Positions 1-64,000 of a stretch of 64,000 nt of DNA are shown in pieces (positions within the stretch are counted from its first letter, which is position 1; each line of letters begins with the position of its first letter). A program made the position numbers and the translations under genes. The notes under the pieces were generated by a model. The model did not search any database, was not told the origin of the DNA, and saw only the letters and a list, made by a program, of their open reading frames with translations. Source of the stretch: Eubacterium sp. CAG:252 (GTDB taxonomy: Bacteria > Bacillota > Clostridia > Lachnospirales > Lachnospiraceae); the NCBI GenBank assembly GCA_000436535.1, contig FR886343.1, forward strand, positions 26,691 through 90,690. Reading direction: 5' to 3'.

Positions 1-387
1 GTTAAAGATGAGTATAAAAACTCAGAAGGTGATCCGCAGGTTAAGGGCCAGATACGAAGGAAAATGCAGGAAATATCAAGAAGAAGAATGATGCAGCAGC
101 TTCCAGAGGCAGATGTTGTTATCACCAACCCGACACATTTTGCGGTTGCACTAAAGTATGAACCAAATGCAGGAAAAGCTCCAGTTGTTATAGCAAAAGG
201 TGCTGATTATCTTGCTTTTCAGATAAAGGATAAAGCAAAGGAATATAACATAGCAATAGTAGAGAATAAGCCGCTTGCACGAATACTTTATCATAATATA
301 GATGTAGGTATGGAGATACCACCAGAATTATATCAGGCTGTTGCAGAAATTCTTGCTACAGTTATGCGAACAAATAATAGATTATAA
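1..387 (+). CDS. flhB: Flagellar export apparatus protein FlhB, C-terminal part (5' end lies outside the window)
   Basis: Frame 1 is open from nt 1 (VKDEYKNSEGDPQVKGQIRRKMQE...). The translation contains the NPTH autocleavage motif and the conserved FlhB C-terminal domain, and the gene lies directly upstream of flhA. Confidence 0.85.
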   Translation, partial: VKDEYKNSEGDPQVKGQIRRKMQEISRRRMMQQLPEADVVITNPTHFAVALKYEPNAGKAPVVIAKGADYLAFQIKDKAKEYNIAIVENKPLARILYHNIDVGMEIPPELYQAVAEILATVMRTNNRL

Positions 388-460
388 TCAAAATATGTGG
401 TATTATGTTTAAAGGACTGATTTTTATGATATATTATTACATTTTGGAAGGAGAAATAAA

Positions 461-2500
461 GTGAAGCTAAAGAAGAATGACTTATTTATGGGCATATATA
501 TACTTGCAGCAGTTTTATTCTTTATTATTTCAATTCCTTCGTGGTTACTTGATATATTACTTGCGTTTAATATAATGGTTGCGCTTGTTATATTATTTAA
601 TTCATTGTATGCAAAAGAAGTACTGGATATGGCCGCATTTCCAACTATGCTGTTATTTACAACTATTTTTAGAATATCACTTAACGTTTCATCAACAAAG
701 CTTATCTTAAGGGATGGATACGCAGGTAATGTCGTTGCCACATTCGGTAAGTTTGTTGGTGGTGGTAATCTTGTCATAGGTACCATCATATTCATAGTAC
801 TGATTATTGTACAGTTTATCGTTATCAATAAAGGTTCTGAAAGAGTATCAGAAGTAACTGCCAGATTCACACTGGATGCCATGGCAGGTAAGCAGATGGC
901 GATTGATTCAGATCTTAATACAGGTGCAATAACAGATAAAGAAGCAGCGGAGAGGAGAAAGAAGCTGCAGCAGGAAAACAGCTTCTTTGGTTCTATGGAT
1001 GGTGCTACCAAGTATGTTAAGGGAGATGCGACAGCAGGTCTTATTATCACAGCTATCAACCTTGTAGGTGGTGTCGTTATGGGCATGATGTATCAGGGAT
1101 TATCTATCAATGAAGCACTCTCTACATATGCCATACTTACAATCGGTGATGGGCTTTGTTCACAGATTCCATCACTGCTTATATCATTATCAACAGGTAT
1201 TCTTGTTACAAAGGCATCAAGTGAGGGTGAACTTGGTGATGAGATGGTTGGACAGCTTTTCTCTATGGACAGGGTGCTTATTATGGTAGGAGCAGCACTT
1301 ACACTGCTTGGTGTTGCAACACCACTTCCTATATATATATTTGTACCACTTGGCGTGGCACTTATTATATATGGAAGAAAGCTTAAGGATAAGACAGGAG
1401 AAGCTACTATCGAGGAGATGGCAGAAGCAGAGGAAACAGAGGCGCAGGAGATAAGAAAGCCGGAGAATGTTGTTTCACTTCTTAATGTCGACCCTATTGA
1501 GCTTGAGTTTGGTTATGGTATTATTCCGCTTGCCGATGTTAATCAGGGTGGTGACCTTCTTGACCGAGTTGTTATGATAAGACGACAGGTTGCACTTGAA
1601 CTTGGTGCAGTTGTTCCTATTATTCGTTTAAGAGACAATATCCAGCTTAACCCTAACCAGTATGTTATTAAGATAAAGGGCATACAGGTAAGTGAAGGTG
1701 AGATATTATTTGATCATTATATGGCGATGAATCCGGGATATGTTGAGGAAGAGATTACAGGTATTCCTACATTTGAGCCTTCATTCCATCTCCCAGCCAT
1801 ATGGATAACTGAGAGCCAGAGAGAAAGAGCAGAGTCGATGGGTTACACAGTAGTAGACCCACCTTCAATAATAGCTACACATCTTACAGAGGTTATAAGA
1901 CAGCATATTGCTGAACTCCTTACAAGGCAGGATGTACAGAACCTTATTAATAATATTAAGGATAATAACTCGGCACTTATTGAAGAACTTGTTCCTAAAC
2001 TGCTTGGAATTGGTGAAATCCAGAAAGTATTACAGAATCTTCTTGAAGAAGGCATATCAATAAGAGATTTGGTTACTATATTTGAAACATTAGCAGACCA
2101 TGCTGCGGTTACAAGGGATACAGATATTCTTACAGAGTATGTAAGACAGAGCCTGAAGAGAGCTATATCTGGAAAGTATTTCCCACCTAATGAGGTCACC
2201 AATGTTATTACGCTTGACCCTAAGGTTGAACAGGAGATTATGGGAGCTGTTAAGAATACAGAGCAGGGTTCATACCTTTCATTAGACCCTGCACGTACAA
2301 AAGCGATTATGGATTCACTTGGTGAAGAGTTAAAGAAGCTTGAGGATATGGGTAAAAATCCGGTTGTTATCACTTCGCCTATAGTCAGATTGTACTTTAA
2401 GAAGCTTGCATCTGATTATTACAAGGATATTATTGTTATTTCATACAATGAAGTTGAGTCCAATGTCGAATTACAGTCAGTAGGGATGGTGACAGCATAA
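461..2500 (+). CDS. flhA: Flagellar export apparatus protein FlhA
   Basis: 679 aa with N-terminal multi-TM region and a large cytoplasmic domain typical of FlhA. GTG start preceded by GGAAGGAG; position between flhB and flhF. Confidence 0.95.
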   Translation: MKLKKNDLFMGIYILAAVLFFIISIPSWLLDILLAFNIMVALVILFNSLYAKEVLDMAAFPTMLLFTTIFRISLNVSSTKLILRDGYAGNVVATFGKFVGGGNLVIGTIIFIVLIIVQFIVINKGSERVSEVTARFTLDAMAGKQMAIDSDLNTGAITDKEAAERRKKLQQENSFFGSMDGATKYVKGDATAGLIITAINLVGGVVMGMMYQGLSINEALSTYAILTIGDGLCSQIPSLLISLSTGILVTKASSEGELGDEMVGQLFSMDRVLIMVGAALTLLGVATPLPIYIFVPLGVALIIYGRKLKDKTGEATIEEMAEAEETEAQEIRKPENVVSLLNVDPIELEFGYGIIPLADVNQGGDLLDRVVMIRRQVALELGAVVPIIRLRDNIQLNPNQYVIKIKGIQVSEGEILFDHYMAMNPGYVEEEITGIPTFEPSFHLPAIWITESQRERAESMGYTVVDPPSIIATHLTEVIRQHIAELLTRQDVQNLINNIKDNNSALIEELVPKLLGIGEIQKVLQNLLEEGISIRDLVTIFETLADHAAVTRDTDILTEYVRQSLKRAISGKYFPPNEVTNVITLDPKVEQEIMGAVKNTEQGSYLSLDPARTKAIMDSLGEELKKLEDMGKNPVVITSPIVRLYFKKLASDYYKDIIVISYNEVESNVELQSVGMVTA

Positions 2501-3870
2501 TGATAGTTAAGAAGTTTCAGGCACCAACAGAGATGGAGGCCATAGTTAAAGCAAGAGAAGAGCTTGGAAGCGCAGCAGTTGTGCTTAACATAAAGACAAT
2601 AAAGCAAAGAGGTTTTGCAAGATTATTTAAAAAGGATGTAGTTGAGGTTACGGCTGCGCTTGAGGAAAAAGATATAACTGATGGAATTAATAAAAGCAGA
2701 CCAACTTTTGATAACAGTCTGAACAGCCAGCAGGAGTCAGCTGTACATATGATTAATCAGAGTATGGTATCAAATGGAAGTACTTCTTCGATTAATCTTG
2801 TGGCAGATGATGATATATCAGTTACATCTGCTTCGGCTATAGAACAGAAGCTTGACAGTCTTCATAATCTTTTGCAGAATCAGGGCAGTGCTGCGTCTTC
2901 TTTTAACAGGTCACAGCCGGGTAATGTGCCTGACAGGACAGGCATACAGCAGGATTATAGATCTGCACAGGCACCGGCAGCAGAAGGATATATGAAAAGA
3001 ATGTCTGATATAAGAGATGATATATCAGGAGAAAATATAGAAATCCAGCAGGTAAGACAGAGAGAAAATGTCAATTACAAGTTCTTACAGCTTATATACA
3101 ATAAGCTTATAGATAATGAAGTTGATAGCAGGTATGCAGATGAGATAATAGGTGAAATAGAGAACTCGCTTAAGAAGGAGTCTAATCTTGACAGTATACT
3201 TTCAGCTGTATATCAGAAGATTATACTTAAGCTCGGAAAGCCAAAGACTATTACACTTGGTGATAAGGCAAAGGTTATATTCTTTATAGGTCCTACGGGT
3301 GTAGGAAAGACAACAACTATTGCTAAGATTGCCTCAAGCTTTAAGATAGAGAAGGAAGCAAAGGTAGCCTTTATAACGGCCGACACATACAGAATTGCAG
3401 CTGTTGAACAGCTCAATACATATGCATCCATCATAGATTGTCCGGTAAGCGTTGTATATTCAGTTGAAGATATGAATAGGAGTCTTTCTGAATATAAGGA
3501 CTACGACCTTATTCTTGTTGATACAGCAGGAAGATCCCACAAAGCAGAGGCACAGATGGATGAGCTTAAGGCATTTATAGCAGAAGTAGCACAAAGAGAA
3601 GATGAGTTTGATTTTGAATGTTATCTTACATTAAGTATGACAACAAAGTACAAGGACCTTAGAAATATTGCTGATAAGTATGACGATGTTGACTGGGCAG
3701 TTATATTTACGAAACTTGATGAAACATGTTCTCTTGGTAATATACTCAATGTCCGTATGTTGACGGATCGTCAGTTATCCTATACAACATCAGGACAGAA
3801 TGTACCTGATGATATAGAGGTTATTAACGAACAGGGAGTTGCCAAGCAGTTACTTGGAGGTGGCGAATGA
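2500..3870 (+). CDS. flhF: Flagellar SRP-type GTPase FlhF
   Basis: P-loop GPTGVGKTTTIAKIA and an SRP54-like NG domain at the C-terminus. The ATG overlaps the flhA stop (TAATGA). Confidence 0.9.
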   Translation: MIVKKFQAPTEMEAIVKAREELGSAAVVLNIKTIKQRGFARLFKKDVVEVTAALEEKDITDGINKSRPTFDNSLNSQQESAVHMINQSMVSNGSTSSINLVADDDISVTSASAIEQKLDSLHNLLQNQGSAASSFNRSQPGNVPDRTGIQQDYRSAQAPAAEGYMKRMSDIRDDISGENIEIQQVRQRENVNYKFLQLIYNKLIDNEVDSRYADEIIGEIENSLKKESNLDSILSAVYQKIILKLGKPKTITLGDKAKVIFFIGPTGVGKTTTIAKIASSFKIEKEAKVAFITADTYRIAAVEQLNTYASIIDCPVSVVYSVEDMNRSLSEYKDYDLILVDTAGRSHKAEAQMDELKAFIAEVAQREDEFDFECYLTLSMTTKYKDLRNIADKYDDVDWAVIFTKLDETCSLGNILNVRMLTDRQLSYTTSGQNVPDDIEVINEQGVAKQLLGGGE

Positions 3871-4751
3871 TGATGGATCAGGCTGAAAATCTGCGTAATA
3901 TGATTAGAAGGCAGAATCAGAGCAATATTATAAATGCGAGGGTTATAGCAGTAACTAGCGGGAAGGGAGGAGTTGGAAAGTCCAATCTTTCAGTTAATCT
4001 TGCACTTGAACTTACAAGAATGGGTAAGAAAGTTATAATACTTGATGCTGACTTCGGTCTTGCCAATGTTGAGGTTATGTTTGGGGTTATCCCAGAGTAT
4101 AACTTAAGCGACATTATGTTTAAGGGGAAAGAAATAAAAGATATTGTAACAGAAGGCCCTGAGGGTGTTGGTTTTATATCAGGAGGTTCAGGAATAGCTA
4201 ATCTTGTTAATCTTGATCAGGACCAGGTCAAAAGACTCGTAGGAAAGCTTACAGACCTTGAGGAGCTTGCTGATATTATAATAATAGATACGGGAGCAGG
4301 TATATCTCCAAGTGTAATGGAGTTTCTGCTCGCGAGTCCTGAAACTATTGTTGTGACAACACCTGAACCTACATCAGTCACTGATTCATATGCACTTCTT
4401 AAAGCACTCAGCATGAATGAAGGGTATAATAAAGATGAATGTACAATCAAGATAGTGGCAAACAGGGTTGAGTCAGAGAATGAGGGACGCAATCTTTATG
4501 AGAAACTTAATGCAGTTGTATCTAAGTTTCTTGGTATAAAGCTTGAATATCTTGGAAGTGTTCCACAGGATTCAAGTGTAAGAAAGGCTGTTATGAAACA
4601 GAAGCCTGTAACGATAGTGTATCCGGCAAGTTCAGCAGCAAGACATTTTAAGCGCATTGCAGCAGATCTTCTTGGTAATGAGAACGATGTTCCAGAAAAC
4701 AAGAAAGGAATACGAAGCTACTTCAAGAATGTGTTCGCAAGGAAAATGTAG
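3867..4751 (+). CDS. flhG: MinD/ParA-type ATPase FlhG (YlxH), flagellar number regulator
   Basis: Deviant Walker A motif VTSGKGGVGKSNLSVNLA; the start overlaps the flhF stop; classical flhF-flhG pair. Confidence 0.9.
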   Translation: MMMDQAENLRNMIRRQNQSNIINARVIAVTSGKGGVGKSNLSVNLALELTRMGKKVIILDADFGLANVEVMFGVIPEYNLSDIMFKGKEIKDIVTEGPEGVGFISGGSGIANLVNLDQDQVKRLVGKLTDLEELADIIIIDTGAGISPSVMEFLLASPETIVVTTPEPTSVTDSYALLKALSMNEGYNKDECTIKIVANRVESENEGRNLYEKLNAVVSKFLGIKLEYLGSVPQDSSVRKAVMKQKPVTIVYPASSAARHFKRIAADLLGNENDVPENKKGIRSYFKNVFARKM

Positions 4752-4807
4752 AAGAAAGCTTAAGATAATCCATAAGATAAGTCTATGAAAGTGGAGGTGA
4801 AGTACAG

Positions 4808-5518
4808 ATGTTTGAAACACTAAAGTTGGGAAGCAGAGTGGAAATGGTGTTTAAAAACAGGCTGAAGGGTGATGATAGTACAACTGAGTATGTAAGCCAG
4901 ATACTTGACTTTAGCGATGACGGCATTATATGTGCCATGCCTATATATGAAGGGCATATAGTTCCTTTACAGGAAAGAAAAAGATTCGAGGGATACTTTT
5001 ATTCCGACAATAAAATATACCGTGCATCGTGCATTGTAAAGGCAAGGGGAAAGCAGGATAACCTTCATGTAGTGGAAATAGGACTTGAATCAAAACTTAT
5101 AAAAGTACAGAGAAGAGAGTACTTCAGATTGAGCTGTAGTATTCCGGCTACAATAAGATGTATGACAGTTATGAATGAAGGTAAGGATGATTTTAAAGAC
5201 AGTGACTTTTCAAAAGAAGAAATAGAGTGTACAATAATTGATATAAGCGGAGGCGGTATAAAGGCTTATTCAAAGCAGAAGTTTGAAAAAAGTTCAGTTG
5301 TACTGCTTAATTTTACACTTAAGTTTAATAATGGTAACAAGGAAAAGAGCATAATAGGGAAAGTAGTAGATTCTTTTAAAAATGCTAATGATGAGTCAGT
5401 GTTTGACAATAGATTTCAGTTTATAGATGTCAGCAAGTCAGACAGAGATGAAATTGTTAAGTATATATTTGAGCAACAAAGAAATATTTTAAAGAAGGAG
5501 TTGGGCTATAATGGCTAA
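4808..5518 (+). CDS. PilZ-domain c-di-GMP receptor embedded in the fla/che operon (YpfA/MotI/DgrA-like flagellar brake candidate)
   Basis: Contains the RxxxR motif (RREYFRL) and the DxSxGG motif (DISGGGI) that define the PilZ c-di-GMP binding site. RBS GGAGGTG before the ATG; sits between flhG and cheB. Confidence 0.8.
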   Translation: MFETLKLGSRVEMVFKNRLKGDDSTTEYVSQILDFSDDGIICAMPIYEGHIVPLQERKRFEGYFYSDNKIYRASCIVKARGKQDNLHVVEIGLESKLIKVQRREYFRLSCSIPATIRCMTVMNEGKDDFKDSDFSKEEIECTIIDISGGGIKAYSKQKFEKSSVVLLNFTLKFNNGNKEKSIIGKVVDSFKNANDESVFDNRFQFIDVSKSDRDEIVKYIFEQQRNILKKELGYNG

Positions 5519-6725
5519 AAAAATCCTGGTTATAGATGACTCTGCACTCATGAGAAGAGTTATATCTGATATAATCAATGAAAGCGATGAATACGAGGTT
5601 GCTGCAATAGCGAAAGACGGGCTTGAAGGACTTGATATGATAGTTTCGCATCCATATGAGTATAGTGCTATTATTCTTGATATTAATATGCCTAAGCTTA
5701 ATGGTCTGGAATTGTTAAAAAGACTTCAGAAAGATCGTATAGAGCAGACAGTAATCGTTGTAAGTACGGTTGCTAAGGAAGGCACTAAAGAGACTATACA
5801 GGCGCTTGAATACGGAGCTTTTGATTTTGTAACAAAGCCAGAGAATTATCTTGAAACAAAGAGTGTTGACTTTAAGAACAGAATATTCGAGATGCTTAAT
5901 GTTGCGACAAGTTCAAGGTCATCTATAAGAAGAACTTCTATGAGAAGTACTTTAAGAAGCACAGAAGCTTTTTCTAACAGAAGGACAACTGACAACAGTA
6001 AGACTACATTTACAGGATTAAGAAGAAGTGTGGACAGAAGCACAGAAACCACTGCAAGAGCCACACGTCCTGTATTCACATCAGAACCACAGGAAAAGGC
6101 TGTAAAGGTAGACGGAAGCAAGTATACAAGGGTAAAGGCTGGAAAGAACAAGCTTGTTGCGCTTGCCTGCTCGACAGGAGGACCTAAGTCACTACAGCAG
6201 GTTATACCTATGCTGCCGGGTAATCTTGATGCAGGAGTAGTACTTGTACAGCATATGCCAGCGGGATTTACGGCATCACTTGCGGCAAGACTTAACGAGA
6301 TGAGTGCCATCAATGTCAAGGAAGCTGCCGATGGAGATGTTATTAAGAAAGGCTGGGTATATATTGCTCCGGGCGGAAAGCATATAAGAGTGAAGAAAAA
6401 AGGCTCCGATTGTGCTATAGCCCTCAGTGATGAAGCTCCGATAGAAGGTCTTAGACCATGCGCTAATATTATGTATGAGTCGCTTGCAGAATGTAATTAT
6501 GACGAGATAACATGTGTTGTACTTACAGGTATGGGTGCCGATGGAACTAATGGAATTAAAGCACTTAGCAGAAGTCGTAAGAACCTATATGTAATATCAC
6601 AGGATGAAGAAACCTGTGTTGTATATGGTATGCCAAAAGCAATCGCTAACACGGGATTAGTAAACGAAGTTGTTCCTCTTAACCGTGTTGCAGAAGCAAT
6701 AACAAAAAACGTGGGGGTGTCTTAA
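5511..6725 (+). CDS. cheB: Chemotaxis response regulator protein-glutamate methylesterase CheB
   Basis: N-terminal receiver domain (ILVIDDSALMRR...D) and C-terminal methylesterase with ACSTGGP and GMGADG motifs. The R/S/T-rich interdomain linker is about 90 aa, unusually long. Confidence 0.9.
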   Translation: MAKKILVIDDSALMRRVISDIINESDEYEVAAIAKDGLEGLDMIVSHPYEYSAIILDINMPKLNGLELLKRLQKDRIEQTVIVVSTVAKEGTKETIQALEYGAFDFVTKPENYLETKSVDFKNRIFEMLNVATSSRSSIRRTSMRSTLRSTEAFSNRRTTDNSKTTFTGLRRSVDRSTETTARATRPVFTSEPQEKAVKVDGSKYTRVKAGKNKLVALACSTGGPKSLQQVIPMLPGNLDAGVVLVQHMPAGFTASLAARLNEMSAINVKEAADGDVIKKGWVYIAPGGKHIRVKKKGSDCAIALSDEAPIEGLRPCANIMYESLAECNYDEITCVVLTGMGADGTNGIKALSRSRKNLYVISQDEETCVVYGMPKAIANTGLVNEVVPLNRVAEAITKNVGVS

Positions 6726-6726
6726 C

Positions 6727-8817
6727 ATGGATGTAAGCCAGTATTTAGAGATTTTTATTGATGAATCAAATGAACATTTACAGTCATTAAGTGATCAGCT
6801 GATGATACTTGAGAAAGAGCCAGAGAATAGTGATACTATTAATGAGATATTCAGAGCTGCCCATTCCTTAAAGGGTATGGCAGGTACTATGGGATATAAG
6901 AGAATGCAGAATCTTACACATGATATGGAAAATGTATTCTCAGAAGTCCGTAATGGTAATATTAAAGTAACATCAGATATGTGTGATGTATTATTCCAGT
7001 GCCTTGATGCACTTGAAAGCTATGTAACTAATATCCAGAATACACAGGATGAAGGTACAGATGATAATGAGCCTATTATTAAAGCACTTAACTCATTTAT
7101 CGGTGGTAACGAAGAAGAAAGCAAGGAAGCACCAGCAGCTAAGGAGACAGCAACACCAGCAGCGGGTGAGGGTACATCAGAACTTACATTTGCAGACTTT
7201 GAGATGAATGCAGTTAACGAGGCTTTAAAGAAAGGTCTTGGAGTATATGAGATAACTGTTACAGTTGATGAGAATTGTATATTAAAGGCTGCGAGAGCAT
7301 TTCTTGTATTCAAAAATCTTGAAGGACATGGCGATGTTATCAAGTCAGAACCATCAACACAGGATATTGAAGATGAGAAGTTTGATAAGGAATTTACAAT
7401 AGTAGTTGTTTCGCATGAAAGCATGGAGGAAATAACAGAAATTGTTAAGAATGTATCGGAGATAAAGTCGGCAGAAGCTAAGGCAATAACAACTCCTTTC
7501 CCAGAAACTCAGGAAAAAGAGGAAAAAGAAGAGCCTAAGAAGGAAGAAACAGCCGCAGCACCAGCAGCTCCTAAGGAAGCAAAGAAGGAAGATGCAAAGA
7601 AGTCAACAGTTTTACAGCAGGCTAAAAAGGCAGCAGCAGCTAATAATAAGGCTGTAAGCCATACAGTAAGAGTTGATATAGACAAGCTGGATGTTCTTAT
7701 GAACCTTGTAAGTGAGCTTATCATAGCTAAGAATGGTCTTGTATCTGCAAGTATATCAGAAGAAGGTGCAGCAACAGCTAATAACCAGAAGTTTACAGAA
7801 CAGATTGAATATCTTGAGAGAGTTACAACTAATCTCCATGAATCAGTAATGAAGGTACGTATGATGCCTATCGAAGGTGTTATAAGTAAGTTCCCACGTA
7901 TGATAAGAGATCTTAACAAGAAGCTCAACAAGAAGATGGAACTTTACATTACTGGTGAAGAGACAGAACTTGATAGAACTGTCCTTGATGAGATTGGTGA
8001 CCCTATTATGCATCTCTTAAGAAATTCTGCTGACCATGGACTTGAAAGTGCAGAAGTCAGAGCAGAAAGAGGTAAGCCTGAAGTCGGTTCTATCTACCTT
8101 AACGCTTTCCAGGAAGGTAACAACGTAGTTATCGAAGTTGCTGATGATGGTAATGGTATTGATGTAGAAAAGGTTAAGTCTAAGGCAGTTGAAAAGGGTA
8201 CACTTACTCAGGAACAGGCTGATGCGTTAACAGAGAAAGAGGCAGTCGATCTGTTATTCAAGCCAAGTTTTTCAACATCTGACAAGATTACAGATGTATC
8301 GGGACGAGGCGTTGGACTTGATGTTGTTAAGTCTAAAATCGAAGCTCTTGGTGGTGATGTAGAGGTTAAGACGAAGTATGGTGAAGGAAGTACTTTCAGC
8401 ATAAGACTTCCACTTACACTTGCTATTATACAGGCTCTTATGGTTAAGCTTGGTGATGAAAAGTATGCTATTTCGCTTGGCTCAATAGAAACAATAGAAG
8501 ATGTACCAGTAAGTGATATTAAGTATGTACATGCTAAGGAAGTTATTAATCTTAGAGGAAGTGTAATACCTCTTATCAGATTGAGAGATGTACTTGATGT
8601 TCCAGGTGAAGCTGAGGAATCTGATACTATAATAGTTGTTATAGTAAGAAAGGGAGATAAGCTCGCTGGTCTTGTTGTTGACAGTCTTATCGGACAGATG
8701 GAAATCGTAATTAAGTCACTTGGTAAGTATATTAATATTAATAGAATGATAAGTGGAGCTACTATCCTTGGTGATGGTTCTGTAGCTTTAATTATTGATG
8801 CTAATACATTAGTATAG
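6727..8817 (+). CDS. cheA: Chemotaxis histidine kinase CheA
   Basis: HPt H-box HSLKGMAG, G1 box DDGNGID and G2 box GRGVGLD, plus a C-terminal CheW-like P5 domain. Confidence 0.95.
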   Translation: MDVSQYLEIFIDESNEHLQSLSDQLMILEKEPENSDTINEIFRAAHSLKGMAGTMGYKRMQNLTHDMENVFSEVRNGNIKVTSDMCDVLFQCLDALESYVTNIQNTQDEGTDDNEPIIKALNSFIGGNEEESKEAPAAKETATPAAGEGTSELTFADFEMNAVNEALKKGLGVYEITVTVDENCILKAARAFLVFKNLEGHGDVIKSEPSTQDIEDEKFDKEFTIVVVSHESMEEITEIVKNVSEIKSAEAKAITTPFPETQEKEEKEEPKKEETAAAPAAPKEAKKEDAKKSTVLQQAKKAAAANNKAVSHTVRVDIDKLDVLMNLVSELIIAKNGLVSASISEEGAATANNQKFTEQIEYLERVTTNLHESVMKVRMMPIEGVISKFPRMIRDLNKKLNKKMELYITGEETELDRTVLDEIGDPIMHLLRNSADHGLESAEVRAERGKPEVGSIYLNAFQEGNNVVIEVADDGNGIDVEKVKSKAVEKGTLTQEQADALTEKEAVDLLFKPSFSTSDKITDVSGRGVGLDVVKSKIEALGGDVEVKTKYGEGSTFSIRLPLTLAIIQALMVKLGDEKYAISLGSIETIEDVPVSDIKYVHAKEVINLRGSVIPLIRLRDVLDVPGEAEESDTIIVVIVRKGDKLAGLVVDSLIGQMEIVIKSLGKYININRMISGATILGDGSVALIIDANTLV

Positions 8818-8831
8818 GAGGGCGGCTTGAT

Positions 8832-9311
8832 ATGGAAAATGTTAATGCAATAGAAGAAAAGAACAATGAAGAAGCAGTATCAACAACAATTCAGTATATT
8901 GTTGTAAAGATTGGTAATGAACAGTATGGAATCAATATCAAGTATATTGATAATATTGTAAGAAAACAGGATATTACAAGAGTACCAAAGACACAGCATT
9001 ATTATAAGGGTGTTATTAACTTAAGAGGCGAGATAATTCCTGTTATGAGTGTAAGATTAAAGCTTGGACTTGAAGATGATGAATATACGGATAAAACAAG
9101 ATATATCATTGTAAAAGTTGAAGGCGCTACAATAGGTATTATTGTTGACCAGGTAAGGGAAGTAGTTACACTTAATACTGAAGATACAGAAAAGGTCAAC
9201 CGTTCAGTAGACGATAAAGTTGCTAATAACTACATAAGCGGAATAGGCAAGCATGATGGTGAGCTTATATCATTACTTGATATTGTCAGCCTGATTGTAG
9301 AGAATGATTAA
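8832..9311 (+). CDS. cheW: Chemotaxis coupling protein CheW
   Basis: 159 aa CheW-like domain; RBS AGGAGGG before the ATG; follows cheA. Confidence 0.9.
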   Translation: MENVNAIEEKNNEEAVSTTIQYIVVKIGNEQYGINIKYIDNIVRKQDITRVPKTQHYYKGVINLRGEIIPVMSVRLKLGLEDDEYTDKTRYIIVKVEGATIGIIVDQVREVVTLNTEDTEKVNRSVDDKVANNYISGIGKHDGELISLLDIVSLIVEND

Positions 9312-9429
9312 TTATTACAAAAGCGCAGTATAGAATATAAATAAATATATAAAAAGCAGGTTACTATTCTCAGGACATATGTGAATAGTAACCATGGCTG
9401 GCATATACTGCACAGAATTGAGGGTTGTT

Positions 9430-10059
9430 ATGTCAAAGGTAAGTTTAGAAAAGCTTGATGATGTACAGTTTGATGTTTTAAAAGAGATTGGTAACATTGG
9501 TGCTGGTAATGCAACAACAGCGTTATCTACAATGCTTAATGTAAAAATGGATATGTCAGTTCCTAATGTAGCACTGATTCAGTTCAAAGATATATCTACA
9601 ATTATTGGAAGTGAGGATCAGACTGTAGTTGGTATTCTGTTGGGGCTTGAGGGCGATATAGATGGAATGATGATGTTTATATTTGATACAAAATCAGCGC
9701 ATCATCTTGTTAATTCGCTCATGTTCCAGAATGATGCCGAGGTAGACGAAGATGCTGACTTTACAGAGATGGAAATGTCAGCACTTAATGAGATAGGTAA
9801 TATTGCATCTGGTTCATATCTTACAGCAATTTCAACATTGACTAATATGAATATAATTGCAACAGTTCCACAGATGACCGTAGATATGATTGGTGCATTA
9901 CTTAGTGTTCCAGCTTCTGAGTTTGGAAAATATGGTGATAAGTTATTATTAATTCAGACACAGTTTGGTGAGTTAGATTTTGTTAAAGGATATTTTCTTC
10001 TTATTCCAGAACTTGAATCATATGACAAGATTCTTAGGTCATTAGGGGTTCTTAGCTGA
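9430..10059 (+). CDS. cheC: CheY-P phosphatase CheC
   Basis: Two copies of the CheC signature (EIGNIGAGNATTALS and EIGNIASGSYLTAIS). The start is placed at the ATG with RBS GAGGG (9430) rather than the track start 9394, which lacks an RBS. Confidence 0.85.
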   Translation: MSKVSLEKLDDVQFDVLKEIGNIGAGNATTALSTMLNVKMDMSVPNVALIQFKDISTIIGSEDQTVVGILLGLEGDIDGMMMFIFDTKSAHHLVNSLMFQNDAEVDEDADFTEMEMSALNEIGNIASGSYLTAISTLTNMNIIATVPQMTVDMIGALLSVPASEFGKYGDKLLLIQTQFGELDFVKGYFLLIPELESYDKILRSLGVLS

Positions 10060-10080
10060 TAATATTCTAGAGATGAGAGT

Positions 10081-10578
10081 TTGGTTATGAATTTAGATGA
10101 GATGATAAAAGTTGGAATGGCGGATCTTAAGACGTGTAAGTCGCCAGAGGTGTTGACAACACTTGGACTTGGTTCGTGTGTAGGTGTAGCAATATATGAC
10201 CCGGTAAGCAAGATAAGTGGGTTATTACACTGTATGTTACCCGACAGTACACAGTTTAGGAATAATTCTAACACAGCAAAGTATGCAGACAGTGGAATAG
10301 ATGAACTTATTTCACAGATGGTTAAGTTGGGAGCTAACAGGGCAAGACTTGTGGCAAAGATAGCAGGTGGAGCGCAGATGTTTGCGATGAAGACGAATAA
10401 TGATACGTTAAGAGTCGGTGAACGTAATGTAGAAGCAGTAAAGAAAAAACTGTCTGAACTTAATATAAGACTGTTAGCAGAAGACTGCGGACTTAATTAT
10501 GGTAGAACAGTAGAATTTTATTCAGAAACTGGCGAATATGTTATAAAGTCGGTTGGTAAACCAAGAAAAGTTATATAG
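10081..10578 (+). CDS. cheD: Chemoreceptor glutamine deamidase CheD
   Basis: Conserved LGLGSCVGVAIYDP...LLHCMLP core with the catalytic Cys; the true start may be the ATG at 10087. Confidence 0.9.
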   Translation: MVMNLDEMIKVGMADLKTCKSPEVLTTLGLGSCVGVAIYDPVSKISGLLHCMLPDSTQFRNNSNTAKYADSGIDELISQMVKLGANRARLVAKIAGGAQMFAMKTNNDTLRVGERNVEAVKKKLSELNIRLLAEDCGLNYGRTVEFYSETGEYVIKSVGKPRKVI

Positions 10579-10599
10579 GCAGTATGGAGAGGTTGATGT

Positions 10600-10893
10600 A
10601 TGAAAAGATTTAGAAATGTATCTGCAATTGTATCGCTGTCAGCCGGTTTTATAACTGCGGTAGTTATGCTTATAAACAGATATGAACTGTTGACATTTAT
10701 ATGGATACTTGCATCTGTACTGGTGGCATTTTACATAGTCAGCAGAATAATATGTTTCGTATGTGACAGGCATATAACAAAAGAAGAAGAGAAAGCGGAA
10801 GAAGAGCGACTTGAAAAGGAAAAACAGGAAGTTGAAGCAAGGATAGCTGAGTCTGAAAAGAAGAGTTCAGAAGAGTCCAAAGAAGCGGTATAA
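10600..10893 (+). CDS. Small single-pass membrane protein with a K/E-rich C-terminal tail (function unknown)
   Basis: RBS GGAGAGG before the ATG; one hydrophobic helix followed by a charged coiled-coil-like tail; sits between cheD and fliA. Confidence 0.5.
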   Translation: MKRFRNVSAIVSLSAGFITAVVMLINRYELLTFIWILASVLVAFYIVSRIICFVCDRHITKEEEKAEEERLEKEKQEVEARIAESEKKSSEESKEAV

Positions 10894-10936
10894 CAACCAT
10901 ATAACATAACTTATATTGTTACGGGGGCGTTCTTTT

Positions 10937-11695
10937 ATGGATGAATTGGGAAGAAATAAGCTATGGGAAAGATACATAGCAAGTCATGATAGTGAAGTCA
11001 GGGAACAACTAATAGCTGAATATGCACAGCTTGTAAAGCTTGTTGCAGGCAGAATGAATATGTATCTTGGATACAATGTTGAATATGATGATCTTGTAGG
11101 ATACGGTGTATTTGGACTGATTGATGCAATAGATAAGTTTGATTTTGGCAAAAATGTCAAGTTTGAAACATATGCGAGTCTGAGAATAAGAGGTGCAATA
11201 CTTGACCAGATAAGAAAAATGGATTGGATACCACGCTCGCTTAGACAGAAACAAAAAAAAATAGATGCAGCGATGGCGAAAATAGAGTCAGAAAGTGGAA
11301 AAGTTGCAACAGATGAGGAACTTGCAGCAGAAATTGGCATATCTATAGATGAGTTAAGTGACTGGCAGGGGCAGATGAAGTCATCGAATCTTATATCTTT
11401 GGATGAATATACTGAGGCTGGCAGTGAGGTAAAGATGGAGAATGTTTCTAATTCACACTTTGACCAGCCGGAAACAGTAGTTGAGAAGGAAGAAACAAAG
11501 AAAAAGCTTATAGAAGCTATAGACACTTTGACAGAAAAAGAAAGAAGTGTAATTGTGTTGTATTATTATGAGGATATGACACTTAAAGAGATAAGCATGA
11601 CACTTGAGGTGTCAGAATCGAGAGTTTCACAGCTTCATACGAAGGCACTTAATAAGATGAAAAAAATTATGGGTGACTATATGTTTCCAGCATAA
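10937..11695 (+). CDS. fliA: Flagellar sigma factor FliA/SigD (sigma-28)
   Basis: Sigma-70 region 2 (LVGYGVFGLIDAIDKFD, ETYASLRIRGAILD) and region 4 HTH (LTLKEISMTLEVSESRVSQLHTKAL); position after cheD as in B. subtilis. The ATG at 10937 is preferred over the TTG at 10916. Confidence 0.85.
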   Translation: MDELGRNKLWERYIASHDSEVREQLIAEYAQLVKLVAGRMNMYLGYNVEYDDLVGYGVFGLIDAIDKFDFGKNVKFETYASLRIRGAILDQIRKMDWIPRSLRQKQKKIDAAMAKIESESGKVATDEELAAEIGISIDELSDWQGQMKSSNLISLDEYTEAGSEVKMENVSNSHFDQPETVVEKEETKKKLIEAIDTLTEKERSVIVLYYYEDMTLKEISMTLEVSESRVSQLHTKALNKMKKIMGDYMFPA

Positions 11696-11719
11696 TATGT
11701 TGGGGAAAGTGGGTTATAG

Positions 11720-13327
11720 ATGATTGAAGGATGTATGTCGGGGTATTTTCAATTTTCTTCTAAAGAAGACGGACTGTATATAACAGTTTATCCACCTAAA
11801 CAAGGGGTTAATACAGCATCTATAGATGATGTTATGTACTATGTGGACAAAAAGAAGATTAATTGTGACAGCGTTAAGCTTATGGAAGCTGTTAAAGCAG
11901 GAGCTTCAAAGGAAACAACACTTAAAGTGTCAGATGAGGCACAGTTGGTATATGGTGAATTTGGTGACTATAGGATAAGTCAGGACTGTATGAGGCTTGA
12001 AGCGTATTTTTATCCACCATTTATAGGTGGTTCTGAGTTAGATAAGAATGAGATAATACAGGATTTAAAGCATATGGGTGTTAACTATGGTATAGATGAA
12101 AGTGTTATCGATACATTTATAAATGAAAGACAATATGGAAAGCCTTATGTCATTGCAGTTGGCAAAGAGCCAAGAAATGGAAAGGATGGATATATTGAAT
12201 ATAAGTTTAACAGGGAGCTTAAACCAAGACCAAAGATGAATGATGATGGGACAGTTGACTTCCACTCGCTTGAGAATGTTAATCATGTAAAGCAGGGAGA
12301 TGTTGTTGCAGTACTTCATCCAGAGGATATGGGTGATGCAGGGACAGACATTTTTGGAAAGAATGTCAATCCTGAAAGGGTTAAGCATATTGTATTCAGA
12401 TTTGGACGTAATCTTCTTATATCAGAGGATGGAAGACAGCTTATATCGCAGGTAAATGGTCATGTAATACTTGAAAATGATAAGGTTTTTGTTTCTAATG
12501 TGCTTGAACTTGTTGATATAGATAATTCGACAGGTGATATTGAGTATAATGGTGATATTATGGTCAAGGGTAATGTACTTGCAGGATTTTCAGTTAAGGC
12601 TAAAGGTGATGTGATTGTACAGGGGATTGTTGAAGGTGCAACTGTAACAGCAGGTGGCAACATTACGTTTAACAGAGGCGTTCAGGGAATGAACAAAGCT
12701 GTTATAAGAGCTGGAGGCAATATTGTTTCCAAGTTTATAGAAAGTGCAGAACTTGTTGAAGCTGGAGGCAATATAGAAGCTGATTCTATACTGCATTCAA
12801 GAGTTGTTGCTAAAGGGTCGATTAAAGCCAGCGGCAAAAAGGGGCTTATAATAGGCGGCGATGTCAAGGCGACAACACTTATTGAGGCAAAGACCATTGG
12901 TAATGAGATGGGAACAGCAACTATTATCGGTGTTGGTGTCAATCCGACTATGAAAAAGCGCATGGATGAACTTAAGAAGAGTCTTAGTACTAAAGGCAAC
13001 AATAAGATACAATTGACACAGCTTATGACTGCTTTAAGGAAAAAGCAGGATACGGAGGGGACTCTTGATAAAGAAAAACAGGAAATGTTATCAAAAACAA
13101 TGAGAAATCTTATTATTCTTGACCAGGAACTCAACGCTGAAAAGAAAGAGTTTGAGGAGCTGAGGACAAGCATAGGTGAGGAGAAGAATGCCTGTGTAAA
13201 GGTATCCAATTCAGCTTATGTTGGAACTAAGCTTATGTTTGGTGATTTGTGTATGTTCTTAAAAGAGAAGTACGATTATTGCCAGTTCAGAAAAGAAGGC
13301 GGAGATATTAGAAGTGTGCCATTATAA
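11720..13327 (+). CDS. FapA-family (DUF342) flagellar assembly protein
   Basis: 535 aa with the repetitive beta-helix segment (VKGNVLAGFSVKAKGDVIVQG..TVTAGGNITF...AGGNIV...AGGNIE) characteristic of FapA/DUF342. Located immediately after fliA. Confidence 0.75.
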   Translation: MIEGCMSGYFQFSSKEDGLYITVYPPKQGVNTASIDDVMYYVDKKKINCDSVKLMEAVKAGASKETTLKVSDEAQLVYGEFGDYRISQDCMRLEAYFYPPFIGGSELDKNEIIQDLKHMGVNYGIDESVIDTFINERQYGKPYVIAVGKEPRNGKDGYIEYKFNRELKPRPKMNDDGTVDFHSLENVNHVKQGDVVAVLHPEDMGDAGTDIFGKNVNPERVKHIVFRFGRNLLISEDGRQLISQVNGHVILENDKVFVSNVLELVDIDNSTGDIEYNGDIMVKGNVLAGFSVKAKGDVIVQGIVEGATVTAGGNITFNRGVQGMNKAVIRAGGNIVSKFIESAELVEAGGNIEADSILHSRVVAKGSIKASGKKGLIIGGDVKATTLIEAKTIGNEMGTATIIGVGVNPTMKKRMDELKKSLSTKGNNKIQLTQLMTALRKKQDTEGTLDKEKQEMLSKTMRNLIILDQELNAEKKEFEELRTSIGEEKNACVKVSNSAYVGTKLMFGDLCMFLKEKYDYCQFRKEGGDIRSVPL

Positions 13328-13333
13328 GCAGGA

Positions 13334-13663
13334 ATGGAGAGTATTATGTTAGTAAAGCCAGCAGAATTCGGAATGATTCAACAACAGAATACAGTATCTC
13401 AGATAAGGCATGAACAAGATGCAAAGCCTATGGCAGAACAGCAGACTATGGTTGTACAGTCACAGAAAGAAGCAGAGATAAAGGCTGAACAGGTGGTTCA
13501 TAAGGATGATACAGATAATCGTCAGAAGAAGTTTGATGCCAAGGATAAAAGTGATAATGAATATCAGTCTGGACACAAGAAGAAAAGAGAAAAGACTTCT
13601 GATGGAAAAGTGATTATAAAAGGACAGGAATATCGGAATATTGACTTTGATGTTAAGATATAA
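13334..13663 (+). CDS. Hypothetical charged low-complexity protein (109 aa)
   Basis: ORF in the flagellar gene run. No recognisable motifs. The start is ambiguous (ATG 13334 or ATG 13346 after GGAGAG). Confidence 0.45.
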   Translation: MESIMLVKPAEFGMIQQQNTVSQIRHEQDAKPMAEQQTMVVQSQKEAEIKAEQVVHKDDTDNRQKKFDAKDKSDNEYQSGHKKKREKTSDGKVIIKGQEYRNIDFDVKI

Positions 13664-13693
13664 TCAGGAATTAAGAAAGATTGCGGAGGAAAT

Positions 13694-14302
13694 ATGGGAA
13701 CAGTAGAGATTGTACTCTTGGTAATAGGAATAATATGTGTTATTGTTGGGATTATATTAGGATTGACAGACAATAATGAAAAAGAGGCTGCAGAATCTTC
13801 TGTTTCAGATTATGATGCCGCAAGTCAGGTAAGTCAGGTGGCGCAGACTATAGACAGCATCATTGAAAAGAAGATGCAGGATATAGAAGATAAGACAGAG
13901 GCAAGACTTGATAAGATATCCAACACCAAAATTCTTGAAATGAATGAATATGCAGACGGTGTATTAAAAGAGATAAACCGTAACCATAATGAAGTTATGT
14001 TTATGTACGATATGCTCAATGAAAAAGATAAAGAAATTAAGACAACAGTTAAAGACGTGAATGTGACAAGAATGAATAGAGGTTATGCATATAATGATGC
14101 AAAGCAGCAGTCTGCAATGGAAGAGCCGAAAATAGTTATGCAGGATATAGAGGACTTTGTTCTTGATGAGTCACTTTCTACACATGATAAGATAAGACAG
14201 CTTTATAGTAATGGTTACAATGATGTAGAGATTGCTAAAAGGCTTAAAATCGGTGTTGGCGAAGTAAGACTTGTGATTAATCTTAGTTCAGGTAATAATT
14301 AA
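13694..14302 (+). CDS. Membrane-anchored coiled-coil protein with a C-terminal sigma-region-4/LuxR-like HTH (possible SwrB-position protein)
   Basis: N-terminal TM helix (IVLLVIGIICVIVGIILGL), central charged coiled coil, C-terminal NDVEIAKRLKIGVGEVRLVINL HTH-like segment. RBS GGAGGA before the ATG. Confidence 0.5.
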   Translation: MGTVEIVLLVIGIICVIVGIILGLTDNNEKEAAESSVSDYDAASQVSQVAQTIDSIIEKKMQDIEDKTEARLDKISNTKILEMNEYADGVLKEINRNHNEVMFMYDMLNEKDKEIKTTVKDVNVTRMNRGYAYNDAKQQSAMEEPKIVMQDIEDFVLDESLSTHDKIRQLYSNGYNDVEIAKRLKIGVGEVRLVINLSSGNN

Positions 14303-14320
14303 GCAGTAAGGATTAAAGAT

Positions 14321-14812
14321 ATGAAGTTAAAGTACTATATGTGTGGTCTTGGAAGTGGAATAATATTAGCAGTTCTTGTTCTGGCGATTGCAGGTAAGAT
14401 AAGCGCTCTTGGAAATAGTGTTAATAATAATGCCAATATAAATGAAACAACGGGTTCTGTTATAGCTTATACAACTCAGGCTGATAATAAAGAAACAACA
14501 GAGGTTGAAACACAGGCAGGCACAGAAGAGAATTCAGAGCGTTTGACAGGTGAAAGTACCGGGGTGACAATGGCAGTAACAGAAAGTGAAACACAGAGTG
14601 AAACAGGAAAAGTCCAGGTTCATATTGCTGCTGTAACAATATCTTCTGAAATAGCCAAAATGTTAGAAGAAAGAGGAGTTATAGACAGCGCACAGGGGTT
14701 TATCCAATATATGTATGATGAAGGTTATTCAAGAATTGTACAGGAAGGTGACTTTGAGTTTACAAAGAACGACACATATGCTAATGTAGCCAGAATATTA
14801 ACCAGACAGTAA
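14321..14812 (+). CDS. Hypothetical membrane-anchored protein with a T/E/Q-rich linker
   Basis: N-terminal TM/signal-anchor (ILAVLVLAIAG), low-complexity middle, small C-terminal domain; last gene before rpsB. Confidence 0.45.
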   Translation: MKLKYYMCGLGSGIILAVLVLAIAGKISALGNSVNNNANINETTGSVIAYTTQADNKETTEVETQAGTEENSERLTGESTGVTMAVTESETQSETGKVQVHIAAVTISSEIAKMLEERGVIDSAQGFIQYMYDEGYSRIVQEGDFEFTKNDTYANVARILTRQ

Positions 14813-14967
14813 GAATGAAACTTCAGCGCTTATAAGCTCATGGTGTGACAAGCTTAGCAGCTGGTCAGATGATGAACTCTCAGATACCGAAAGATGGTTT
14901 AAAGAGGCGTTTAGAAGCTGATAATAAAGCACATAATAAAAACATTGACAACTCAGTAAAAAAATGC

Positions 14968-14996
14968 TTGCAAATAATTAATACTATTGATATAAT
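14968..14996 (+). promoter_or_regulatory. Candidate sigma-A promoter for rpsB-tsf (-35 TTGCAA, 17-nt spacer, -10 TATAAT)
   Basis: TTGCAA at 14968-14973 and TATAAT at 14991-14996, about 115 nt upstream of the rpsB ATG; the long leader is typical of an autoregulated rpsB. Confidence 0.5.
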
Positions 14997-15113
14997 ACAC
15001 TTCGTGTGAAAAAAACATGCAGGGTGGATTGTGTGACTGGTGCCAGTATACGCGCTGGTGGTCATGCGAGTACGAAGCCTGCAAAAGATTATTTAACCAA
15101 CGGAGGTATTAAA

Positions 15114-15842
15114 ATGAGCGTAATTTCAATGAAGCAGTTACTTGAAGCCGGTGTTCACTTCGGACATCAGACAAGAAGATGGAACCCTAAGATGGCTGAG
15201 TACATCTACACAGAAAGAAATGGTATCCATATTATTGACTTACAGAAGTCAGTAGGAAAGGTTGACGAAGCTTATAAGGCAGTTTCTGATATCGTTGCCG
15301 ATGGTGGTACAATCCTTTTCGTAGGTACAAAGAAGCAGGCTCAGGATGCAATCGCTAACGAAGCTACAAGATGTGGTATGTATTTCGTTAACGAAAGATG
15401 GTTAGGTGGTATGCTCACTAACTTCAAGACAATCCAGTCAAGAATTGCAAGACTTAAAGAAATCGAAACAATGCAGGAAGATGGAACATTTGATGTTCTT
15501 CCTAAGAAGGAAGTTATTAACTTAAAGAAGGAATTAGAAAAGCTTCAGAAGAACCTTGGCGGTATCAAGGAAATGAAGAGAATTCCAGATGCTATCTTTA
15601 TCGTAGATCCTAAGAAGGAAAGAATCTGCGTTCAGGAAGCACATGCACTCGGAATCACATTAATCGGTATTGCTGATACTAACTGTGATCCAGATGAATT
15701 AGATTATGTTATCCCTGGTAACGATGATGCTATCAGAGCAGTTAACTTAATCGTTTCAAAGATGGCTGACGCTGTTATCGAAGCTAATCAGGGTGAAGAA
15801 GTAGTAGCCGCTGATGCAGAAGAAGTAGCTGAGGAAGCTTAA
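15114..15842 (+). CDS. rpsB: 30S ribosomal protein S2
   Basis: [27 protein letters not shown] is the canonical S2 N-terminus. RBS GGAGGT is 6 nt before the ATG at 15114; the track ORF is over-extended 5'. Confidence 0.95.
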
Positions 15843-15871
15843 TATTTAAGGTTTGACTTAAGTTTATGTAT

Positions 15872-15908
15872 GCTTCAGCCTGTTGTTTCAGGTTGAAGCA
15901 TTTTTTAA
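15872..15908 (+). terminator. Intercistronic hairpin plus U-tract between rpsB and tsf (attenuator/partial terminator)
   Basis: GCTTCAGCCTG-ttgttt-CAGGTTGAAGC, an 11-bp stem with one G.U pair, followed by ATTTTTTAAAAA. Confidence 0.6.
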
Positions 15909-15933
15909 AAATATTATATTGGAGGATATTATA

Positions 15934-17019
15934 ATGGCAGCAATTACAGCAGCAATGGTTAAGGAACTTAGAGAGTCTACTGGCGCAGGTATGATGGAAT
16001 GCAAGAAGGCTCTTACAGAAACAGACGGCGATATGGAAGCAGCTGTTGACGTTCTTAGAAAGAGCGGAGCAGCTAAGGTAGAAAAGAAGGCTGGCAGAAT
16101 CGCAGCAGAAGGTATCACAAGAGTTGCATCTGAAGGCAACACAGCAGTAGTAGTAGAAGTTAACTCAGAAACAGACTTCGTTGCTAAGAACGCTGTATTT
16201 CAGGAATTCGTTCAGGATGTAGCTGATAAGGCTCTTAAGGCTTCAGTTGACAAGGCTGGAGACGGCGAAGATGTATGCGCTATTCTTGATATGAAGTCTG
16301 ACCTTGAAGAAAAGACTATCGTAATCGGAGAAAAGCTTTCATTAAGAAGATTTGAAAAGCTTACAGGTGACTGTGTTGCTTCATATATTCACGGTGGCGG
16401 AAGAATTGGTGTTCTTGTTGCAGCGGAAGGTGCTACAGGAGATGCAGTTAAGGAAGCCCTTACAAACATCGCTATGCAGATAGCAGCTATGAACCCACAG
16501 TATATCAGCAGAAATGATATGTCAGCAGAAGAACTTGCTAAGTTAAGAGAAATCATCGAAGAGAGCGCCTTAAATGATCCTGCTACTCTTCCAAAGCCAA
16601 TCTTAAACAAGTTAATTGACAAGGCTATCAACGATAAGGTATGGAGTGATGAAGATATTGCAACATATGAAGAGCATAAGAGCAATATGCAGTATTTATT
16701 CAACTTCCTTTCAAAGGAAGCAGCTTCTCAGTTAGCAGAACTTGCATTAGCTGACAGAGCTACAATCACAGCAGACAAGATCTTCAACGGATTAGTTGAA
16801 GGACGTGTATCTAAGCAGCTTAAGGAAATCTGCCTTATGGATCAGGTATATGTTAAGGCTGAAGACGGAAAGCAGTCAGTAGCTAAGTATATCGCAGAAG
16901 TAGGCAAGGCAGCAGGTTCAGAATTCACTATCAAGAAGTTTGTTCGTTTTGAAGTTGGTGAAGGTCTTGAAAAGAAGAATGAAGACTTTGCAGCAGAAGT
17001 TGCAGCACAGCTTCAGTAA
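15934..17019 (+). CDS. tsf: Elongation factor Ts
   Basis: MAAITAAMVKELRESTGAGMMECKKAL is the canonical EF-Ts N-terminus. RBS GGAGGA before the ATG at 15934. Confidence 0.95.
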   Translation: MAAITAAMVKELRESTGAGMMECKKALTETDGDMEAAVDVLRKSGAAKVEKKAGRIAAEGITRVASEGNTAVVVEVNSETDFVAKNAVFQEFVQDVADKALKASVDKAGDGEDVCAILDMKSDLEEKTIVIGEKLSLRRFEKLTGDCVASYIHGGGRIGVLVAAEGATGDAVKEALTNIAMQIAAMNPQYISRNDMSAEELAKLREIIEESALNDPATLPKPILNKLIDKAINDKVWSDEDIATYEEHKSNMQYLFNFLSKEAASQLAELALADRATITADKIFNGLVEGRVSKQLKEICLMDQVYVKAEDGKQSVAKYIAEVGKAAGSEFTIKKFVRFEVGEGLEKKNEDFAAEVAAQLQ

Positions 17020-17076
17020 TATAGATTATATACGATTTTAGATATAAGGCTGTGTATAATTAAATAAAAATATGAA

Positions 17077-17110
17077 CCATATCCTGCCGAAAAGCAGGAT
17101 ATGGTTTTTT
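17077..17110 (+). terminator. Rho-independent terminator after tsf
   Basis: CCATATCCTGC-cgaaaa-GCAGGATATGG, a perfect 11-bp stem, followed by TTTTTT. Confidence 0.8.
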
Positions 17111-17394
17111 GGTGGAAATATATTTGATTTAATACAATTAATATAAATTTAATGATAATACTTGAAATATAAAAGTGATATTGTTATAATATTTATAAGT
17201 TATATATGAGACGTTTTAATTTTGAATAATAATCATCCGGGAATTGGATTAGTTATGTCATATTTAGAAGCAGATATGTAATATTATGAGGCGTATAATA
17301 AGACAGGCTTATGGTATATACGAATTATAATATTGCACATATGTGATGCGCCTTATATGAAACGACAGTTGCATAAAAAGGAGAACAGAAGAGT

Positions 17395-19092
17395 ATGAAT
17401 GTAAAAGATTCGATTAGGAAAAGACTGGATAAAAGCTTTGCTATCATTGCGGCTGTGTGTAGTGCTGGTCTTATTGCCTGTGGAGTTGCTTTATTTGTAA
17501 TAAGTATGCAGTACCATAGTGCACTTGAGAATTATGGATTTTCACAGGGCGATATTGGTAAGGCAATGGTAGCATTTGCAGATTCAAGGAGTGCCTTAAG
17601 AGCAGTAATTGGTTACACAGATATGAGCGAGATTGCTTCTGAGAAGAATAAGTATGAGACAAAGAAGTCTGCGTTTGAAGATTATATGTCTGATGTTGAA
17701 GCAGGAATGGTGACTAAAGCAGGAAAAGAAGCATATGCACAGGCTGAATCAGCTCTTAATGGTTATTGGACTAAGGCTGATGCTATATTACAGCAGGGAG
17801 CTACAACAGATAATGGAGCTTCTAGTGCAGCTCAGCAGAAGGAAATAGATGAACTTGGTCCTATGTATGATAATGTATATGCGGCATTAAAGAATATTAT
17901 GGATATTAAAGTCACTAAGGGTGATCAGGTACAGGCTACACTTAATACAGTCATGTATATTCTTTTAGTAGTTATAGTTGCAATAATTGCATTCAGTATA
18001 TATATGTCTACACATCTTGGAAGAAAGATAGCTGATAATATTGAAAAGCCAGTTGCAGCATTAGCAGAGAGACTTAAAAAGTTTGCAGCAGGAGATCTTG
18101 ATAGTGAATTTCCTGAGAATGAAGTTGATGATGAAATTGCTTATATGAATGCTGTTGCTAAAGAGATGGCTGCCGATCTTAATCTCATTATAAGTGATAT
18201 GAGCAGACTTATGGATGAGATGGCTGGAGGTAACTTTAAGATAAAGACAGATATCGAAGACATGTATGTTGGTAAGTTTGTTAATCTTAAGGATGCAATT
18301 CGTAACATGAACAGAAAGATGGATGCTACACTCAAGAGTGTTGATGAATCAGCTCAGCAGGTAACAGTTGGTTCAGAAAATTTAGCACAGTCAGCACAGG
18401 ATCTTGCAGAAGGTGCTACAGAACAGGCCGGAGCTGTTGAAGAGCTTCAGGCTACTATAGCTACACTTACAGAGCAGATTGCCGCTGTAGCAGAGAACTT
18501 AGAGCAGACAAGTGATAAGGCTGTATCTTATGCTAAGAATGCAGATGAAAGTAAGGTAGAGATGCATACACTTATGGAAGCTATGCAGCATATCAGTGAT
18601 ACATCTAAGAAGATTGAGAATATTATTTCTGATATCGAAAGCATTGCAAGCCAGACAAATCTTCTTTCTCTTAATGCAGCTATTGAGGCAGCAAGAGCAG
18701 GAGAAGCAGGTAAGGGCTTCGCAGTCGTTGCTGAACAGATTAGAATGCTTGCTGACCAGAGTGCCCAGTCAGCAGTTGATACAAGAACACTTATTGAAGG
18801 TGCTCTGAATGAAATTGAAGAAGGAAACACAGTTGCTATTAAGGCTGCTGAATCCTTGGATTCGGTTGTTCAGGGAATTAACGAAATTGCTGATACATCT
18901 AAGCAGCTGAGTGAGAACTCTAATGTTCAGATTGCGGCTATGAGAGAGGCTGAAAAGGGAATCGAACAGATTTCAGAAGTTGTACAGTCTAACTCAGCAG
19001 CTTCAGAAGAGTGTTCTGCAACAAGTGAAGAGCTTTCTGCACAGGCAGAAGCTATGAGCGAATTGATTTCACAGTTCACACTTAGAGATTAA
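17395..19092 (+). CDS. Methyl-accepting chemotaxis protein
   Basis: N-terminal TM, an extracytoplasmic sensor region of about 150 aa, a second TM, HAMP, and the MCP signalling domain with the conserved [36 protein letters not shown] core. RBS AGGAGAA. Confidence 0.9.
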
Positions 19093-19217
19093 TTAATATT
19101 GAAGAATAAAATGTATTGTGTTATAATTAATCAGATAATGATTGTTATAGTGCAATACATTTTTTTATTGATTACATAACAATCAGTACACAGATGTCGG
19201 ACAAATGGAGGATAAAG

Positions 19218-20060
19218 ATGGGTTTATTCAGTGGCAAAGCTGATGCATCAGATAGTTCTAAGGATATATTCAGCAGAATTGATAAGGAAGCTTCAAAAGC
19301 TGATATGATGGTTAATACACTTGGTGACAGCGATCTTGCAAAGCTGTCAGCAGGTATGAAGAGCGAGCTTGCACAGGCAGAAAAGAAGAATTCAATAACA
19401 GATAAGCTTGAGGCAGAGCTTCACAATGATGGTAATGCAGCCAGGGTGGCAGAGAGTATTGGAAAGGAAGAGCCAAAGACAGAACTTGAGGAAATATCAG
19501 ATGAAACTGCTGTTATAACAGCAGGACTTGTTGTAAGTGGTAATCTTGATTCAGTTGGTTCAATAGATATATTTGGTACTGTTGATGGGGATGTATCATG
19601 TAAGGGAAAGCTTACAGTAAGCGGAACTATAACAGGTACAACTATTGCAAAGGAAGTATTTGCCAATAATGCACATATTACTGGTAATGTGGAAGCAACG
19701 GGTTCTGCAAAGATAGGCCAGGGAACAGTAGTTGTAGGTGATATAACTGCTACATCTGCTGTTATAGCAGGTGCTATTAAGGGTGATGTTGATGTAAACG
19801 GACCGGTTATAATTGATTCATCTGCTATTATTGTAGGAGATATAAAGTCTAAGTCAGTACAAATTAATAATGGCGCAACTATAAACGGAAGATGTTTACA
19901 GGTTTATGCAGATGTTGATGTAGAGTCTATATTTAATATAGGTTCAGACAAGAAGGATGCTAAGAAGAAAGAAGAAGCTCCAAAGAAGCCTGCAGCAAAA
20001 GAGACTAAGCCGAATGAAACTAAAGCAAAAGAGCCTGCAGTAAAAGAAATATCAAAGTAA
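19218..20060 (+). CDS. Bactofilin-family polymer-forming cytoskeletal protein (DUF583 core with long N- and C-terminal extensions)
   Basis: Central right-handed beta-helix repeats (GTVDGDVSCKGKLTVSGTITG...VVVGDITATSAVIAGAIKGDVDVNG...IVGDIKSKSVQI) typical of bactofilins; K/E/A/P-rich tail. The ATG at 19218 follows GGAGGA. Confidence 0.75.
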   Translation: MGLFSGKADASDSSKDIFSRIDKEASKADMMVNTLGDSDLAKLSAGMKSELAQAEKKNSITDKLEAELHNDGNAARVAESIGKEEPKTELEEISDETAVITAGLVVSGNLDSVGSIDIFGTVDGDVSCKGKLTVSGTITGTTIAKEVFANNAHITGNVEATGSAKIGQGTVVVGDITATSAVIAGAIKGDVDVNGPVIIDSSAIIVGDIKSKSVQINNGATINGRCLQVYADVDVESIFNIGSDKKDAKKKEEAPKKPAAKETKPNETKAKEPAVKEISK

Positions 20061-20180
20061 GTTAAGGCAGCCAGAGGAATCCAATAATATTATATCGTAA
20101 ATGACAGCTGTGCGCACACAGCACATACCGGTTATGCATATCGTGAAAATATTTAAAAGTGCGCAGAAATGAGGATTAAG

Positions 20181-20888
20181 ATGAAAGATATTAAGAGAGT
20201 AATACTTAAGCTTAGTGGTGAAGCTTTATCAGGAGATAAGAAGTCGGGTTATGATGATGAGCTTATAATAGACATCGCAAGACAGGTAAGCCAGATTATA
20301 GATAAAGGAATTAATGTAGGTGTGGTTATAGGCGGCGGTAACTACTGGAGAGGCCGTTCTAATGACAATATCGACAGAACAAAGGCTGATCAGATAGGTA
20401 TGCTTGCAACTATTATGAACTGCATATATGTATCTGAGATATTCCGTTCACAGGGAATAAAAACTAATATACTTACACCTTTTGAGTGTGGAAGTATGAC
20501 AAAGCTTTTCTCTAAGGATAGAGCTAATAAGTACTTTGAGAAGGGAATGGTTGTATTCTTTGCAGGAGGAACAGGACATCCTTACTTTTCTACAGATACA
20601 GGAATTGTGCTAAGAGCTATAGAGCTTGATGCAGATGCTATCCTTTTAGCTAAGGCTATTGATGGTGTATATGATAGCGACCCTAAGCTTAACCCTGATG
20701 CCAAGAAGTATGACAAGATATCTATCACAGATGTAGTAGACAAGCATCTTGGAGTTATTGATATGACAGCTTCTGTTATGTGTATGGAGAATAAGATGCC
20801 ACTTATGGTATTTGGTCTTAATGAAAAGGACAGTATAGTTAATGCACTTTCAGGAAAGTTTAATGGAACTATTGTCACGGTTGAATAA
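20181..20888 (+). CDS. pyrH: UMP kinase
   Basis: KRVILKLSGEAL...GGGNYWRG...FAGGTGHPYFSTDT UMP-kinase motifs; the ATG at 20181 follows GAGGA. Confidence 0.95.
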   Translation: MKDIKRVILKLSGEALSGDKKSGYDDELIIDIARQVSQIIDKGINVGVVIGGGNYWRGRSNDNIDRTKADQIGMLATIMNCIYVSEIFRSQGIKTNILTPFECGSMTKLFSKDRANKYFEKGMVVFFAGGTGHPYFSTDTGIVLRAIELDADAILLAKAIDGVYDSDPKLNPDAKKYDKISITDVVDKHLGVIDMTASVMCMENKMPLMVFGLNEKDSIVNALSGKFNGTIVTVE

Positions 20889-21039
20889 TATATCTTATAA
20901 TATACCGGTCATAACTTAATAATTAGAGTTGATTATTACGCAATATTATTGTAATATGAGAAAGTAGCAGTTTATATAGTGAATCAGCGTTCTGCATGTT
21001 TGCAGAATTATAATAAGTTTAAGAAAGAGAGTATTGATA

Positions 21040-21591
21040 ATGAGCGATATCAGAGAATATGAAGAAAAGATGAAAAAGTCTGTAGAGGCTTTAAAGGAAG
21101 ATTATACAACAATCAGGGCAGGAAGAGCTAATCCACATATCTTAGATAAGATTAAGGTAGACTACTATGGTACACCTACATCACTTCAGCAGGTTGCCAA
21201 TATCTCAGTTCCAGAGGCACGTATGATTCAGATTCAGCCTTGGGAAACAAGCCTTATAAAGGATATTGAAAAGGCTATCCTTGTGTCAGACTTAGGACTT
21301 ACACCTAACAATGATGGTAAGGTTATAAGACTTATATTCCCTGAACTTACAGAGGAAAGACGTAAGGAGCTTGCAAAGGACGTAAAGAAGAAGGGTGACA
21401 ATGCCAAGGTTGCTATAAGAAATGTAAGACGTGATGCGAATGACGCAGTTAAGAAGGAAAATAAGGCTGGAGATATTTCAGATGATGAGGCTAAGAACTT
21501 AGAGGATGAAGTTCAGAAGCTCACAGATAAATATGTAGCTCAGATTGATAAAGCAATCGAAGAGAAGTCCGCAGAGATACTTACAGTATAA
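21040..21591 (+). CDS. frr: Ribosome recycling factor
   Basis: 183 aa with conserved RRF motifs (IRAGRANP...LTEERRKEL); the ATG at 21040 is preferred over the TTG at 21034. Confidence 0.95.
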   Translation: MSDIREYEEKMKKSVEALKEDYTTIRAGRANPHILDKIKVDYYGTPTSLQQVANISVPEARMIQIQPWETSLIKDIEKAILVSDLGLTPNNDGKVIRLIFPELTEERRKELAKDVKKKGDNAKVAIRNVRRDANDAVKKENKAGDISDDEAKNLEDEVQKLTDKYVAQIDKAIEEKSAEILTV

Positions 21592-21603
21592 AAATGAGTG
21601 GTA

Positions 21604-21638
21604 AAGGCTGTTGGTTAATGCAACAGCCTTTATTTTTA
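21604..21638 (+). terminator. Rho-independent terminator after frr
   Basis: AAGGCTGTTG-gttaatg-CAACAGCCTT, a 10-bp stem, followed by TATTTTTAC. Confidence 0.75.
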
Positions 21639-21700
21639 CAAAAAGTAGTCAGGATTAAACATTTGCTTTATGATATAAAAAGTGGAAAGTGGAGATATAT

Positions 21701-22435
21701 ATGGATAACTTTAATGAAGAATTAGGATTAAAGATACCTGCACATGTCGCTGTTATTCTTGATGGTAATGGACGCTGGGCCAAGAAAAGACATATGCCAC
21801 GTACTTATGGACATATGCAGGGCAGCAAAGTAGTAGAGGATATGTTATATGTAGCAGATGACCTTGGAATAAAGTACTTTACGGTATATGCATTTTCAAC
21901 AGAGAACTGGAAAAGGTCGATAGAGGAAGTAGGTACACTTATGAATATATTAAGAAAGTACCTTAAGGACTGTGTAAAGAAGTCTATGAAGAATAATGTA
22001 AAATGCCGTGTAATAGGAAGAAAAGAAGAACTCAGTGAGGATATAATAGAAAGTATCAATAATCTTGAGGAAAAGACTAAGAATAATACAGGTCTTAACT
22101 TTACCATAGCCATAAACTATGGTGGAAGAGATGAGATAGTAAGAGCTGTCAGAAAGATAGCAGATAAGGTTAAGGCAGGAGAGATAGAGACATCTGATAT
22201 AGATGAGGCTATGATAAGCGATAATCTTGACACAGCAGGAATACCTGACCCTGACCTTCTTATAAGAACAAGCGGAGAGCAGCGATTATCTAACTATCTG
22301 CCATGGCAGCTTGCTTATACAGAGTTTTACTTTACAGATGTGTACTGGCCTGACTTTAACAGGGAAGAGCTTATAAAGGCTTGTGAAAAGTACAACAAGA
22401 GAGAAAGAAGATATGGCGGAGTTAAGGAGGAGTAA
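21701..22435 (+). CDS. uppS: Undecaprenyl diphosphate synthase (cis-prenyltransferase)
   Basis: HVAVILDGNGRWAKKR...AFSTENWKR...YGGR motifs of UppS; the ATG at 21701 follows GGAG. Confidence 0.9.
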   Translation: MDNFNEELGLKIPAHVAVILDGNGRWAKKRHMPRTYGHMQGSKVVEDMLYVADDLGIKYFTVYAFSTENWKRSIEEVGTLMNILRKYLKDCVKKSMKNNVKCRVIGRKEELSEDIIESINNLEEKTKNNTGLNFTIAINYGGRDEIVRAVRKIADKVKAGEIETSDIDEAMISDNLDTAGIPDPDLLIRTSGEQRLSNYLPWQLAYTEFYFTDVYWPDFNREELIKACEKYNKRERRYGGVKEE

Positions 22436-22438
22436 GCT

Positions 22439-23251
22439 TTGTTAAAAAGAGTAATAAGTGGAATATGTCTTGTTGCCATAACTGCTCCTGCGCTTTACTT
22501 TGGTGGCTGGTTTTTATATGCACTGTGTCTTGTTATATCACTTGTCGGCAACTTTGAGCTTTTAAGGGTTGCAGGACTTGAGAAAAGTCCGCTTGGAATA
22601 TGCGCATATGTGGCTACAATAGCCTATTATATGACAATGCTCAGTCCAGACCACAGATACAGCATACTCGTGCTTGTGGCAGCATTTCTTGCGCAGATGT
22701 CGGTGTATGTATTCACATTTCCAAAGTATAAGGCGGAAAACGTTATGTGGTCATTCTTTGGCATAATATATGTGACTGTGATGCTTGCATATATATATGA
22801 AACAAGAACACTTGATAACGGAGTATATCTTGTATGGCTTATATTTGTTTCGTCATGGGGCAATGACACATTTGCATACTTTACGGGTGTGCTTATAGGA
22901 AAGCATAAGATGGCACCTGTATTATCACCTAAGAAGTCAGTTGAGGGTGCTGTCGGCGGAATAGCCGGAGCTACAATACTTGGTATAATATATGGAAGCA
23001 TAGTGAGTACAAGGATGTCAGAGGTTATAGGAAGTCCTGTGCTTACATTTGCAGTTGCAAGCTGTGTTGGGGCAATGCTAGCCATAGTGGGCGACCTTGC
23101 AGCCTCAGCTATCAAGAGAAATTATAACGTAAAGGACTATGGTAAGCTTATTCCGGGTCATGGTGGTATATTAGACAGGTTTGACAGCGTAATATTTACA
23201 GCACCTGTTGTATACTGGGCGATAGTTATTATCAATGGACTTGGAATGTAA
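22439..23251 (+). CDS. cdsA: Phosphatidate cytidylyltransferase
   Basis: Multi-TM protein with the CdsA signature SPKKSVEGAVGG...GHGGILDRFDS. TTG start 8 nt after GGAGGAG. Confidence 0.85.
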   Translation: MLKRVISGICLVAITAPALYFGGWFLYALCLVISLVGNFELLRVAGLEKSPLGICAYVATIAYYMTMLSPDHRYSILVLVAAFLAQMSVYVFTFPKYKAENVMWSFFGIIYVTVMLAYIYETRTLDNGVYLVWLIFVSSWGNDTFAYFTGVLIGKHKMAPVLSPKKSVEGAVGGIAGATILGIIYGSIVSTRMSEVIGSPVLTFAVASCVGAMLAIVGDLAASAIKRNYNVKDYGKLIPGHGGILDRFDSVIFTAPVVYWAIVIINGLGM

Positions 23252-23277
23252 GCAAAGTCAGAAAGGGGTTAGTTACG

Positions 23278-24420
23278 ATGAGAGGTATATCAGTACTGGG
23301 TTCAACAGGCTCTATAGGAACACAGACACTAGATGTTATAAGAAGAAATAATGATATAAAGGTTGTTGCACTTGCAGCAGGTACAAGGGTGGATGACCTT
23401 GAAAAGCAGGTAAGGGAGTTTAAGCCTGAGCTTGTGTGCATAGGAAGTGAAAAGCTTGCAGATGAGCTTAAGATTAAGCTTTCTGATGTTGATGTAAAGA
23501 TAGTATATGGCGATGAAGGTCTTGTTGAGGCAGCTACTATTGAGAGCGCAGATATAGTGCTTACAGCTGTTGTAGGTATGATGGGCATTGTTCCTACTAT
23601 AGAGGCAATAAAAGCACATAAGGATATTGCACTTGCCAACAAGGAGACACTTGTAACAGCGGGTCATATTATTATGAAGCTTGCAAAAGATAACGGAGTT
23701 AATATATATCCGGTTGACAGTGAGCATTCAGCCATATTCCAGTCACTTAACGGTGAATATAAAAGAGAGGTTGAAAGAATTCTGCTCACAGCTTCAGGCG
23801 GACCGTTCAGGGGTAAGAAGAGAGCTGACCTTGCCAATGTAACACTTGAGGATGCACTTAACCATCCTAACTGGGCTATGGGACGTAAGATAACTATAGA
23901 TTCTTCAACTATGGTAAACAAAGGACTTGAAGTTATGGAGGCACAGTGGCTTTTTGACGTGCCATCATCCAAGGTATGTGTGGTTGTCCAGCCACAGAGT
24001 ATAATACATTCCATGGTTGAGTTTGTGGATGGCGGTATTATGGCACAGCTTGGAAGTCCTGATATGAGACTTCCTATCCAGTATGCGCTTTATTATCCAC
24101 ACCGTAGAGAGCTTAACACTAAGAGAGTAGATTTCTTTGAGCTTGGACAGATAACATTTGAAAAGCCTGATATGGAAACCTTTAAGGGACTTAAGCTTGC
24201 TTATGAGGCTTCTGATAAGGGCGGTAATATACCAACAGCTTTTAACGCAGCCAATGAGCTGGCAGTTGCCAGGTTCTTAGACAGAAAGATAAAGTATCTT
24301 GATATACCAGATATTATAGAGTACGCTATGAATGAGGTAAGCTTTATTGATAACCCGTCAGTAGATGAGATTCTTGATACAGAGAAGAGTGTATATGAGA
24401 TGATCGGAGGAAAGTGGTAA
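23278..24420 (+). CDS. dxr: 1-deoxy-D-xylulose 5-phosphate reductoisomerase
   Basis: NADPH-binding GSTGSIGTQTLDV at the N-terminus and a conserved Dxr core (LANKE, NKGLEVMEA). Confidence 0.95.
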   Translation: MRGISVLGSTGSIGTQTLDVIRRNNDIKVVALAAGTRVDDLEKQVREFKPELVCIGSEKLADELKIKLSDVDVKIVYGDEGLVEAATIESADIVLTAVVGMMGIVPTIEAIKAHKDIALANKETLVTAGHIIMKLAKDNGVNIYPVDSEHSAIFQSLNGEYKREVERILLTASGGPFRGKKRADLANVTLEDALNHPNWAMGRKITIDSSTMVNKGLEVMEAQWLFDVPSSKVCVVVQPQSIIHSMVEFVDGGIMAQLGSPDMRLPIQYALYYPHRRELNTKRVDFFELGQITFEKPDMETFKGLKLAYEASDKGGNIPTAFNAANELAVARFLDRKIKYLDIPDIIEYAMNEVSFIDNPSVDEILDTEKSVYEMIGGKW

Positions 24421-24421
24421 A

Positions 24422-25858
24422 TTGGTTATAAATGTAATATTGGCGATTCTTGTACTCAGTATAATAATCATAATACATGAGTTCGGACACTTTATAGTTG
24501 CAAAGGCTAATGGAATAACGGTAGTCGAATTCTCATTAGGCTTTGGGCCTAAGCTTATACATTTTAAAAAGGGCGAAACAGAATACTGTTTAAAGCTGCT
24601 GCCTTTCGGTGGTGCGTGTATTATGCTTGGTGAAGATTTTCTTGAAGCCGATGAGGATGAAGATGAAGATACAACAGCGAATGAAGATAAGTCAGGCTAT
24701 GAAAATACTACAGACAATATAGATAAATCTTCATACGGTCAGACTGCCGGTGGTTATATGTCACAGAAAGCAAAGGATGAGGCGCTTGAACAGGGATATG
24801 ATATGTCAAAGTCATTTGCAAACAAGTCAGTGTGGTCAAGAATAGCTGTTATAGCGGCAGGTCCTCTGTTTAACTTTCTTCTTGCTTTCGTGTGTGCAGT
24901 TGTCATAGTTGGAAGCATAGGCTATGATCCTTGCAGGGTTGATGTGCTTTATGCTAACTCTCCAGCAGCAGAGGCAGGTCTTCAGGAGGGTGACGTAATA
25001 GTAAAGGTCAACAACCAGAAGGTTACATTTTACAGAGATTATTCTTTCTACAGATATTATCATGCTGACGAGCAGATGAATATAACATATATCAGGGATG
25101 GACAGAAGTATACAACAACACTTATGCCTGAGTATGTAAAGCAGGAAAAGTACCAGATAGGTATAACACTTGAACAGAATGGAACTATCGATGCAGTTGG
25201 TGATGGTACACCAGCGGCTGCTGCCGGCATAGAAAAGGGTGATAAGATAACAGCCATCAATGGTGTATCAGTAGATAACAGCACACAGATAAGCGAGCAG
25301 ATAAACAAGTGCAACGGACAGAGCATAGATGTTACAGTACAAAGAAATGGTGGCAATGTGACACTCTCAATGACACCTGATTATGTTGAGAATGAGTATT
25401 ACTATACAGGCTTAGCGTGCTATGGTGCAAGAGAAAAGGTATCTCCTGTAGGAACGCTTAAGTATGCAGTAAAAGAGGTTGGCTACAGTGTTAATACTGT
25501 TATAAAAAGCCTTGGCATGATGTTTACAGGAAAGGTTGGTATCAATGACCTTTCGGGTCCAGTCGGAACTGTAAGCATAATGAGTGATATTGTAGAAGAG
25601 AGTAAGGCAGATGGTGCATTTTATGTGTTCCTCAATCTTCTTAATCTTGCAGGGCTTATAAGCTCTAATCTTGGTGTTATGAATCTTCTTCCGATACCGG
25701 CACTTGACGGCGGAAGACTGGTATTTCTTGTGCTCGAGGTGTTAAGAGGAAAGCCTGTAAAGAAGGAACACGAAGGAATAGTGCATTTCGTAGGAATGAT
25801 ACTGCTTCTTATACTTATGGTTTATATTATGTTTAAGGATATAAGAGGCTTATTCTGA
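24422..25858 (+). CDS. rseP: RIP site-2 metalloprotease RseP/RasP, with an acidic insertion
   Basis: HEFGHF zinc motif in TM1, PDZ domain(s), and a C-terminal LDGG motif (ALDGGRLVF). TTG start after GGAGG. An acidic insertion of about 60 aa follows TM1. Confidence 0.9.
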   Translation: MVINVILAILVLSIIIIIHEFGHFIVAKANGITVVEFSLGFGPKLIHFKKGETEYCLKLLPFGGACIMLGEDFLEADEDEDEDTTANEDKSGYENTTDNIDKSSYGQTAGGYMSQKAKDEALEQGYDMSKSFANKSVWSRIAVIAAGPLFNFLLAFVCAVVIVGSIGYDPCRVDVLYANSPAAEAGLQEGDVIVKVNNQKVTFYRDYSFYRYYHADEQMNITYIRDGQKYTTTLMPEYVKQEKYQIGITLEQNGTIDAVGDGTPAAAAGIEKGDKITAINGVSVDNSTQISEQINKCNGQSIDVTVQRNGGNVTLSMTPDYVENEYYYTGLACYGAREKVSPVGTLKYAVKEVGYSVNTVIKSLGMMFTGKVGINDLSGPVGTVSIMSDIVEESKADGAFYVFLNLLNLAGLISSNLGVMNLLPIPALDGGRLVFLVLEVLRGKPVKKEHEGIVHFVGMILLLILMVYIMFKDIRGLF

Positions 25859-25962
25859 TAAGGATATTGGGATAACTTGTAATCTGATAATTATCCGGTA
25901 TCCGGCATATACAAGATATACTGTGATAAAGTGCGACAAGGGCAGCAGAAAAGGAGGTTTTT

Positions 25963-27018
25963 ATGTACAGGGATAATACAAAGATTATAAAGATAGGTGA
26001 TAAGCTTATTGGCGGTGGTAATCCGATTATGATTCAGTCGATGACTAATACACATACAGAGGATGTAAAGGCTACTGTAGAACAGATATTAAGGTTAGAA
26101 AAGGCAGGATGCGATATTATAAGATGTACAGTGCCAACTATAGAAGCTGCCAATGCGGTAAAAGAGATTAAAAAGCAGATTCATATTCCACTTGTTGCAG
26201 ATATACATTTTGACTATAAGATGGCTATTGCAGCTATGGAAAATGGTGCTGATAAGATAAGAATTAATCCCGGTAATATCGGTGGTACAGACAAGATTAA
26301 AGCTGTTGTTGATGTTGCAAAGTCAAGAAATATACCTATAAGAGTAGGCGTAAACAGTGGTTCTCTTGAAAAAGACCTTGTAGAAAAGTATAATGGTGTT
26401 ACAGCAGAGGGTCTTGTTGAGAGTGCTCTTGATAAGGTTAAGATTATCGAGGACTTAGGATATGATAATCTTGTTATAAGTATCAAGTCTTCTGATGTGA
26501 TGATGTGTGTAAAGGCGCATGAGCTTATAGCAAAGCAGACTGATTATCCGCTGCATGTGGGCATAACAGAGTCAGGAACTATATTCTCAGGAAGTATAAA
26601 GTCATCTATCGGACTTGGTCTTATACTTAATCAGGGCATCGGCGATACGATAAGAGTATCACTTACAGATGACCCGGTAAGAGAGGTCGAGGCTGCAAAG
26701 CTTATATTAAGAACGCTTGGTCTTAGAAAAGGCGGAATAGAGGTTGTATCGTGTCCTACCTGTGGAAGGACAAAGATTGACCTTATAGGTCTTGCATCTA
26801 AGGTTGAGGAGCTTGTTAAGAACTATGACCTTGACATAAAGCTTGCTGTTATGGGTTGTGTTGTCAATGGTCCCGGTGAAGCTAAGGAAGCCGACCTTGG
26901 AATAGCAGGCGGTGATGGCTGTGGAGTTCTTATAAAGCACGGAGAGATTATAAGAAAGTTTGACGAAGATAAGCTGTTATCAGTGTTAAAGGAAGAACTT
27001 GATAACTGGCAGGCATAA
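25963..27018 (+). CDS. ispG: 4-hydroxy-3-methylbut-2-enyl diphosphate synthase IspG
   Basis: 351 aa with the conserved GcpE TIM barrel and a C-terminal CPTCGR...GCVVNGPGE [4Fe-4S] motif. RBS AAGGAGG. Confidence 0.95.
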   Translation: MYRDNTKIIKIGDKLIGGGNPIMIQSMTNTHTEDVKATVEQILRLEKAGCDIIRCTVPTIEAANAVKEIKKQIHIPLVADIHFDYKMAIAAMENGADKIRINPGNIGGTDKIKAVVDVAKSRNIPIRVGVNSGSLEKDLVEKYNGVTAEGLVESALDKVKIIEDLGYDNLVISIKSSDVMMCVKAHELIAKQTDYPLHVGITESGTIFSGSIKSSIGLGLILNQGIGDTIRVSLTDDPVREVEAAKLILRTLGLRKGGIEVVSCPTCGRTKIDLIGLASKVEELVKNYDLDIKLAVMGCVVNGPGEAKEADLGIAGGDGCGVLIKHGEIIRKFDEDKLLSVLKEELDNWQA

Positions 27019-27033
27019 GAGGGAAGAGAGATT

Positions 27034-30000
27034 ATGTATAAGTTTTTGGATGTTTTCAGAACATTGAAGCTGCCAGATGATATAAGAGTATATATGGAAA
27101 ATGTGGAGGTCACGAAGGTTTCGAAGACCTCCACTAATTCTCTTGCGAGAGTATACATTAAGAATGATAAAGTTATAAGTAAAAAGATTATATATAAGGT
27201 CGAAGATGCTTTAAAAAAGCAGATATTCCGTATACAGAATATGGATGTCAGGATTATTGACCGGTACAGGCTGTCAGAACAGTACACTCCACAGACTATT
27301 ATGGATGTGTATTATGACAGTATACTTTTTGAGTTAGAGAAGTACTGGACACTTGAGTATAATCTTTTAAAAAATTCAACGTGGGAGTTTGAAAAGAGCG
27401 ACCTTTTGGTGCTTACACTTGAAGATGGATTCCTTGCAAGAACATATGCTGATAATCTGACAGACTACTTTAAGAAAATATATCTTAACAGATTTGGTTT
27501 TGAGATAGATGTTGAGTATAGGTATTCACATAAGACGGAGAGTCACTATGAAAGAGAAAATGCACATAAGTTAAACTTGCGTGTAAAACAGATAGAGGAA
27601 CAGCTTCAGGCGGCAACGCAGAATGGTGAGGGAGATGCGAAGACTGTGAGTGAGGCTGATAAGAATAAGAAGAGAGCTGAACAGAAGGCGAAAGCAGCAG
27701 CATTTTTCAGTGAGAGAGGTGCCAGCGGAAAAGACCTTACAAGATACAGAAAGCCGGCTAATCAGGATGTTCTGTACGGTCGTGACTTCAATGATGAGAT
27801 AACTGCTATAGACCAGTTAGAAACACCTGTTGGAGAGGTGGTTATCAATGGTATGGTTATGAGTGTTGAGCCAAGACAGATAAGAGATGAAAGAACTATC
27901 CTTTCAATAGCTGTTACGGACTTTACAGACAGTATTATAGTTAAAATGTTTATAAAGAATGAACAGCTTGAGGATATATATAGTTTTGTAAAGGAAGGCA
28001 ATTTCCTTAAGATAAAAGGAATTGCAGCTATGGATAAGTTTGACCAGGAGATTACAATATCAAATGTTTCTGGCATAAGAAAAGGAACCGATAACAGAAG
28101 TGTAAGGACTGACCTTGCACTCAATAAGCGTGTTGAGCTACACTGCCATACTAAGATGAGTGATATGGATGGTGTATCTTATGCAAGCGATATTATCAAT
28201 CAGGCGATTAAGTGGGGACACAAGGCAGTTGCCATAACAGACCACGGGGTTGTACAGGCATTTACAGAAGCCTACCATACTATGCAGAAGCTCTGGGGTA
28301 AGTATGAGGCAAAGGGGGAAAAGCTTGACTTTAAGGTTATATACGGTGTTGAAGCATATCTTGTGGATGACACTAAAAAGATAGTAACTAATCCAAAGGG
28401 ACAGGACTTTGCGGGTGATTTCGTGGTATTTGACCTTGAAACAACAGGTTTCTCGGCACTTGTGGATAAGGTGATTGAGATTGGAGCTGTAAAGATTAGA
28501 AATGGAGAGATAGTAGACCGTTTCTCAACATTTGTTAATCCTAAAGTTCCAATATCCTTCCGAATAGAAAATCTTACGGGAATAAGCGACCAGATGGTTA
28601 TGGGTTCTAAGACTATAGAGGAAATTCTGCCGGAATTCCTTGAGTTCTGTGAGGGCTGTGTTATGGTTGCGCACAATGCTGAGTTTGATATGAGTTTTAT
28701 TATCAATAATGCAGAAAGACAGGGGCTTGAATTCTCACCATCATATATTGATACAGTGCTTCTGTCGCAGTTTCTTATTCCTGCACTTCATAATTATAAG
28801 CTGGATACACTAACTAAGCATCTTAATGTAGTGCTAGATAACCACCACAGGGCGGTTGATGATGCAGAGGCGACAGCGCATATATTCCTAAAGCTTATCA
28901 AAATGCTTGCGGACAGGGACATATTCACGCTTGATAAGCTCAATGAGGAGGGGGCGCTCGATGAAGAATCTATAAAGAAGCTACACCAGTATCACTGTAT
29001 TATTCTGGCAGCCAATGAGATGGGGAGAATTAATCTTTACAGACTTGTGTCAGCATCACATATGAAGTACTTTAACAGATTTCCAAAGATTCCCAAAAGT
29101 CTTGTGAACCAGTACAGGGAAGGCCTTATCATAGGAAGTGCATGTGAGGCGGGTGAGCTGTTCCGCGCCATGGTAAATGGACGTTCTGATGCTGAAATTG
29201 CAAGAATAGTAAGTTTTTATGATTATCTTGAAGTCCAGCCTATAGGTAATAACAGGTTTATGATAGAAAAGGAAGATTACTATGTAAAGGATGAGGAAGA
29301 CTTAAGAGATCTTAACAGGAGAGTTATATCGCTTGGGGAGAAGTTTGACAAGCCTGTTGTGGCTACGTGCGATGTGCATTTCCTTAATCCTGAGGATGAG
29401 ATATACAGAAGGATTATTATGGCGGGCAAGGGCTTTGATGATGCCGACAGCCAGCCGCCGCTGTATCTTCACACGACTGATGAAATGCTTCATGAGTTCG
29501 ATTATCTTGGAAGTGATAAGGCATATGAGATAGTTGTGACTAACACAAATAAGATTATGGATATGTGTGAGGAGATTATTCCGGTACGTCCTGATAAAAG
29601 ACCTCCTGTCATCGAGAATTCAGACCAGATGTTAAGAACTATATGTCATAACAGGGCACATGAAATATATGGACCTGAGCTTCCGGAGATAGTTACGGAG
29701 CGTCTTGAAAGAGAGCTTAATTCAATTATATCAAATGGTTATTCCGTTATGTACATTATTGCACAGAAGCTTGTGTGGAAGTCCAATGATGATGGCTATC
29801 TGGTAGGTTCAAGAGGTTCGGTCGGTTCTTCATTTGCAGCTACTATGGCTGGTATTACTGAGGTCAATCCGCTGAGTCCGCATTATCTGTGTCCAGAGTG
29901 CTATTACGTTGACTTTTATTCAGATGATGTAAAGAAGTTTGCGGGTGGTGCAGGTTGTGATATGCCGGATAAGTTATGTCCTAAGTGCGGACATAAGCTT

Positions 30001-31500
30001 AATAAGCTTGGTTTTGATATACCGTTTGAAACTTTCCTTGGTTTTAAGGGAAATAAAGAGCCTGATATTGATCTTAATTTCTCTAATGAGTATCAGAGTA
30101 AGGCACATGCCTATACAGAGGTTATATTTGGCAAAGGACAGACTTTCAAGGCGGGAACTATTGGTACAGTTGCAGAAAAGACTGCTTACGGATATGTATT
30201 TAAGTATCTTGAAGAACGTGGAAAGGTAAAAAGAAGATGTGAGATAGAGCGTATCGCAAAGGGCTGTATTGATATAAGAAGGACAACAGGACAGCATCCA
30301 GGTGGAATAGTCGTGCTTCCTATCGGTGATGAAATACATTCATTTACACCGATACAGCATCCAGCCAACGATGTGAAGAGTGGTATTGTTACAACACACT
30401 TTGATTACCACAGCATCGACCATAACCTGTTAAAGCTGGATATATTAGGACATCTTGACCCTACTATGATTCGTATGCTGCAGGATCTTACGGGTATCGA
30501 CCCTCTTGAAATTCCGCTTGACTCAAAGGAGGTTATGTCACTTTTTAAGGATACATCGGCACTTGGCATAAAGCCGGAGGATATAGGCGGCTGTAAGCTT
30601 GGTGCGCTTGGCATACCTGAGTTTGGTACTGACTTTGCCATGCAGATGCTTATTGATACCAAGCCACAGTATTTTTCTGACCTTGTACGAATAGCAGGAC
30701 TTTCACATGGTACTGACGTATGGCTTGGCAATGCGCAGACACTTCTTAAGGAGGGCAAGGCTACTATATCGACAGCTATCTGTACAAGAGATGATATTAT
30801 GATATATCTTATCCAGAAGGGACTTGAGAGTGAGCTTGCATTTACTATTATGGAAAAGGTAAGAAAAGGTAAGGGACTTACACCTGAATGGGAGCAGATT
30901 ATGAAGGAACACGGCGTTCCTGACTGGTACATATGGTCGTGTAATAAAATTCAGTATATGTTCCCTAAGGCACATGCGGCGGCATATGTTATGATGGCGT
31001 GGCGCGTTGCTTACTGCAAGGTATTCTATCCACTTGCCTATTATTGTGCCTACTTTAGTATAAGGGCAGATGCCTTTGATTATGAAAAGATGGCTATGGG
31101 CAGGGAACGGCTTGAATATTATCTTGATATGTATAAATCTAAGAAAGCAGATGGAACTATCGAAAAGACTGAGCTTGATGAGTACAAGGATATGCGTATT
31201 GTCCAGGAAATGTATGCAAGAGGCTACGAGTTTACACCGATTGACATATATAAGGCGAAAGCAAGAAGCTTCCAGATAATAGACGGAAAGATAATGCCAT
31301 CCTTTAAGGTCGTATCCAAGATAGGTGAGTCGGCAGGTGAGTCTATAGAGATAGCGGCAAGGGACGGAAAGTTCTTATCAAAGGATGACTTAAGGCAGCG
31401 TGCCAGGATAGGTCAGACGGTTATCGAAAAGTTAAGTGAGTTGAAGCTGCTTGACGGAATGGCAGAGAGCAACCAGTTGTCTTTGTTTGATGTTATATAA
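27034..31500 (+). CDS. polC: DNA polymerase III PolC-type (Gram-positive replicative polymerase)
   Basis: 1488 aa; PHP domain, 3'-5' exonuclease domain (FVVFDLETTGF...HNAEFDMSF...HRAVDDA) inserted in PHP, zinc finger CPECYY...CPKCGH, and a polymerase core. Confidence 0.97.
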   Translation: MYKFLDVFRTLKLPDDIRVYMENVEVTKVSKTSTNSLARVYIKNDKVISKKIIYKVEDALKKQIFRIQNMDVRIIDRYRLSEQYTPQTIMDVYYDSILFELEKYWTLEYNLLKNSTWEFEKSDLLVLTLEDGFLARTYADNLTDYFKKIYLNRFGFEIDVEYRYSHKTESHYERENAHKLNLRVKQIEEQLQAATQNGEGDAKTVSEADKNKKRAEQKAKAAAFFSERGASGKDLTRYRKPANQDVLYGRDFNDEITAIDQLETPVGEVVINGMVMSVEPRQIRDERTILSIAVTDFTDSIIVKMFIKNEQLEDIYSFVKEGNFLKIKGIAAMDKFDQEITISNVSGIRKGTDNRSVRTDLALNKRVELHCHTKMSDMDGVSYASDIINQAIKWGHKAVAITDHGVVQAFTEAYHTMQKLWGKYEAKGEKLDFKVIYGVEAYLVDDTKKIVTNPKGQDFAGDFVVFDLETTGFSALVDKVIEIGAVKIRNGEIVDRFSTFVNPKVPISFRIENLTGISDQMVMGSKTIEEILPEFLEFCEGCVMVAHNAEFDMSFIINNAERQGLEFSPSYIDTVLLSQFLIPALHNYKLDTLTKHLNVVLDNHHRAVDDAEATAHIFLKLIKMLADRDIFTLDKLNEEGALDEESIKKLHQYHCIILAANEMGRINLYRLVSASHMKYFNRFPKIPKSLVNQYREGLIIGSACEAGELFRAMVNGRSDAEIARIVSFYDYLEVQPIGNNRFMIEKEDYYVKDEEDLRDLNRRVISLGEKFDKPVVATCDVHFLNPEDEIYRRIIMAGKGFDDADSQPPLYLHTTDEMLHEFDYLGSDKAYEIVVTNTNKIMDMCEEIIPVRPDKRPPVIENSDQMLRTICHNRAHEIYGPELPEIVTERLERELNSIISNGYSVMYIIAQKLVWKSNDDGYLVGSRGSVGSSFAATMAGITEVNPLSPHYLCPECYYVDFYSDDVKKFAGGAGCDMPDKLCPKCGHKLNKLGFDIPFETFLGFKGNKEPDIDLNFSNEYQSKAHAYTEVIFGKGQTFKAGTIGTVAEKTAYGYVFKYLEERGKVKRRCEIERIAKGCIDIRRTTGQHPGGIVVLPIGDEIHSFTPIQHPANDVKSGIVTTHFDYHSIDHNLLKLDILGHLDPTMIRMLQDLTGIDPLEIPLDSKEVMSLFKDTSALGIKPEDIGGCKLGALGIPEFGTDFAMQMLIDTKPQYFSDLVRIAGLSHGTDVWLGNAQTLLKEGKATISTAICTRDDIMIYLIQKGLESELAFTIMEKVRKGKGLTPEWEQIMKEHGVPDWYIWSCNKIQYMFPKAHAAAYVMMAWRVAYCKVFYPLAYYCAYFSIRADAFDYEKMAMGRERLEYYLDMYKSKKADGTIEKTELDEYKDMRIVQEMYARGYEFTPIDIYKAKARSFQIIDGKIMPSFKVVSKIGESAGESIEIAARDGKFLSKDDLRQRARIGQTVIEKLSELKLLDGMAESNQLSLFDVI

Positions 31501-31639
31501 TTTTGACCCGCTCCAATATGAGCATAAAAGTGGGGATAGTCCAACGATATGCGAATATTAGGTGGAATTGTGGGAGTACGTGGCACGGAACAATCCGTAG
31601 GTACCATAGGTGGATAAATGACCTTGTGACTCTGGTATC
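31501..31639. repeat. Copy A of a repeated structured intergenic element, about 110-nt conserved core
   Basis: The core at 31507-31613 is about 88% identical to 38537-38646 (copy B). It contains the nested inverted repeats CCAATAT...ATATTGG and GGATTGT...ACAATCC and the hairpin ACGG-aacaat-CCGT. It begins immediately after the polC stop codon. Confidence 0.6.
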
Positions 31640-31764
31640 TAATTTAAAGTATATTATGTTGCATATATTCATATATATGTGGTATATTGTGTAAGTTGCT
31701 GGTGTATCAATCTGTTTATACAGGTTGATATGCCTTTTGTATGAATAATATCATGAGGTGAAAA

Positions 31765-32241
31765 ATGTTAAAAAAGTATCTTATATGTTTTTTAGTATCT
31801 ATGGTACCTATTGTCGAGCTTAGAGGAGCTATTCCTATATCACAGGGTATGCAGCTTCCTTTGTTACAGTCTTATATAATATGTGTAATTGGTAATATGC
31901 TTCCAGTACCTGTTATATATTTTTTTGCAAGACGTGTTCTTGAATGGGGAGCTGACAAGAAGTATATTGGCAAGTTCTTCACTTTCTGTATTGAAAAAGG
32001 ACACAAGGGTGGAGAGAAGTTAAAGAAGAAGGCTGGTAACGGACTTTTTATAGCACTTCTTTTATTCGTTGGAATTCCAGTTCCAGGAACAGGTGCATGG
32101 ACAGGAACACTTGCAGCAAGCTTTCTTGATATGGGCTTTAAGAAGAGCGTAATCGCAGTTCTTGGCGGCGTGCTGCTTGCAGGAGTTATTATGGGACTTG
32201 CATCGGCGGGATTATTTACAGCACTGTTTAGTCTGTTTTAA
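31765..32241 (+). CDS. Small multidrug-export-like membrane protein (Sm_multidrug_ex/COG2426 family)
   Basis: 4 to 5 TM helices; N-terminal PIVELRGAIP motif typical of this family; RBS GAGGTG before the ATG. Confidence 0.65.
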   Translation: MLKKYLICFLVSMVPIVELRGAIPISQGMQLPLLQSYIICVIGNMLPVPVIYFFARRVLEWGADKKYIGKFFTFCIEKGHKGGEKLKKKAGNGLFIALLLFVGIPVPGTGAWTGTLAASFLDMGFKKSVIAVLGGVLLAGVIMGLASAGLFTALFSLF

Positions 32242-32299
32242 GACAAAGGGAAATTTGACAGAGCTATAATGAGTGATTGCGTTCAGGCATATTTGATGA

Positions 32300-32575
32300 A
32301 GAACGGACGACATAGAATAAGCGGATGCCTATAGCACAGACGGTATTCGACACCAGAAGATTTAATTTACGCGGGCAACGAGCTAAAGTCATATGCGGGC
32401 ATATGACCTTGGCGACTGCCTCGATAACAATAAGAAACACGTTATGCGGGTTTCTCATTATTGGTTATTTCTAAGACTTTTCATATAGGTATTAACTGCG
32501 ACCGCTACCGTTTGATACGGAACGTCCTGTCCCATACCGGGCTTCCACAGACATCCGCTTATTCTATGTCTGGCT
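32300..32575 (+). ncRNA. Candidate structured non-coding RNA or MITE-like element, class unknown
   Basis: It sits in a 600-nt ORF-free stretch. A perfect 19-bp helix forms between 32309-32328 (GACATAGAATAAGCGGATG) and 32552-32570 (CATCCGCTTATTCTATGTC) and encloses about 220 nt. Internal hairpins are GTCATATGC/GCATATGAC and CGTT-tgatacgg-AACG. GC content is higher than in the flanking DNA. Confidence 0.3.
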
Positions 32576-32764
32576 GTGATAAATTGTATTAATTATGATA
32601 AAGTTAGTTAATAAAAAGAGTTTTATATTGAAAATCTGTTACAAAAGCCTTGGGATTATGTGTTTTTTCGATATTATAAAACAGGTAAAACCCAGTATTT
32701 ATGCGGGTTCAGAAGAAAACTTCAATTTTTCTTCAAAATTTTTGAAAAAAATTGAAAAAAGTGC

Positions 32765-32799
32765 TTGACGGATTGGGTATTCAGGTGTATTATAATGAA
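32765..32799 (+). promoter_or_regulatory. Candidate sigma-A promoter for the tRNA-Glu gene (-35 TTGACG, 17-nt spacer, extended -10 TGtATTAT), with upstream A-tracts
   Basis: TTGACGgattgggtattcaggTGtATTAT lies about 40 nt upstream of the mature tRNA 5' end and is preceded by an A/T-rich UP-like element. Confidence 0.5.
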
Positions 32800-32839
32800 G
32801 TGCTCAGCGATAAGCGCTGACACAAAGTATTAAAGATAT

Positions 32840-32911
32840 GGCTTATTGGTCAAGTGGTTAAGACGTCGCCCTCTCACGGCGAAGACAGGGGTTCGACTCC
32901 CCTATAAGCTA
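32840..32911 (+). tRNA. tRNA-Glu (anticodon CUC)
   Basis: Manual cloverleaf: 7-bp acceptor stem with G1.U72, D arm with G18G19, anticodon stem TCGCC/GGCGA with loop CUCUCAC (anticodon CTC), T arm AGGGG-TTCGACT-CCCCT, discriminator A, no encoded CCA. The overall sequence closely resembles Firmicute tRNA-Glu. Confidence 0.85.
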
Positions 32912-32934
32912 TTCTGAGTTATATTCGACTGACA

Positions 32935-32967
32935 AGAGTGGGCATTGATGTCCACTCTTTCGTTTTT
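32935..32967 (+). terminator. Hairpin plus U-tract after the tRNA
   Basis: AGAGTGG-gcattgatgt-CCACTCT followed by TTCGTTTTT. Confidence 0.6.
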
Positions 32968-33048
32968 ATCCTGAAATATTTATCAGGGTCTGGCGGTATA
33001 GGCATATGTGAATGTGATTCAGTATCAAATTATAAGAAAGAGGTAGAC

Positions 33049-33513
33049 ATGGGTAAGAGAGAAGATTACGAGGCTAAGACGGAACAGCTTATAGCGCCTA
33101 TCATCGCTGCCAATCATGTGGAACTTTTTGATGTGGATTACATTAAGGAAGGTCAGGACTGGTACTTAAGAGTCTATATCGACAAAGAAGGCGGAGTCAC
33201 TATAGATGACTGTCAGGCGGTAAGCAGAGCTTTCAATGAGGTGCTGGATAAGGAGAATTATATTGCAGACCAGTATATATTTGAGGTGAGTTCTCCGGGA
33301 CTTACAAGACCTTTAAAGAAAGAAAAGGATTATGAAAAAAGTATAGGACGACTGTTAGACATTAAGCTTTATAAGCCTGTTGAGGGTAAGAAGGAATACG
33401 CGGGTATCCTTAAGGAATATAATAAGGATATTATTATTATAGAGTCTGATGATACACAGATAACTATTGAAAGAAGCAATCTTGCTATGATTAGATGGGC
33501 TTATGTAGACTAG
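33049..33513 (+). CDS. rimP: Ribosome maturation factor RimP
   Basis: The conserved RimP fold begins at MGKREDYEAKTEQL after RBS AAAGAGG; the track ORF is over-extended 5'. Directly upstream of nusA. Confidence 0.9.
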   Translation: MGKREDYEAKTEQLIAPIIAANHVELFDVDYIKEGQDWYLRVYIDKEGGVTIDDCQAVSRAFNEVLDKENYIADQYIFEVSSPGLTRPLKKEKDYEKSIGRLLDIKLYKPVEGKKEYAGILKEYNKDIIIIESDDTQITIERSNLAMIRWAYVD

Positions 33514-33573
33514 AAGCAGTTGATGGTGTGTATGTGAGTATAGTTTTAGATTAAATTATGGAGGATGATAAAG

Positions 33574-34809
33574 ATGAATAAGGATTTAATACTTGCGATT
33601 GAGGCTTTGGAAAAAGAAAATGGTATCAGCAAAGAGATTATGTTTGATGCTATTGAAAAGTCTTTAATGGATGAGTATAAGGCAGAATTTGATAAGGCTG
33701 ATAACGGAAGGGTATCACTTGACAGAATAACTGGAGATTTCCATATATATTCAGACAGAACAGTCGTTGAGAAGGTGGAAGTTCCAGAATTCAGAGAGAA
33801 TAAGAAGGAAAAGTATGTTTCTGGTACAGAGATAGCCTTAGAGGATGCAAGAAAGATTAAGCCGGGATGTCAGATAGGTGATGTTATCACTATCGAGGTT
33901 AAGTCTGAAGAGTTCTCAAGAAAGGCTGCAAAAAATGCAAAGAACACCATTGTACAGACAATAAGAGAACAGGAAAAAAATGCACTTTATAATGAGCTTC
34001 ATGATAAGGAAAGAGAAATTATTACAGGTGTAGTACAGAGAATTAACGATAATGGTGATATGACAATTGACATCGGAAGAACACAGGCGGTTCTTAAGGC
34101 TGATGATAAGTCAAGAGATAACAGCAGATTTAAGGATAAGGAATTCAAGCCAGGTGACAGAATAAAGGTATATGTTGTAAGTGTAAGCAACAGAGAAAGA
34201 AACGGACTTGGAATAAAGATATCAAGAAAGTCACCAGAATTCGTTAAGAAGTTATTTGAAGAAGAAGTAACTGAGATTAAGGATGGAACAGTTGAGATTA
34301 TGGCAATCGCAAGAGAAGCTGGTTCCAGAACTAAGATGGCAGTAAGAGCAAATGTTCCACACGTAGACCCAGTTGGCGCATGTGTTGGTATTAACGGCGC
34401 AAGAGTTAAGAATATTGTAAATGAACTTGGCAGCGAGCAGATAGATATCGTTGAGTGGGACAGCAATCCAGCACAGCTTATTGTTAATGCACTCAGCCCT
34501 GCAAAGGTTGTATCAGCAGTCGCTGATGAAGAAGAAAAGAAGGCTAAGATAATTGTATCTGAACAGCAGTTATCACTTGCTATCGGTAAGTCAGGACAGA
34601 ATGTAAGACTTGCAGCAAAGCTTACAGGATATGGTATAGATATAAAGAGCGAAGCAGATGCAGAGGAGTTTGAAGAAGAAACACAGGAAGCAGAGTCAGT
34701 ATATGACAATGAAGAGATAGCTGATAGTGATATTCAGGCTGAACAGGAAACATATCCAGAAGATGAAGAAGCAGATGCAGCCTCTGACACAGAAGTTGTA
34801 GAAGAATAA
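33574..34809 (+). CDS. nusA: Transcription termination/antitermination factor NusA
   Basis: N-terminal RNAP-binding domain, S1 domain, two KH domains (GxxG at IGKSGQNVRLA), and an acidic C-terminal tail; RBS GGAGG 9 nt before the ATG. Confidence 0.95.
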   Translation: MNKDLILAIEALEKENGISKEIMFDAIEKSLMDEYKAEFDKADNGRVSLDRITGDFHIYSDRTVVEKVEVPEFRENKKEKYVSGTEIALEDARKIKPGCQIGDVITIEVKSEEFSRKAAKNAKNTIVQTIREQEKNALYNELHDKEREIITGVVQRINDNGDMTIDIGRTQAVLKADDKSRDNSRFKDKEFKPGDRIKVYVVSVSNRERNGLGIKISRKSPEFVKKLFEEEVTEIKDGTVEIMAIAREAGSRTKMAVRANVPHVDPVGACVGINGARVKNIVNELGSEQIDIVEWDSNPAQLIVNALSPAKVVSAVADEEEKKAKIIVSEQQLSLAIGKSGQNVRLAAKLTGYGIDIKSEADAEEFEEETQEAESVYDNEEIADSDIQAEQETYPEDEEADAASDTEVVEE

Positions 34810-34828
34810 TATTTTTGGGAGTGATATT

Positions 34829-35101
34829 TTGGCAGCAGTAAAGAAGATTCCACAAAGACAATGTGTTGGTTGTAACCAGATGAAGAATAAGAAAGAACTT
34901 ATTCGTATCCTTAAAACACAGGATGAACAAATCATAATAGACACAACGGGAAAGAAGAACGGCAGAGGGGCTTATATATGTCCTGATGCAGAATGTCTTA
35001 AGAAGGCAAGAAAGTCAAAGGGACTTGAGAGAGCTTTCAAGATGGCGATTGACCCAGGTGTTTATGATGAGCTTGAAAAGGAGATGAGTAATCTTGAATA
35101 A
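34829..35101 (+). CDS. ylxR: YlxR/RnpM-family (DUF448) RNA-binding protein
   Basis: KKIPQRQCVGCNQMKNKKELIRI is the DUF448 signature; TTG start after GGGAG; position after nusA. Confidence 0.85.
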   Translation: MAAVKKIPQRQCVGCNQMKNKKELIRILKTQDEQIIIDTTGKKNGRGAYICPDAECLKKARKSKGLERAFKMAIDPGVYDELEKEMSNLE

Positions 35102-35396
35102 TAGCAGAGCATTATCAATGATAGGTCTTGCAATGAAGGCCGGAAAAGTTGCAAGCGGAGAGTTTTCAACAGAAAAGGCTGTAAAAGAGCATAAGGCATA
35201 TATGGTGATAGTAGCAGATGATTCATCTGATAATACCAAGAAGAACTTCAGAAATATGTGTGAGTACTATAAGGTTCCGGTGTATTTCTTTAGCAATAAA
35301 GAAGAGCTGGGACATGCGATAGGTAAAGAATTCAGGGCATCACTCGCAATCCTTGATGAAGGATTTAAAAATAGTATTGAAAAACATTTTAAGTAG
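35094..35396 (+). CDS. L7Ae-family ribosomal protein-like protein (YlxQ)
   Basis: LAMKAGKVASGEFSTEKAVKEHKAYMVIVADD matches the L7Ae/L30e fold; overlaps the ylxR stop; precedes infB. Confidence 0.8.
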   Translation: MNNSRALSMIGLAMKAGKVASGEFSTEKAVKEHKAYMVIVADDSSDNTKKNFRNMCEYYKVPVYFFSNKEELGHAIGKEFRASLAILDEGFKNSIEKHFK

Positions 35397-35476
35397 ATAT
35401 TAGTAACTATTGGTGTATAATAACATATGGGTGTGGCAGATAGTTAGTAACACTGGTATGTTGGAAAAGAGGTCAA

Positions 35477-38407
35477 ATGGCAAATATGAGAGTTCATGAA
35501 CTGGCAAAGGAATTAAATATTTCTTCAAAGGATATAACTGATATGCTTAGCAATAATGAAAAGAAATACACAGCGATGAGCGGACTTGGAGAAGCTGAGA
35601 TAAACAGCGTAAAAGGAAAGTTCAAGGCTAAGCCAGTTGCTAGTAACAATGCAGTAAAATCAGAACCTAAAAAGGCAGAAGAAAGAAACGTGAAAATACA
35701 GGAAAATAATAAAGTGGAAGAAAAGAAAGTAAATATAGAAAAGAAAGAACAGATAAAGTCAGAGGACGTTAAGGCATCAGCAGAAAAGAAGACATCTGCA
35801 CAGGATGGAGATAAGAAGCACATATCACAGGTATATTTCCCACAGAACAGCCAGAAGTCTGATAACAGAGAAAGAAATAATAACAGAAGAGACGGCAATA
35901 ACGGTAACTATAGAAATAACGACCGTAACAGAGACAACCGTGACAACAGGGATGGAAATAACGGCGGCTATAGAAATAATGACCGTAACAGAGATGGAAA
36001 CGGTGGTTATAGAAATAACGACCGTAACGGTTATGGAAACAGAGACAGCAGAGACGGAAACAACGGCGGCTATAGAAATAATGACCGTAACAGAGATGGA
36101 AACGGCGGTTACAGAAATAACGACCGTAACGGTTATGGAAACAGAGACAACAGAGACGGAAACAACGGCGGCTATAGAAATAATGACCGTAACAGAGATG
36201 GAAACGGTGGTTATAGAAATAATGACCGTAACGGCTATGGAAACAGAGATAACAGAGACGGAAACAACGGCGGCTATAGAAATAATGACCGTAACAGAGA
36301 TGGAAACGGTGGTTATAGAAATAACGACCGTAACGGTTATGGAAACAGAGACAGCAGAGACGGAAACAACGGCGGCTATAGAAATAATGACCGTAATGGA
36401 AACAACAGCCATCGTTCTGGCAGAGACGGTCAGGGTTTTGCAGGTGCAAGAAGAAATGACAGAACTTCTTCAGCACCTAAGGATGATTTCATATTTGAGA
36501 CAAAGCCGGATTCAAGAAGACCAGACTCAAGAAAGAATGACTCAAGAAAGAACGATAGAAAGAAGGATAATGAGGCAAAGGAAAATCTTAAGTTTGCTAA
36601 CAGCAAGCATGAGAAGAAGCCGGCTTCAAAGCAGGAAAAGAAGGAAGAAGAAACAATTAAGCAGCTTATCTTACCTGACAGCCTCACTATAAAGGAACTT
36701 GCTGATAAGATGAAGGTTCAGCCATCAGCTATCGTTAAGAAGTTATTCCTTCAGGGTAAGATTGTTACAATTAATCAGGAAGTGGATTATGATACAGCAG
36801 AAGAGATAGCACTTGAGTTTAACTGCATATGTGACCATGAGGTTAAGGTTGATGTTATTGCAGAACTCCTTAAGGAAGATGAAGAGTCAGAGGACGATAT
36901 GGTAGCAAGACCACCAGTTGTCTGCGTTATGGGTCACGTTGACCATGGTAAGACTTCACTTCTTGATGCAATCAGGGAAACACATGTAACAGACAAGGAA
37001 TCTGGTGGTATTACACAGAAGATTGGCGCTTACATGGTTGATGTAGACGGACAGAAGATTACATTCCTTGATACACCGGGTCATGAAGCGTTTACAGCTA
37101 TGCGTATGCGTGGTGCACAGGCTACAGATATCGCTATTCTTGTAGTAGCAGCCGATGATGGTGTCATGCCACAGACTATTGAGGCTATTAACCATGCCAA
37201 GGCAGCAGGTGTTGAGATTATCGTTGCTGTTAATAAGATTGATAAGCCTAATGCTAATATCGAGAAGGTTAAGCAGGAGCTTACAGAGTATGAACTTATC
37301 GCAGAAGACTGGGGTGGTTCTACTACATTTGTTCCAGTATCAGCACATACTAAGGAAGGTATAGATGAACTTCTTGAAATGATTCTTCTTACAGCTGAGG
37401 TTAATGAATTAAAGGCTAATCCTAACCGTAAGGCAAGAGGTATCGTAATTGAGGCTGAGCTTGATAAGGGACGTGGTCCTGTAGCTACAATACTTGTACA
37501 GAAGGGTACATTAAAAGTTGGTGATGCAGTTGCCGCTGGTTCATGCTATGGTAAGATAAGAGCCATGATAGATGATAAGGGAAGAAGAGTTAAGGAAGCT
37601 ACACCTTCTATGCCAGTTGAGATACTTGGTCTTAATGATGTACCTAATGCCGGTGAGATTATTATGGCTACAGACAACGAAAAGGAAGCAAGAAATATTG
37701 CTGATACATTTATCGCTGAAGGTAAGAAGAAGCTTCTTGATGATACAAAGCATAAGGTATCGCTTGACGCATTATTCGAGCAGATTCAGGCTGGTAATAT
37801 GAAGGAACTTGACCTTATCATAAAGGCAGATGTACAGGGTTCAGTAGAGGCAGTTAAGCAGAGTCTTGTAAAGCTTTCTAATGAAGAGGTTATCGTTAAG
37901 GTTATCCATGGCGGTGTTGGTAATATCAACGAGTCCGATGTAGTTTTAGCATCAGCTTCTAACGCTATTATCATCGGTTTCAACGTAAAGCCGGATAATC
38001 AGGCAAGAATAGTAGCTGAGAGAGAAAAGGTTGACTTAAGACTTTACAGCGTTATTTACAATGCTATCGAGGATGTTGAAGCAGCTCTTAAGGGTATGCT
38101 TGAGCCTATATATGAGGAAAAGATTATCGGTCATGCTGAAATCAGACAGATATTCAAGGCTTCTGGTGTTGGTAACATCGCAGGTGCTATCGTTACAGAA
38201 GGTAGAATGACTAAGGATTCTATTGTAAGAATTACGAGAGATAAAGAGCAGATCTATGAAGGACCTATCGCAACACTTAAGCATTTCAAGGATGATGTCA
38301 AGGAAGTTAAGGCGGGTTCTGAGTGTGGTATGGTATTCGAGAACTTCGGACAGATTCAGGAGGGCGATCTTGTAGAAGCCCACATTATGGTAGAAGTACC
38401 AAGATAA
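35477..38407 (+). CDS. infB: Translation initiation factor IF-2, with a repetitive low-complexity N-terminal region
   Basis: N-terminal [20 protein letters not shown]; G-domain motifs [17 protein letters not shown] and NKID; a C-terminal beta-barrel domain. The N-terminal region carries a tandem R/N/D/G/Y-rich repeat. Confidence 0.97.
35861..36420 (+). repeat. Intragenic tandem repeat in infB, 102-bp period, about 5 copies
   Basis: GGCGGCTATAGAAATAATGACCGTAACAGAGATGGAAAC... recurs at 35963, 36065, 36167, 36269 and 36371, exactly 102 bp apart. Copies 1 and 4 are identical; copies 2 and 3 differ only at about 5 mostly synonymous positions. The 34-aa unit is [28 protein letters not shown](S/N)RDGNN. 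Confidence 0.9.
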
Positions 38408-38429
38408 AAGCAAAGTTAACATATTCAAA

Positions 38430-38460
38430 GTATCCGGAGTATATGTGTCCGGATACTTTA
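38430..38460 (+). terminator. Hairpin after infB with a weak U-tract
   Basis: GTATCCGGA-gtatatgtg-TCCGGATAC followed by TTTAATGTT. Confidence 0.5.
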
Positions 38461-38470
38461 ATGTTACAAA

Positions 38471-38664
38471 GATACCAGGGTCAAAAGGTCTAAACCCACA
38501 TGAGCTTGCTCATAGGTGGGTGAATGACCTTGGGACCCGCCCCAATATGAGCATAAAAGTGGGATGACAGTCCCACGATATGCGAATATTGGGCAGGATT
38601 GTGGGAGTGCGCAGCACGGAACAATCCGTAGGTATCATAGTTGGGGGCTTTTGACCCCAATATC
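38471..38664. repeat. Copy B of the repeated structured intergenic element, bounded by short inverted repeats
   Basis: The core at 38537-38646 is about 88% identical to 31507-31613. It is flanked by GGGTCAAAAG (38478-38487) and CTTTTGACCC (38648-38657). It occupies the infB-rbfA gap, where B. subtilis has ylxP. Confidence 0.6.
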
Positions 38665-38710
38665 TTACAAAATATGAATTATAATAAAGTGTCAGAAAAA
38701 GGGGAGCATA

Positions 38711-39100
38711 ATGCGTAAAAACAGTGTTAAGAATACCCGTATCAATGGCGAGGTATTAAAAGAACTTAGCAATATTATCCGCAGCGAAATCAAGGATCCA
38801 AGAATTAATCCTATGACTTCGGTTGTATCCGTTGAGGTAGCACCTGACCTTAAGACATGTAAGGCATATATAAGTGTTCTGGGTGACGAAAAGTCACAGC
38901 AGGATACTATTGCTGGTCTTAAGAGTGCAGAAGGATATATAAGAAGAGAGCTTGCAAGAACAGTTAATCTTCGTAATACTCCTGAGATTAAGTTTATACT
39001 TGACCAGTCAATAGAATACGGAATAAATATGTCTAAGCTTATAGATGAAGTTACAAAAAAAGATGATGAGAGTCATAAGAATTCAGACGAAAACATTTAA
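38711..39100 (+). CDS. rbfA: Ribosome-binding factor A
   Basis: RINGEVLKELSNIIRSEIKDPRI...VEVAPDLKTCKAYISVLG conserved RbfA KH-like domain; RBS AAGGGGAG. Confidence 0.9.
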   Translation: MRKNSVKNTRINGEVLKELSNIIRSEIKDPRINPMTSVVSVEVAPDLKTCKAYISVLGDEKSQQDTIAGLKSAEGYIRRELARTVNLRNTPEIKFILDQSIEYGINMSKLIDEVTKKDDESHKNSDENI

Positions 39101-39133
39101 AATGTGACTGTTATAAGAATGGAGAATAAGAAT

Positions 39134-40093
39134 ATGAATGTGATTGAGGAATTAAAGGGTGCACATATTGTCGGAATAACAGGACATATAAGACCAGATG
39201 GTGATTGTACAGGTTCTACACTTGCATTATATAATTATTTAAAGAAAAATGCGCCGGATATGGATGTATCAGTATATCTTGAACAGCCGGGAATAGAATT
39301 CTCATATCTTAGTGGATATTCAGATATAAAGAATACATTAGAAAATGGCAGGGAGTTTGATGCATTTGTTGTGCTTGACTGTAGTTCTATAGACAGAATA
39401 GAGCCTTTTGCGGCAGGTTTTGACAGTGCCAAGAAGACTATATGTATAGACCATCATATAAGCAATGACAGCTTTGCAGATATCAATGAAGTAAGACCTG
39501 ACGCAAGTTCGGCATGTGAAGTGCTTTATGATACACTTGATGAAGAGAAGATAGACAAGGCGGTCGCTGAGTGTATATATACTGGAATTATACACGATAC
39601 AGGAGTGTTCAAGTATAGCTGCACATCACTCCACACTATGGAGATAGCTGGAAAGATGATGCAGATGGGAATTGATTATTCTGATATAATTGATAACAGC
39701 TTTTATAAGAAGACATATGTACAGAACCAGATACTTGGAAGGGCACTTCTTGAGAGTGTGCTTTTCTATGACGGCAGATGCATATTCTCAAGTGTAACAA
39801 GAGATGAAATGGACTTCTATGGCGTCACAGGCAGGGAGCTTGGTGGCATAATAGAGCAGTTAAGGCTTACAGAGGGCGTTGAGGTGGCTATATTCCTGTA
39901 TGAAACAGGTGATAATGAATATAAGGTCAGCTTAAGGTCTAAGAAGGATATAGATGTAAGCCAGATAGCTGTAAGCTTTGGCGGTGGCGGTCATGTAAGA
40001 GCTGCTGGTTTTTCAGCTAAAGGAACAGTGCATGATATAATTAACAGAATCGGTGCAATGATAGAAGGACAGTATTCTAAGATACAGGATTAA
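39134..40093 (+). CDS. nrnA: DHH/DHHA1 phosphoesterase, NrnA-like bifunctional oligoribonuclease/pAp phosphatase
   Basis: DHH motifs (ITGHIRPDGDCTGS, DHH at CIDHHI) and DHHA1 GGGGH at the C-terminus. The ATG at 39134 follows GGAGAA. Confidence 0.8.
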   Translation: MNVIEELKGAHIVGITGHIRPDGDCTGSTLALYNYLKKNAPDMDVSVYLEQPGIEFSYLSGYSDIKNTLENGREFDAFVVLDCSSIDRIEPFAAGFDSAKKTICIDHHISNDSFADINEVRPDASSACEVLYDTLDEEKIDKAVAECIYTGIIHDTGVFKYSCTSLHTMEIAGKMMQMGIDYSDIIDNSFYKKTYVQNQILGRALLESVLFYDGRCIFSSVTRDEMDFYGVTGRELGGIIEQLRLTEGVEVAIFLYETGDNEYKVSLRSKKDIDVSQIAVSFGGGGHVRAAGFSAKGTVHDIINRIGAMIEGQYSKIQD

Positions 40094-40132
40094 GACAGAT
40101 ATGTTTTTTAGAATAAAGGAGAGCTGAACGGT

Positions 40133-41050
40133 ATGAACGGTATTATTAATGTATATAAAGAAAAAGGATTTACTTCGCATGATGTAGTTGCAAAGCTGAG
40201 GGGAATTCTTCATATGAAAAAAATCGGGCATACCGGAACGCTTGACCCGGATGCGGTGGGAGTTCTTCCGGTATGTCTTGGCAAGGGTACAGGTCTTGTG
40301 TCTATGATAACGGACTGGACTAAGACATACGAAGCGGTTATGCTGCTTGGAACTACCACGGACACCCAGGATACAAGCGGAACTGTATTGACCCAGTCGG
40401 CTGTTGAAGTCGATGAGAGAACTGTGCTTGAGGTATGCAGCCAGTTTGAAGGTGAGTATGACCAGATACCGCCTATGTATTCAGCTCTTAAGGTGAATGG
40501 AAAGAAGCTTTATGAGCTTGCAAGAGCAGGTGTTGAGGTTGAGAGAAAGCCAAGAAGAGTTGTCATCAACTCTCTGAGGGTAAATGATATTAATCTTGAA
40601 GATGATGTAAAAACAGTCACAATTACGGTTGACTGTTCAAAGGGGACATATATAAGAACGCTGTGTGATGACATTGGAAAGAAGTTAGGCTGTGGAGCCT
40701 GTATGATGTCGCTTAAAAGAACAAGGGTCGGGGATTTTGTAATTGATGATACACTGACACTTAACCAGATAGCAGCGCTTGCGTTAAAAGGTGAGATAGA
40801 AGATTATATTGTAAGCATAGACGAGATGTTTTCAGATTATAGAAAGCTGACAGTTGATGCTGTCTATAACAGACTGCTTTATAATGGAAACAAGCTTCCT
40901 CTTGAGGCTATTGTAAGTGATGGCGGTGAGTTTCTTGATATGGAAAAGTTCAGAATATATGATGCCGAAGGAAGCTTTGTCGGTATATATAAGTATATAG
41001 GAGGACAGTTTGTCCTTGAAAAAATGTTTTATGATAATTCAGATACCTGA
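40133..41050 (+). CDS. truB: tRNA pseudouridine-55 synthase TruB
   Basis: GIINVYKEKGFTSHDVV...KIGHTGTLDPDAVGVLPV catalytic Asp motif; C-terminal PUA-like domain. Confidence 0.95.
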   Translation: MNGIINVYKEKGFTSHDVVAKLRGILHMKKIGHTGTLDPDAVGVLPVCLGKGTGLVSMITDWTKTYEAVMLLGTTTDTQDTSGTVLTQSAVEVDERTVLEVCSQFEGEYDQIPPMYSALKVNGKKLYELARAGVEVERKPRRVVINSLRVNDINLEDDVKTVTITVDCSKGTYIRTLCDDIGKKLGCGACMMSLKRTRVGDFVIDDTLTLNQIAALALKGEIEDYIVSIDEMFSDYRKLTVDAVYNRLLYNGNKLPLEAIVSDGGEFLDMEKFRIYDAEGSFVGIYKYIGGQFVLEKMFYDNSDT

Positions 41051-41053
41051 AAG

Positions 41054-41992
41054 GTGGTGCAGACCGGGGTGGAATACATACATGGGACTAAAGATTTCAA
41101 GCTTGAAGGCGCAAGTGCAGTAACACTTGGCAAGTTTGACGGTGTTCATCTAGGACACCAGAAGCTGATATCTATAGTCAGGGAAAAAGCAGAAGAGATG
41201 GGACTTTTGTCAGTTATGTTCACATTTGACAGAATTCCGTTAAGCATATGCCCACAGAAAAATCAGCATTTTCTGTCTACCAATTCTGAGAGAAGGGCTC
41301 TTTGTGAAAAGTATGGACTTGATGTAGAGGTTGAGTATCCATTTACAACAGAGCTTATGAATATGGAGCCGGAAGAGTTTGTTGAGAATATACTGGTTAA
41401 GCAGCTCAATGCGCGTGTCATAGTAGTTGGCACAGATTACTGTTTTGGAAAAAATAGAAGTGGTAATGTTGAGTTTCTTATTGCAAATGCAGTTAAGTAC
41501 GGATATGAAACAATAGTTGTAGAAAAAGAAAAGTTTCAGGATAAGGATATAAGCAGTACATATGTAAGAGAGGAACTAAGGCTTGGACATATGGAAACGG
41601 TCAATGTACTGTTAAACAGACCATATTCGATATCAGGTGTGGTGGCTAAGGGCAATCAGCTTGGAAGAACTATAGATATACCTACAATTAATGTATATCC
41701 TACAGAGATAAAGCTGCTTCCACCTAATGGCGTGTATGCATCTAAGATACTTATCGATAATATCGAATACTACGGAGTGACTAATCTTGGCACGAAGCCG
41801 ACAGTCAGTGACGGATATGAGATAAGTGTTGAAACTAATGTGTTTTACTTTGACAAGGATGTGTATGGAAACAAGGTTGAGGTCAAGCTTCTTCACTTTT
41901 TAAGACAGGAAATGAAGTTTGAAAGTATAGAGGCACTAAAAAAACAGATGGAAAGCGATGCAAGCTTTGCAAGAGAAATGTTTATGTTATAA
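41054..41992 (+). CDS. ribF: Bifunctional riboflavin kinase/FAD synthetase
   Basis: N-terminal FAD synthetase motif LGKFDGVHLGHQ, C-terminal riboflavin kinase domain. GTG start; exact start uncertain. Confidence 0.9.
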   Translation: MVQTGVEYIHGTKDFKLEGASAVTLGKFDGVHLGHQKLISIVREKAEEMGLLSVMFTFDRIPLSICPQKNQHFLSTNSERRALCEKYGLDVEVEYPFTTELMNMEPEEFVENILVKQLNARVIVVGTDYCFGKNRSGNVEFLIANAVKYGYETIVVEKEKFQDKDISSTYVREELRLGHMETVNVLLNRPYSISGVVAKGNQLGRTIDIPTINVYPTEIKLLPPNGVYASKILIDNIEYYGVTNLGTKPTVSDGYEISVETNVFYFDKDVYGNKVEVKLLHFLRQEMKFESIEALKKQMESDASFAREMFML

Positions 41993-42132
41993 GAGCCAAA
42001 TAAAAACAAAAAAGTACTTGATTATATAGTCACTCTATGATATATTATCAACGTATGAGCCGCCACTCAGATTAGGGACACTCCGACCCGCATCTTAGTG
42101 ACAGGTGATTAAAAAACAGGAGGATTATTAGA

Positions 42133-42399
42133 ATGATATCTAAGGAAAAGAAAGCAGAAATTATCGCTAACTATGGAAGAAAAGCAGGAGACACAGGTTC
42201 TCCAGAAGTTCAGATTGCAATCTTAACAGAAAGAATTGCTGAATTAACAGAACACTTAAAGGTTAACCAGAAGGATCATCACTCAAGAAGAGGTCTTTTA
42301 AAGATGGTTGGTAAGAGAAGAGCCTTACTTTCTTACTTAAAGAAGAACGATATCGAAAGCTACAGAAACTTAATCGAGCGTTTAGGAATCAGAAAGTAA
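42133..42399 (+). CDS. rpsO: 30S ribosomal protein S15
   Basis: 88 aa with conserved S15 sequence ([17 protein letters not shown]...[16 protein letters not shown]); RBS CAGGAGGA. A leader of about 100 nt with a candidate promoter (TTGATT-17-TATATT near 42019-42050) lies upstream. Confidence 0.95.
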
Positions 42400-42404
42400 T
42401 TATA

Positions 42405-42456
42405 AGGGCGGAGTTGTACCTATATCATATGTACAACTTCGCCCTGCTTTGTGTTT
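42405..42456 (+). terminator. Rho-independent terminator after rpsO
   Basis: AGGGCGGAGTTGTAC-ctatatcatat-GTACAACTTCGCCCT, a 15-bp stem, followed by GCTTTGTGTTT. Confidence 0.75.
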
Positions 42457-42674
42457 ATATAGCTGGTGAATACTCAGGCAGTGATATATGCAAAGGTTTC
42501 CAGAAAATAGACAAAGCAACAAAGAGAATAACAGAAGGAATAACCGAGACCACTCAAAAGAATATCATTTTGTGAAATATTAAAGTATTTATTGTTATGG
42601 TGTTTTTTTGAGTTGTTTCGGACCTTCTGTTCAATAACTAAACTAAACAGCCAAAAGGCAGAAACGAGGAAAGC

Positions 42675-44759
42675 ATGTTTAAACAGTACACAATGGAATT
42701 AGCTGGCAGAACATTAAGAGTTGATGTTGGCAGAGTATGTGCACAGGCTAACGGAGCAGCCCTTATGCACTATGGTGATACAGTAGTACTTTCAACAGCT
42801 ACTGCATCTAAGGAACCAAGAGAAGGAATCGATTTCTTCCCACTTAGTGTTGAATTTGAAGAAAAGATGTACGCAGTAGGTAAGATACCTGGCGGTTTCA
42901 ATAAGAGAGAGGGAAAGGCTTCTGAGAATGCTATTCTTACATCAAGAGTAATTGACAGACCTATGAGACCTTTATTCCCTAAGGATTACCGTAACGATGT
43001 TACACTTAATAATATGGTTATGGCAGTAGATCCAGAGTGCCGTCCTGAGCTTGTAGCTATGATTGGCGCTTCTATTGCAACATGTATATCAGATATCCCA
43101 TTTGACGGTCCTTGTGCTATGACACAGGTTGGAATGATTGATGGAGAGTTCATTATCAATCCATCACAGGCACAGTGGCAGGAGGGTGATCTTCAGCTTA
43201 CAGTAGCTTCTACTAAGCAGAAGGTTATTATGATTGAAGCAGGTGCTAATATCATTCCAGAAGATAAGATGATTGAAGCTATCTACATGGCACATGATAT
43301 CAACCAGACAATTATCGCATTTATTGAGAAGATTGTAGCAGAGGTTGGTAAGGAGAAGCACGCATATGAGAGCTGTGCTATTCCAGCAGAAATGTTTGAG
43401 GCAATGAAGCAGGTTGTATCTCCAGAAGAGATGGAAGTTGCTGTATTCTCTGATGATAAGCAGACAAGAGACAAGAACATTGATGAAGTAACTGAAAAGA
43501 TGAAGGAAGCATTTGCTGATAATGAAGAATACTTAGCAGTTCTTGGTGAAGCTATTTACCAGTATCAGAAGAAGACAGTCCGTAAGATGATATTAAAGGA
43601 TCATAAGAGACCTGACGGACGTGCTATTAACCAGATAAGACCTCTTGCAGCAGAAGTTGATATTATTCCTAGAGTTCATGGTTCTGCTATGTTTACAAGA
43701 GGACAGACACAGATATGTGATGTTGTAACACTTGCACCTTTATCAGAAGCACAGAAGGTTGATGGTCTTGATGACAATGTTACAACTAAGAGATATATTC
43801 ATCACTATAACTTCCCTTCATACTCTGTAGGTGAAACAAAGCCTTCAAGAGGTCCGGGACGTAGAGAAATAGGACACGGAGCTTTAGCTGAAAGAGCACT
43901 TATTCCAGTACTTCCTTCAGAAAAGGAATTCCCATATGCTATCCGTGCTGTATCAGAAACATTTGAGTCTAACGGTTCAACATCTATGGCATCTACTTGT
44001 GCATCTTGTATGTCACTTATGGCAGCAGGTGTTCCAATTAAGAGTATGGTTGCTGGTATTTCCTGCGGTCTTGTAACAGGTGATACAGATGATGATTATG
44101 TAGTACTTACAGATATTCAGGGCCTTGAAGATTTCTTCGGTGATATGGACTTTAAGGTAACGGGTACAACAGAAGGTATCACAGCTATCCAGATGGATAT
44201 TAAGATTCATGGTCTTACACGTCCTATCGTAGAAGAGGCTATAAGAAGAACAAGAGAAGCAAGACTCTTTATCATGGATACATGTATGAAGCCAGCTATC
44301 GCTGAGCCAAGAAAGACAGTAGGTGAATTCGCACCTAAGATTATCCAGACATCTATCGACCCAGCTAAGATTGGTGAAGTGGTTGGACAGCGTGGTAAGG
44401 TTATCAATGCTATTATCGAAGAGTGCGGCGTTAAGATTGATATCACAGATGATGGTTTTGTATCAATATGTGGTGTTGAGCAGGCTGGCATGGATAAGGC
44501 TATGAAGTATATCAGAACTATCGTTGATGAATTTGAAGAAGGTAAGATATATGAAGGTAAGGTTGTAAGCATCAAGGAATTCGGAGCTTTCGTTGAGTTT
44601 GCACCTGGTAAGGAAGGTATGGTTCATATATCTAAGATATCTAAGGAAAGAATCAATATGGTAGAAGATGTTCTTACACTTGGTGATGTTGTTAAGTGTA
44701 AGTGCATGGGCAAGGATAAGATGGGAAGAATAAGCTTCTCAATCAAGGATGCCGAGTAA
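42675..44759 (+). CDS. pnp: Polyribonucleotide nucleotidyltransferase (PNPase)
   Basis: 694 aa: two RNase PH domains, then KH and S1 domains (GKVVSIKEFGAFVEF...GMVHISK). Preceded by a leader of about 220 nt after the rpsO terminator. Confidence 0.97.
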   Translation: MFKQYTMELAGRTLRVDVGRVCAQANGAALMHYGDTVVLSTATASKEPREGIDFFPLSVEFEEKMYAVGKIPGGFNKREGKASENAILTSRVIDRPMRPLFPKDYRNDVTLNNMVMAVDPECRPELVAMIGASIATCISDIPFDGPCAMTQVGMIDGEFIINPSQAQWQEGDLQLTVASTKQKVIMIEAGANIIPEDKMIEAIYMAHDINQTIIAFIEKIVAEVGKEKHAYESCAIPAEMFEAMKQVVSPEEMEVAVFSDDKQTRDKNIDEVTEKMKEAFADNEEYLAVLGEAIYQYQKKTVRKMILKDHKRPDGRAINQIRPLAAEVDIIPRVHGSAMFTRGQTQICDVVTLAPLSEAQKVDGLDDNVTTKRYIHHYNFPSYSVGETKPSRGPGRREIGHGALAERALIPVLPSEKEFPYAIRAVSETFESNGSTSMASTCASCMSLMAAGVPIKSMVAGISCGLVTGDTDDDYVVLTDIQGLEDFFGDMDFKVTGTTEGITAIQMDIKIHGLTRPIVEEAIRRTREARLFIMDTCMKPAIAEPRKTVGEFAPKIIQTSIDPAKIGEVVGQRGKVINAIIEECGVKIDITDDGFVSICGVEQAGMDKAMKYIRTIVDEFEEGKIYEGKVVSIKEFGAFVEFAPGKEGMVHISKISKERINMVEDVLTLGDVVKCKCMGKDKMGRISFSIKDAE

Positions 44760-44883
44760 ATAATAATTAATTCAGACATTTAATAATAGATGTAAAAGAT
44801 ATTAGCTGATAAGCGGTTTGACCTGCTGGCTGGACTGCTTATTAGTTATTTATAGTGATTTTAATTATAAGGAGGATACAGCT

Positions 44884-45303
44884 ATGGTAGATCAGAATTG
44901 TGCATACTGTATGGAAGGTGAACTTGTTGCAAAGTTCGGTATTAAGATATGTGAGTTAGAGACATCTAAGGTATATCTTTTCAAGGAGCAGAGCCACCCT
45001 GGAAGATGTATAGTTGCCCACAAGAAGCATGTAGGTGATATGAATGAACTTACAGCAGAAGAAAGAGCTGCTTACTTTGAGGATGTTGCAAGAGTTGCAA
45101 GAGCTATTATGAAAGCATTCAATCCAGATAAGGTTAACTATGGTGCTTATGGAGATACAGGACATCATCTTCACTTCCACCTTTGCCCTAAGTATAAGGA
45201 CGAATATGAGTGGGGTGGAGTATTCCTTATGAATCCAGATAAGAAGTACTTAACAGATGCTGAATATACAGAAATGATAGAAAAGATTAAGGCTAATCTT
45301 TAA
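44884..45303 (+). CDS. HIT-family (histidine triad) protein
   Basis: Histidine triad GHHLHFHL; the ATG at 44884 follows AGGAGGA; the track ORF is over-extended 5'. Confidence 0.8.
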   Translation: MVDQNCAYCMEGELVAKFGIKICELETSKVYLFKEQSHPGRCIVAHKKHVGDMNELTAEERAAYFEDVARVARAIMKAFNPDKVNYGAYGDTGHHLHFHLCPKYKDEYEWGGVFLMNPDKKYLTDAEYTEMIEKIKANL

Positions 45304-45347
45304 TAACTAAAGCAGAGCTTTATAATATTAGTATTTGTCGAAAAATG

Positions 45348-45393
45348 TCGTTATATTGGGTGAAAATTGTACTCAATATAACGATGTTTTTTT
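45348..45393 (+). terminator. Rho-independent terminator after the HIT gene
   Basis: TCGTTATATTG-ggtgaaaattgtact-CAATATAACGA, an 11-bp stem, followed by TGTTTTTTT. Confidence 0.75.
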
Positions 45394-45420
45394 GCATTTT
45401 GTATAAGAGTGTGATATAAT
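45392..45420 (+). promoter_or_regulatory. Candidate sigma-A promoter for the EAL gene (-35 TTGCAT, 17-nt spacer, extended -10 TGaTATAAT)
   Basis: TTGCAT at 45392-45397 and TGATATAAT ending at 45420, about 50 nt upstream of the ATG. Confidence 0.5.
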
Positions 45421-45471
45421 TAACAAAATAAAACGTGAATAACATACAATAAATAATTGGAGAGGCTATTT

Positions 45472-46842
45472 ATGAAACATGCGGGAGATAATGAAGAGAA
45501 AAAAATAACAGCTTCTAAGATTGAGAAAGACGAATTATATCTATATTCACTAAGAAAGATGGCAGACAATAATATTGACAGTAATAAGTCACCACTTACA
45601 GGCTTATATGGAATTAAAGCATTTTTTTATCAGTCCAATGAATTGATTAAGAATAATCCGGATAAGCAGTTTGCTATTATAAGAATGGATATATATCACT
45701 TTAAGACAGTTAATGAATTCTGTGGAAGAGATGAGGCAGACAGGCTTTTAAAGTACATATCAGCATTGTTTACAGAGTATACAGGAGATTATGCGGTTGC
45801 CGGGCATTTCAGGGCTGATATATTTACACTGTGTACAGCCTTTGACAGCCGCGACCAGCTTATAGATATAACTAAGAGCATTAAGAATTCAATAGATAAG
45901 TATGAGATAGCATGTAAGATTATACCAGCATTTGGAATATGCATTAATGATGGAAGCATGGATATAAGTCTTATGTGCGACTATGCAGATCTTGCGTTAC
46001 AGAGGATTAAGGGTAAGGTATTCAGGGTATATGAGTTCTATGATACTGATATGCGTGAGAGGATGCTTTTTGAGAAGAAGATAGAAAATGATGTGCTGCC
46101 GGCACTTAAGAATAACCAGATTAAGCCTTATGTGCAGCCTAAGGTTGATATGAGAACAGGGCGCATAATAGGAGGGGAGGCACTTGTAAGATGGGTGCTT
46201 TCTGACGGAGGTATGGTTTATCCGGATGAGTTTATTCCGGTAATAGAAAAGAATGGTTACGTCCTTGATGTTGATAATTATATGTGGGACAGAGTCTGTT
46301 ATTATATCAAGAAGCTTGAGCAGGAAGGCGTAGAGCCGGTGCCTATATCTATTAATGTATCAAGAATGCACGTATATCAGGATCATTTTATAAGCAGGAT
46401 AAAGAAGCTTACGGATAAGTATAATATAAAGCCGGAGCTTATACCGCTTGAGATTACAGAGAGCGCATTTACCAATGAAGAAAACAGTCTTTACAGAAAG
46501 GTAAAGACACTTCAGAGCTATGGATATAAATTTTCCATGGATGATTTCGGTTCTGGTTATTCATCACTTGGCATGCTTAAGGATGAACATGTCGATGAGG
46601 TTAAGATAGACAAGACCTTTGTTGATGATATAGCCACTGATAAGGGAAAAGTACTTTTAAGCAACGTTATAAGGATGATAAGCGACCTGGGAATAGATAT
46701 GATAGCAGAAGGCGTTGAGACTAAAGAACAGGCTGATTTCCTTGTAGCGCATGGCTGTATGTATGCACAGGGATACTATTATTACAAGCCTATGCCTATA
46801 GAAGAATTTGTATTACTGCTTGAAAAGTCAGCTAAAGAGTGA
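45472..46842 (+). CDS. c-di-GMP phosphodiesterase: degenerate GGDEF domain plus an intact EAL domain
   Basis: The N-terminal domain opens like GGDEF (SPLTGLYG) but has GHFRAD in place of GG(D/E)EF. The C-terminal EAL domain has EALVRW, EITES, DDFGSGYSSL and KIDKTFV motifs. RBS GGAGAGG. Confidence 0.8.
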   Translation: MKHAGDNEEKKITASKIEKDELYLYSLRKMADNNIDSNKSPLTGLYGIKAFFYQSNELIKNNPDKQFAIIRMDIYHFKTVNEFCGRDEADRLLKYISALFTEYTGDYAVAGHFRADIFTLCTAFDSRDQLIDITKSIKNSIDKYEIACKIIPAFGICINDGSMDISLMCDYADLALQRIKGKVFRVYEFYDTDMRERMLFEKKIENDVLPALKNNQIKPYVQPKVDMRTGRIIGGEALVRWVLSDGGMVYPDEFIPVIEKNGYVLDVDNYMWDRVCYYIKKLEQEGVEPVPISINVSRMHVYQDHFISRIKKLTDKYNIKPELIPLEITESAFTNEENSLYRKVKTLQSYGYKFSMDDFGSGYSSLGMLKDEHVDEVKIDKTFVDDIATDKGKVLLSNVIRMISDLGIDMIAEGVETKEQADFLVAHGCMYAQGYYYYKPMPIEEFVLLLEKSAKE

Positions 46843-46895
46843 TAAAATATCTGTCGGCGTATTTTAGATAATTGAGTTAAAAAAGGAGAAATAAA

Positions 46896-47639
46896 ATGTC
46901 AGGACATTCAAAATTTGCTAACATAGCCCATAAGAAAGCTGCTAATGATGCTGCTAAGGGTAAAATATTTACAAGACTTGGTAAGGAGATTATGGTTGCC
47001 GTTAAAGAAGGTGGACCTGATGTTAATAATAATAGTAAGCTAAGACAGGTTGTTACTAAGTGTAAGGCAGCTAATATGCCTAATGATACAATTGACAGAG
47101 CTATTAAGAAGGCTGCAAGCACAGATATGTCTGATTTTGAATCAGTTACATATGAAGGATATGGTCCTAACGGAACAGCTATCATAGTTGAGGCTTTAAC
47201 AGATAATAGAAACCGTGCTGCATCTAACATAAGAAATGCATTTACAAAGGGTGGCGGTAATGTAGGTACACCTGGCTGTGTATCATTTATGTTTGATAAC
47301 AAGGGACAGATAATCGTAGATAAGGAAGAATGTGACAAAGATGCAGACGACCTTATGATGCTTGCTCTTGATGCCGGCGCAGATGATTTTAATGAAGAAG
47401 ATGACTGCTATGAGATAACAACAGCTCCAGATGATTTTGGAACTGTAAGTGATGCACTTTCAAACGAAGGTGTAACATTCGCATCAGCAGAGGTTACTAT
47501 GATACCTCAGACTATGGTTGAACTTACATCAGAAGATGATATTAAGAAAATGAGAAGAATACTTGCACTTCTTGACGAAGAGGATGATGTTCAGAATGTT
47601 TATCACAACTGGGATGAACCAGTAGAAGATGAAGAATAA
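46896..47639 (+). CDS. yebC: YebC/PmpR-family transcriptional regulatory protein
   Basis: MSGHSKFANIAHKKAANDAAKGKIFTRLGKEI is the highly conserved YebC N-terminus. Confidence 0.9.
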   Translation: MSGHSKFANIAHKKAANDAAKGKIFTRLGKEIMVAVKEGGPDVNNNSKLRQVVTKCKAANMPNDTIDRAIKKAASTDMSDFESVTYEGYGPNGTAIIVEALTDNRNRAASNIRNAFTKGGGNVGTPGCVSFMFDNKGQIIVDKEECDKDADDLMMLALDAGADDFNEEDDCYEITTAPDDFGTVSDALSNEGVTFASAEVTMIPQTMVELTSEDDIKKMRRILALLDEEDDVQNVYHNWDEPVEDEE

Positions 47640-47660
47640 TGCTTTAATGTATTGTATTAG

Positions 47661-47704
47661 AGGCAGGCTGGCCCGCTTTTGGGTTCAGCCTGCCTTTCTT
47701 TTTA
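47661..47704 (+). terminator. Rho-independent terminator after yebC
   Basis: AGGCAGGCTG-gcccgcttttgggtt-CAGCCTGCCT followed by TTCTTTTT. Confidence 0.8.
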
Positions 47705-47884
47705 TGCTGTCTATTGTCTAAAGCTTATATATGCCTTATATACACCAGCTGATCAAAATCAGTAAGTGAGTTGGATAATGTAAACTAAACATTTTAGGGT
47801 CTTTTATTTTGAATGATTTAGTGTTATTATTAAAGAAACATTTTGTAATTATCAGGGAAGATAATTATTAAGACGGAGAATATA

Positions 47885-48622
47885 ATGCTTATAAAAGAAG
47901 TTCCAAAAGATGCTGAGCTTACGATAGAGGTCAGTGTAGCAGCAAGAAAGCTGGAGTTTAAGTCGCAATGTATAGATACAGGCATGAACTATCTGTATGC
48001 CAGACCTATAATTATAGATGGAAAAAGAGTCTCTTTTGAGGCTTCGGTTACTCTGTCAGTCAGTCTTGTATATATAAGAGAAGATAAGAATCCTGTGCTG
48101 TGGAGAGGCGTAGGCATATCGACTGTCACTGAGAATGGAAAGTCGATGTATAAGATAACCTCATCCATGGAAGGCTATGAGATGAACAGAAGACAGGCAT
48201 ACCGACTGTTTCTTGGATTAGGAGCAGTAGCACAGATAGGTATTAATAAAAAAGCTGTTAATGTTATTATAAAAGATATAAGTGAGAATGGATTTTCATT
48301 CGTGGGAAACGAAGATATAGAGGTTAATAAATCGCCTGTAAGGCTTGTATTTAAAGATATGGATGATACCATAAGTCTTATGGGAATCGTTGTAAGAAAG
48401 GTAAAGGCAGGTGAAAAAAAGATAATATATGGATGTACATTAACATCATGTAACACAGATATTGTACATTATATCAATGCAAAACAAAGATACTATCTTT
48501 CAACAGCAAAGAATACCCAGATTAATGCCAACAGGGCAGCTATAAGAAATGTATTAAGAGAATCGCCTAAGTATATTAATAACAATAATAAACAGGGAAA
48601 TAAAAAGAAAACAGGAAAATAA
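47885..48622 (+). CDS. YcgR-like PilZ-domain protein (PilZN plus PilZ), c-di-GMP receptor
   Basis: RxxxR (RRQAYRL) and DxSxxG (DISENGFSF) PilZ motifs in the C-terminal half, a beta-rich N-terminal domain, and a K/N-rich tail. Confidence 0.7.
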   Translation: MLIKEVPKDAELTIEVSVAARKLEFKSQCIDTGMNYLYARPIIIDGKRVSFEASVTLSVSLVYIREDKNPVLWRGVGISTVTENGKSMYKITSSMEGYEMNRRQAYRLFLGLGAVAQIGINKKAVNVIIKDISENGFSFVGNEDIEVNKSPVRLVFKDMDDTISLMGIVVRKVKAGEKKIIYGCTLTSCNTDIVHYINAKQRYYLSTAKNTQINANRAAIRNVLRESPKYINNNNKQGNKKKTGK

Positions 48623-48717
48623 AAGCTGGAAAATAAAAAGTATTAAGTTAAAATGAATTCAGTAAATAAAATGAATTTAGTATATAAAAAGGGAAAGCGG
48701 AATTGGAGAAACTAATT

Positions 48718-49266
48718 ATGAGGGAAACAGGAAGCAATAGCTTAGAAAAAAAACAAAAACGGGAGTTTGTAAGAGCAGAAATAGATAATCAGTATTCTAT
48801 GACAAAAATCTGTCCTAAATGTGGAGCTACCATGGTATATGCTTATGGAGAGATGTATGAATGTCCAAAGTGTGGAGATAAAGAATATACAGATTTTGGA
48901 AAAATAAGAGAATATCTTGAAACACATGGACCTCAGAATGCAGTGACTATTGCAGATGCAACAGGTGTCAGTGTAAAAACCATCCAGAAGTTTTTATATC
49001 AGGGAAGAATAGAGATTCCAGATGGTTCAGATTCATACATAAAATGCCAGATGTGTGGCGCTGATATCAGATATGGAAGATTTTGTCCTGACTGTATGGC
49101 AAAGCTTAATAAAGAAAACCAGACAGCAGTTTATGTAGGTGAGAAGCCTAAGTATAAGAGAGACCATAACGGAAAGATGCATACTCTCGATGAAAGAGAA
49201 ACAGAGAATGTATCAAGAAAGCCAATAGCGCTTCATAGAACTGCAAAAAAGAATAATAATCAGTAA
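48718..49266 (+). CDS. Hypothetical double zinc-ribbon protein
   Basis: CPKCG...CPKCG and CQMCG...CPDC cysteine pairs; a possible HTH-like segment in between; the ATG at 48718 follows GGAGAA. Confidence 0.5.
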   Translation: MRETGSNSLEKKQKREFVRAEIDNQYSMTKICPKCGATMVYAYGEMYECPKCGDKEYTDFGKIREYLETHGPQNAVTIADATGVSVKTIQKFLYQGRIEIPDGSDSYIKCQMCGADIRYGRFCPDCMAKLNKENQTAVYVGEKPKYKRDHNGKMHTLDERETENVSRKPIALHRTAKKNNNQ

Positions 49267-49383
49267 TATATAAGAAAAAGGACAATATTTACGGGTTGTT
49301 GTAATCAGACGGTAGATGTATAATGTCAACATATTCAAACAATATACATCTGAGTATTAATAAATATAATGGAGGATTGCTTT

Positions 49384-51402
49384 ATGGAAAAAATTAGCTT
49401 GATAGATGAGGACTTCATGGATTTCCCTATAGGAGAGTTCCCATATGACAAAAACCATTCGGCTATTGGAGAATATCATTTTATCCATTTTCCTGGATTT
49501 TATGGACGATGGTATGACCCTGTATGTAACTACAGATATAACGGACAGGGTGCTTCATGGTGCATTATGGAGTATAATGGCAGACATTATATGGAACAGA
49601 TGAGGCTTCACAATACAGAACCACACAGGACATTCCCTACACTTGAAACTGGCGACAGATTCTGGAGAGATTACGATATAGAAGCAGGACTTAGAATGTT
49701 CAATACCAAATGGGGAAGCGCAGGTATTGGTTTTTGTGCACAGAATTCACTGAACCTTCTTGCATGTATATTTGAAGATAAGAAGCTGAAGCTTGTATAC
49801 AGACATAAAGAAAATGTAGAAGAAATCAAAAGTGTTGACTTTGACTATAATTGTGATGACACATATAACATAAAGGTATCTGTTAAAGGAAGCCATGTTA
49901 TATGCAGCGTAGATGGCAGTACATATATAGATGTGCAGACAGATTATGCACTTCATGGTGGAAAAGTCGCTGTTACAGCAACGATACCGGCTGCATTCGG
50001 TTATGTAAAGGTAACAGTGGATGAAGCAACAGCCCAAAGAATAGAAAAAGACAGAACAGAATATGAATTAAAGTGTGAGACAGCACAGAAAAAGTACCCT
50101 AAGATGAAGCTTGCCAAAAAAATAGATCTTAAGGGCTGTGGTACTGGAAGACAGTTAAGATTCGGACATCTGCTTGGAACAAAAGAATACCAGATGGTTA
50201 TGGCACAATGCCAGAAGAGAGTTAACAGAGATGCTTATGGTACAATAAGCTGTCTTACAGCTATGGACCTTGATGGCAATATATTGTGGCAACATGGTGA
50301 GCCTACAGATAACACTGAGATTGGTAATATTTCAGCGGATATGCCTATGCAGATATACGATATAGATGGCGATGGCTATGACGAGGTTATAACAGCAAAG
50401 AATTTTGAGGTGCTTATTCTTGATGGACGTACAGGAGAAGTTAAGAAAAGAGCAAAGACTCCTTATTCTACAGCAGCTGAGGATGGCACTATTATAGGAG
50501 TACCAGACGGAGAATATGCATTTGACAGAATCAATCCAGATGGAATGAGAATATGCAATTTCCGTGGACTTGATAAGCCAAGAGATATTCTTATTAAGGA
50601 CAGATACTGCAGAGTATATGCACTTAATGATAATCTTGAGGTTATGTGGCATTTCCAGAGTGATAAGAATACAGGACATTTTCCTTTTGCCATAGATATC
50701 AATGGAGATGGTCATGATGAACTTCTTGTTGGCTATAATATGCTTGACTGTCATGGTAAAAGATTATGGACAATGCCTTTTAAGGATGATCATATAGATG
50801 AGATAGTACCTGGCAGATTCGAGTCAGGACCTAATAAGGGTAAGAAGTTTTTTGCATGCGTTGCAGGAACACAGGGATTTATTCTCTGCGATTTTGATGG
50901 AAACATATTAAAAAAGGATGGCATAGGACATGCACAGAGAGTAAGTCTTGCTAATTACTGTCCGGATAAGCCAGGCTATGAGATGGCTGTTGTTAACTTC
51001 TGGGGTCATCAGGGCATTATATACTTTTATGACAGTGAAGGTAATGAACTGTGGGAGATGGAGAATGAGCTTAATGGCAACCTTCTTACACCAGTTAACT
51101 GGACAGGAGACGGACAGGACTTCATACTGCTTAATGCAGATGTAGAACGCGGTGGCATGATAGATGGTGATGGCGTTACTGTCGTGAAGTTCCCGGATGA
51201 TGGACACCCAACATTATGTGCGGAAGCAGTTAATATTCTTGGGGATGCAAGAGATGAAATAGTTACATGGGATTATAATTATATGTATATATACACTCAG
51301 GATGATGAGCAAAGAGAAGATGTGTATAAGCCATATAAGTATCCTGATTATAATGCATCTAATTACAGGGGTGAATATTCATATAGAGAAATATTCTGGT
51401 AA
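49384..51402 (+). CDS. Cytoplasmic FG-GAP/beta-propeller repeat protein with an N-terminal jelly-roll-like domain; possible PL11 rhamnogalacturonan-lyase-like enzyme
   Basis: Repeated Ca-binding-loop-like DxDGDGxDE motifs (DIDGDGYDEV, DINGDGHDELLV, NWTGDGQDFILL) spaced about 60 aa apart. No signal peptide; RBS GGAGGA. Confidence 0.5.
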   Translation: MEKISLIDEDFMDFPIGEFPYDKNHSAIGEYHFIHFPGFYGRWYDPVCNYRYNGQGASWCIMEYNGRHYMEQMRLHNTEPHRTFPTLETGDRFWRDYDIEAGLRMFNTKWGSAGIGFCAQNSLNLLACIFEDKKLKLVYRHKENVEEIKSVDFDYNCDDTYNIKVSVKGSHVICSVDGSTYIDVQTDYALHGGKVAVTATIPAAFGYVKVTVDEATAQRIEKDRTEYELKCETAQKKYPKMKLAKKIDLKGCGTGRQLRFGHLLGTKEYQMVMAQCQKRVNRDAYGTISCLTAMDLDGNILWQHGEPTDNTEIGNISADMPMQIYDIDGDGYDEVITAKNFEVLILDGRTGEVKKRAKTPYSTAAEDGTIIGVPDGEYAFDRINPDGMRICNFRGLDKPRDILIKDRYCRVYALNDNLEVMWHFQSDKNTGHFPFAIDINGDGHDELLVGYNMLDCHGKRLWTMPFKDDHIDEIVPGRFESGPNKGKKFFACVAGTQGFILCDFDGNILKKDGIGHAQRVSLANYCPDKPGYEMAVVNFWGHQGIIYFYDSEGNELWEMENELNGNLLTPVNWTGDGQDFILLNADVERGGMIDGDGVTVVKFPDDGHPTLCAEAVNILGDARDEIVTWDYNYMYIYTQDDEQREDVYKPYKYPDYNASNYRGEYSYREIFW

Positions 51403-51437
51403 TACAGAGTGGTTTATTAATAGGAGTGAGAGTTGTC

Positions 51438-51938
51438 ATGAATAACGAATTAACACCAGGTGACATAAAGAAGATGGAAGATGAGATAGAATATCGTGTG
51501 CATGAAGTAAGAAAAAAAGCACTCGAAGATGTCAAGGAGGCAAGAGCACAGGGAGATCTGAGTGAGAATTTCGAGTATTATGCAGCAAAGAAGTTCAAGA
51601 ATCAGAACGAAAGCCGTATAAGATATCTTCAGAGGATGATAAAGACAGCCACGATTATATCAGAAGAGTCGGCAGATGATGAGGCTGGTGTTAATAACAC
51701 TATAACAGTAAAGTATGAAGATGATGGAACCACTGAGAAAATAAAGCTTGTAACAACTGTAAGGGGTGATTCCCTGGAAGGACTTATAAGTATAGAGTCG
51801 CCTCTGGGAAAGGCTATACTTGGCCATAAGGCTGGTGACAGGGTAGAGGTTGTTGTAAACAGCAATGTCAGCTATTTTATAGATATTCTTGCAATAGAGA
51901 ATACAGATGGATCTGACGATGAGATTATGAGTTATTGA
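51438..51938 (+). CDS. greA: Transcription elongation factor GreA
   Basis: N-terminal coiled coil with DLSENFEYYAAK and a C-terminal FKBP-like domain; the ATG at 51438 follows AGGAGTGAGAG. Confidence 0.9.
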   Translation: MNNELTPGDIKKMEDEIEYRVHEVRKKALEDVKEARAQGDLSENFEYYAAKKFKNQNESRIRYLQRMIKTATIISEESADDEAGVNNTITVKYEDDGTTEKIKLVTTVRGDSLEGLISIESPLGKAILGHKAGDRVEVVVNSNVSYFIDILAIENTDGSDDEIMSY

Positions 51939-51948
51939 AAGGCGGCTT

Positions 51949-53841
51949 ATGGTTTTTAGCAAAGAACAGAAGTCGGCGATACATTTTAAGGACGGACCTG
52001 CACTTGTACTTGCGGGTCCGGGTTCTGGAAAGACTACAGTTATTGTAAACAGAATAATAAGTCTTATAAAGGAACACAGTGTTTCCCCGTCTTCGATATT
52101 GGTCATTACATTTACAAAGGCGGCTGCAAAGTCTATGCGGCAGCGTTTTCTGTCACTTACGGGTGAGTCTTATGTATCAGTAACATTTGGTACATTCCAC
52201 GCAGTATTTTTTTCTATGCTGCGCCATGCTTACAATTATTCAGCAGGTTCAATAATAAAAGCAGATATACAGTACAATTATATAAGAAATGCAGCTATGG
52301 GCTTTGAGCTGGAATATCCCGATGAAAATGAGATGGTAACAGGCATTATATCGGAGATAAGCCGTGTAAAAAGCAACAGGCTGTGTATAGATACATATGA
52401 GGCAGTAAGCTGTCCAGCAGCTACATTCCGTCTTATATATAAGAAATATGAAAATATGCTTATAAGCAGAAGAATGATAGATTATGACGATATGATTATT
52501 ATGTGTTATGAGCTGTTATCTAAAAGAGCAGACTATAGAAAGGCGTGGCAGGATAAGTATAAGTATATACTTGTGGATGAATTTCAGGATATTAATAAGG
52601 CACAATATGATACCATAAAGCTTATAGCAGGAAAGCAGGCTAACCTTTTTGTGGTAGGTGATGATGACCAGAGCATATATGCTTTCAGGGGGTCAAAGCC
52701 TGATATTATGCTTGGACTTTCCACAGAGTACAGAGATATTGTACAGATGTATCTTAATACCAACTACAGGTGCTCATCAGAGATAGTGGCAGGCGCGCGT
52801 TCGCTGATAGAATATAATAAGGTGCGCTTCGCAAAGGATATAAGGTCGTGTGGAATGTGTTCAGGCAGAATTAAAGTGTGCAAAATGGCAGATATAGAAG
52901 AGGAGGCGTTGTATCTGTCAAAGGAAGTAAGGGAGCTTATTGCAGACGGAATTAAGCCGGAGGAAATAGCAGTCATATCACGCACAAATATAATAAGCAA
53001 CATATATTATACAAGGCTTAACAGCGATGGTGTGGCGTGCAGGACATTAACAGCAGTACATAATATATATGATAGCTGGCTTATGCAGGATATAGCCGCA
53101 TATATGAGATTATCACAGGGGATGTATGATAAGGAAAATGCAGTCAGAATAATTAACAAGCCGTCAAGATATATAAAGAGGGCACTGATTACACAGCCTT
53201 TTAACTTTGAACACTTAAGAAAATGCTATGACGGCGATGAGGGCCTGATAAAGATTATTAATGATATGCAGTTTGACATAAAAATGCTTTCACATATGTC
53301 ACCTTATGCAGCGGTTAACTACATTCTTAAAGGCATAGGTTACGAGGATTATATAAATGAAGAGATAATAAGAAAACGTCTGAATAAAGAAGAGGTCTAT
53401 GCCAAGCTGACAGAGATAAAGACATTGTCCAGAAAATATATGGATATAAAACAGTGGCTTAAATATATAGATGAACAGGCAGAAAAAACGGAGCGGGAAA
53501 ATAAGAGTGACAAAAGACAGGGTAATCAGAAAAACAGTGATGAAAAAGACAGTGCCGGAGCAGTAAATATATACACAATGCACAGCTGCAAAGGACTAGA
53601 ATTCAAAGCTGTATTTATAATGGATGTGTGCGAAGGCATAATACCGTACAATAAGGCGGTGCTTGATAATGAGATAGAGGAGGAGAGAAGACTTATGTAT
53701 GTTGCCATGACAAGGGCAAAAGAAAAGCTGTATCTTGTATATCCCATAAAGAGATATGGACACGATACAGCCGCTTCACGTTTTATAAGTGAGATAGATA
53801 AAGCTTATATAGAAAGCTTTGACTACTCCACGAATTCATAG
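51949..53841 (+). CDS. UvrD/Rep-family ATP-dependent DNA helicase (short form)
   Basis: Walker A GPGSGKT, motif II VDEFQD, and motifs III-VI (VVGDDDQSIYAFRG, YRCSSEI, TMHSCKGLEF, VAMTRAK). At 630 aa it is shorter than PcrA. Confidence 0.85.
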   Translation: MVFSKEQKSAIHFKDGPALVLAGPGSGKTTVIVNRIISLIKEHSVSPSSILVITFTKAAAKSMRQRFLSLTGESYVSVTFGTFHAVFFSMLRHAYNYSAGSIIKADIQYNYIRNAAMGFELEYPDENEMVTGIISEISRVKSNRLCIDTYEAVSCPAATFRLIYKKYENMLISRRMIDYDDMIIMCYELLSKRADYRKAWQDKYKYILVDEFQDINKAQYDTIKLIAGKQANLFVVGDDDQSIYAFRGSKPDIMLGLSTEYRDIVQMYLNTNYRCSSEIVAGARSLIEYNKVRFAKDIRSCGMCSGRIKVCKMADIEEEALYLSKEVRELIADGIKPEEIAVISRTNIISNIYYTRLNSDGVACRTLTAVHNIYDSWLMQDIAAYMRLSQGMYDKENAVRIINKPSRYIKRALITQPFNFEHLRKCYDGDEGLIKIINDMQFDIKMLSHMSPYAAVNYILKGIGYEDYINEEIIRKRLNKEEVYAKLTEIKTLSRKYMDIKQWLKYIDEQAEKTERENKSDKRQGNQKNSDEKDSAGAVNIYTMHSCKGLEFKAVFIMDVCEGIIPYNKAVLDNEIEEERRLMYVAMTRAKEKLYLVYPIKRYGHDTAASRFISEIDKAYIESFDYSTNS

Positions 53842-53847
53842 GTAAGA

Positions 53848-54174
53848 TTAATTTTCAGAGTCTTCCTGCTCATAGAGTTCTTCATATTCCATAGCGTCAA
53901 GCTCTTCATCGAAGGCATCAGAAACAATCTCGTATTCTTCATCTGAGTCAATATTTTCAAGAACTGGCTCATTGTCTGCACTGATAGAATATCTGTAAAG
54001 ATATACCTCGCTCTCATCCTCATCAATATCAGCGATAGGAAGAAGTGCTATATAGTTCTTATCACCAGCAGGGAAAGTTCTTATAACAGCACACTCAACC
54101 TCTGAACCATCATCAAGTGAAAGAGTTACTGTTGAGTATTCTGAATTGTTATTGTAATCTGTATTATCTGACAT
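53848..54174 (-). CDS. DUF1292-family small acidic protein
   Basis: VTLSLDDGSEVECAVIRTF...KNYIALLPI...EVYLYRY core followed by an acidic tail. The ATG at 54174 follows GGAGA on the minus strand. It is the only minus-strand gene in the window. Confidence 0.75.
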   Translation of the reverse strand: MSDNTDYNNNSEYSTVTLSLDDGSEVECAVIRTFPAGDKNYIALLPIADIDEDESEVYLYRYSISADNEPVLENIDSDEEYEIVSDAFDEELDAMEYEELYEQEDSEN

Positions 54175-54503
54175 AATTATCTCCAATCTGTTAATATAAA
54201 ATATGGGCTGTATTACAGCCGTATAAAACTTTAACATATATTATAGCGTATATGCAATTTATATTTAACAAAATAGTGAAAAAACTTAATAAAATAATAT
54301 AAGTACTTAAAAAAATACAAAAAACAGTGTTGCAAATTAATAAAACAAGGTGTATATTACAAATAAATTAATATTCAAAGTCAAAGGGGACAATTCTAAC
54401 TGGTGTAGCTGGAGTTGTTTCCTTTTTTGTTTTGAATAGTAAAGATTAATAATCATAGGTAAGTATGGTGATTAAAGTACAAAGAAAAGAATGGAGAATA
54501 ATT

Positions 54504-54968
54504 ATGGATAAGATTGATAAGAAGCTGATTACATTATTACAGAATAACGCAAGAATGCCACTTAAAGCGCTGGCTGAAAATGTATTTTTATCATCTCCAG
54601 CGGTATCGGCAAGAATAGAAAGGCTTGAAAAGGAAGAGATTATCAAAGGATATGAAGTTAAGATTAACCAGTTAAAGTTAGGATATCATATAACTGCATT
54701 TATAAACCTTGAAGTTGCACCAGTACAGAAGCCGGAGTTTTACCCATTTATAAAGTCATGCCCTAATGTAGTTGAGTGTAACTGCGTAACAGGCAATTAT
54801 TCTATGCTTTTAAAGGTTGTGTTCCCAAGCACTATGGAGCTTGATACATTTATAGGACAGCTTCAGAAGTTCGGAAGAACAAGCACACAGATAGTATTCT
54901 CGACACCGGTTGCACCAAGAGGAATAGATGTCAATCAGGAGCTTCCGGGAGAAGAGCCTCAGGATTAA
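54504..54968 (+). CDS. Lrp/AsnC-family transcriptional regulator
   Basis: N-terminal HTH (DKKLITLLQNNARMPLKALAENVFLSSPAVSARIERLEKEEII) and a C-terminal RAM domain. The ATG at 54504 follows GGAGAA. A candidate promoter TTGCAA-17-TGtATATT lies upstream. Confidence 0.85.
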   Translation: MDKIDKKLITLLQNNARMPLKALAENVFLSSPAVSARIERLEKEEIIKGYEVKINQLKLGYHITAFINLEVAPVQKPEFYPFIKSCPNVVECNCVTGNYSMLLKVVFPSTMELDTFIGQLQKFGRTSTQIVFSTPVAPRGIDVNQELPGEEPQD

Positions 54969-55051
54969 TATAAATAAGTAATACAATATTGAATGTATTA
55001 TAATATCTCCACGGTATGTTAATAGCTGATATATGTAAAAGATTTGTGAAA

Positions 55052-55087
55052 AGTTACAGTTGTTGTTGATACAACTGTAGCTTTTTT
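55052..55087 (+). terminator. Rho-independent terminator after the Lrp gene
   Basis: GTTACAGTTGT-tgttgat-ACAACTGTAGC followed by TTTTTT. Confidence 0.75.
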
Positions 55088-55199
55088 GTTATACTTAACA
55101 AGAATGTCAGGATCAAAAGTCTTATCGTACAGATACCAATGACTTTTTGATTTATGGACACTCGCATCATATCAAGTAAATATCAGGGAAAGAGGAATT

Positions 55200-56132
55200 A
55201 TGAATATTAATAGCATATTAGATAATATAGGGAAAGTTATAGTTGGAAAAGAGGATGTTACTCAAAAGGTGCTTACAAGCATATTAGCAGGCGGACACGT
55301 GCTTTTAGAGGATGTTCCGGGAACAGGTAAGACTATGCTTGCAAAGTCAGTTGCAAAGAGCATAGATTGTGAATTTAAGAGAATACAGTTTACACCTGAC
55401 CTGCTGCCTTCAGATATAACAGGTCTTCATATATATAACCAGAAGAGCGGGGACTTTACATTAAATAAAGGACCTGTATTTGCCAATATTATACTGGCAG
55501 ATGAGATAAACAGGGCAACTCCAAGAACACAGTCTGCACTGTTAGAGTGTATGGAGGAACACCAGGTTACTATAGACGGTGATACGCTTAAGCTTGAGGA
55601 ACCATTTATCGTTATTGCAACAGAAAATCCAGTAGAAACAGCAGGAACCTATCCACTGCCGGAGGCACAGCTTGACAGATTTCTTATGAAGCTTGAGATG
55701 GGATATCCTGATAAGAATGCAGAGGTTGAGATACTTAACCGTTTCTTAAGCGACAATCCTATAACAGAGCTTGGAAGTGTATGTAAGAAGCAGGATATCA
55801 TAGATATGAAGAAGCAGGCAAAAGAGGTGTACATACATCCGGCACTTATTGAATATATAGCAGAGCTTGCAGGTGCGACAAGAAAGCTTTCTGACGTTGC
55901 GATAGGTATAAGTCCAAGAGGTTCTATAGCTATGGTTAATGCTGCAAAGGCATATGCATATGTAAAGGGACGTGACTATGTTGTTCCATCAGATATTAAG
56001 GAGCTTTCAGTATGCGTATGGGCACACAGGCTTGTATTTGGAACAGGCATTGTATCAAAGGATGGCAGAGCGCAGGCAGTTAATTCAGCATTTGCACAGG
56101 TTGCAGTACCAACTGAGGAGTGGACTAAGTAG
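55200..56132 (+). CDS. MoxR-family AAA+ ATPase
   Basis: Walker A GTGKT and Walker B ILADEINRATP; the typical MoxR length of about 310 aa. Confidence 0.9.
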   Translation: MNINSILDNIGKVIVGKEDVTQKVLTSILAGGHVLLEDVPGTGKTMLAKSVAKSIDCEFKRIQFTPDLLPSDITGLHIYNQKSGDFTLNKGPVFANIILADEINRATPRTQSALLECMEEHQVTIDGDTLKLEEPFIVIATENPVETAGTYPLPEAQLDRFLMKLEMGYPDKNAEVEILNRFLSDNPITELGSVCKKQDIIDMKKQAKEVYIHPALIEYIAELAGATRKLSDVAIGISPRGSIAMVNAAKAYAYVKGRDYVVPSDIKELSVCVWAHRLVFGTGIVSKDGRAQAVNSAFAQVAVPTEEWTK

Positions 56133-57254
56133 ATGAATATTGTTTTGATGCTTATAGGAGTAGTTGTTGTCTATAAGATTTTATCGGTTGTATACAAGGA
56201 AAACTGGGACAAAAACTTAAGTTCAGATGTAAGCTTTTCTAATAAGACGGCGACTAAAGGTGATAAGATAGACATAATAGAAACAGTTGTAAATGCAAAG
56301 AAGCTTCCAGTGTTCTGTATGAATGTAAAGTTTGACATAGACCGGAGCTTTATATTCGGGCAGAATGATACGAATTCAATGGTGTCAGATAAGACCTACC
56401 GCAATGATGTATTTTCACTGTTATCTAACCAGAAGGTCACAAGAAGAATAGCAGTTGAGTGCAGCAGGCGTGGCGTATTCAGGCTGAGTGCGGTTGAAAT
56501 GGTATTTCCCGGTGCATTTATGAATGAGATAATGATACACAGAAGCAGGCTGTACAGTGATATAACAGTTTTTCCAAAGCCGGCGGATGTTAAGAGCCTT
56601 ACAGATGTAAACAATATGATTATGGGCGAGCTTGAAAGAAGAAAGTACTTAAGTGAGGATAAGTTTGTGTTTGCAGGGATAAGAGATTACCAGTCTTACG
56701 ACAGTGTCAGGGATATCAACTGGAAGGCATACGCAAGGACGGGCAATCTTATGGTTAATCATTATAATGAAACAGTCAGCAGAAATGTATGCCTGCTTCT
56801 TAATCTTGAGAGTGAGGCAGCCTATATGCAGGAGGACGTTGTCGAATATGCCATAAGCATAGCAGCAGGACTGTCACAGCTTCTTATAGCAAGAGGAGTC
56901 AATGTGTCACTTATATCTAACGGACGTGATATTGATACAAAGCAGAATACAAGGATAGAAGCTGGTTCAGGATTATCACATTTTAACCAGATTAATACCA
57001 AGCTTGCAAGAATAGATATATCGCAGGATATGGAAGAATTTGCACAGCTTATGACATCACTTAATGAAGAGTGTACGATGATGGCATATGCAGGTAGTTC
57101 AAGGTCTGATATGATATATGTCATTATATCTGCCAATAAAAACGACAGAATAAGGAAAGCGGCAGGTTCTATAATGAATAACCAGAATAATAAGATATGG
57201 ATAGTCCCACGGGTGAACAGTGGTATAGGCAGTATGTATTATGAAAATGTATGA
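56133..57254 (+). CDS. DUF58-domain protein (vWA-like partner of MoxR)
   Basis: N-terminal TM, a central DUF58 region (FAGIRDYQSYDSVRDINWKAYARTGNLMVNHY), and immediate adjacency to MoxR. Confidence 0.8.
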   Translation: MNIVLMLIGVVVVYKILSVVYKENWDKNLSSDVSFSNKTATKGDKIDIIETVVNAKKLPVFCMNVKFDIDRSFIFGQNDTNSMVSDKTYRNDVFSLLSNQKVTRRIAVECSRRGVFRLSAVEMVFPGAFMNEIMIHRSRLYSDITVFPKPADVKSLTDVNNMIMGELERRKYLSEDKFVFAGIRDYQSYDSVRDINWKAYARTGNLMVNHYNETVSRNVCLLLNLESEAAYMQEDVVEYAISIAAGLSQLLIARGVNVSLISNGRDIDTKQNTRIEAGSGLSHFNQINTKLARIDISQDMEEFAQLMTSLNEECTMMAYAGSSRSDMIYVIISANKNDRIRKAAGSIMNNQNNKIWIVPRVNSGIGSMYYENV

Positions 57255-57294
57255 CAGGCTGGTTGTTCACAGGACTTTATGAAAGGAAAAGAGG

Positions 57295-58620
57295 ATGCAG
57301 ATAAAACATCTTAAAAACAGCAGGGTGGTGTTGGAGATACTCATACTCTGTATTGTATATATGTCTATGGCAGCAGGTGTGTATATTGGTTTTGCCGGTA
57401 ATGCTGCAGCAGGTGCGTACCGCTGTTTAATAGTTTTAATACCTGTATTAGTTACATATTATTCAAGAAAGCATATCAGAAGTTATCCTCTGTTTATATG
57501 TATTAATATTGTATTTGTATTTATAGCAGCGGCTCTTTCTAAAACGGATGCAGAATTCGCAGGTTATGTGTTTGTGGCTGTAGCGATAGCTGCACATTCC
57601 ATAAGACTTAAGGGACTGTATGTACAGAAGAAACAGTATGAAAGAGCAAGCGAGATAAGCTATGATGTGTCTGGCAGAAGCAAGGACGATATTCAGCTTG
57701 CGGTCAATGCAACAGAGAAGCTTCACGTAGCATATTGTGTATTTATGATAGGTTTTTATATACTTGGAAGCCATAATAACAATACAACACTTATGGGAAT
57801 ACAGTTGTTTCTGTTTATAGCATTTGTTATATGCCAGTTCTTCTACGGACAGGTGAGCGAGTTATATAAGATATTTGCGGTCAATGAGGGGAAGTCAGAG
57901 TTCCCGGCAAGAAGAATACTCCGTATAAATATGGCTATGATGATAGTGTTTGCGGTATTTATGGTGCTTGGAATGTTACTTTTCTACAGTGGAAAGTACG
58001 GTAATATATTCCAGACAATAGTGGCAGGGCTTATGGCAGTACTTAAGGGAATATTATGGGTTCTTCTAAAGCTGTTAGGACTTGGACCGGATACAGAATA
58101 TGAAGCGGAGAGTGAGCCATTTACGCAGGAAATACAGACAAGCACAAAGGACGACCTTACTGCCTCTGCATATAACCCTGTAGGTAATGCGCTTTTTGAA
58201 GTGTTTGCATTATGTGCGCTCATAGGAATGTTTATAGCAATAATATACGCTATAGTAAAGTATGCAAAAGGTTTTAGAAAGTCGTTAGATAACGATGGCG
58301 ATGAAATAGAATACCTTAATAAGGACACAGAAAAAGAGCAGTACGGAATAAAGCGTGAAAAGCCAAAAGAAACAAAGGATAAGAATAATATCCAGTACAG
58401 AAAGCTTTATAAAAAGTATGCAAAGTCAAAGAAGTATATGACAAAGAATAAGTTGTCAGGTGTTAAGGCTAATCAGGAAATGATGCCAGATGAGATAACA
58501 AAGAAGCTTATAACAGACGATGAGACAAAGAGTAAGATAATAACTGAAAGTTATGAAAAGGCGCGCTATTCAGATAAAGAAGTGTCAAAGGAAGATATAG
58601 AATTCTTAAAGAAGCTGTGA
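57295..58620 (+). CDS. Polytopic membrane protein with a charged C-terminal domain, third gene of the MoxR-DUF58 operon
   Basis: About 8 predicted TM helices, then a K/E-rich cytoplasmic tail. Confidence 0.5.
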   Translation: MQIKHLKNSRVVLEILILCIVYMSMAAGVYIGFAGNAAAGAYRCLIVLIPVLVTYYSRKHIRSYPLFICINIVFVFIAAALSKTDAEFAGYVFVAVAIAAHSIRLKGLYVQKKQYERASEISYDVSGRSKDDIQLAVNATEKLHVAYCVFMIGFYILGSHNNNTTLMGIQLFLFIAFVICQFFYGQVSELYKIFAVNEGKSEFPARRILRINMAMMIVFAVFMVLGMLLFYSGKYGNIFQTIVAGLMAVLKGILWVLLKLLGLGPDTEYEAESEPFTQEIQTSTKDDLTASAYNPVGNALFEVFALCALIGMFIAIIYAIVKYAKGFRKSLDNDGDEIEYLNKDTEKEQYGIKREKPKETKDKNNIQYRKLYKKYAKSKKYMTKNKLSGVKANQEMMPDEITKKLITDDETKSKIITESYEKARYSDKEVSKEDIEFLKKL

Positions 58621-58628
58621 TTTAGTGG

Positions 58629-58974
58629 TTGACATTATCTGGTATATGAGTTATTATCTAAACAATTGATAATAAGTAAATGCTACGAAGAGGAATATTA
58701 GATAAGAACCGGCTTCAGAGAGCTGTCGTATGGTGCAAGACAGTGGAAGGAACTTATTGAACTCGCCTTGGAGCTGCTACCCGAAATATTACGATAGAGT
58801 AGACGTAGACGGAGGCCGACCGTTAAAGCGGACAGAATATAATACACATATTGTTTACAGATGTGTACGTATTCAGTGAGAGCGTAGTGAAAGCTACGAA
58901 TAAGAGTGGTATCGCGTGAGATTATATCTTTCGTCTCTTAGGGGCAGGTGTCCTTTGGAGGCGGAAGTTTTTTT
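58629..58974 (+). promoter_or_regulatory. T-box riboswitch leader (leucine specifier) with promoter and terminator, upstream of leuA
   Basis: Promoter TTGACA (58629-58634), 17-nt spacer, TATTAT (58652-58657). Stem I carries AGAGA and GA motifs and a candidate specifier CUU-A or CUC (both Leu). The T-box sequence AATAAGAGTGGTATCGCGTG at 58899-58918 matches the AGGGUGGNACCGCG consensus at 12 of 14 positions. The terminator is CTTTCGTCTC-ttaggggcaggtgtcctttg-GAGGCGGAAG plus TTTTTTT (58928-58974), and its 5' strand overlaps the T-box. Confidence 0.6.
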
Positions 58975-59168
58975 AGTTTTATGGCTCTTTTAAAGAGTGT
59001 CTTACATAACTAATATGCGGTATTCAGTCATACAATGTATTAACTTATAGGTGTTTACTTATATCAGGACAGGATTGAGTATTATTAATGTTTAATATGA
59101 CAATCCGTATATATAGTGAGTGAATAGCTCTAATGACGTATAATTAGGAAAACAGGAGGAATTGAGGA

Positions 59169-60830
59169 ATGTTTGATTACAGACAGTATAAGAGAGGTTA
59201 TTTTATGCCACCAGTTGAGTGCAATGACTGGGTGAAGAAGGAGTATATTGACAAGGCACCAGTATGGTGTTCAGTTGACTTAAGAGATGGTAATCAGGCT
59301 TTAGTTGAACCTATGAGCCTTGATGAAAAGCTTGAGTTCTTTAACAAGCTTATCGAGGTTGGTTTCAAGGAAATCGAGATAGGTTTCCCGGCAGCATCAG
59401 AAACTGAATACGAGCTCTGCCGTACACTCATTGAGAAGAATATGATTCCTGATGATGTAACTATCCAGGTGCTTACACAGGCAAGACCACATATTATAAA
59501 GAAGACATTTGAGGCAGTAAAGGGCGCACCAAGAGCGATTGTGCATGTATATAATTCAACATCTTTAGCACAGAGAGAACAGGTGTTCAGAAAGTCTAAG
59601 GATGAAGTTAAGCAGATAGCCATAGAGGGTGCCAGGTTACTTAAGGAGCTTGCAGAGGCAGATGGTGGCAACTTCCTTTTTGAGTACAGCCCAGAAAGCT
59701 TTACAGGTACAGAACCAGAATATGCACTTGAAGTATGTAACGCTGTTATAGATATATGGCAGCCAACACCTGATAAGAAGTGTATCATCAATCTTCCTGC
59801 TACAGTAGAAATGTCACTTCCACATGTATTTGCAAGCCAGATTGAATATATGAGCAAAAATCTTCATAACCGTGAAAATGTTGTTGTATCACTTCATCCT
59901 CATAACGACAGGGGAACAGGCGTTGCAGATGCAGAACTTGGCTTACTTGCAGGCGCAGACAGAATAGAGGGTACATTATTCGGTAATGGTGAGAGAACAG
60001 GTAACGTAGATATAGTTAACCTTGCCATGAATATGTATGCACAGGGTGTTGACCCTGAACTTGACCTTTCAGATATGCCAAAGCTTTCAGAAATGTTTGA
60101 ACGTCTTACACAGATGAAGATAGATGACAGGCATCCTTACTGTGGTAAGCTTGTATTCGCAGCATTTTCGGGCTCACATCAGGATGCTATTTCAAAGGGT
60201 ATGCACTACAGAATTGAACAGGATCCATCTAAGTGGACAGTTCCATATCTTCCTATTAATCCTGAAGATGTCGGACGTACATACGATTCAGATGTTATCA
60301 GAATAAACAGCCAGTCAGGTAAGGGCGGCGTTGCATACGTTCTTGAGCATAACTACGGAATGATTATACCAAAGGCTATGAGAGAAGACTTAGGCTATGC
60401 AGTTAAGGATGTATCAGATGTACATCATAAGGAACTTGCACCAGATGAAGTACTTGAGATATTTGAGAGGAGATATAAGAACTTCACTCCTGTATTCAAG
60501 ATATCAGAAGTACACTTTAAGCAGATTGATGGTATCCAGACAGAAGTTACTATTGAGCAGAATGGAGAAAAGATTGTTATAAATGCTGGTGGTAACGGTC
60601 GTCTTGATGCGGTAAGCAACGCACTTTCAAAGCATTTTGGAAAGCCTTGCGATGTAATGTGCTATGAGGAACATTCATTAAAGCAGGGTTCAGATTCAAG
60701 TGCCATAGCTTATGTAGGAATTAAGGGCGAAGATGGCAAGGAATACTTTGGTATAGGTATCGACCACGATATTATCAGAGCTTCTATAGATGCCGTTGAG
60801 TCAGCTATGAACAGAAGTATGAGCAATTAA
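59169..60830 (+). CDS. leuA: 2-isopropylmalate synthase, long LeuA2-type
   Basis: PVWCSVDLRDGNQALVEPMS...EIEIGFPAASETEYE...HPHNDRGTGVA DRE-TIM metallolyase motifs and a C-terminal LeuA allosteric domain. Confidence 0.85.
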   Translation: MFDYRQYKRGYFMPPVECNDWVKKEYIDKAPVWCSVDLRDGNQALVEPMSLDEKLEFFNKLIEVGFKEIEIGFPAASETEYELCRTLIEKNMIPDDVTIQVLTQARPHIIKKTFEAVKGAPRAIVHVYNSTSLAQREQVFRKSKDEVKQIAIEGARLLKELAEADGGNFLFEYSPESFTGTEPEYALEVCNAVIDIWQPTPDKKCIINLPATVEMSLPHVFASQIEYMSKNLHNRENVVVSLHPHNDRGTGVADAELGLLAGADRIEGTLFGNGERTGNVDIVNLAMNMYAQGVDPELDLSDMPKLSEMFERLTQMKIDDRHPYCGKLVFAAFSGSHQDAISKGMHYRIEQDPSKWTVPYLPINPEDVGRTYDSDVIRINSQSGKGGVAYVLEHNYGMIIPKAMREDLGYAVKDVSDVHHKELAPDEVLEIFERRYKNFTPVFKISEVHFKQIDGIQTEVTIEQNGEKIVINAGGNGRLDAVSNALSKHFGKPCDVMCYEEHSLKQGSDSSAIAYVGIKGEDGKEYFGIGIDHDIIRASIDAVESAMNRSMSN

Positions 60831-60973
60831 CCGCCAGATAAAATCTGAACAGTAACATATGTGTAGTTAAGCAGTATGTAATAGCAAAATTAGCTTTTGC
60901 ATACTGCTTATTTATGTGTTACAATAAGGCGAAAGCATGTTCGCATGTTATGATGAAGGATGGTATTACAGTG

Positions 60974-61585
60974 ATGAAGAGGACTATACTTGCATCTGGT
61001 TCACCAAGAAGAAAAGAGCTTCTTGAACAGATAGGAATGGAATTCATAGTAATAACAAGTGAAGCAGATGAACATACAGATATAACAGACCCAGAACAGT
61101 ATGTAATATACCTTTCTGGAATAAAGGCAGAGGCAGTTCATAATAAGATACAGGAAAGTAATATAGATGACATTGTATCTGATAAAGAATGGCAGCAGGA
61201 TATTAAGGAAGGTGATTATGTCATAATAGGAGCTGACACAATAGTGAGCCATAAAGGACATATACTCACAAAGCCTAAGGATGAGCAGGATGCTTACAAT
61301 ATGTTAAAAGAACTTTCCGGCGACTGTCATCAGGTGTATACAGGCGTAACACTTATGTATGGTGACGGCAGGAAAAAGAGCTTTGCTGGCAGGACGGATG
61401 TGTACTGTTATGAGCTTACAGACAAGGAAATATGGGACTATATAAGTACAGGAGAACCTATGGACAAGGCAGGTGCTTATGGCATACAGGGACGTTTCGC
61501 TGCATTTATTAAAAAGATAGATGGCGATTATAATAATGTTGTAGGACTGCCGGTAGCAGGAGTATATCAGGAGATGAAGTTATGA
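60974..61585 (+). CDS. maf: Maf-family nucleoside triphosphate pyrophosphatase
   Basis: MKRTILASGSPRRKELL is the conserved Maf N-terminus, followed by GADTIV and GLPV motifs. The ATG at 60974 is preferred over the upstream track start. Confidence 0.85.
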   Translation: MKRTILASGSPRRKELLEQIGMEFIVITSEADEHTDITDPEQYVIYLSGIKAEAVHNKIQESNIDDIVSDKEWQQDIKEGDYVIIGADTIVSHKGHILTKPKDEQDAYNMLKELSGDCHQVYTGVTLMYGDGRKKSFAGRTDVYCYELTDKEIWDYISTGEPMDKAGAYGIQGRFAAFIKKIDGDYNNVVGLPVAGVYQEMKL

Positions 61586-62367
61586 TTAAGCTGGTTGCAA
61601 GTGACCTTGATGGAACGATATTAAGAAATGGTGCACAGAGTGTAGATGCATCTACTATAGAGGTTATAGATAAGCTGCTGTCGGCAGGAGTTCTTTTCGC
61701 ACCTGCAAGTGGAAGACAGATAGTGAGCCTGAAAAGACTGTTTGAGCCGGTAAGTGACAGACTTGTGTATATATCAGAGAATGGCGCACTCAGCGAATAT
61801 AAGGGTGAAGTTATAGCTAAGACAGCTATGGACAGAAAGCTTGCGCTAAAGATTATAGAAGATGTATATGAACAGCCCAACTGTGAAGTGCTTATATCAG
61901 GACAGCATACAGCATATATTAAGCCTAAGACAGAAGAGTATCTTTACAGGATGACAAAGGTTGTAAACTATAAGACTACGCTTATTGATAAGTTTACAGA
62001 TATAGACGATGATATATTAAAGATTGCAGTGTGCGACCTTAGCGGAATACAGAACTCCAAGGAGCATTTTTTTAGTAAGTGGGAAGGACAGGCATCTATA
62101 GCAGTGTCTGGTGACCTTTATCTTGATTTTATGGAAAGCAGTGTCACTAAGGGCAAGGCTATGAGGCAGATTCAGGAGTATTTCGGTCTGTCTAAGGATG
62201 AGTGTATGGCGTTTGGTGATAATTATAATGATGTCGATATGCTTGATTCAGTTACTTATTCTTATGTTATGAGTACTGCGGCTGAGGATATTAAAAAACA
62301 CGGAAGATATATAACAGACTGGGTTGAAAAGTCACTCCGTGAAAGTTTTAAGGATATTCTCGGATAA
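61582..62367 (+). CDS. Cof-type HAD-IIB family hydrolase
   Basis: DxD motif LVASDLDGTIL at the N-terminus and FGDNYNDVDML near the C-terminus; overlaps the maf stop. Confidence 0.85.
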   Translation: MIKLVASDLDGTILRNGAQSVDASTIEVIDKLLSAGVLFAPASGRQIVSLKRLFEPVSDRLVYISENGALSEYKGEVIAKTAMDRKLALKIIEDVYEQPNCEVLISGQHTAYIKPKTEEYLYRMTKVVNYKTTLIDKFTDIDDDILKIAVCDLSGIQNSKEHFFSKWEGQASIAVSGDLYLDFMESSVTKGKAMRQIQEYFGLSKDECMAFGDNYNDVDMLDSVTYSYVMSTAAEDIKKHGRYITDWVEKSLRESFKDILG

Positions 62368-62467
62368 TTTTTGTGTTAAGTGGGGCGTGAGTTTAAAGTT
62401 TTATTGTAAAGGTACGAATGTTCTTATAATTTGAGCCCAAGATTATATTTTATATGGAGGTTTTGTT

Positions 62468-62734
62468 ATGAATAAACATATTAAGGAATGTGCGGAAGTA
62501 TTTTTAAGAGATCAGGGAAGACTTTTTGATGAGCCTGTTGTGTTTGATGTAAGTGAGGCTGAGGATTTCCTTGAGGAATGTTTTGCACAGTATTGCAAGA
62601 ATATTAAGGAATTAAAGCGGGTTATGGACGATGAAGGCATGGATGTATCAGGACTTTCAGATGCAGAGATAGAAGAGCAGTTAGAGGTATTCAAGCTGGA
62701 TGATAACCATGGGTACTTTTTTGTACAGGCATAG
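62468..62734 (+). CDS. Hypothetical small acidic protein (88 aa)
   Basis: ORF with RBS GGAGG before the ATG; no recognisable motifs. Confidence 0.4.
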   Translation: MNKHIKECAEVFLRDQGRLFDEPVVFDVSEAEDFLEECFAQYCKNIKELKRVMDDEGMDVSGLSDAEIEEQLEVFKLDDNHGYFFVQA

Positions 62735-62829
62735 TAAGAAGCGATATTTTAATATTTAGATAGTTGGGGCTTTTGCCCCGGCATTTATATTCGTTATGCT
62801 CAAAAAACGTGAGCAGAAATGGAGATTAT

Positions 62830-63309
62830 ATGAAAATAACCATATGTTGTGTTGGAAAGGTCAAGGAGAAGTTCTACTGTCAGGCGATTGATGAGTATTC
62901 TAAAAGACTGTCAAAGTACTGTAAGCTTGAGATAAAGGAAGTGGCAGATGAGAAGACACCGGACAGCGCAAGTGATAATGTAAACAGGATGATAAAAGCC
63001 AAAGAGGGAGAGAGACTTCTATCCTGTATTAAGGATGATATGTATGTCATCGCACTTGCCATAGACGGGAAAATGCTTGACTCTGTTGAACTGTCTGAAA
63101 AGATAGCCAGCCTTGGAATATCAGGAAAAAGTGATATCGCATTTGTTATAGGCGGCTCGCTCGGACTTGATGATAAGGTGTTACAGAGGGCAGATTATAA
63201 GCTGAGTTTTTCTAAGATGACATTTCCACACCAGCTTATGAGAGTAATACTTTTAGAACAGATATACAGAAGCTTTAGAATAATGAAGAATGAGCCGTAT
63301 CATAAGTAG
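62830..63309 (+). CDS. rlmH: 23S rRNA (pseudouridine1915-N3)-methyltransferase RlmH
   Basis: SPOUT fold with [10 protein letters not shown]...FVIGGSLGL. The ATG at 62830 follows GGAGA; the track ORF is over-extended 5'. Confidence 0.9.
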
Positions 63310-63331
63310 GAATAAAGTATGAAAGGTGAAT

Positions 63332-64000
63332 ATGATGAAAAGAAGGAAGAAGAGAATAGTTACAATTCTTATAATAGCAGCTGCGGTTGCTGCTGTGCTG
63401 GTATTTATAAAGTTTTTTAACGGAAACGGTCTGTATATATCAACAGGTATGGGTAAAAATGTACTTGCAAAGGTTGACGGACAAAAGACTTACACTATGG
63501 ATGCTGCTGTGCTTATGTCGGATGCAAAGTCGCAGTATGAGGAAATGTTTGGAAGTTCTATATGGACACAGCAGATTGATGGAAAAACATTTGAAGAATA
63601 CATCAAAGACCAGATAAGAGTTAAGCTCATAAGAGTAAGATGTATGAATGTCATGGCGAAGGAAAAGGGCGTTGTTCTTGGAAGAGAAGAAAAAGAGGGC
63701 GTTAAAAAGGCATCAGAGGAGTACTATAACGCTCTTACAAATGAGCAGAGAAGTAAATATTCAATAACAGAGGATAAGCTTAACCAGATGTTTACAGAGT
63801 TTGCCTTAGCACAGAAGCTGTATAACGACCAGATTTCAGTTATGGATATCGAAGTCAGTGCTGATGACTCAAGAGTAATTAATATACAGTATATAGTTAC
63901 TGACACAAGGGAAGAGATAGAAAATGCCTATGCTGAACTTAACGAGGGCAACTCATTTTTTGCAATAGCAAAGAAGTATAATTCTGATGGCGAATATGAG
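63332..64000 (+). CDS. Membrane-anchored SurA-N/PrsA-like foldase (3' end outside the window)
   Basis: Open frame from ATG 63332 (RBS AAAGGTG) to the window end. An N-terminal signal-anchor (IVTILIIAAAVAAVLVF) is followed by a SurA-N-like chaperone domain. Confidence 0.65.
   Translation, partial: MMKRRKKRIVTILIIAAAVAAVLVFIKFFNGNGLYISTGMGKNVLAKVDGQKTYTMDAAVLMSDAKSQYEEMFGSSIWTQQIDGKTFEEYIKDQIRVKLIRVRCMNVMAKEKGVVLGREEKEGVKKASEEYYNALTNEQRSKYSITEDKLNQMFTEFALAQKLYNDQISVMDIEVSADDSRVINIQYIVTDTREEIENAYAELNEGNSFFAIAKKYNSDGEYE

Follow-up and report, generated by a model that had tools for sequence, protein, structure and literature searches.

The Clostridiales-1 RNA motif very probably forms the inside of a small non-autonomous MITE-like DNA transposon of Lachnospiraceae

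The DNA analyzed here (termed the window) is a stretch of 64,000 nucleotides from Eubacterium sp. CAG:252. It displays a sequence of about 110 nt twice, once behind polC (copy A) and once behind infB (copy B). This raises the question of what the repeated sequence is, and whether its position behind two large essential genes has a meaning. An initial annotation of the window gave about 88% identity over about 110 nt in the same orientation, and this is borne out: a local alignment of the two copies shows 97 identical positions out of 111 (87.4%) on the same strand. A repeat search of the window resolves the similarity into two same-strand blocks separated by a 2-nt indel, i.e. 31505–31534 with 38534–38563 (97% identity) and 31535–31613 with 38566–38644 (86%).

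The sequence had been thought to belong to no described element, which is incorrect. An Rfam scan, proposed at that time as a check, shows that both copies match RF01699 (Clostridiales-1 RNA) above the gathering score of 48, copy B with 149.1 bits (E = 1.3e-34) and copy A with 57.6 bits (E = 5e-10). Both are also found by nhmmer with an HMM of the element (E = 2.9e-52 for copy B and 1.2e-21 for copy A). Because these E-values are so low, chance is excluded, and both repeats are copies of the Clostridiales-1 family. Clostridiales-1 was published as an orphan four-stem motif (Weinberg et al. 2010, PMC2864571); it has the same setting as the repeats here, Clostridiales and the human gut, and is characterized as a “large four-stem structure with significant covariation”. 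It was described as a probable stand-alone RNA, and the “repetitive element” flag, present for a neighbouring motif in the same table, is absent for it (PMC2864571). The motif itself was already known; what is new is its carrier, a mobile element. The Clostridiales-1 motif very probably is the inside of a small non-autonomous MITE-like DNA transposon of Lachnospiraceae, and the two repeats are copies of this transposon.

Copy B is the complete element (Table 1). Its order is left inverted repeat, four-stem Clostridiales-1 fold, 3′ hairpin and right inverted repeat. The inverted repeats are 17 nt each; the left one doubles as the 5′ strands of P1 and P2 and is kept in 52 homologues among the matches listed. 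The RF01699 model ends ~27 nt short of the true right end of copy B and leaves out the 3′ hairpin, the right inverted repeat and the target duplication. The initial annotation had seen GGGTCAAAAG and CTTTTGACCC bracketing copy B. This is confirmed, but the element is bigger than was described and is in addition flanked by 7-bp direct repeats.

Table 1. Features of the two element copies and of a third fragment, with positions in the window.
Feature	Position	Strand	Basis or remark
Copy B, complete 194-nt element	38471..38664	+	nhmmer HMM positions 1-193
RF01699 match, full length, model positions 1-166	38470..38637	+	149.1 bits, all four stems
Copy B left target-site duplication TTACAAA, 7 bp	38464..38470	.	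single TTACAAA in empty sites
Copy B right target-site duplication TTACAAA, 7 bp	38665..38671	.	single TTACAAA in empty sites
Copy B left terminal inverted repeat GATACCAGGGTCAAAAG	38471..38487	+	0 mismatches to consensus
Copy B right terminal inverted repeat GATATTGGGGTCAAAAG	38648..38664	-	14/17 positions as in left repeat
P2, long hairpin, conserved G(CUUG)C apical loop	38478..38538	+	structure and covariation
P3, hairpin, conserved tandem GA/GA internal loop (AUGAGCAU ... AUGCGAAU)	38539..38594	+	
P4, hairpin, purine-rich internal loop (GGGA / GGA)	38596..38627	+	structure
P5, 3′ hairpin outside the Rfam model	38640..38661	+	predicted fold
Copy A, 135-nt relic	31505..31639	+	nhmmer HMM positions 60-189; RF01699 57.6 bits
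Copy A right terminal inverted repeat GATACCAGAGTCACAAG	31623..31639	-	2 mismatches to left-end consensus
Copy A probable left target-site duplication TAATTTT	31498..31504	.	6/7 as in TAATTTA; probable duplication
Copy A probable right target-site duplication TAATTTA	31640..31646	.	6/7 as in TAATTTT
ATAGTTGGGGCTTTTGCCCC, resembles copy B right-end module	62760..62779	+	spacing identical in 9/9 conspecific contigs

The insertion of copy B can be read directly from an empty site. Three of ten conspecific contigs (L123, L128 and L129, with identical RbfA) have an infB-rbfA spacer of 102 nt with one TTACAAA and no element. In the window and in the seven other contigs the site is occupied, and consists of the 102-nt spacer plus 194 and 7 nt. 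The stretch absent from the three contigs is exactly 38471–38664. Copy B has entered the infB-rbfA spacer recently; it is intact and still polymorphic within the species. Copy B had also been said to occupy the slot of ylxP; this reading has no meaning here, as the empty site is a plain 102-nt spacer.

Copy A, on the other hand, is a partial, decayed member of Clostridiales-1 only. Of P2 only the final 11 nt of the 3′ strand are left; P3, the 3′ strand of P1 and the right end are retained, P4 is damaged, and the left inverted repeat is missing. In its Rfam alignment 47 P2 model positions are reduced to 19 nt, the long P2 hairpin is missing and there are non-canonical pairs in P1, P3 and P4. 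The folding energy of copy A is no better than that of shuffled sequences (z = −0.9, compared with −9.8 for copy B). The nested helices that the initial annotation saw in both copies are poorly preserved in copy A. The left-end consensus matches three places in the window, i.e. both ends of copy B and the right end of copy A; three matches were obtained in only 1 of 100 shuffles of the window. The motif AATGACCTTG(G/T)GAC does lie 5′ of the core in copy B and 3′ of it in copy A, but it was wrong to regard the flanks as permuted, since the motif belongs to the terminal inverted repeat, of which it forms the inner part. In copy B it is the 3′ strand of P2, pairing with the left end, and in copy A it is the right end itself.

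TAATTTT and TAATTTA at the borders of copy A are a probable target-site duplication, and the polC stop codon TAA is part of the former. The sequence behind 31640–31646 aligns directly behind the polC stop codon of sister lineages, and copy A is the gap in this alignment. All 16 conspecific contigs carry copy A; lineages whose PolC C-termini are 96%–97% and 90% identical, and which have the same gene downstream, do not. Copy A is an old insertion at the polC stop codon that has lost its left end and is decaying.

The two copies are 7 kb apart on the same strand, as a recent local duplication within this stretch would leave them. Copy B, however, is closer to copies in other genomes (95.9% identity to one in another Lachnospira genome and 93.3% to one in a further genome) than to copy A. 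The flanking repeats also differ, TTACAAA against TAATTT(T/A), and copy A is found in every conspecific contig examined whereas copy B is polymorphic. A local duplication is refuted by these identities, flanks and presence patterns, and it has practically no chance of being the correct explanation.

Homologues in other genomes display the same architecture. The complete element is ~175–205 nt long, begins with GATRCCAGGGTCAAAAG and ends with an imperfect inverted copy, CTTTTGACCCCAACATC. The two ends change together among homologues, GCGTC with GACGC and GTGTC with GACAC. Thirteen complete homologues between inverted repeats score 113–157 bits with RF01699, and 12 of them have exact flanking direct repeats. 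Among the matches listed, exact direct repeats adjoin both ends in 19 of 25 complete elements (7 bp in 13, 8 bp in five and 9 bp in one) and are lacking in six; the duplicated sequence differs at every locus. An exact abutting 7-mer is found upstream in 24 of the 42 listed elements with a complete 3′ end, compared with 1.6 on average and at most 5 in permuted flanks; deletion derivatives of 65–137 nt are among these elements. The inverted repeats at the ends, the duplicated target sites and the empty site support the “structured MITE” that the initial annotation had named as one candidate.

The element is dispersed over at least 120 homologous loci, in up to 4 contigs per assembly, and no fewer than 19 contigs break off within a copy. 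The homologues were gathered by a pattern in P4, so that copies with P4 are over-represented. Neighbouring genes are unrelated (an ABC transporter, pheT, a GH3 glycosidase, ruvB, ftsH, htpG and others). According to crude ORF calls, 61 copies among the matches listed are oriented as follows with respect to the flanking genes: 27 same/same, 13 opposite/opposite, and 12 and 9 mixed.

These data bear on another idea of the initial annotation, that of a cis-acting 3′-UTR, processing or stability element of polC and infB. Both copies are indeed downstream of large essential genes and on their strand, and copy A separates the polC stop codon from the terminator hairpin of that gene (31701–31734). 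But 3 of 10 conspecific contigs have these flanks without copy B, and copy A is missing from sister lineages with the same gene order and is structurally decayed. Homologues adjoin unrelated genes in both orientations, and the upstream gene is on the opposite strand in 25 of the 61 listed copies. An element dedicated to polC and infB is refuted by the empty sites of copy B and the absence of copy A in sister lineages, and this explanation is left with a very slight probability. The placement behind polC and infB is coincidental, and particular insertions may secondarily influence the stability of an mRNA.

An ordinary family of trans-acting sRNA genes, whose copies were merely duplicated with mobility irrelevant or absent, would agree with the Rfam type label (“Gene; sRNA”), the strongly conserved structure and a slight excess of co-orientation with neighbours. 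It does not agree with the inverted repeats, the locus-specific 7–8 bp duplications and the precise empty site within one species, and these contradict it as the sole explanation. The fold begins at the first base and there is thus no room for a conserved internal promoter; the + strand has no terminator, and many copies are decayed or truncated. Such a gene family is very improbable.

The transposon carries an RNA-like fold. Copy B has a folding energy of −98.5 kcal/mol, and its + strand forms a four-way junction (P1–P4) plus the 3′ hairpin, with a conserved CUUG loop, tandem GA/GA loop and purine-rich loop. The stems have stayed paired through compensatory changes. Paired cells amount to 85.4%, compared with 30%–48% after sliding of the partners. 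Both sides have changed in 48 of the 60 pairs, and none of 500 shuffles reached any of the observed measures. In P2, helices 2 and 4 are paired in 88%–91% and 17 of 18 pairs have changed on both sides. Helix 5 in P3 is paired in 95%, and in 10 of its 12 pairs both sides have changed, e.g. ACCGA/UGAGGU in place of AUGAG/CGAAU with the GA/GA loop retained. In the P4 inner helix 3 of 4 pairs covary; the outer helix was fixed by the search pattern and is uninformative. P5 is built on the inner part of the right inverted repeat, is not followed by a U-tract and is often longer among homologues (GGGGTCAAAAnnCCTTTTGACCCC); no terminator was called on the + strand. The fold is strongly supported by this covariation, and so is the claim of a folded element that does not code for protein. 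The small open reading frame ATGAGCATAAAAGTG stops after 6 codons in copy B (ATG AGC ATA AAA GTG GGA TGA) and runs on in copy A, as had been noted.

The helices might instead owe their preservation to the DNA itself, through palindrome maintenance, cruciforms or gene conversion between the inverted repeats of a MITE, with no functional single-stranded RNA. The minus strand of copy B folds nearly as well (z = −7.9), and P2 and P5 are made from the inverted repeats themselves. In well-aligned pairs, however, G·U exceeds A·C (56 vs 24, p = 4.5e-4), although these counts are not phylogenetically independent and the bias is concentrated in few pairs, e.g. 19 G·U vs 1 A·C at columns 20/84. The conserved asymmetric loops and the CUUG tetraloop are meaningful only on the + strand. 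Maintenance at the DNA level is therefore considered improbable. At the same time, conserved loops and covarying stems exceed the needs of a transposase, so “just a MITE” does not account for the fold.

Another explanation makes the fold the functional core of the mobile element, selected for promoting spread and not for sparing the host. It would be an RNA or folded single DNA strand needed by the transposase, or a self-processing RNA, i.e. a ribozyme-like four-way junction in which adjacent arms bear the two internal loops. Covariation is kept across diverged, still mobile subfamilies, the excess of G·U over A·C points to one strand, and the CUUG, GA/GA and GGGA/GGA loops resemble protein-binding or tertiary contacts. 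HEARO and IS605-orfB, orphan motifs from similar comparative searches that later proved to be transposon guide RNAs, offer a precedent. But deletion derivatives of 65–137 nt still have target duplications: L049 (65 nt, P4 only), L074 (115 nt), L092 (137 nt, P3 and P4 only) and the P2-only copies L107 5864–5940 (77 nt) and L025 5880–5815. No single RNA module is thus needed for movement, which argues against an RNA role in transposition. No associated protein gene was found in the neighbourhoods examined, and no known ribozyme family was matched in Rfam. A functional core is unlikely, with a small but real chance.

For the MITE-like transposon the following course is proposed. The element inserts at AT-rich intergenic sites (consensus AT-N3/4-AT), duplicating 7–8 bp of the target, and would move by cut- or copy-and-paste through a DDE-type enzyme, the transposase presumably being supplied in trans. 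As a best guess, the fold, which is compact, free of a terminator and closed by P1, may make an insertion into a transcribed spacer harmless, or mildly useful, for the mRNA of the host, and lineages that keep the fold would consequently persist. The 13 of 61 listed copies that are antisense to both neighbours fit poorly with a role dependent on host-gene read-through.

Folding MITEs are known in bacteria: Correia/NEMIS in Neisseria, RUP and BOX in Streptococcus pneumoniae, ERIC/IRU in enterobacteria and bcr1 in the Bacillus cereus group. They are essentially one long imperfect hairpin formed from inverted repeats, they duplicate short, fixed targets (TA, TTTAT), and co-transcription with neighbouring genes is frequent. 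The element described here shares with them the small size, absence of an open reading frame, terminal inverted repeats, target-site duplication, intergenic location, many copies and insertion polymorphism between strains. It differs in its multi-branched junction, conserved loop motifs, heavy compensatory change and 7–8 bp duplications at AT-N3/4-AT sites. Structured RNAs borne by transposons are a second group, i.e. HEARO (IscB omega RNA), IS605-orfB (TnpB omega RNA) and the IS110 bridge RNA. As in these, a covarying fold within a mobile element was catalogued before its context was understood. These RNAs adjoin the gene of the protein that they serve, and IS200/605 and IS110 elements are not known to have 7–8 bp target duplications or classical inverted repeats; the element here has no adjacent protein gene and has both inverted repeats and duplications.

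Some IS families, e.g. IS256, make 8–9 bp duplications and have ends starting with GG/GA (ISfinder summaries). The element appears similar in duplication size, in inverted repeats starting with GA and in a TTGAC-like motif in its ends, but its commonest duplication is 7 bp. No transposase with these ends, of IS256 type or other, was found in ~1 Mb of flanking DNA, and neither such a transposase nor an autonomous element in that DNA, in plasmids or in viral contigs. Kinship with IS256 is a lead only.

A third fragment had been reported upstream of rlmH at 62776–62798. It exists, but its position is different (Table 1), and at E < 1e-3 the element HMM does not detect it. ATAGTTGGGGCTTTTGCCCC may have remained from the end of an element, or it may simply be the terminator hairpin of an 88-aa open reading frame at 62468–62734.

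A sequence of about 110 nt is present twice on the same strand of the window, as reported in the initial annotation. A repeat search of the window matches positions 31505–31534 with 38534–38563 (97%) and positions 31535–31613 with 38566–38644 (86%). Local alignment of the two copies, termed copy A (behind polC) and copy B (in the infB–rbfA spacer), shows an identity of 97/111 (87.4%). The whole window was scanned with Rfam 15 at gathering thresholds. Copy B (38470–38637) matches the full model of RF01699, the Clostridiales-1 RNA, at model positions 1–166 with 149.1 bits (E = 1.3e-34), and copy A (31468–31606) matches the same family with 57.6 bits, compared with the gathering score of 48 bits. 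The window therefore carries an intact and a decayed member of a catalogued family, and not the novel RNA class that had been put forward as a candidate.

Copy B belongs to RF01699 by score, architecture and taxon, and copy A by score only. In copy B, stem P1 closes a junction with the hairpins P2, P3 and P4; the cmscan alignment shows this arrangement, and the minimum-energy fold gives it independently. Copy A does not display this four-stem architecture: P2 is deleted, P4 is damaged, and the 5′ strand of P1 falls in mismatched polC coding sequence. The Rfam alignment shows 47 model positions, the long P2 hairpin, replaced by 19 nt. With respect to taxon and habitat, homologous loci are nearly all from Lachnospiraceae genomes or from metagenome-assembled genomes of gut samples. 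The assemblies of the conspecific contigs are labelled metagenome (METAG), the contigs of the polC relatives have human-gut metagenome in their names, and the window RbfA sequence occurs in 4951 indexed blocks of the assembly collection; those contigs that were sampled bear metagenome labels.

Clostridiales-1 was judged to be a probable RNA, and neither cis-regulatory nor a riboswitch; the accompanying table has no "repetitive element" flag for this motif, yet has one for a neighbouring motif (Weinberg et al. 2010, PMC2864571). The motif is also named in other papers of the searchable literature, none of which gives a function for it, and searches of that literature with the motif name, with Lachnospiraceae MITEs and with the inverted-repeat sequence yielded nothing relevant past the 2010 paper. 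The mobile nature of Clostridiales-1 thus appears to be unreported in the searchable literature and in the 2010 description.

Homologues were gathered by a P4 sequence pattern using one genome per species, which gave at least 120 loci, nearly all in Lachnospiraceae; this set is biased by the pattern itself and by metagenome-assembled genomes of uneven quality. The elements are 65–205 nt in size. The only ATG common to the copies opens 6 codons in copy B, and there is no conserved coding capacity. Elements begin with GATRCCAGGGTCAAAAG and close about 27 nt past the Rfam model with a hairpin (P5) and then CTTTTGACCCCAACATC, an imperfect inverted copy of the start. The copy B unit is thus larger than first delimited. 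This extent, the helices of copy A and the coordinates of a third fragment (see below) are the three corrections to earlier sequence details that are otherwise mostly right. The positions of the terminal inverted repeats are shown in the table. There are three matches to the left-end consensus in the window, a number that was reached in only 1 of 100 shuffles of the window. In addition, the two ends co-vary across diverged subfamilies, GCGTC being found with GACGC and GTGTC with GACAC.

Coordinates of the repeat ends, shorter forms, neighbouring genes and other RNA matches (window positions unless a homologous locus, L, is named)
Feature	Locus	Positions	Strand	Size	Remarks
PolC ORF	window	27034–31500		1488 aa	copy A begins 4 nt past the stop codon
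IF-2 ORF (infB)	window	35477–38407			upstream of copy B
RbfA ORF	window	38711–39100			downstream of copy B
Left terminal inverted repeat, copy B, GATACCAGGGTCAAAAG	window	38471–38487	+		0 mismatches to left-end consensus
Right terminal inverted repeat, copy B	window	38648–38664	-		3 mismatches; 14/17 identical to left repeat
Right terminal inverted repeat, copy A	window	31623–31639	-		2 mismatches; 15/17
Shorter form	L049			65 nt	P1 and P4 only
Shorter form	L074			115 nt	
Shorter form	L092			137 nt	P3 and P4
Shorter form	L107	5864–5940		77 nt	two ends and top of P2; ATATGAT flanking both sides
Shorter form	L025	5880–5815	-	66 nt	ends and top of P2; flanks ATGACTTTAT/ATGAATTTAT, 9/10 identical
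Third fragment, ATAGTTGGGGCTTTTGCCCC	window	62760–62779			resembles copy B right-end module ATAGTTGGGGGCTTTTGACCCC
T-box leader	window	58676–58941			Rfam match
RF03531	window	53650–53750			Rfam match
tRNA	window	32840–32911			Rfam match

Direct repeats abut the ends of the elements and differ from locus to locus, e.g. TTACAAA (copy B), ATGTTAT, ATTATAAT, ATGACAT, ATAGCGT and ATTTTAC. Exact direct repeats are found in 19 of 25 complete elements (13 of 7 bp, 5 of 8 bp and 1 of 9 bp) and the other six have no exact flanking repeat. The target consensus is AT-N3/4-AT. The 7-mer downstream of the element is exactly repeated upstream in 24 of 42 elements with a complete 3′ end; when the flanks are permuted between loci, the number of such elements averages 1.6 and never exceeds 5. 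Elements that have flanking repeats are members of the Rfam family: thirteen complete ones score 113–157 bits against RF01699; the derivative with P3 and P4 scores 57.9 bits and the smallest derivatives are below threshold. Thus a small non-coding element with inverted repeats enters AT-rich intergenic sites and duplicates 7–8 bp of the target.

Contigs that encode an RbfA identical to that of the window were used to look for an empty site. The distance from the end of infB to rbfA is 303 nt in the window and in most of these contigs, and 102 nt in three of them (L123, L128 and L129). An alignment of these three with the window and with L121, another such contig, shows that the flanks are identical. 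TTACAAA is present once in the short spacers, which read ...TTTAATGTTACAAAATATGAAT...; the long spacers have TTACAAA, 194 nt (GATACC to AATATC), and TTACAAA again. Among ten conspecific contigs with 10-kb flanks, seven are filled and three are empty. Because of the identical flanks, the single versus double TTACAAA and the 194 nt between them, copy B is a precise insertion (or excision) polymorphism inside one species. Past the infB stop codon, at 38430–38463, is a hairpin, GTATCCGGA...TCCGGATAC, followed by TTTAATG, and copy B is inserted right after it.

A recent local duplication could also place two similar sequences 7 kb apart. Copy B displays 95.9% identity over 194 nt with a locus in a Lachnospira sp. 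genome (L019), the closest named relative, and 93.3% with another locus (L054), compared with 87.4% with copy A. Copies in other genomes are thus nearer to copy B than copy A is, and a local duplication is excluded.

Copy A is found in 16 of 16 conspecific contigs, including the three without copy B, and no polymorphism was found among these 16. It is absent from metagenome contigs whose PolC C-termini are 96–97% and 90% identical. These sister lineages have the same downstream gene, encoding a small multidrug-export family protein; their spacer between polC and this gene is about 105–130 nt and gives no match to the element HMM. In an alignment with the sister lineages, copy A is a single clean gap that opens at the polC stop codon. 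At its right end, copy A has a good inverted repeat, after which TAATTTA follows. At its left end is TAATTTT, which holds the stop codon TAA; the final 11 nt of the 3′ strand of P2 come directly after it. The simplest reading is that copy A would be an old insertion with the duplication TAATTT(A), from which a deletion across a TTT microhomology would later have removed the left inverted repeat and the greater part of P2.

The view that both copies preserve the helices does not hold for copy A, which does not keep them well in the Rfam alignment. Its fold energy is -38.1 kcal/mol (z = -0.9), compared with -98.5 kcal/mol (z = -9.8) for copy B. Copy A is decayed. The flanks had also been described as permuted between the copies; the motif concerned, AATGACCTTG(G/T)GAC, makes up the inner portion of the inverted repeat, and is seen as the P2 3′ strand in copy B and as the right end in copy A. 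It should be noted that the polC terminator is a separate hairpin at 31701–31734.

The copies are dispersed. There are two in the 64-kb window, and several metagenome-assembled genomes have three or four copy-bearing contigs per assembly (at least 120 loci overall). Contig ends fall within a copy in at least 19 cases; this is expected, because repeats break short-read assemblies. The copies are intergenic and, by crude open reading frame calls, are found in all orientations with respect to the flanking open reading frames (27 same/same, 13 opposite/opposite, 12 opposite/same and 9 same/opposite). Neighbouring genes are unrelated, e.g. those for an ABC transporter, pheT, a GH3 glycosidase, an amidohydrolase, PTS IIB, ruvB, an L,D-transpeptidase, ftsH, MBOAT, htpG and degV, among others. 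There is no consistent downstream gene: ten open reading frames directly 3′ of copies represent ten unrelated families. A cis-regulatory or 3′-UTR RNA of one gene is rejected on account of the unrelated neighbours, the four orientation classes and the absence of the element from conspecific strains; the position behind polC and infB, to which significance had been attached, has no regulatory meaning.

Three genomes share the same htpG/degV neighbourhood (L047 4395–4576, L054 1685–1878 and L119 142–220), where two have the full-length element and the third a derivative with P4 only. Either an old orthologous insertion decays differently among them, or the site is an insertion hot spot. At L091 (260–421) the open reading frame upstream of the element matches Pfam DUF6783 (E = 9e-21), with no evident link to the element. 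Copies at L013, L052, L054 and L060 are on contigs binned as Tidjanibacter, Coriobacteriaceae and Bacteroidales; this is probably mis-binning and not cross-phylum transfer, since the host range is otherwise strictly Lachnospiraceae.

Shorter forms at the homologous loci retain the ends and the flanking repeats (see table). The element is polymorphic within a species and diversifies through internal deletion. Judged by sequence, the P2 hairpin of the full element itself looks like one of the mini-elements that consist of the ends and the top of P2 (66–77 nt).

Head-to-tail arrays of two to four copies are present at L034 (4270–4776), L014 (484–1000), L109 (7306–7571), L072 (2–377) and L012 (1570–2039), with periods of 107, 184, 169, 150 and 313 nt, respectively. 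Such arrays are unusual for a cut-and-paste element and may be assembly artefacts, as some contain runs of N. A solo right-end fragment at L069 (2752–2800, minus strand) consists of the P1 3′ strand, the 3′ hairpin and the right inverted repeat. It is about 60 nt from a complete copy. Element ends can survive as isolated hairpins. The third fragment in the window, which had been placed at 62776–62798, has the position shown in the table. All 9 conspecific contigs compared have it at the same spacing, without polymorphism, and it is below threshold in the element HMM search. Either it is a remnant of an element end, or it is merely the terminator hairpin of an 88-aa open reading frame at 62468–62734.

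The earlier proposal of a folded RNA is supported by covariation. A MAFFT alignment covering 52 distinct near-complete elements was used for counting pairs, with the Rfam structure projected from copy B. Paired cells amount to 85.4%, compared with 30–48% when the partners are slid by 1–3 columns; changes on both sides are seen in 48 of 60 pairs, and none of 500 shuffles attains any of the observed pairing measures. The P4 outer helix was fixed by the search pattern and is uninformative on covariation. P3 shows replacement of a whole helix (AUGAG...CGAAU versus ACCGA...UGAGGU) with the tandem GA/GA internal loop kept, and in P2 a G(CUUG)C apex is retained above stems that differ in length and sequence.

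Over all pairs, G·U and A·C counts (88 versus 85) are uninformative because MAFFT misaligns the tops of P2 and P3. In 40 well-aligned pairs there are 56 G·U and 24 A·C (binomial p = 4.5e-4, not corrected for phylogeny). This excess favours a single-stranded fold of the + strand, RNA being the simplest case, over maintenance of a symmetric DNA palindrome. An intrinsic terminator is rejected: none is called on the + strand in 38380–38730, and P5 is followed by AAUAUCUUAC and has no U-tract. There is no convincing + strand promoter inside the element, and the TTGACC of the right end could not form a hybrid promoter with the nearest TATAAT, since the distance of 23 nt is too large.

The element has these features of a MITE: small size, no coding capacity, inverted repeats, locus-specific duplications, empty sites and dispersed copies. 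Clostridiales-1 very probably rides an active miniature DNA transposon family. Elements of the IS200/IS605 type are marked by the lack of a target duplication, a fixed tetra- or pentanucleotide insertion site and association with tnpA, tnpB or iscB. An IS200/IS605-type element or omega RNA is rejected here, as the duplications are variable and of 7–8 bp, there is no tnpA, tnpB or iscB nearby, and there is no Rfam omega-RNA match.

A DDE-type transposase that recognises the ends would mobilise the element in trans. A search of L001–L120 outside the known copies for extra inverted-repeat cores, GGGTCAAAAGG with at most one mismatch, gave only fragments of small copies, e.g. L069 2752–2800. All-against-all clustering of the 717 open reading frames of at least 200 aa from these loci, with Pfam assignment of recurrent clusters, yielded no transposase and housekeeping proteins only (MBOAT, HtpG, DegV, ABC transporters, Opp, UvrB and NFACT). 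BLAST searches of 72,556 plasmids with the element and its left end gave no match or chance 17–20-mers, and the left end in IMG/VR gave five contigs, all with ordinary small copies and no autonomous element.

These results raise the question of why a mini-transposon retains a four-way junction with conserved loops. An explanation that is weakly favoured is that a compact, P1-closed and terminator-free fold would make insertions in transcribed spacers harmless or mildly useful, one such spacer being part of the essential nusA-infB-rbfA operon; lineages retaining the fold would persist and seed new copies. That the fold is instead selected at the level of the element, for an element-level function, is a tentative suggestion. 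Such a role would be that of an RNA or single-strand cofactor of the presumed transposase, or of a self-processing or insulating module that enables life in essential operons. If true, this would be the first bacterial MITE family with a complex conserved functional RNA and not a simple hairpin. Direct service of the fold to the element, as a cofactor or self-processing RNA, seems rather unlikely: derivatives without any one module still carry target duplications, thus movement does not require any individual RNA module in cis.

Transcribed MITEs of bacteria include Correia, RUP, BOX, ERIC and bcr1. As a mobile element, the element described here works in a similar way; unlike them, it has a branched, loop-conserved fold together with 7–8 bp duplications. 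HEARO and IS605-orfB are orphan motifs that were later tied to transposons, a similar history, but here there is no adjacent protein gene and target duplications are present. Clostridiales-1, listed since 2010 as an orphan small RNA, now has inverted repeats, target-site duplications and moving deletion derivatives, and is polymorphic within a prevalent human-gut species. RF01699 matches in gut metagenomes thus tally a repeat and not a gene, and insertion of the element is a strain-level marker for Lachnospiraceae.

Two further observations concern the window. A tandem-repeat block with periods of 39 and 102 nt is present in infB (35834–36445), in the N-terminal part of IF-2. Among strains with identical RbfA, IF-2 has a length of 908, 976, 977 or 979 aa, and infB is called in two pieces in two contigs; from its sequence the block looks like a repeat-number polymorphism in an essential gene. 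The other Rfam matches in the window are a T-box leader (112.5 bits); within a helicase gene, RF03531 "n00280" (85.7 bits), which is an sRNA of C. difficile; and a tRNA that has the small multidrug-export gene on one side and rimP on the other.

Follow-up and report, generated by a model that had tools for sequence, protein, structure and literature searches.

The largest gap in the window (the whole 64,000-nucleotide stretch of Eubacterium sp. CAG:252 DNA analysed here, in which all positions are numbered) is probably a lineage-specific composite insertion that carries a single copy of a structured repeat, non-autonomous and REP/MITE-like. In one Lachnospira lineage (Eubacterium sp. CAG:252), about 480 nt (32242 to ~32720) would have been inserted, and they look like a patchwork rather than one RNA gene. 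This stretch includes a 262-nt segment bounded by a perfect 19-bp inverted repeat, of which only a unit of ~98 nt has relatives elsewhere. The features of the locus, in order, are the following.

31765-32241, plus strand: exporter gene (small multidrug-export family membrane protein, PF06695), from the ORF and the Pfam annotation of an identical protein
32242 to ~32720, no strand: lineage-specific stretch of ~480 nt, no counterpart in sister species, whose loci align only from about 32724/32745 onward
32309-32327, no strand: left arm of the perfect 19-bp inverted repeat, GACATAGAATAAGCGGATG
32364-32463, plus strand: one copy of the ~98-nt Lachnospiraceae two-hairpin repeat (H1 + P3), from model R1 and nhmmer
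32370-32423, plus strand: hairpin H1, from the R1 alignment, pair counts and RNAalifold
32382-32413, plus strand: P2 and tip of H1, the GTCATATGC/GCATATGAC hairpin, from the R1 alignment
32428-32463, plus strand: hairpin P3, CAAUAAGAAAC...GUUUCUCAUUAUUG, from folding and RNAalifold
32464-32551, no strand: species-specific filler separating the repeat copy from the right arm; it has small local hairpins and no homologue in any fetched locus
32552-32570, no strand: right arm of the perfect 19-bp inverted repeat, reverse complement of GACATAGAATAAGCGGATG
32571-32720, no strand: AT-rich spacer (GC 0.25-0.29), missing from sister species (no alignment to L006-L017 or L151)
32721-32838, plus strand: conserved tRNA-Glu promoter region, 76-90% identical in sister species
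32839-32912, plus strand: tRNA-Glu(CUC), followed by a terminator-like hairpin at 32934-32959

With 696 nt in a crude ORF call, the gap is the largest of the 58 in the window, whose median is 40 nt, which bears out its earlier description as striking in a tightly packed genome. The same description held that it has no ORF of at least 60 codons with a ribosome-binding site. An ORF of 64 codons does exist on the minus strand (32264-32458), although no Shine-Dalgarno sequence was seen ahead of it, and another of 57 codons lies on the plus strand (32595-32768). None of the eight small gap ORFs (these two and six shorter ones) had a Pfam match below E = 0.08, and a pseudogene is unsupported. The segment between the arms is indeed richer in GC than its surroundings, with 0.43-0.47 against 0.25-0.29 in the AT-rich stretch to the right. 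Beyond that stretch, the tRNA-Glu promoter region contains an A/T-rich palindrome (32721-32756), a -35 box (TTGACG, 32765-32770), a -10 box (TATTAT, 32788-32793) and a leader hairpin.

Sister species lack the insertion. Their loci (L006-L017, L151 and L156) have gaps of 320-500 nt at the same place, behind an exporter gene whose protein is 87-93% identical, and neither R1 nor nhmmer found a match to the ~98-nt repeat in them. The region from the stop codon to the tRNA promoter differs in every species examined. Loci of relatives with a 92-97% identical exporter protein contained either the whole element, none of it, or a contig break at or just after the exporter gene, and no intermediate states were found among them.

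The size of the gap and its position next to a tRNA gene had suggested a large ornate RNA of the ROOL/GOLLD type. This reading is not supported, with no Rfam 15 family at threshold and a conserved structured part of only ~98 nt. A cmscan search of 31400-33100 on both strands with Rfam 15 (E<=10) gave no ROOL, GOLLD, raiA, OLE, HEARO, 6S, tmRNA, RNase P or SRP RNA. At the gathering threshold, the only families in the whole window were tRNA, Clostridiales-1 (two), a T-box and n00280. The sole nearby match in the gap scan was a sub-threshold one to TwoAYGGAY (RF01731) on the minus strand at 32449-32627 (29.5 bits, E = 0.045; gathering score 43), which overlaps the filler. Thirteen family loci searched at the gathering threshold and one canonical copy searched at E<=10 gave no relevant family either. 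The repeat family is absent from Rfam 15, and neither the gap nor canonical copies reach the threshold of any Rfam family. The position beside the tRNA looks incidental, as family copies go with terminators and not with tRNA genes.

The window contains a single copy of the repeat, detected by model R1 (63.7 bits, E = 3e-19) and by nhmmer (48.7 bits), and ~80% identical to many family copies. Helix P1 of H1 pairs 32370-32377 with 32417-32423 and is followed by the internal loop ACGA/GAC, which it closes as CGCG-N-GCA / UGC-CGCG. Above the loop, P2 (GCUAAAGUC/GACCUUGGC) includes the conserved A.C mismatch and continues into an extended tip and an apical loop; the stretch 32380-32416 reads as the family core GAGCYAAARUC ... 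GAYYUUGGCGAC, in which P2 and its A.C mismatch are contained. The local hairpin singled out previously, GTCATATGC/GCATATGAC, is present and corresponds to P2 and the tip of H1. The second hairpin, AAC ... GUU, occupies 32428-32463, within the 2-5 nt after P1 typical of the family definition. The strain of the window has one C.U mismatch at 32421, where most other strains have C-G, and alternative alleles at 32442 and 32456 bring Watson-Crick pairs back in P3. The 50 nt on the 5' side of this copy have no terminator hairpin, with only 3 T in the last 12 positions. The suspicion of a structured RNA-like feature was right for the interior hairpin, which belongs to a covarying ~98-nt element, but not for the 260-nt unit, which is unconserved.

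A pattern scan of GTDB species genomes located the family at 120 or more loci. Among the matches listed, all named loci are from Lachnospiraceae, except for one Tidjanibacter MAG contig, and several assemblies have at least 3-5 copies. The carriers include Blautia, Mediterraneibacter, Dorea, Lachnospira, Coprococcus, Oribacterium, Anaerostipes and others, with a wide variation of copy number between genomes; cultivable carriers with several copies are Mediterraneibacter glycyrrhizinilyticus f23, Mordavella massiliensis An582 and Lachnospira hominis NSJ-43. We found no description in the literature on this sequence, on Lachnospiraceae repeats or on terminator-associated repeats. In an alignment of 118 sequences, 140 cells had changed on both sides of a pair, compared with 36.8 +/- 4.9 in shuffles, and 86.7% of cells were paired, compared with 28-42% when the partner columns were slid. 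RNAalifold recovered both hairpins from 21 representatives, with 14 of the 29 pairs compensatory. P3 varies in sequence while its pairing is constant (79 distinct sequences, mean z = -5.6). H1 is long and conserved in sequence, with the ACGA/GAC internal loop, a bulged A, usually a CUUG loop, and the A.C mismatch in 114 of the 118 sequences; P2 looks invariant partly because the family scan demanded a conserved P2 core, and its tip varies in length among copies. The ACGA/GAC loop might form tandem G.A pairs. A K-turn in this internal loop was discarded by inspection, because an extra C on the non-bulged strand puts it out of the canonical register. Likewise, an attC-like nature of P3 was rejected; only AAC...GTT is in common with R''/R'. 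Assignment of a strand from G.U versus A.C was dropped, since the signals conflict: H1 folds better on the minus strand and tolerates G.U and A.C mismatches about equally, whereas P3 favors the plus strand, with an excess of G.U pairs there (46 versus 19).

The location of the family is unusually precise. A terminator-like hairpin followed by a run of T is found directly 5' of the unit in 79% of the copies but in only 5% of the controls. Among the matches listed, the upstream ORF is co-oriented with the unit in 92 of 120 copies, the orientation of the downstream ORF is about even (58 versus 53), and units between divergent genes are rare (7 of 120). There was no consistent gene association of the copies, no conserved promoter for the units and no coding capacity within the ~98 nt. 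No sequence is common to the flanks of the copies, upstream or downstream; the unit therefore stands by itself, and the idea that it is the terminus of a larger parent element was rejected. No transposase-like cluster was enriched among the 568 ORFs within 2.5 kb of the copies, and no RAYT gene was seen beside them, in 8-kb loci that would miss one distant RAYT per genome. Matches to plasmids were 0 and to IMG/VR contigs 4; carriage by plasmids or phages was rejected, as the GenBank "phage" matches are all unverified fecal scaffolds from one study. A search for signs of mobility found no pair of empty and filled sites, target-site duplication or mobilizing enzyme for the family. Tandem and partial copies do occur, including arrays of 1.3 and 2.3 units with a fixed 5' boundary, which hint at a rolling or copy-out mechanism.

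There is a real, though clearly smaller, chance that the ~98-nt family is a functional RNA, either a multicopy small RNA or a cis-acting 3' element reached by terminator read-through (serving as back-up terminator, exonuclease block or protein-binding tag), with the window copy as a working member. The strong covariation in both hairpins argues for it, as do the conserved ACGA/GAC loop, A.C mismatch, bulged A and CUUG loop, the different lengths of the P2 tips, the plus-strand G.U excess of P3, the fixed position and orientation relative to terminators and, within the species, the alleles at 32421, 32442 and 32456 that restore pairs. Selfish DNA explains the covariation, the conserved non-canonical features and the CUUG loop no better, and perhaps less well, than selection for an RNA function does. 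However, little transcription is expected at a site after a terminator and with no conserved promoter, H1 tolerates G.U as readily as A.C, and genes are not consistently associated with the copies. Besides, copy number varies widely between genomes (a single copy in these 64 kb), and the tandem and truncated copies look like repeat dynamics. We would also tentatively consider that the family represents an undescribed class, be it a two-hairpin mobile element that, like group IIC introns, recognizes terminators and is mobilized in trans by some enzyme, or a widespread terminator-coupled functional RNA with a conserved protein-binding internal loop.

The other alternatives concern the arms. They are exact reverse complements, as had been noticed, if the left one is shortened by one base from the 32309-32328 given before. 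At 95% identity the repeat lengthens to 22 nt, and on the minus strand three G.U pairs prolong it to 26 bp. By chance, 0.04 matches to the 19-mer (up to 3 mismatches) would be expected in the whole window, where the two arms are its only matches. It is rather improbable that the whole 262-nt stem-closed segment is a species-specific noncoding RNA, most likely a minus-strand transcript of the promoter-like site at 32611-32583, closed by a helix of 19-26 bp. Such an RNA would be in agreement with the folding of the 281 nt around the inverted repeat, beyond that of shuffles (z = -4.9 for the plus and -7.2 for the minus strand, on which the segment reaches -102.5 kcal/mol), with the extension of the helix on that strand, with the promoter-like site just before the helix (9 of 12 in score), with the weak TwoAYGGAY-like match and with the near invariance of the arms, the left one being the same in 14 same-species contigs except for C32311T in L001. 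Such perfection in nearly all strains could mean upkeep by selection. Yet the segment is missing from all sister species, and outside the inner repeat neither its left nor its right part has homologues among the fetched loci. In same-species contigs, polymorphic sites are about twice as dense in the interior (17 in 262 nt) as in the flanks (~10 in 336 nt), and the C allele at 32513 disrupts a pair predicted on the plus strand, with no compensating change. No minus-strand terminator was found for the segment, promoter-like sites are no denser than in shuffles (8 versus 5.4 expected), three G.U pairs on one strand would arise about 1 time in 4 by chance after transitions, and the TwoAYGGAY score is sub-threshold, with no AYGGAY loops seen. 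From the sequences compared, the 19-bp helix is a feature of one species with no sign of conservation, and the stem-closed ~260 nt does not stand as a conserved RNA. The earlier note had set lack of conservation across relatives beforehand as a refuting condition for this unit. A somewhat better, but still low, probability goes to the arms being solitary MITE termini, or the stem of what was once a long-stem terminator or palindrome belonging to the exporter gene, into whose loop the 98-nt repeat and other sequences were later inserted. Besides the perfection of the terminal repeats and the divergence of this region among all the species examined, close relatives have long perfect hairpins of other sequences right behind the exporter gene (19-bp arms in L149/L152 and 13-bp arms in L151/L156). 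On the other hand, homology of the window arms with the L149/L152 hairpin was rejected, the Smith-Waterman scores (21-23) being at chance level (shuffle mean, 21.9). No direct repeat flanks the arms (ACGGAC on the left and TGGCTG on the right), the right arm is not followed by a T-run, no further arm copy with up to 3 mismatches was found in the window or in ~1 Mb of other Lachnospiraceae loci, and the 28-nt right junction occurred in metagenome contigs (7) at this locus only. A multicopy MITE with these 19-bp termini is unsupported, with arms seen at one locus and no target-site duplication; the proposal of a mobile-element remnant pointed in the right direction for the inner 98 nt but not for the arms. 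Finally, the geometry (19-bp inverted repeats around ~220 bp in a gut Firmicute) is typical of an inverton, which would flip a promoter toward or away from tRNA-Glu/rimP-nusA. We regard this as very improbable. An invertible switch has no support from the 14 same-species contigs that could be oriented, all of which run colinear with the window, and the tRNA downstream is served by a conserved promoter of its own that lies beyond the segment. The flipped left junction had 0 matches in metagenome contigs, a weak test because assemblies report only the majority orientation.

Under the preferred reading of a composite insertion with a REP/MITE-like repeat, the unit would spread to, or be retained at, sites just behind terminators, presumably because hairpins in single-stranded DNA or RNA are recognized. 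There, as an extra 3' structure, it could block read-through or exonucleases. In the window, the 262-nt structure may today serve as a structured spacer or an insulator that separates the exporter gene from the tRNA-Glu/rimP-nusA promoter; such a passive role seems the most likely because this copy is without the usual terminator and lies inside a locus-specific palindrome. For the largest gap of the window, the result is mostly deflationary (it is not ROOL/GOLLD-like), and the more interesting part is the repeat family and not the 260-nt stem-closed unit. Lachnospiraceae are a dominant family of the human gut. If the repeat is mobile, it would be a new case of terminator-targeted insertion in abundant gut commensals and may be one source of breaks in metagenome assemblies and of noise in annotation; if it is a functional RNA, it would be a candidate 3'-end regulatory or stabilizing module. 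Either way, modeling the family would stop scans from flagging single copies as orphan noncoding RNAs.

Several known systems resemble parts of this picture. The large RNAs ROOL, GOLLD, raiA and OLE are similar only in the large ORF-free gap of a Firmicute and, for ROOL and GOLLD, in the occasional proximity to tRNAs; here there is no covariance-model match, the conserved part has ~98 nt instead of 500-600, and the 260-nt unit is found in one species. TwoAYGGAY RNA, which occurs in gut Clostridia, shares the weak minus-strand match, but the loop is ACAGGAC and not AYGGAY, many pairs are non-canonical, and the match extends over the AT-rich spacer, not over the stem-closed unit. Group IIC introns insert just downstream of intrinsic-terminator motifs (an inverted repeat and then Ts) in a fixed orientation (PMC1702495). 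The ~98-nt unit is also directly downstream of terminators in a fixed orientation, but it has no ORF, GUGYG 5' end or catalytic AGC geometry of domain V; the group II intron models of Rfam (E<=10) gave no match either in the window copy and its flanks or in the one canonical copy scanned, and the unit cannot be a ribozyme of the group IIC class. Miniatures derived from IS200/IS605 (PATE-like) also have two sub-terminal hairpins, no classical terminal inverted repeats and orientation-specific insertion, and a single-stranded lagging-strand template would fit the bias toward the sense strand of co-oriented genes. The TTAC conserved immediately 5' of subfamily A units resembles the IS608 target. 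However, other subfamilies do not have this TTAC, and no TnpA or TnpB was found near the copies. With REP/REPIN, BOX, RUP, Correia and the bcr1 of B. cereus, the unit has in common that it is short, non-coding, multicopy, hairpin-forming and extragenic, with a bias toward the 3' ends of genes, rarity between divergent genes and tandem or partial copies. It differs from them in sequence, in its host clade (Lachnospiraceae), in having a GTAG-like tag in some subfamilies only, and in the absence of a RAYT-like or other transposase found nearby. It is also set apart from these repeats by its two-hairpin build, with an irregular first hairpin conserved in sequence, and by its strict, orientation-specific placement directly behind the T-run of a terminator.

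The gap between the exporter gene and tRNA-Glu belongs to a window in which a crude ORF call places 58 of 59 ORFs on the plus strand. The host is a Lachnospira-type Firmicute, whose exporter and RimP proteins have identical counterparts in Eubacterium sp. CAG:252 / Lachnospira sp. The features in and around the gap are as follows.

27034-31500: polC
31468-31606: Clostridiales-1 RNA (RF01699), overlapping the polC stop codon (57.6 bits)
31765-32241: gene of the small multidrug-export family
32364-32463: copy of a two-hairpin repeat (H1, 32370-32423; P3, 32428-32463)
32839-32912: tRNA-Glu(CUC), beyond the gap
from 33049: rimP, then nusA, ylxR and an L7Ae-family gene

By the same ORF call, this gap, which the earlier note had found striking, is the largest of 58 (696 nt versus a median of 40 nt). 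Five other gaps exceed 260 nt, two of them with a Clostridiales-1 RNA and one with a T-box. The first Clostridiales-1 match begins 33 nt ahead of the polC stop and occupies the polC-exporter gap; the second (38470-38637) is strong (149 bits) and falls within a 303-nt gap (38408-38710), while the T-box leader (58676-58941; 112.5 bits) occupies the second-largest gap. Gaps 17020-17394 (375 nt) and 42400-42674 (275 nt) had no Rfam match at the gathering threshold, and 53650-53750 matched n00280, an sRNA of C. difficile (85.7 bits). Small ORFs are present in the gap (64 codons on the minus strand, 57 on the plus strand). The eight tested had no Pfam match, which gives no support to a cryptic pseudogene.

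Positions 31400-33100 were compared with all 4227 models of Rfam 15 (cmscan, E<=10), recovering the tRNA and the Clostridiales-1 RNA. The proposal of a large RNA of the ROOL or GOLLD type could not be sustained, since neither these classes nor raiA, OLE, HEARO, 6S, tmRNA, RNase P or SRP matched this interval. Apart from noise, the gap gave only a sub-threshold match to TwoAYGGAY on the minus strand (29.5 bits versus a gathering score of 43), which differs from that class in its many non-canonical pairs and in having the loop ACAGGAC instead of AYGGAY.

The inverted repeat was confirmed. The left arm GACATAGAATAAGCGGATG (32309-32327) is the perfect reverse complement of 32552-32570, and the two arms are the sole matches of the 19-mer in 64 kb, even at three mismatches (chance expectation, 0.04). 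Their pairing reaches 22 nt at 95% and, as minus-strand RNA, 26 bp via three G.U pairs; the enclosed region has folding z values against shuffles of -4.9 (plus strand) and -7.2 (minus strand). The earlier note had also considered a MITE bounded by these arms. We found no direct repeat flanking them; the arm did not recur elsewhere in the window or in ~1 Mb from other Lachnospiraceae loci, and a pattern specific for a flipped interior had no match in the metagenome contigs, whose assemblies reveal the majority orientation only. Therefore, neither a multicopy MITE with these arms nor an inverton is supported. The 28-nt right junction is confined to this locus in the metagenome collection. An old inverted duplication could have given rise to the arms, given that each of the three inner mismatches is a transition; alternatively, they could derive from a long-stem hairpin with a loop that was filled afterwards.

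Conservation of the 262-nt stem-closed segment extends across the species and was not found in sister species. Fourteen same-species contigs from different metagenomes (listed: L001-L005, L142-L148, and L154) carry it at 94.5 to 98.8% identity, some partially, and all are colinear with the window. Polymorphic sites amount to 17 per 262 nt inside the arms versus ~10 per 336 nt in the flanks, i.e., the interior is, if anything, more variable. Three of these contigs, all low-coverage assemblies, break within the segment (L148 starts at 32380, L144 ends at 32499, and L154 ends at 32506); the repeat or hairpin may have confused the assemblers, or the cause may simply be low coverage. Relatives with an 87 to 93% identical exporter protein retain the order exporter, tRNA-Glu, rimP, with gaps of only 320 to 500 nt. 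Their alignment to the window begins at ~32724 (contigs L010 and L014) or ~32745 (L151 and L156) and comprises the tRNA promoter and an A/T palindrome. The latter, a 36-nt A/T-rich near-palindrome (TTCAATTTTTCTTCAAAA/TTTTTGAAAAAAATTGAA) at 32721-32756, directly upstream of the tRNA-Glu -35 box, is also kept in the sister species L010, L014, and L151, and this conservation suggests that it serves the tRNA-Glu/rimP-nusA promoter as a UP element or regulator site.

Between the exporter stop codon and the next promoter, the sequence differs in every species examined: a plain terminator hairpin in L006, almost nothing in L010, and a 190-nt stretch in L151, where (as in L156) a hairpin with perfect 13-bp arms and an 8-nt loop directly follows the exporter gene (~2035-2068). 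Two contigs with a 95 to 96% identical exporter protein and different synteny, L149 (1998-2090) and L152, have a perfect 19-bp hairpin with a 35-nt loop directly after this gene; it was discarded as a homologue of the window arms, the similarity not being significant. The long perfect hairpins after the exporter gene in relatives have unrelated sequences. Since relatives align only from ~32724 or ~32745 and have fillers of their own, the ~480 nt from 32242 to ~32720 are, by this comparison, specific to this lineage.

Something structured and conserved is nevertheless present, which lends the interpretation of the earlier note partial support, but the conserved part spans 98 nt and not 260 to 600 nt, and it falls into none of the classes named there. 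Searching phage records with the core (blastn) retrieved two unverified faecal scaffolds, which match 32361-32458 alone, at ~80% identity; in both, the matching ~95 nt is intergenic, directly after a hairpin and T-run. Using its most conserved part (GAGCYAAARTC-N(6-36)-GAYYTTGGCGAC) as a pattern against one genome per GTDB species, we found at least 120 loci. The named hosts among the matches listed are all Lachnospiraceae (including Blautia, Mediterraneibacter, Dorea, Lachnospira, Coprococcus, Oribacterium, Anaerostipes, Fusicatenibacter, Oliverpabstia, and Mordavella), with the sole exception of a Tidjanibacter massiliensis (Bacteroidota) MAG contig (L056, 6-41) that begins inside the element and is most likely a binning artefact, not a true presence. 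M. glycyrrhizinilyticus f23, Mordavella An582, Lachnospira hominis NSJ-43, and ERR1430482-bin.2 have at least 3 to 5 loci each. PLSDB plasmids contained no copy of the family, which was found in just 4 of the 2.9 million IMG/VR contigs; the 10 GenBank "phage" matches all come from a single study, as unverified faecal scaffolds. When the whole gap was compared with the listed loci by BLAST, the match was limited to 32354-32458, with none for the left (32242-32362) or right (32455-32700) parts. No flanking sequence is common to the copies, which makes the ~98-nt unit an element in its own right. Canonical copies gave no Rfam match at the gathering threshold (13 family loci), nor did one canonical copy at E<=10.

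H1 opens with helix P1, in which CGCG-N-GCA pairs with UGC-CGCG, followed by an asymmetric internal loop (ACGA opposite GAC) where tandem G.A pairs are possible, since both strands read GA. Helix P2 (GCCAAAGUC/GACCUUGGC) has an A.C mismatch in 114 of 118 sequences, and its invariance is partly due to the search pattern, which required it; beyond it come a bulged A, a free-sequence tip of 4 bp (or longer), and a loop that is usually CUUG. P3, reached over a short linker that reads AUAAC in the main subfamily, is a hairpin of 25 to 45 nt that starts with AAC/AAU, finishes with GUU/AUU, and varies in sequence by subfamily (79 distinct sequences; mean folding z = -5.6). Over the 118 sequences, two-sided pair changes occupy 140 cells versus 36.8 +/- 4.9 in shuffles, and 86.7% of the cells are paired versus 28 to 42% when partners are slid by one to three columns. 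RNAalifold independently recovered the same two hairpins from 21 representatives, with compensatory change in 14 of 29 pairs. The window copy, the only one in the 64 kb (63.7 bits, H1 model), retains all structural features of the unit, and the GTCATATGC/GCATATGAC hairpin seen previously is its lengthened P2 tip. Three positions that are Watson-Crick pairs in other strains are weakened here (C.U at 32421, U.G at 32442, and A.C at 32456), and the usual upstream terminator is missing before this copy.

A stable hairpin with a T-run lies in the 50 nt directly upstream of 79% of the copies, versus 5% at a control position, and also precedes 21 of the 28 copies for which the closest ORF upstream runs in the opposite direction. 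Of the 120 listed copies, 92 share the direction of the upstream ORF, which typically ends 40 to 80 nt ahead of the unit; the downstream ORF runs with the unit in 58 and against it in 53, and only seven copies lie between divergent genes. Unit orientation tracks the local majority gene direction (65 with, 23 against), so gene-linked and replication-linked biases are inseparable. No enrichment of transposase-like proteins was detected among 568 neighbouring ORFs. About 10% of the copies have, immediately 3', a second unit cut down to its 5' half (such partial units are found in L063, L070, L090, L124, L022, L072, and L087), and 2.3 units stand in tandem at locus L074 (3134-3359); the 5' boundary is constant and the 3' end variable (1.0, ~1.25, or 2.3 units). 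At L022, degenerate unit fragments accumulate ahead of gyrB. A second, distinct palindromic repeat of ~35 nt (AATCGAG...CTCGATT) flanks the copies of one subfamily and replaces the usual terminator hairpin (L039 at ~3040-3075 and 3160-3200, L051, and L135); L039 and L135 also have a 112-nt upstream block in common.

A non-autonomous, structured REP/MITE-type repeat that accumulates directly behind terminators fits the evidence on this family best. A functional RNA, for which the strong covariation and the conserved irregularities would argue, seems to us possible but rather unlikely. As the unit sits after a plus-strand terminator, a plus-strand RNA would arise only by read-through. Among H1 mismatches, G.U and A.C have about the same frequency (44 versus 41, or ~24 with misaligned short variants removed). 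In 89 of 100 copies, the minus strand gives the more stable H1, because the one conserved A.C of this hairpin becomes G.U there. The opposite holds for P3, a hairpin with many independent sequence changes: the plus strand gives the more stable fold in 83 of 97 copies (G.U pairs, 46 on the plus versus 19 on the minus strand). For the 260-nt stem-closed unit, a composite specific to the species, we found no evidence of an RNA gene.

As for the REP/MITE-type reading of the family, TTAC is conserved directly 5' of the main-subfamily units, where it resembles what we take to be the IS608 target, and other subfamilies do not have it. Recognition of terminator hairpins by a mobile element has a precedent in group IIC introns (PMC1702495), from which the unit differs in being far too small and in matching no group II intron model at E<=10, either in the window region or in one canonical copy. 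Small structured intergenic repeats are a known kind of element, and it is the unusual and precise association with terminators that sets this one apart. The interest attaches to the repeat family and not to the locus.

Follow-up and report, generated by a model that had tools for sequence, protein, structure and literature searches.

A tandem-repeat array in the N-terminal linker of translation initiation factor IF2 of Eubacterium sp. CAG:252 and its putative role

The infB gene of Eubacterium sp. CAG:252 carries a run of near-identical 102-bp units within the coding sequence of an essential translation factor, and the question raised by this locus is whether such an array is a genuine part of the protein and, if so, what it may do there. 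The source is a short-read metagenomic assembly of the 2013-type CAG kind, which is Lachnospira-related as judged by its nearest genomes. The window analyzed—the whole stretch of DNA, 64 kb in length—was first described in a sequence-only reading, whose claims are taken up below where the evidence bears on them.

Position and composition of the array

The gene is infB, as had been proposed, and the array lies in the N-terminal region of its product. The equivalog TIGR00487 matches residues 395-974 with 824.5 bits (cutoff 424.4), and the gene is part of the operon rimP-nusA-rnpM-ylxQ-infB-rbfA-nrnA-truB, whose members were identified with NCBIfam (rnpM being rnpM/ylxR). CDB68511.1 is an exact match to the IF2 protein of the window, and the sequence is found on a single contig only. 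The protein features two Pfam IF2_N stretches, followed by GTP_EFTU (482-637), EF-G_D2 (652-730), and IF-2 (756-868); the G motifs of the GTPase, including NKID, are visible in the translation. The array is placed in frame between the two IF2_N subdomains (Table 1). It is preceded by a spacer that ends in an 11-residue motif kept family-wide, and it is followed by a basic segment that is near-invariant in 28 aligned Lachnospira IF2 sequences and recognizable throughout the family.

Table 1. Coordinates of infB, its subdomains, the repeat units, and overlapping reading frames in the window
Feature	Position	Strand	Remarks
infB, translation initiation factor IF2 (976 aa)	35477..38407	+	ORF, TIGR00487, Pfam, CDB68511.1
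N1 subdomain, first IF2_N helix bundle, residues 1-50	35477..35626	+	Pfam IF2_N, AF2 helices
Lys/Glu-rich pre-array spacer, residues 51-128	35627..35860	+	K 22%, E 13%
Degenerate proto-unit, 34 residues	35861..35962	+	50-53 of 102 positions unlike the full units
Repeat unit 1, 34 aa, Ser variant	35963..36064	+	identical to unit 4
Repeat unit 2, 34 aa, Asn variant	36065..36166	+	3 differences from unit 1 (2 synonymous)
Repeat unit 3, 34 aa, terminal-type haplotype	36167..36268	+	4 differences from unit 1 (3 synonymous)
Repeat unit 4	36269..36370	+	identical to unit 1; 131-bp exact repeat with 35960-36090
Fifth-unit stub, 26 bp (GGYRNNDR)	36371..36396	+	followed by unique sequence
Basic post-array segment (…GRDGQGF…ENLKF…KKEEETI)	36397..36676	+	net charge +8
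N2 subdomain, second IF2_N, residues 401-449	36677..36823	+	PF04760 best stretch 401-449
GTPase and C-terminal core, residues 482-976	36920..38404	+	Pfam GTP_EFTU, EF-G_D2, IF-2
Overlapping +1-frame ORF, 295 aa	35805..36692	+	repeat by-product, non-gene; 0/6 synonymous
Antisense ORFs	35769-36476 and 35825-36412	-	repeat by-products; 0/6 and 1/6 synonymous

The array is the sole sizeable tandem repeat in the 64 kb. TRF reports it at 35909-36396 with a period of 102, 4.8 copies, 93% matches, and a score of 850. The 102-bp repeat seen by the sequence-only reading is hence real, and all of its full units are in the infB frame. The count has to be changed from about five copies to four full units (35963-36370) and a 26-bp stub: the starts given at 35963, 36065, 36167, and 36269 open full units, and the one at 36371 matches the first 26 bp only. 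This stub is found in every allele, the 0-unit allele included. At the other end, TRF carries the array back to 35909, into a proto-unit whose 3' end (…AACCGTGACAACAGGGATGGAAATAAC) reappears inside 111-bp unit variants of other strains. The unit is a composite of 39 nt and 63 nt, the latter ending in [S/N]RDGNN. In having a unit length divisible by 3 and nearly identical copies arranged head to tail, the locus resembles a VNTR. Copies 1 and 4 are identical in the window sequence, as first read, and exact internal repeats reach 131 bp. The roughly five differences noted between copies 2 and 3 can also be appreciated, at exactly 5 sites. The haplotype of unit 2, u01, is present in other strains as well.

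The composition of the array is 34% Asn, 22% Gly, 21% Arg, 15% Asp, and 8% Tyr; these are the five residues stated earlier, but two Ser occur in addition. Aliphatic residues, Lys, and Glu are absent from the array. It carries a net charge of +10, or +2 per unit, at a fraction charged of 0.35, and its charges are mixed more evenly than in shuffles (z=-4.1)—a well-mixed polyampholyte. Each 34-residue unit contains seven Arg and three Tyr, the latter in a regular spacing of 13/13/8. The motifs GYG and GGY occur 4 and 9 times, respectively, whereas RGG and RG occur 0 and 0 times in the 170-residue array. The earlier label of an RGG-type domain does not apply, since the pattern is one of spaced Tyr and Arg in an Asn/Gly/Asp matrix without an RG dipeptide. 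The label prion-like applies in part: the contents of Asn, Gly, and Tyr and the lack of aliphatics fit; the 35% of Arg plus Asp does not. No further GYRND-type low-complexity segment occurs in the 64 kb.

In an AF2 model, the N1 helices comprise residues 6-13, 17-24, and 39-48 at a pLDDT of 72 to 84, and the N2 helices lie within residues 405-447. Residues 51-404 are predicted to be without secondary structure at a pLDDT of 23 to 31, in a model computed from a 28-sequence alignment—a shallow MSA—with a mean pLDDT of 32.9 and a core also below 60, so that low confidence in the linker discriminates weakly and lends weak support to disorder. The two IF2_N stretches and the lack of secondary structure between them, the latter as judged by this model of low overall quality, place the protein in the "Type 4" N-terminal architecture (PMC12919033); the IF2 of Bacillota has been described as "two HTH separated by a long coil" (PMC12919033). 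Because the array lacks aliphatic residues and predicted secondary structure, it cannot fold.

Evidence for translation within IF2 and for purifying selection

The copies in the window differ at 6 variable sites, and, read in the frame of infB, 5 of these 6 are synonymous changes (P=0.0013 versus random substitution and 0.018 versus transitions only), in line with the earlier remark that the differences are mostly synonymous. The same bias is found in 27 arrays of other species, where 229 of 394 within-array differences (58%) are synonymous versus 21% expected (P=3e-57). In addition, array periods are multiples of 3 in all 47 Lachnospiraceae arrays. The array thus belongs to the translated IF2, and purifying selection acts on the protein that it encodes.

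These observations bear on two alternatives. The first is that the overlapping ORFs of Table 1 encode real proteins. They are 195 to 295 codons long, but these frames stay open because the array draws on a restricted set of codons; variable sites are synonymous at 0/6, 0/6, and 1/6 in them versus 5/6 in infB; and P0137, a database "protein" that runs into the +1 frame, is an IF2 fragment with a frameshift. This alternative can practically be dismissed, and the three frames, present at the exact coordinates given by the sequence-only reading, are spurious as stated there. The second is that the array acts at the level of nucleic acid, either as a recombination or contingency switch of infB or through mRNA structure or an internal start. 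Array length does differ among strains, and shorter IF2 isoforms arise via internal starts in Escherichia coli and Bacillus subtilis (PMC12297416). However, with every period divisible by 3 the frame never shifts, substitutions avoid amino-acid changes, and infB is essential, which makes on/off switching implausible. Neither an in-frame ATG, GTG, or TTG between infB codons 81 and 411 nor an Rfam match within the gene was found. A nucleic-acid-level element is, hence, very improbable. An IF2-beta-like isoform starting after the array was considered separately and rejected: lacking in-frame start codons from 81 to 411, no isoform can begin just after the array.

Copy number, assembly, and age of the locus

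IF2 alleles of 840 to 1013 aa occur that have a core at least 99.5% identical. Alleles of 976, 979, and 985 aa are located on large contigs, the variants being 9-bp NRD indels. A 0-unit allele occurs in apparently healthy populations; its junction k-mers (k of at least 31) are impossible to derive from a 4-unit genome, which proves the allele, and its existence means that the array is not needed under all circumstances. Alleles of 1 to 2 units are found on SPAdes contigs at 2 to 4x coverage, and many 1- to 3-unit alleles are probably the result of short-read collapse. The length polymorphism between strains that had been predicted therefore stands for the 976/979/985-aa alleles and the 0-unit allele, whereas a ladder in steps of 34 aa is partly artefact. 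Taking the 840- to 1013-aa ladder at face value was rejected, given the low coverage of the short alleles and exact repeats of at least 131 bp that are near or above the assembler k.

The concern that the array itself, or its copy number or order, was made by the assembler is nourished by the 2013-type short-read CAG assembly and its 131-bp exact internal repeat, by runs of N inside the arrays of other assemblies (L003 and L044), and by low-coverage contigs holding 1 to 2 units. On the other hand, arrays of four units are present in dozens of assemblies made independently, among them P0122, with 21 contigs of which the largest measures 2.57 Mb, L098, with a contig of 1.8 Mb, and L099, with 29x coverage; copy number appears fairly stable with a mode of 4. 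Every related species has an array. An artefact of assembly is, therefore, an improbable account of the locus, and the doubt is confined to the internal order in the window. Of the other assemblies of the species, 13 hold two or more units, and all 13 have the terminal-type unit in last place; the window has it in third place, with unit 1 repeated after it (order u08-u01-terminal-u08). This order S,N,N,S is unique to the CAG:252 assembly and absent from all others. An order confined to this window may be an artefact of graph traversal, and with it the identity of copies 1 and 4. For work on gut metagenomes, a practical point is that the array region is especially prone to collapse in assembly, to gaps, and to gene calls with frameshifts.

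Across the family, an in-frame array occupies this place in 47 of 52 Lachnospiraceae infB genes. The unit differs from lineage to lineage, yet all keep aromatic, Arg, and polar residues and a net positive linker, with a net charge of +11 to +39 in 48 of 48 loci. The core is 98 to 99% identical between Lachnospira species, whereas the units are re-patterned. Some distant relatives, such as C. fimetarium (GGYRGNN), do contain YRG. A HMMER search with the array alone against 1.84 billion representatives returned two unrelated low-complexity proteins and one frameshifted IF2 fragment, and is uninformative because the composition-bias correction suppressed even true IF2 arrays. No earlier description of tandem repeats in infB was found in the literature searched. 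A very recent expansion, as first suggested, fits less well with a four-unit layout and unit haplotypes shared position by position among strains. Since haplotypes are shared and every Lachnospira relative carries an array, the locus is old and continually remodeled, in a concerted and species-specific way. Tandem-repeat IF2 linkers are the rule in Lachnospiraceae, and the array is a new flavor of a known feature, not a new kind.

A possible reading of this variability is that the linker needs only length and flexibility, so that slippage inflates it with any unit and the sequence has no function beyond spacing. The 0-unit allele exists, linkers range from 167 to 540 aa in the family with units unrelated in detail, the bacterial IF2 N-terminal extension has a dN/dS of ~0.44, termed near-neutral (PMC12919033), and E. 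coli can do without its IDR at 37 °C (PMC11838494). Yet a pure spacer would need neither the regular Tyr spacing, nor the synonymous bias described above, nor the convergence of independent arrays on aromatic, Arg, and polar units with aliphatics excluded, nor a net positive linker in every locus. We regard the neutral reading as unlikely, though worth keeping in mind.

A putative sticker tether of IF2

The reading preferred here, which we hold to be probable with some reserve, is that the array is a basic, flexible Tyr/Arg sticker tether that aids RNA or ribosome association and condensation, as suggested by its composition and by analogy. The array makes up most of the flexible linker that joins the N1 helix bundle to the N2 subdomain and the GTPase core, and this linker would act as a multivalent "sticker and spacer" tether. 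Through weak contacts of its Arg and Tyr with RNA—rRNA and mRNA—and with each other, it would concentrate IF2 locally at ribosomes and transcripts and would permit reversible IF2–RNA condensation during stress, as in the N-terminal IDRs of IF2 from E. coli and Caulobacter. Units would be gained, lost, and homogenized by slippage during replication and by unequal recombination between them; this turnover would render the array species-specific and let strains differ slightly in linker length and valency. With its well-mixed charges and 15% Asp, the array should associate with itself and bind RNA less strongly than a true RGG domain does. Gut anaerobes seldom meet cold, the stress with the clearest phenotype in E. 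coli, which counts against the proposal.

The earlier idea of an RNA-binding or condensing low-complexity domain fits recent experiments on other IF2 N-terminal IDRs: the IDR shows RNA-dependent, salt-sensitive, and cold-enhanced condensation and is required for cold fitness (PMC11838494), and N-terminal truncation of IF2 slows growth under temperature and pH stress (PMC12919033). A Tyr/Arg sticker grammar of phase separation has been described (PMC10888811). For the array, we infer RNA binding and condensation from its composition and from distant homologs with very different linker composition. The linkers of E. coli (domains I-III) and Caulobacter belong to the same protein and the same place between N1 and N2; they are likewise disordered, highly charged (FCR 0.35-0.46), and net positive, their length varies, and some alleles or conditions, at least, do not require them (PMC11838494). 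In contrast, the E. coli linker (51-294) is Glu/Ala/Arg/Lys-rich and helical in part, 24% of its residues are aliphatic, and only one is Tyr, whereas the array described here has no aliphatics, Lys, or Glu, is 34% Asn with 8% spaced Tyr, and consists of near-identical 102-bp units. Neither of the two papers on these N-terminal regions reports tandem repeats, strain-level variation, or the Tyr/Arg/Asn grammar.

Three further systems are similar in part. The LCDs of the FUS family resemble the array in their dense Tyr and Arg in a Gly/polar, hydrophobe-free matrix, in the motifs GYG/GGY, and in belonging to an RNA-handling protein (PMC10888811). However, FUS splits Tyr and Arg between a prion-like domain and RGG domains, whereas the bacterial array interleaves Tyr and Arg in one segment, lacks RGG/RG, and is a polyampholyte with its 15% Asp; the likeness is an analogy only, not homology. 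The N domain of yeast Sup35/eRF3 features PQGGYQQYN oligopeptide repeats next to a charged M domain and forms condensates and prions (PMC13566377, PMC11736011). Sup35 shares with the array the setting of a translational-GTPase N-terminal extension with about five short Gly/Tyr/Asn(Gln)-rich repeats, followed by a charged segment and the GTPase, and some Lachnospiraceae units (GGYQGNRDGQRS, GQGGYQNRNNN) look very similar. The Sup35 N domain is almost uncharged, though, and the 35% charged residues of the array should disfavor amyloid; the array is of independent origin and gives no sign of prion behavior. The repeats of E. coli tolA (PMC3477136) and the Borg repeat IDRs (PMC9879509) are in frame as well, vary in copy number between strains as the array probably does, form a disordered or extended linker subject to slippage or recombination, and are selected to stay in frame. 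Unlike these, the array is located in the gene of an essential translation factor of the cytoplasm, has a long unit of 102 bp, and seems fairly stable in copy number (modal 4) instead of hypervariable.

A more specific proposal, which is speculative and which we consider rather doubtful, is that of a heritable "valency dial" on this essential factor: the number of 34-residue units would set the threshold of IF2–RNA condensation or the strength of tethering to ribosomes or to the acidic NusA tail, slippage alleles of 0 to 5 units would give strains differing translational stress responses, and a Sup35/FUS-like grammar would have evolved independently in Lachnospiraceae, distinct from the proteobacterial Glu/Ala/Lys-rich linker. 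The N1 region of E. coli IF2, attached via a flexible linker, binds NusA (PMC12297416). The acidic NusA tail and the basic IF2 linker are both general features, but they do not covary (rho -0.16, P=0.27; lengths rho -0.07), which gives no support to co-evolution.

IF2 N-terminal extensions have recently been tied to condensation and stress fitness, in Proteobacteria only, where the linkers are Glu/Ala/Lys-rich. The alleles of 0 to 5 units and the many unit designs of Lachnospiraceae form a natural allelic series for testing the effect of valency and sticker identity on a bacterial translation factor. The arrays of this family represent a second solution: repeat linkers of fast turnover that are aromatic, arginine-bearing, polar, net positive, and under purifying selection.

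The array and its place in infB

The array lies in frame within an ORF of 976 codons that belongs to bacterial IF2, as judged by a TIGR00487 score of 824.5 bits (cutoff 424). The ORF features the Pfam domains IF2_N (two stretches, the better one at residues 401–449), GTP_EFTU, EF-G_D2, and IF-2, and the gene order is rimP, nusA, rnpM/ylxR, ylxQ, infB, rbfA, nrnA, and truB. Score, domains, and operon neighbors bear out the assignment to infB made in the sequence-only reading. The protein belongs to the "two HTH + long coil" architecture and has an identical database entry, CDB68511.1 of Eubacterium sp. CAG:252; the closest genomes are those of Lachnospira, namely Eubacterium sp. CAG:248 (95%) and [Lactobacillus] rogosae (85%).

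The array occupies residues of about 145–307, between the first (N1) and the second (N2) IF2_N subdomain, and no other sizeable tandem repeat occurs in the 64-kb window. Tandem Repeats Finder (TRF) reports a single strong array with a period of 102 bp, 4.8 copies, 93% matches, no indels, and a score of 850. The earlier count of about five near-perfect copies is right in the near-identity of the repeats but not in their number: there are four full units, and the copy at 36371 matches over 26 bp only. The identity of the first and fourth copies holds; five sites separate unit 2 from unit 3. The unit is a composite of 39 and 63 nt—the latter part ending in [S/N]RDGNN—a structure that TRF reveals through secondary periods of these lengths. 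The longest exact repeat inside the array is 131 bp.

Coordinates of the infB array and of neighboring features in the window
Feature	Position	Strand	Remark
tRNA-Glu(CTC)	32839–32912	+	directly 5′ of rimP
nusA	33565–34809		
infB ORF	35477–38407		
Upstream flanking motif	35816–35850		
Degenerate proto-unit	35861–35962		~50% diverged
TRF array	35909–36396		
Repeat unit 1	starts 35963		102-bp register; identical to unit 4
Repeat unit 2	starts 36065		102-bp register; 3 sites differ from unit 1
Repeat unit 3	starts 36167		102-bp register; 4 sites differ from unit 1
Repeat unit 4	starts 36269		102-bp register; identical to unit 1
Downstream flanking motifs	36470–36600		
Clostridiales-1 RNA (RF01699)	38470–38637	+	infB–rbfA spacer; full length

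The operon carries further features. In E. coli, the initiator tRNA gene metY occupies the position corresponding to that of the tRNA-Glu gene. NusA lacks AR domains, and its last ~50 codons encode a tail that is strongly acidic. Over 48 Lachnospiraceae loci (L001–L080 set), this tail has a median length of 41 aa and a median net charge of −19.5, and correlates with the IF2 linker neither in charge (rho −0.16) nor in length (rho −0.07). Clostridiales-1 RNA, an orphan structured RNA, is matched with 149 bits (E 1.9e-35). The window shares its spacer length of 304 nt with contigs L083, L085, and L086, but L087 and L088, of the same species, have a spacer of only 103 nt, so the ~200-nt element appears to be present or absent by strain.

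Coding frame and physical character

The four units vary at six sites, and five of these are synonymous in the infB frame (P=0.0013 versus random substitution; P=0.018 with transitions only). The three overlapping ORFs noted before are present at exactly the coordinates reported, and their dismissal as spurious is justified: of the six sites, 0 are synonymous in the +1 ORF, and 0 and 1 in the two antisense frames that are open, and hence these ORFs are by-products of the restricted codon set. A further antisense frame, synonymous at 6/6 sites, is interrupted by stop codons and has its wobble positions in common with infB. A set of 27 arrays from other species holds 394 internal differences, of which 229 are synonymous, compared with 21% expected (P=3e-57).

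The 170-residue array consists of Asn (34%), Gly (22%), Arg (21%), Asp (15%), and Tyr (8%)—dominant, though not exclusive as first described, because of two Ser residues—and lacks Lys, Glu, and aliphatic residues. It carries a net charge of +10 at a charged fraction of 0.35, with positive and negative charges mixed more evenly than in shuffled sequences (z=−4.1), and Tyr residues are spaced by 13, 13, and 8 residues. The low-complexity composition stands, but the array is not an RGG domain: RG and RGG motifs are absent from it (the counts are 9 for GGY, 9 for GYR, and 4 for GYG). The label prion-like fits in part, the array being Asn-rich but highly charged. Lacking hydrophobic residues, such a chain cannot fold. 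AlphaFold2 agrees, giving residues 51–404 no secondary structure (pLDDT 23–31; N1 72–84) in a model that is poor as a whole (mean pLDDT 32.9).

Variation within the species and the family

Same-species alleles, which match exactly in the N-terminus and to at least 99.5% in the IF2 core, measure 840, 874/875, 908, 942/945, 956, 962, 976–979, 985, and 1011/1013 aa. They comprise zero to five units in addition to 3-aa NRD indels and subunit rearrangements. The predicted length polymorphism is solid for two groups. Three samples yielded the 0-unit allele in assemblies at k=119; since it contains junction k-mers that do not occur in a 4-unit genome at any k≥31, it is a genuine 408-bp deletion that keeps the repeat register. 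The 976-, 979-, and 985-aa alleles lie 9-bp NRD insertions apart (111-bp units) and recur on many contigs, some of 1.8 and 2.57 Mb. Four units are present on the contigs of high coverage or megabase length (L097, L098, L099, and L102). The ladder needs caution at 1–2 units, as these alleles stem from SPAdes contigs of 4–8 kb at 2–4x coverage (independent metagenome scan), and repeat collapse at usual k values is likely with exact repeats reaching 131 bp or more. One 0-unit contig (L081, k119_41214; protein P0089) is 99.5% identical to the window upstream and at the infB 5′ end and 89.5% in the 3′ core, which would make it either an interspecies recombinant infB or a chimeric contig.

The "terminal-type" unit—the haplotype of window unit 3—is last in 13/13 other assemblies with at least two units, and the 111-bp unit is second in 5/5 979-aa alleles. 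As unit haplotypes hold their positions between strains, the four-unit layout is older than strain divergence, which argues against the very recent expansion proposed earlier. The window order, with the terminal-type unit third and a second copy of unit 1 behind it, occurs on this one contig only; hence, mis-traversal of the repeat graph may be what makes copies 1 and 4 identical. The array is a trouble spot for assembly and annotation. Loci L003 and L044 have scaffold gaps (runs of N/X) exactly inside it, the match length in L005 (Eubacterium sp. CAG:248) is not a multiple of 3, and the database "protein" P0137 starts as an IF2 N-terminus and then shifts into the +1 frame that the repeat leaves open.

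Among 52 Lachnospiraceae infB loci with complete N-terminus, 47 feature a TRF-detectable array in the corresponding interdomain region, with periods of 18–165 bp that are multiples of 3 without exception. This periodicity, the skew toward synonymous changes, and the lack of internal start codons between codons 81 and 411 and of Rfam matches within infB disfavor a role of the array at the DNA or RNA level. The units are lineage-specific: GYRNDRNNGGYRNDRNNDRNGGYQNRDNNGQNRD in L. rogosae; a 21-residue sequence in a sister species; GGYQGNRDGQRS in C. fessum; GGYRGNNSTGGQGTT in C. fimetarium; NRYQGNRPQGDGS in Anaerocolumna; and, among others, RRDGDRPYNRDNNGQ. All combine aromatic residues, Arg, and polar Asn/Gln/Gly/Asp without aliphatic residues, and the net charge of the whole linker is positive in 48/48 loci (+11 to +39, median +24.5). 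Lachnospira species share an IF2 core of 98–99% identity with a re-patterned array, so the array changes far more rapidly than the remainder of IF2 and is homogenized per species by concerted evolution. An 11-residue motif upstream and a 12-residue motif followed by ENLKF downstream are kept family-wide, and resemble linear interaction motifs set in a disordered linker; these flanking motifs are conserved far outside the genus.

Proposed role of the linker

The array forms a linker that is expressed, selected, disordered, and basic, and in which Tyr and Arg residues recur at regular intervals. A neutral spacer, the main rival, would agree with the existence of a 0-unit allele and with the high unit turnover but not with the synonymous bias within arrays, the convergent unit composition, and the conserved positive charge. 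The N-terminal IDRs of E. coli and Caulobacter IF2 drive condensation that depends on RNA, is sensitive to salt, and is enhanced in the cold; fitness in the cold requires the IDR (PMC11838494). IF2 N-terminal extensions are disordered and predicted to be droplet-promoting, their truncation slows growth under temperature and pH stress, and the Type 4 architecture is found in Bacillota (PMC12919033). N1, on a flexible linker, binds NusA (PMC12297416). On the basis of these other IF2 N-termini, the linker is probably a multivalent tether and sticker array, with the Tyr/Arg sticker grammar taken from PMC10888811; it would enhance both the weak association between IF2 and RNA or ribosomes and the ability of IF2 to condense, and slippage and unequal recombination would furnish length and valency variants.

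Neither IF2 preprint mentions tandem repeats or the Tyr/Arg grammar, and no earlier description of infB tandem repeats was found in the literature searched. The E. coli linker (residues 51–294) consists of Glu (17%), Ala (16%), Arg (13%), and Lys (11%) with 24% aliphatic residues and one Tyr, whereas the array has no aliphatic residues and 8% Tyr. E. coli MG1655 IF2 (L103) also shows imperfect short periodic repeats at residues ~100–220 (…AEEQARREAEE…), so linker growth by tandem duplication may be general, with differing residue grammar. Sup35, a translational GTPase, has oligopeptide repeats at its N-terminus, a likeness by analogy only (PMC13566377, PMC11736011); tolA, like infB, contains a strain-variable intragenic repeat (PMC3477136). 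The infB array is real and coherent, and is chiefly useful as a natural allelic series.
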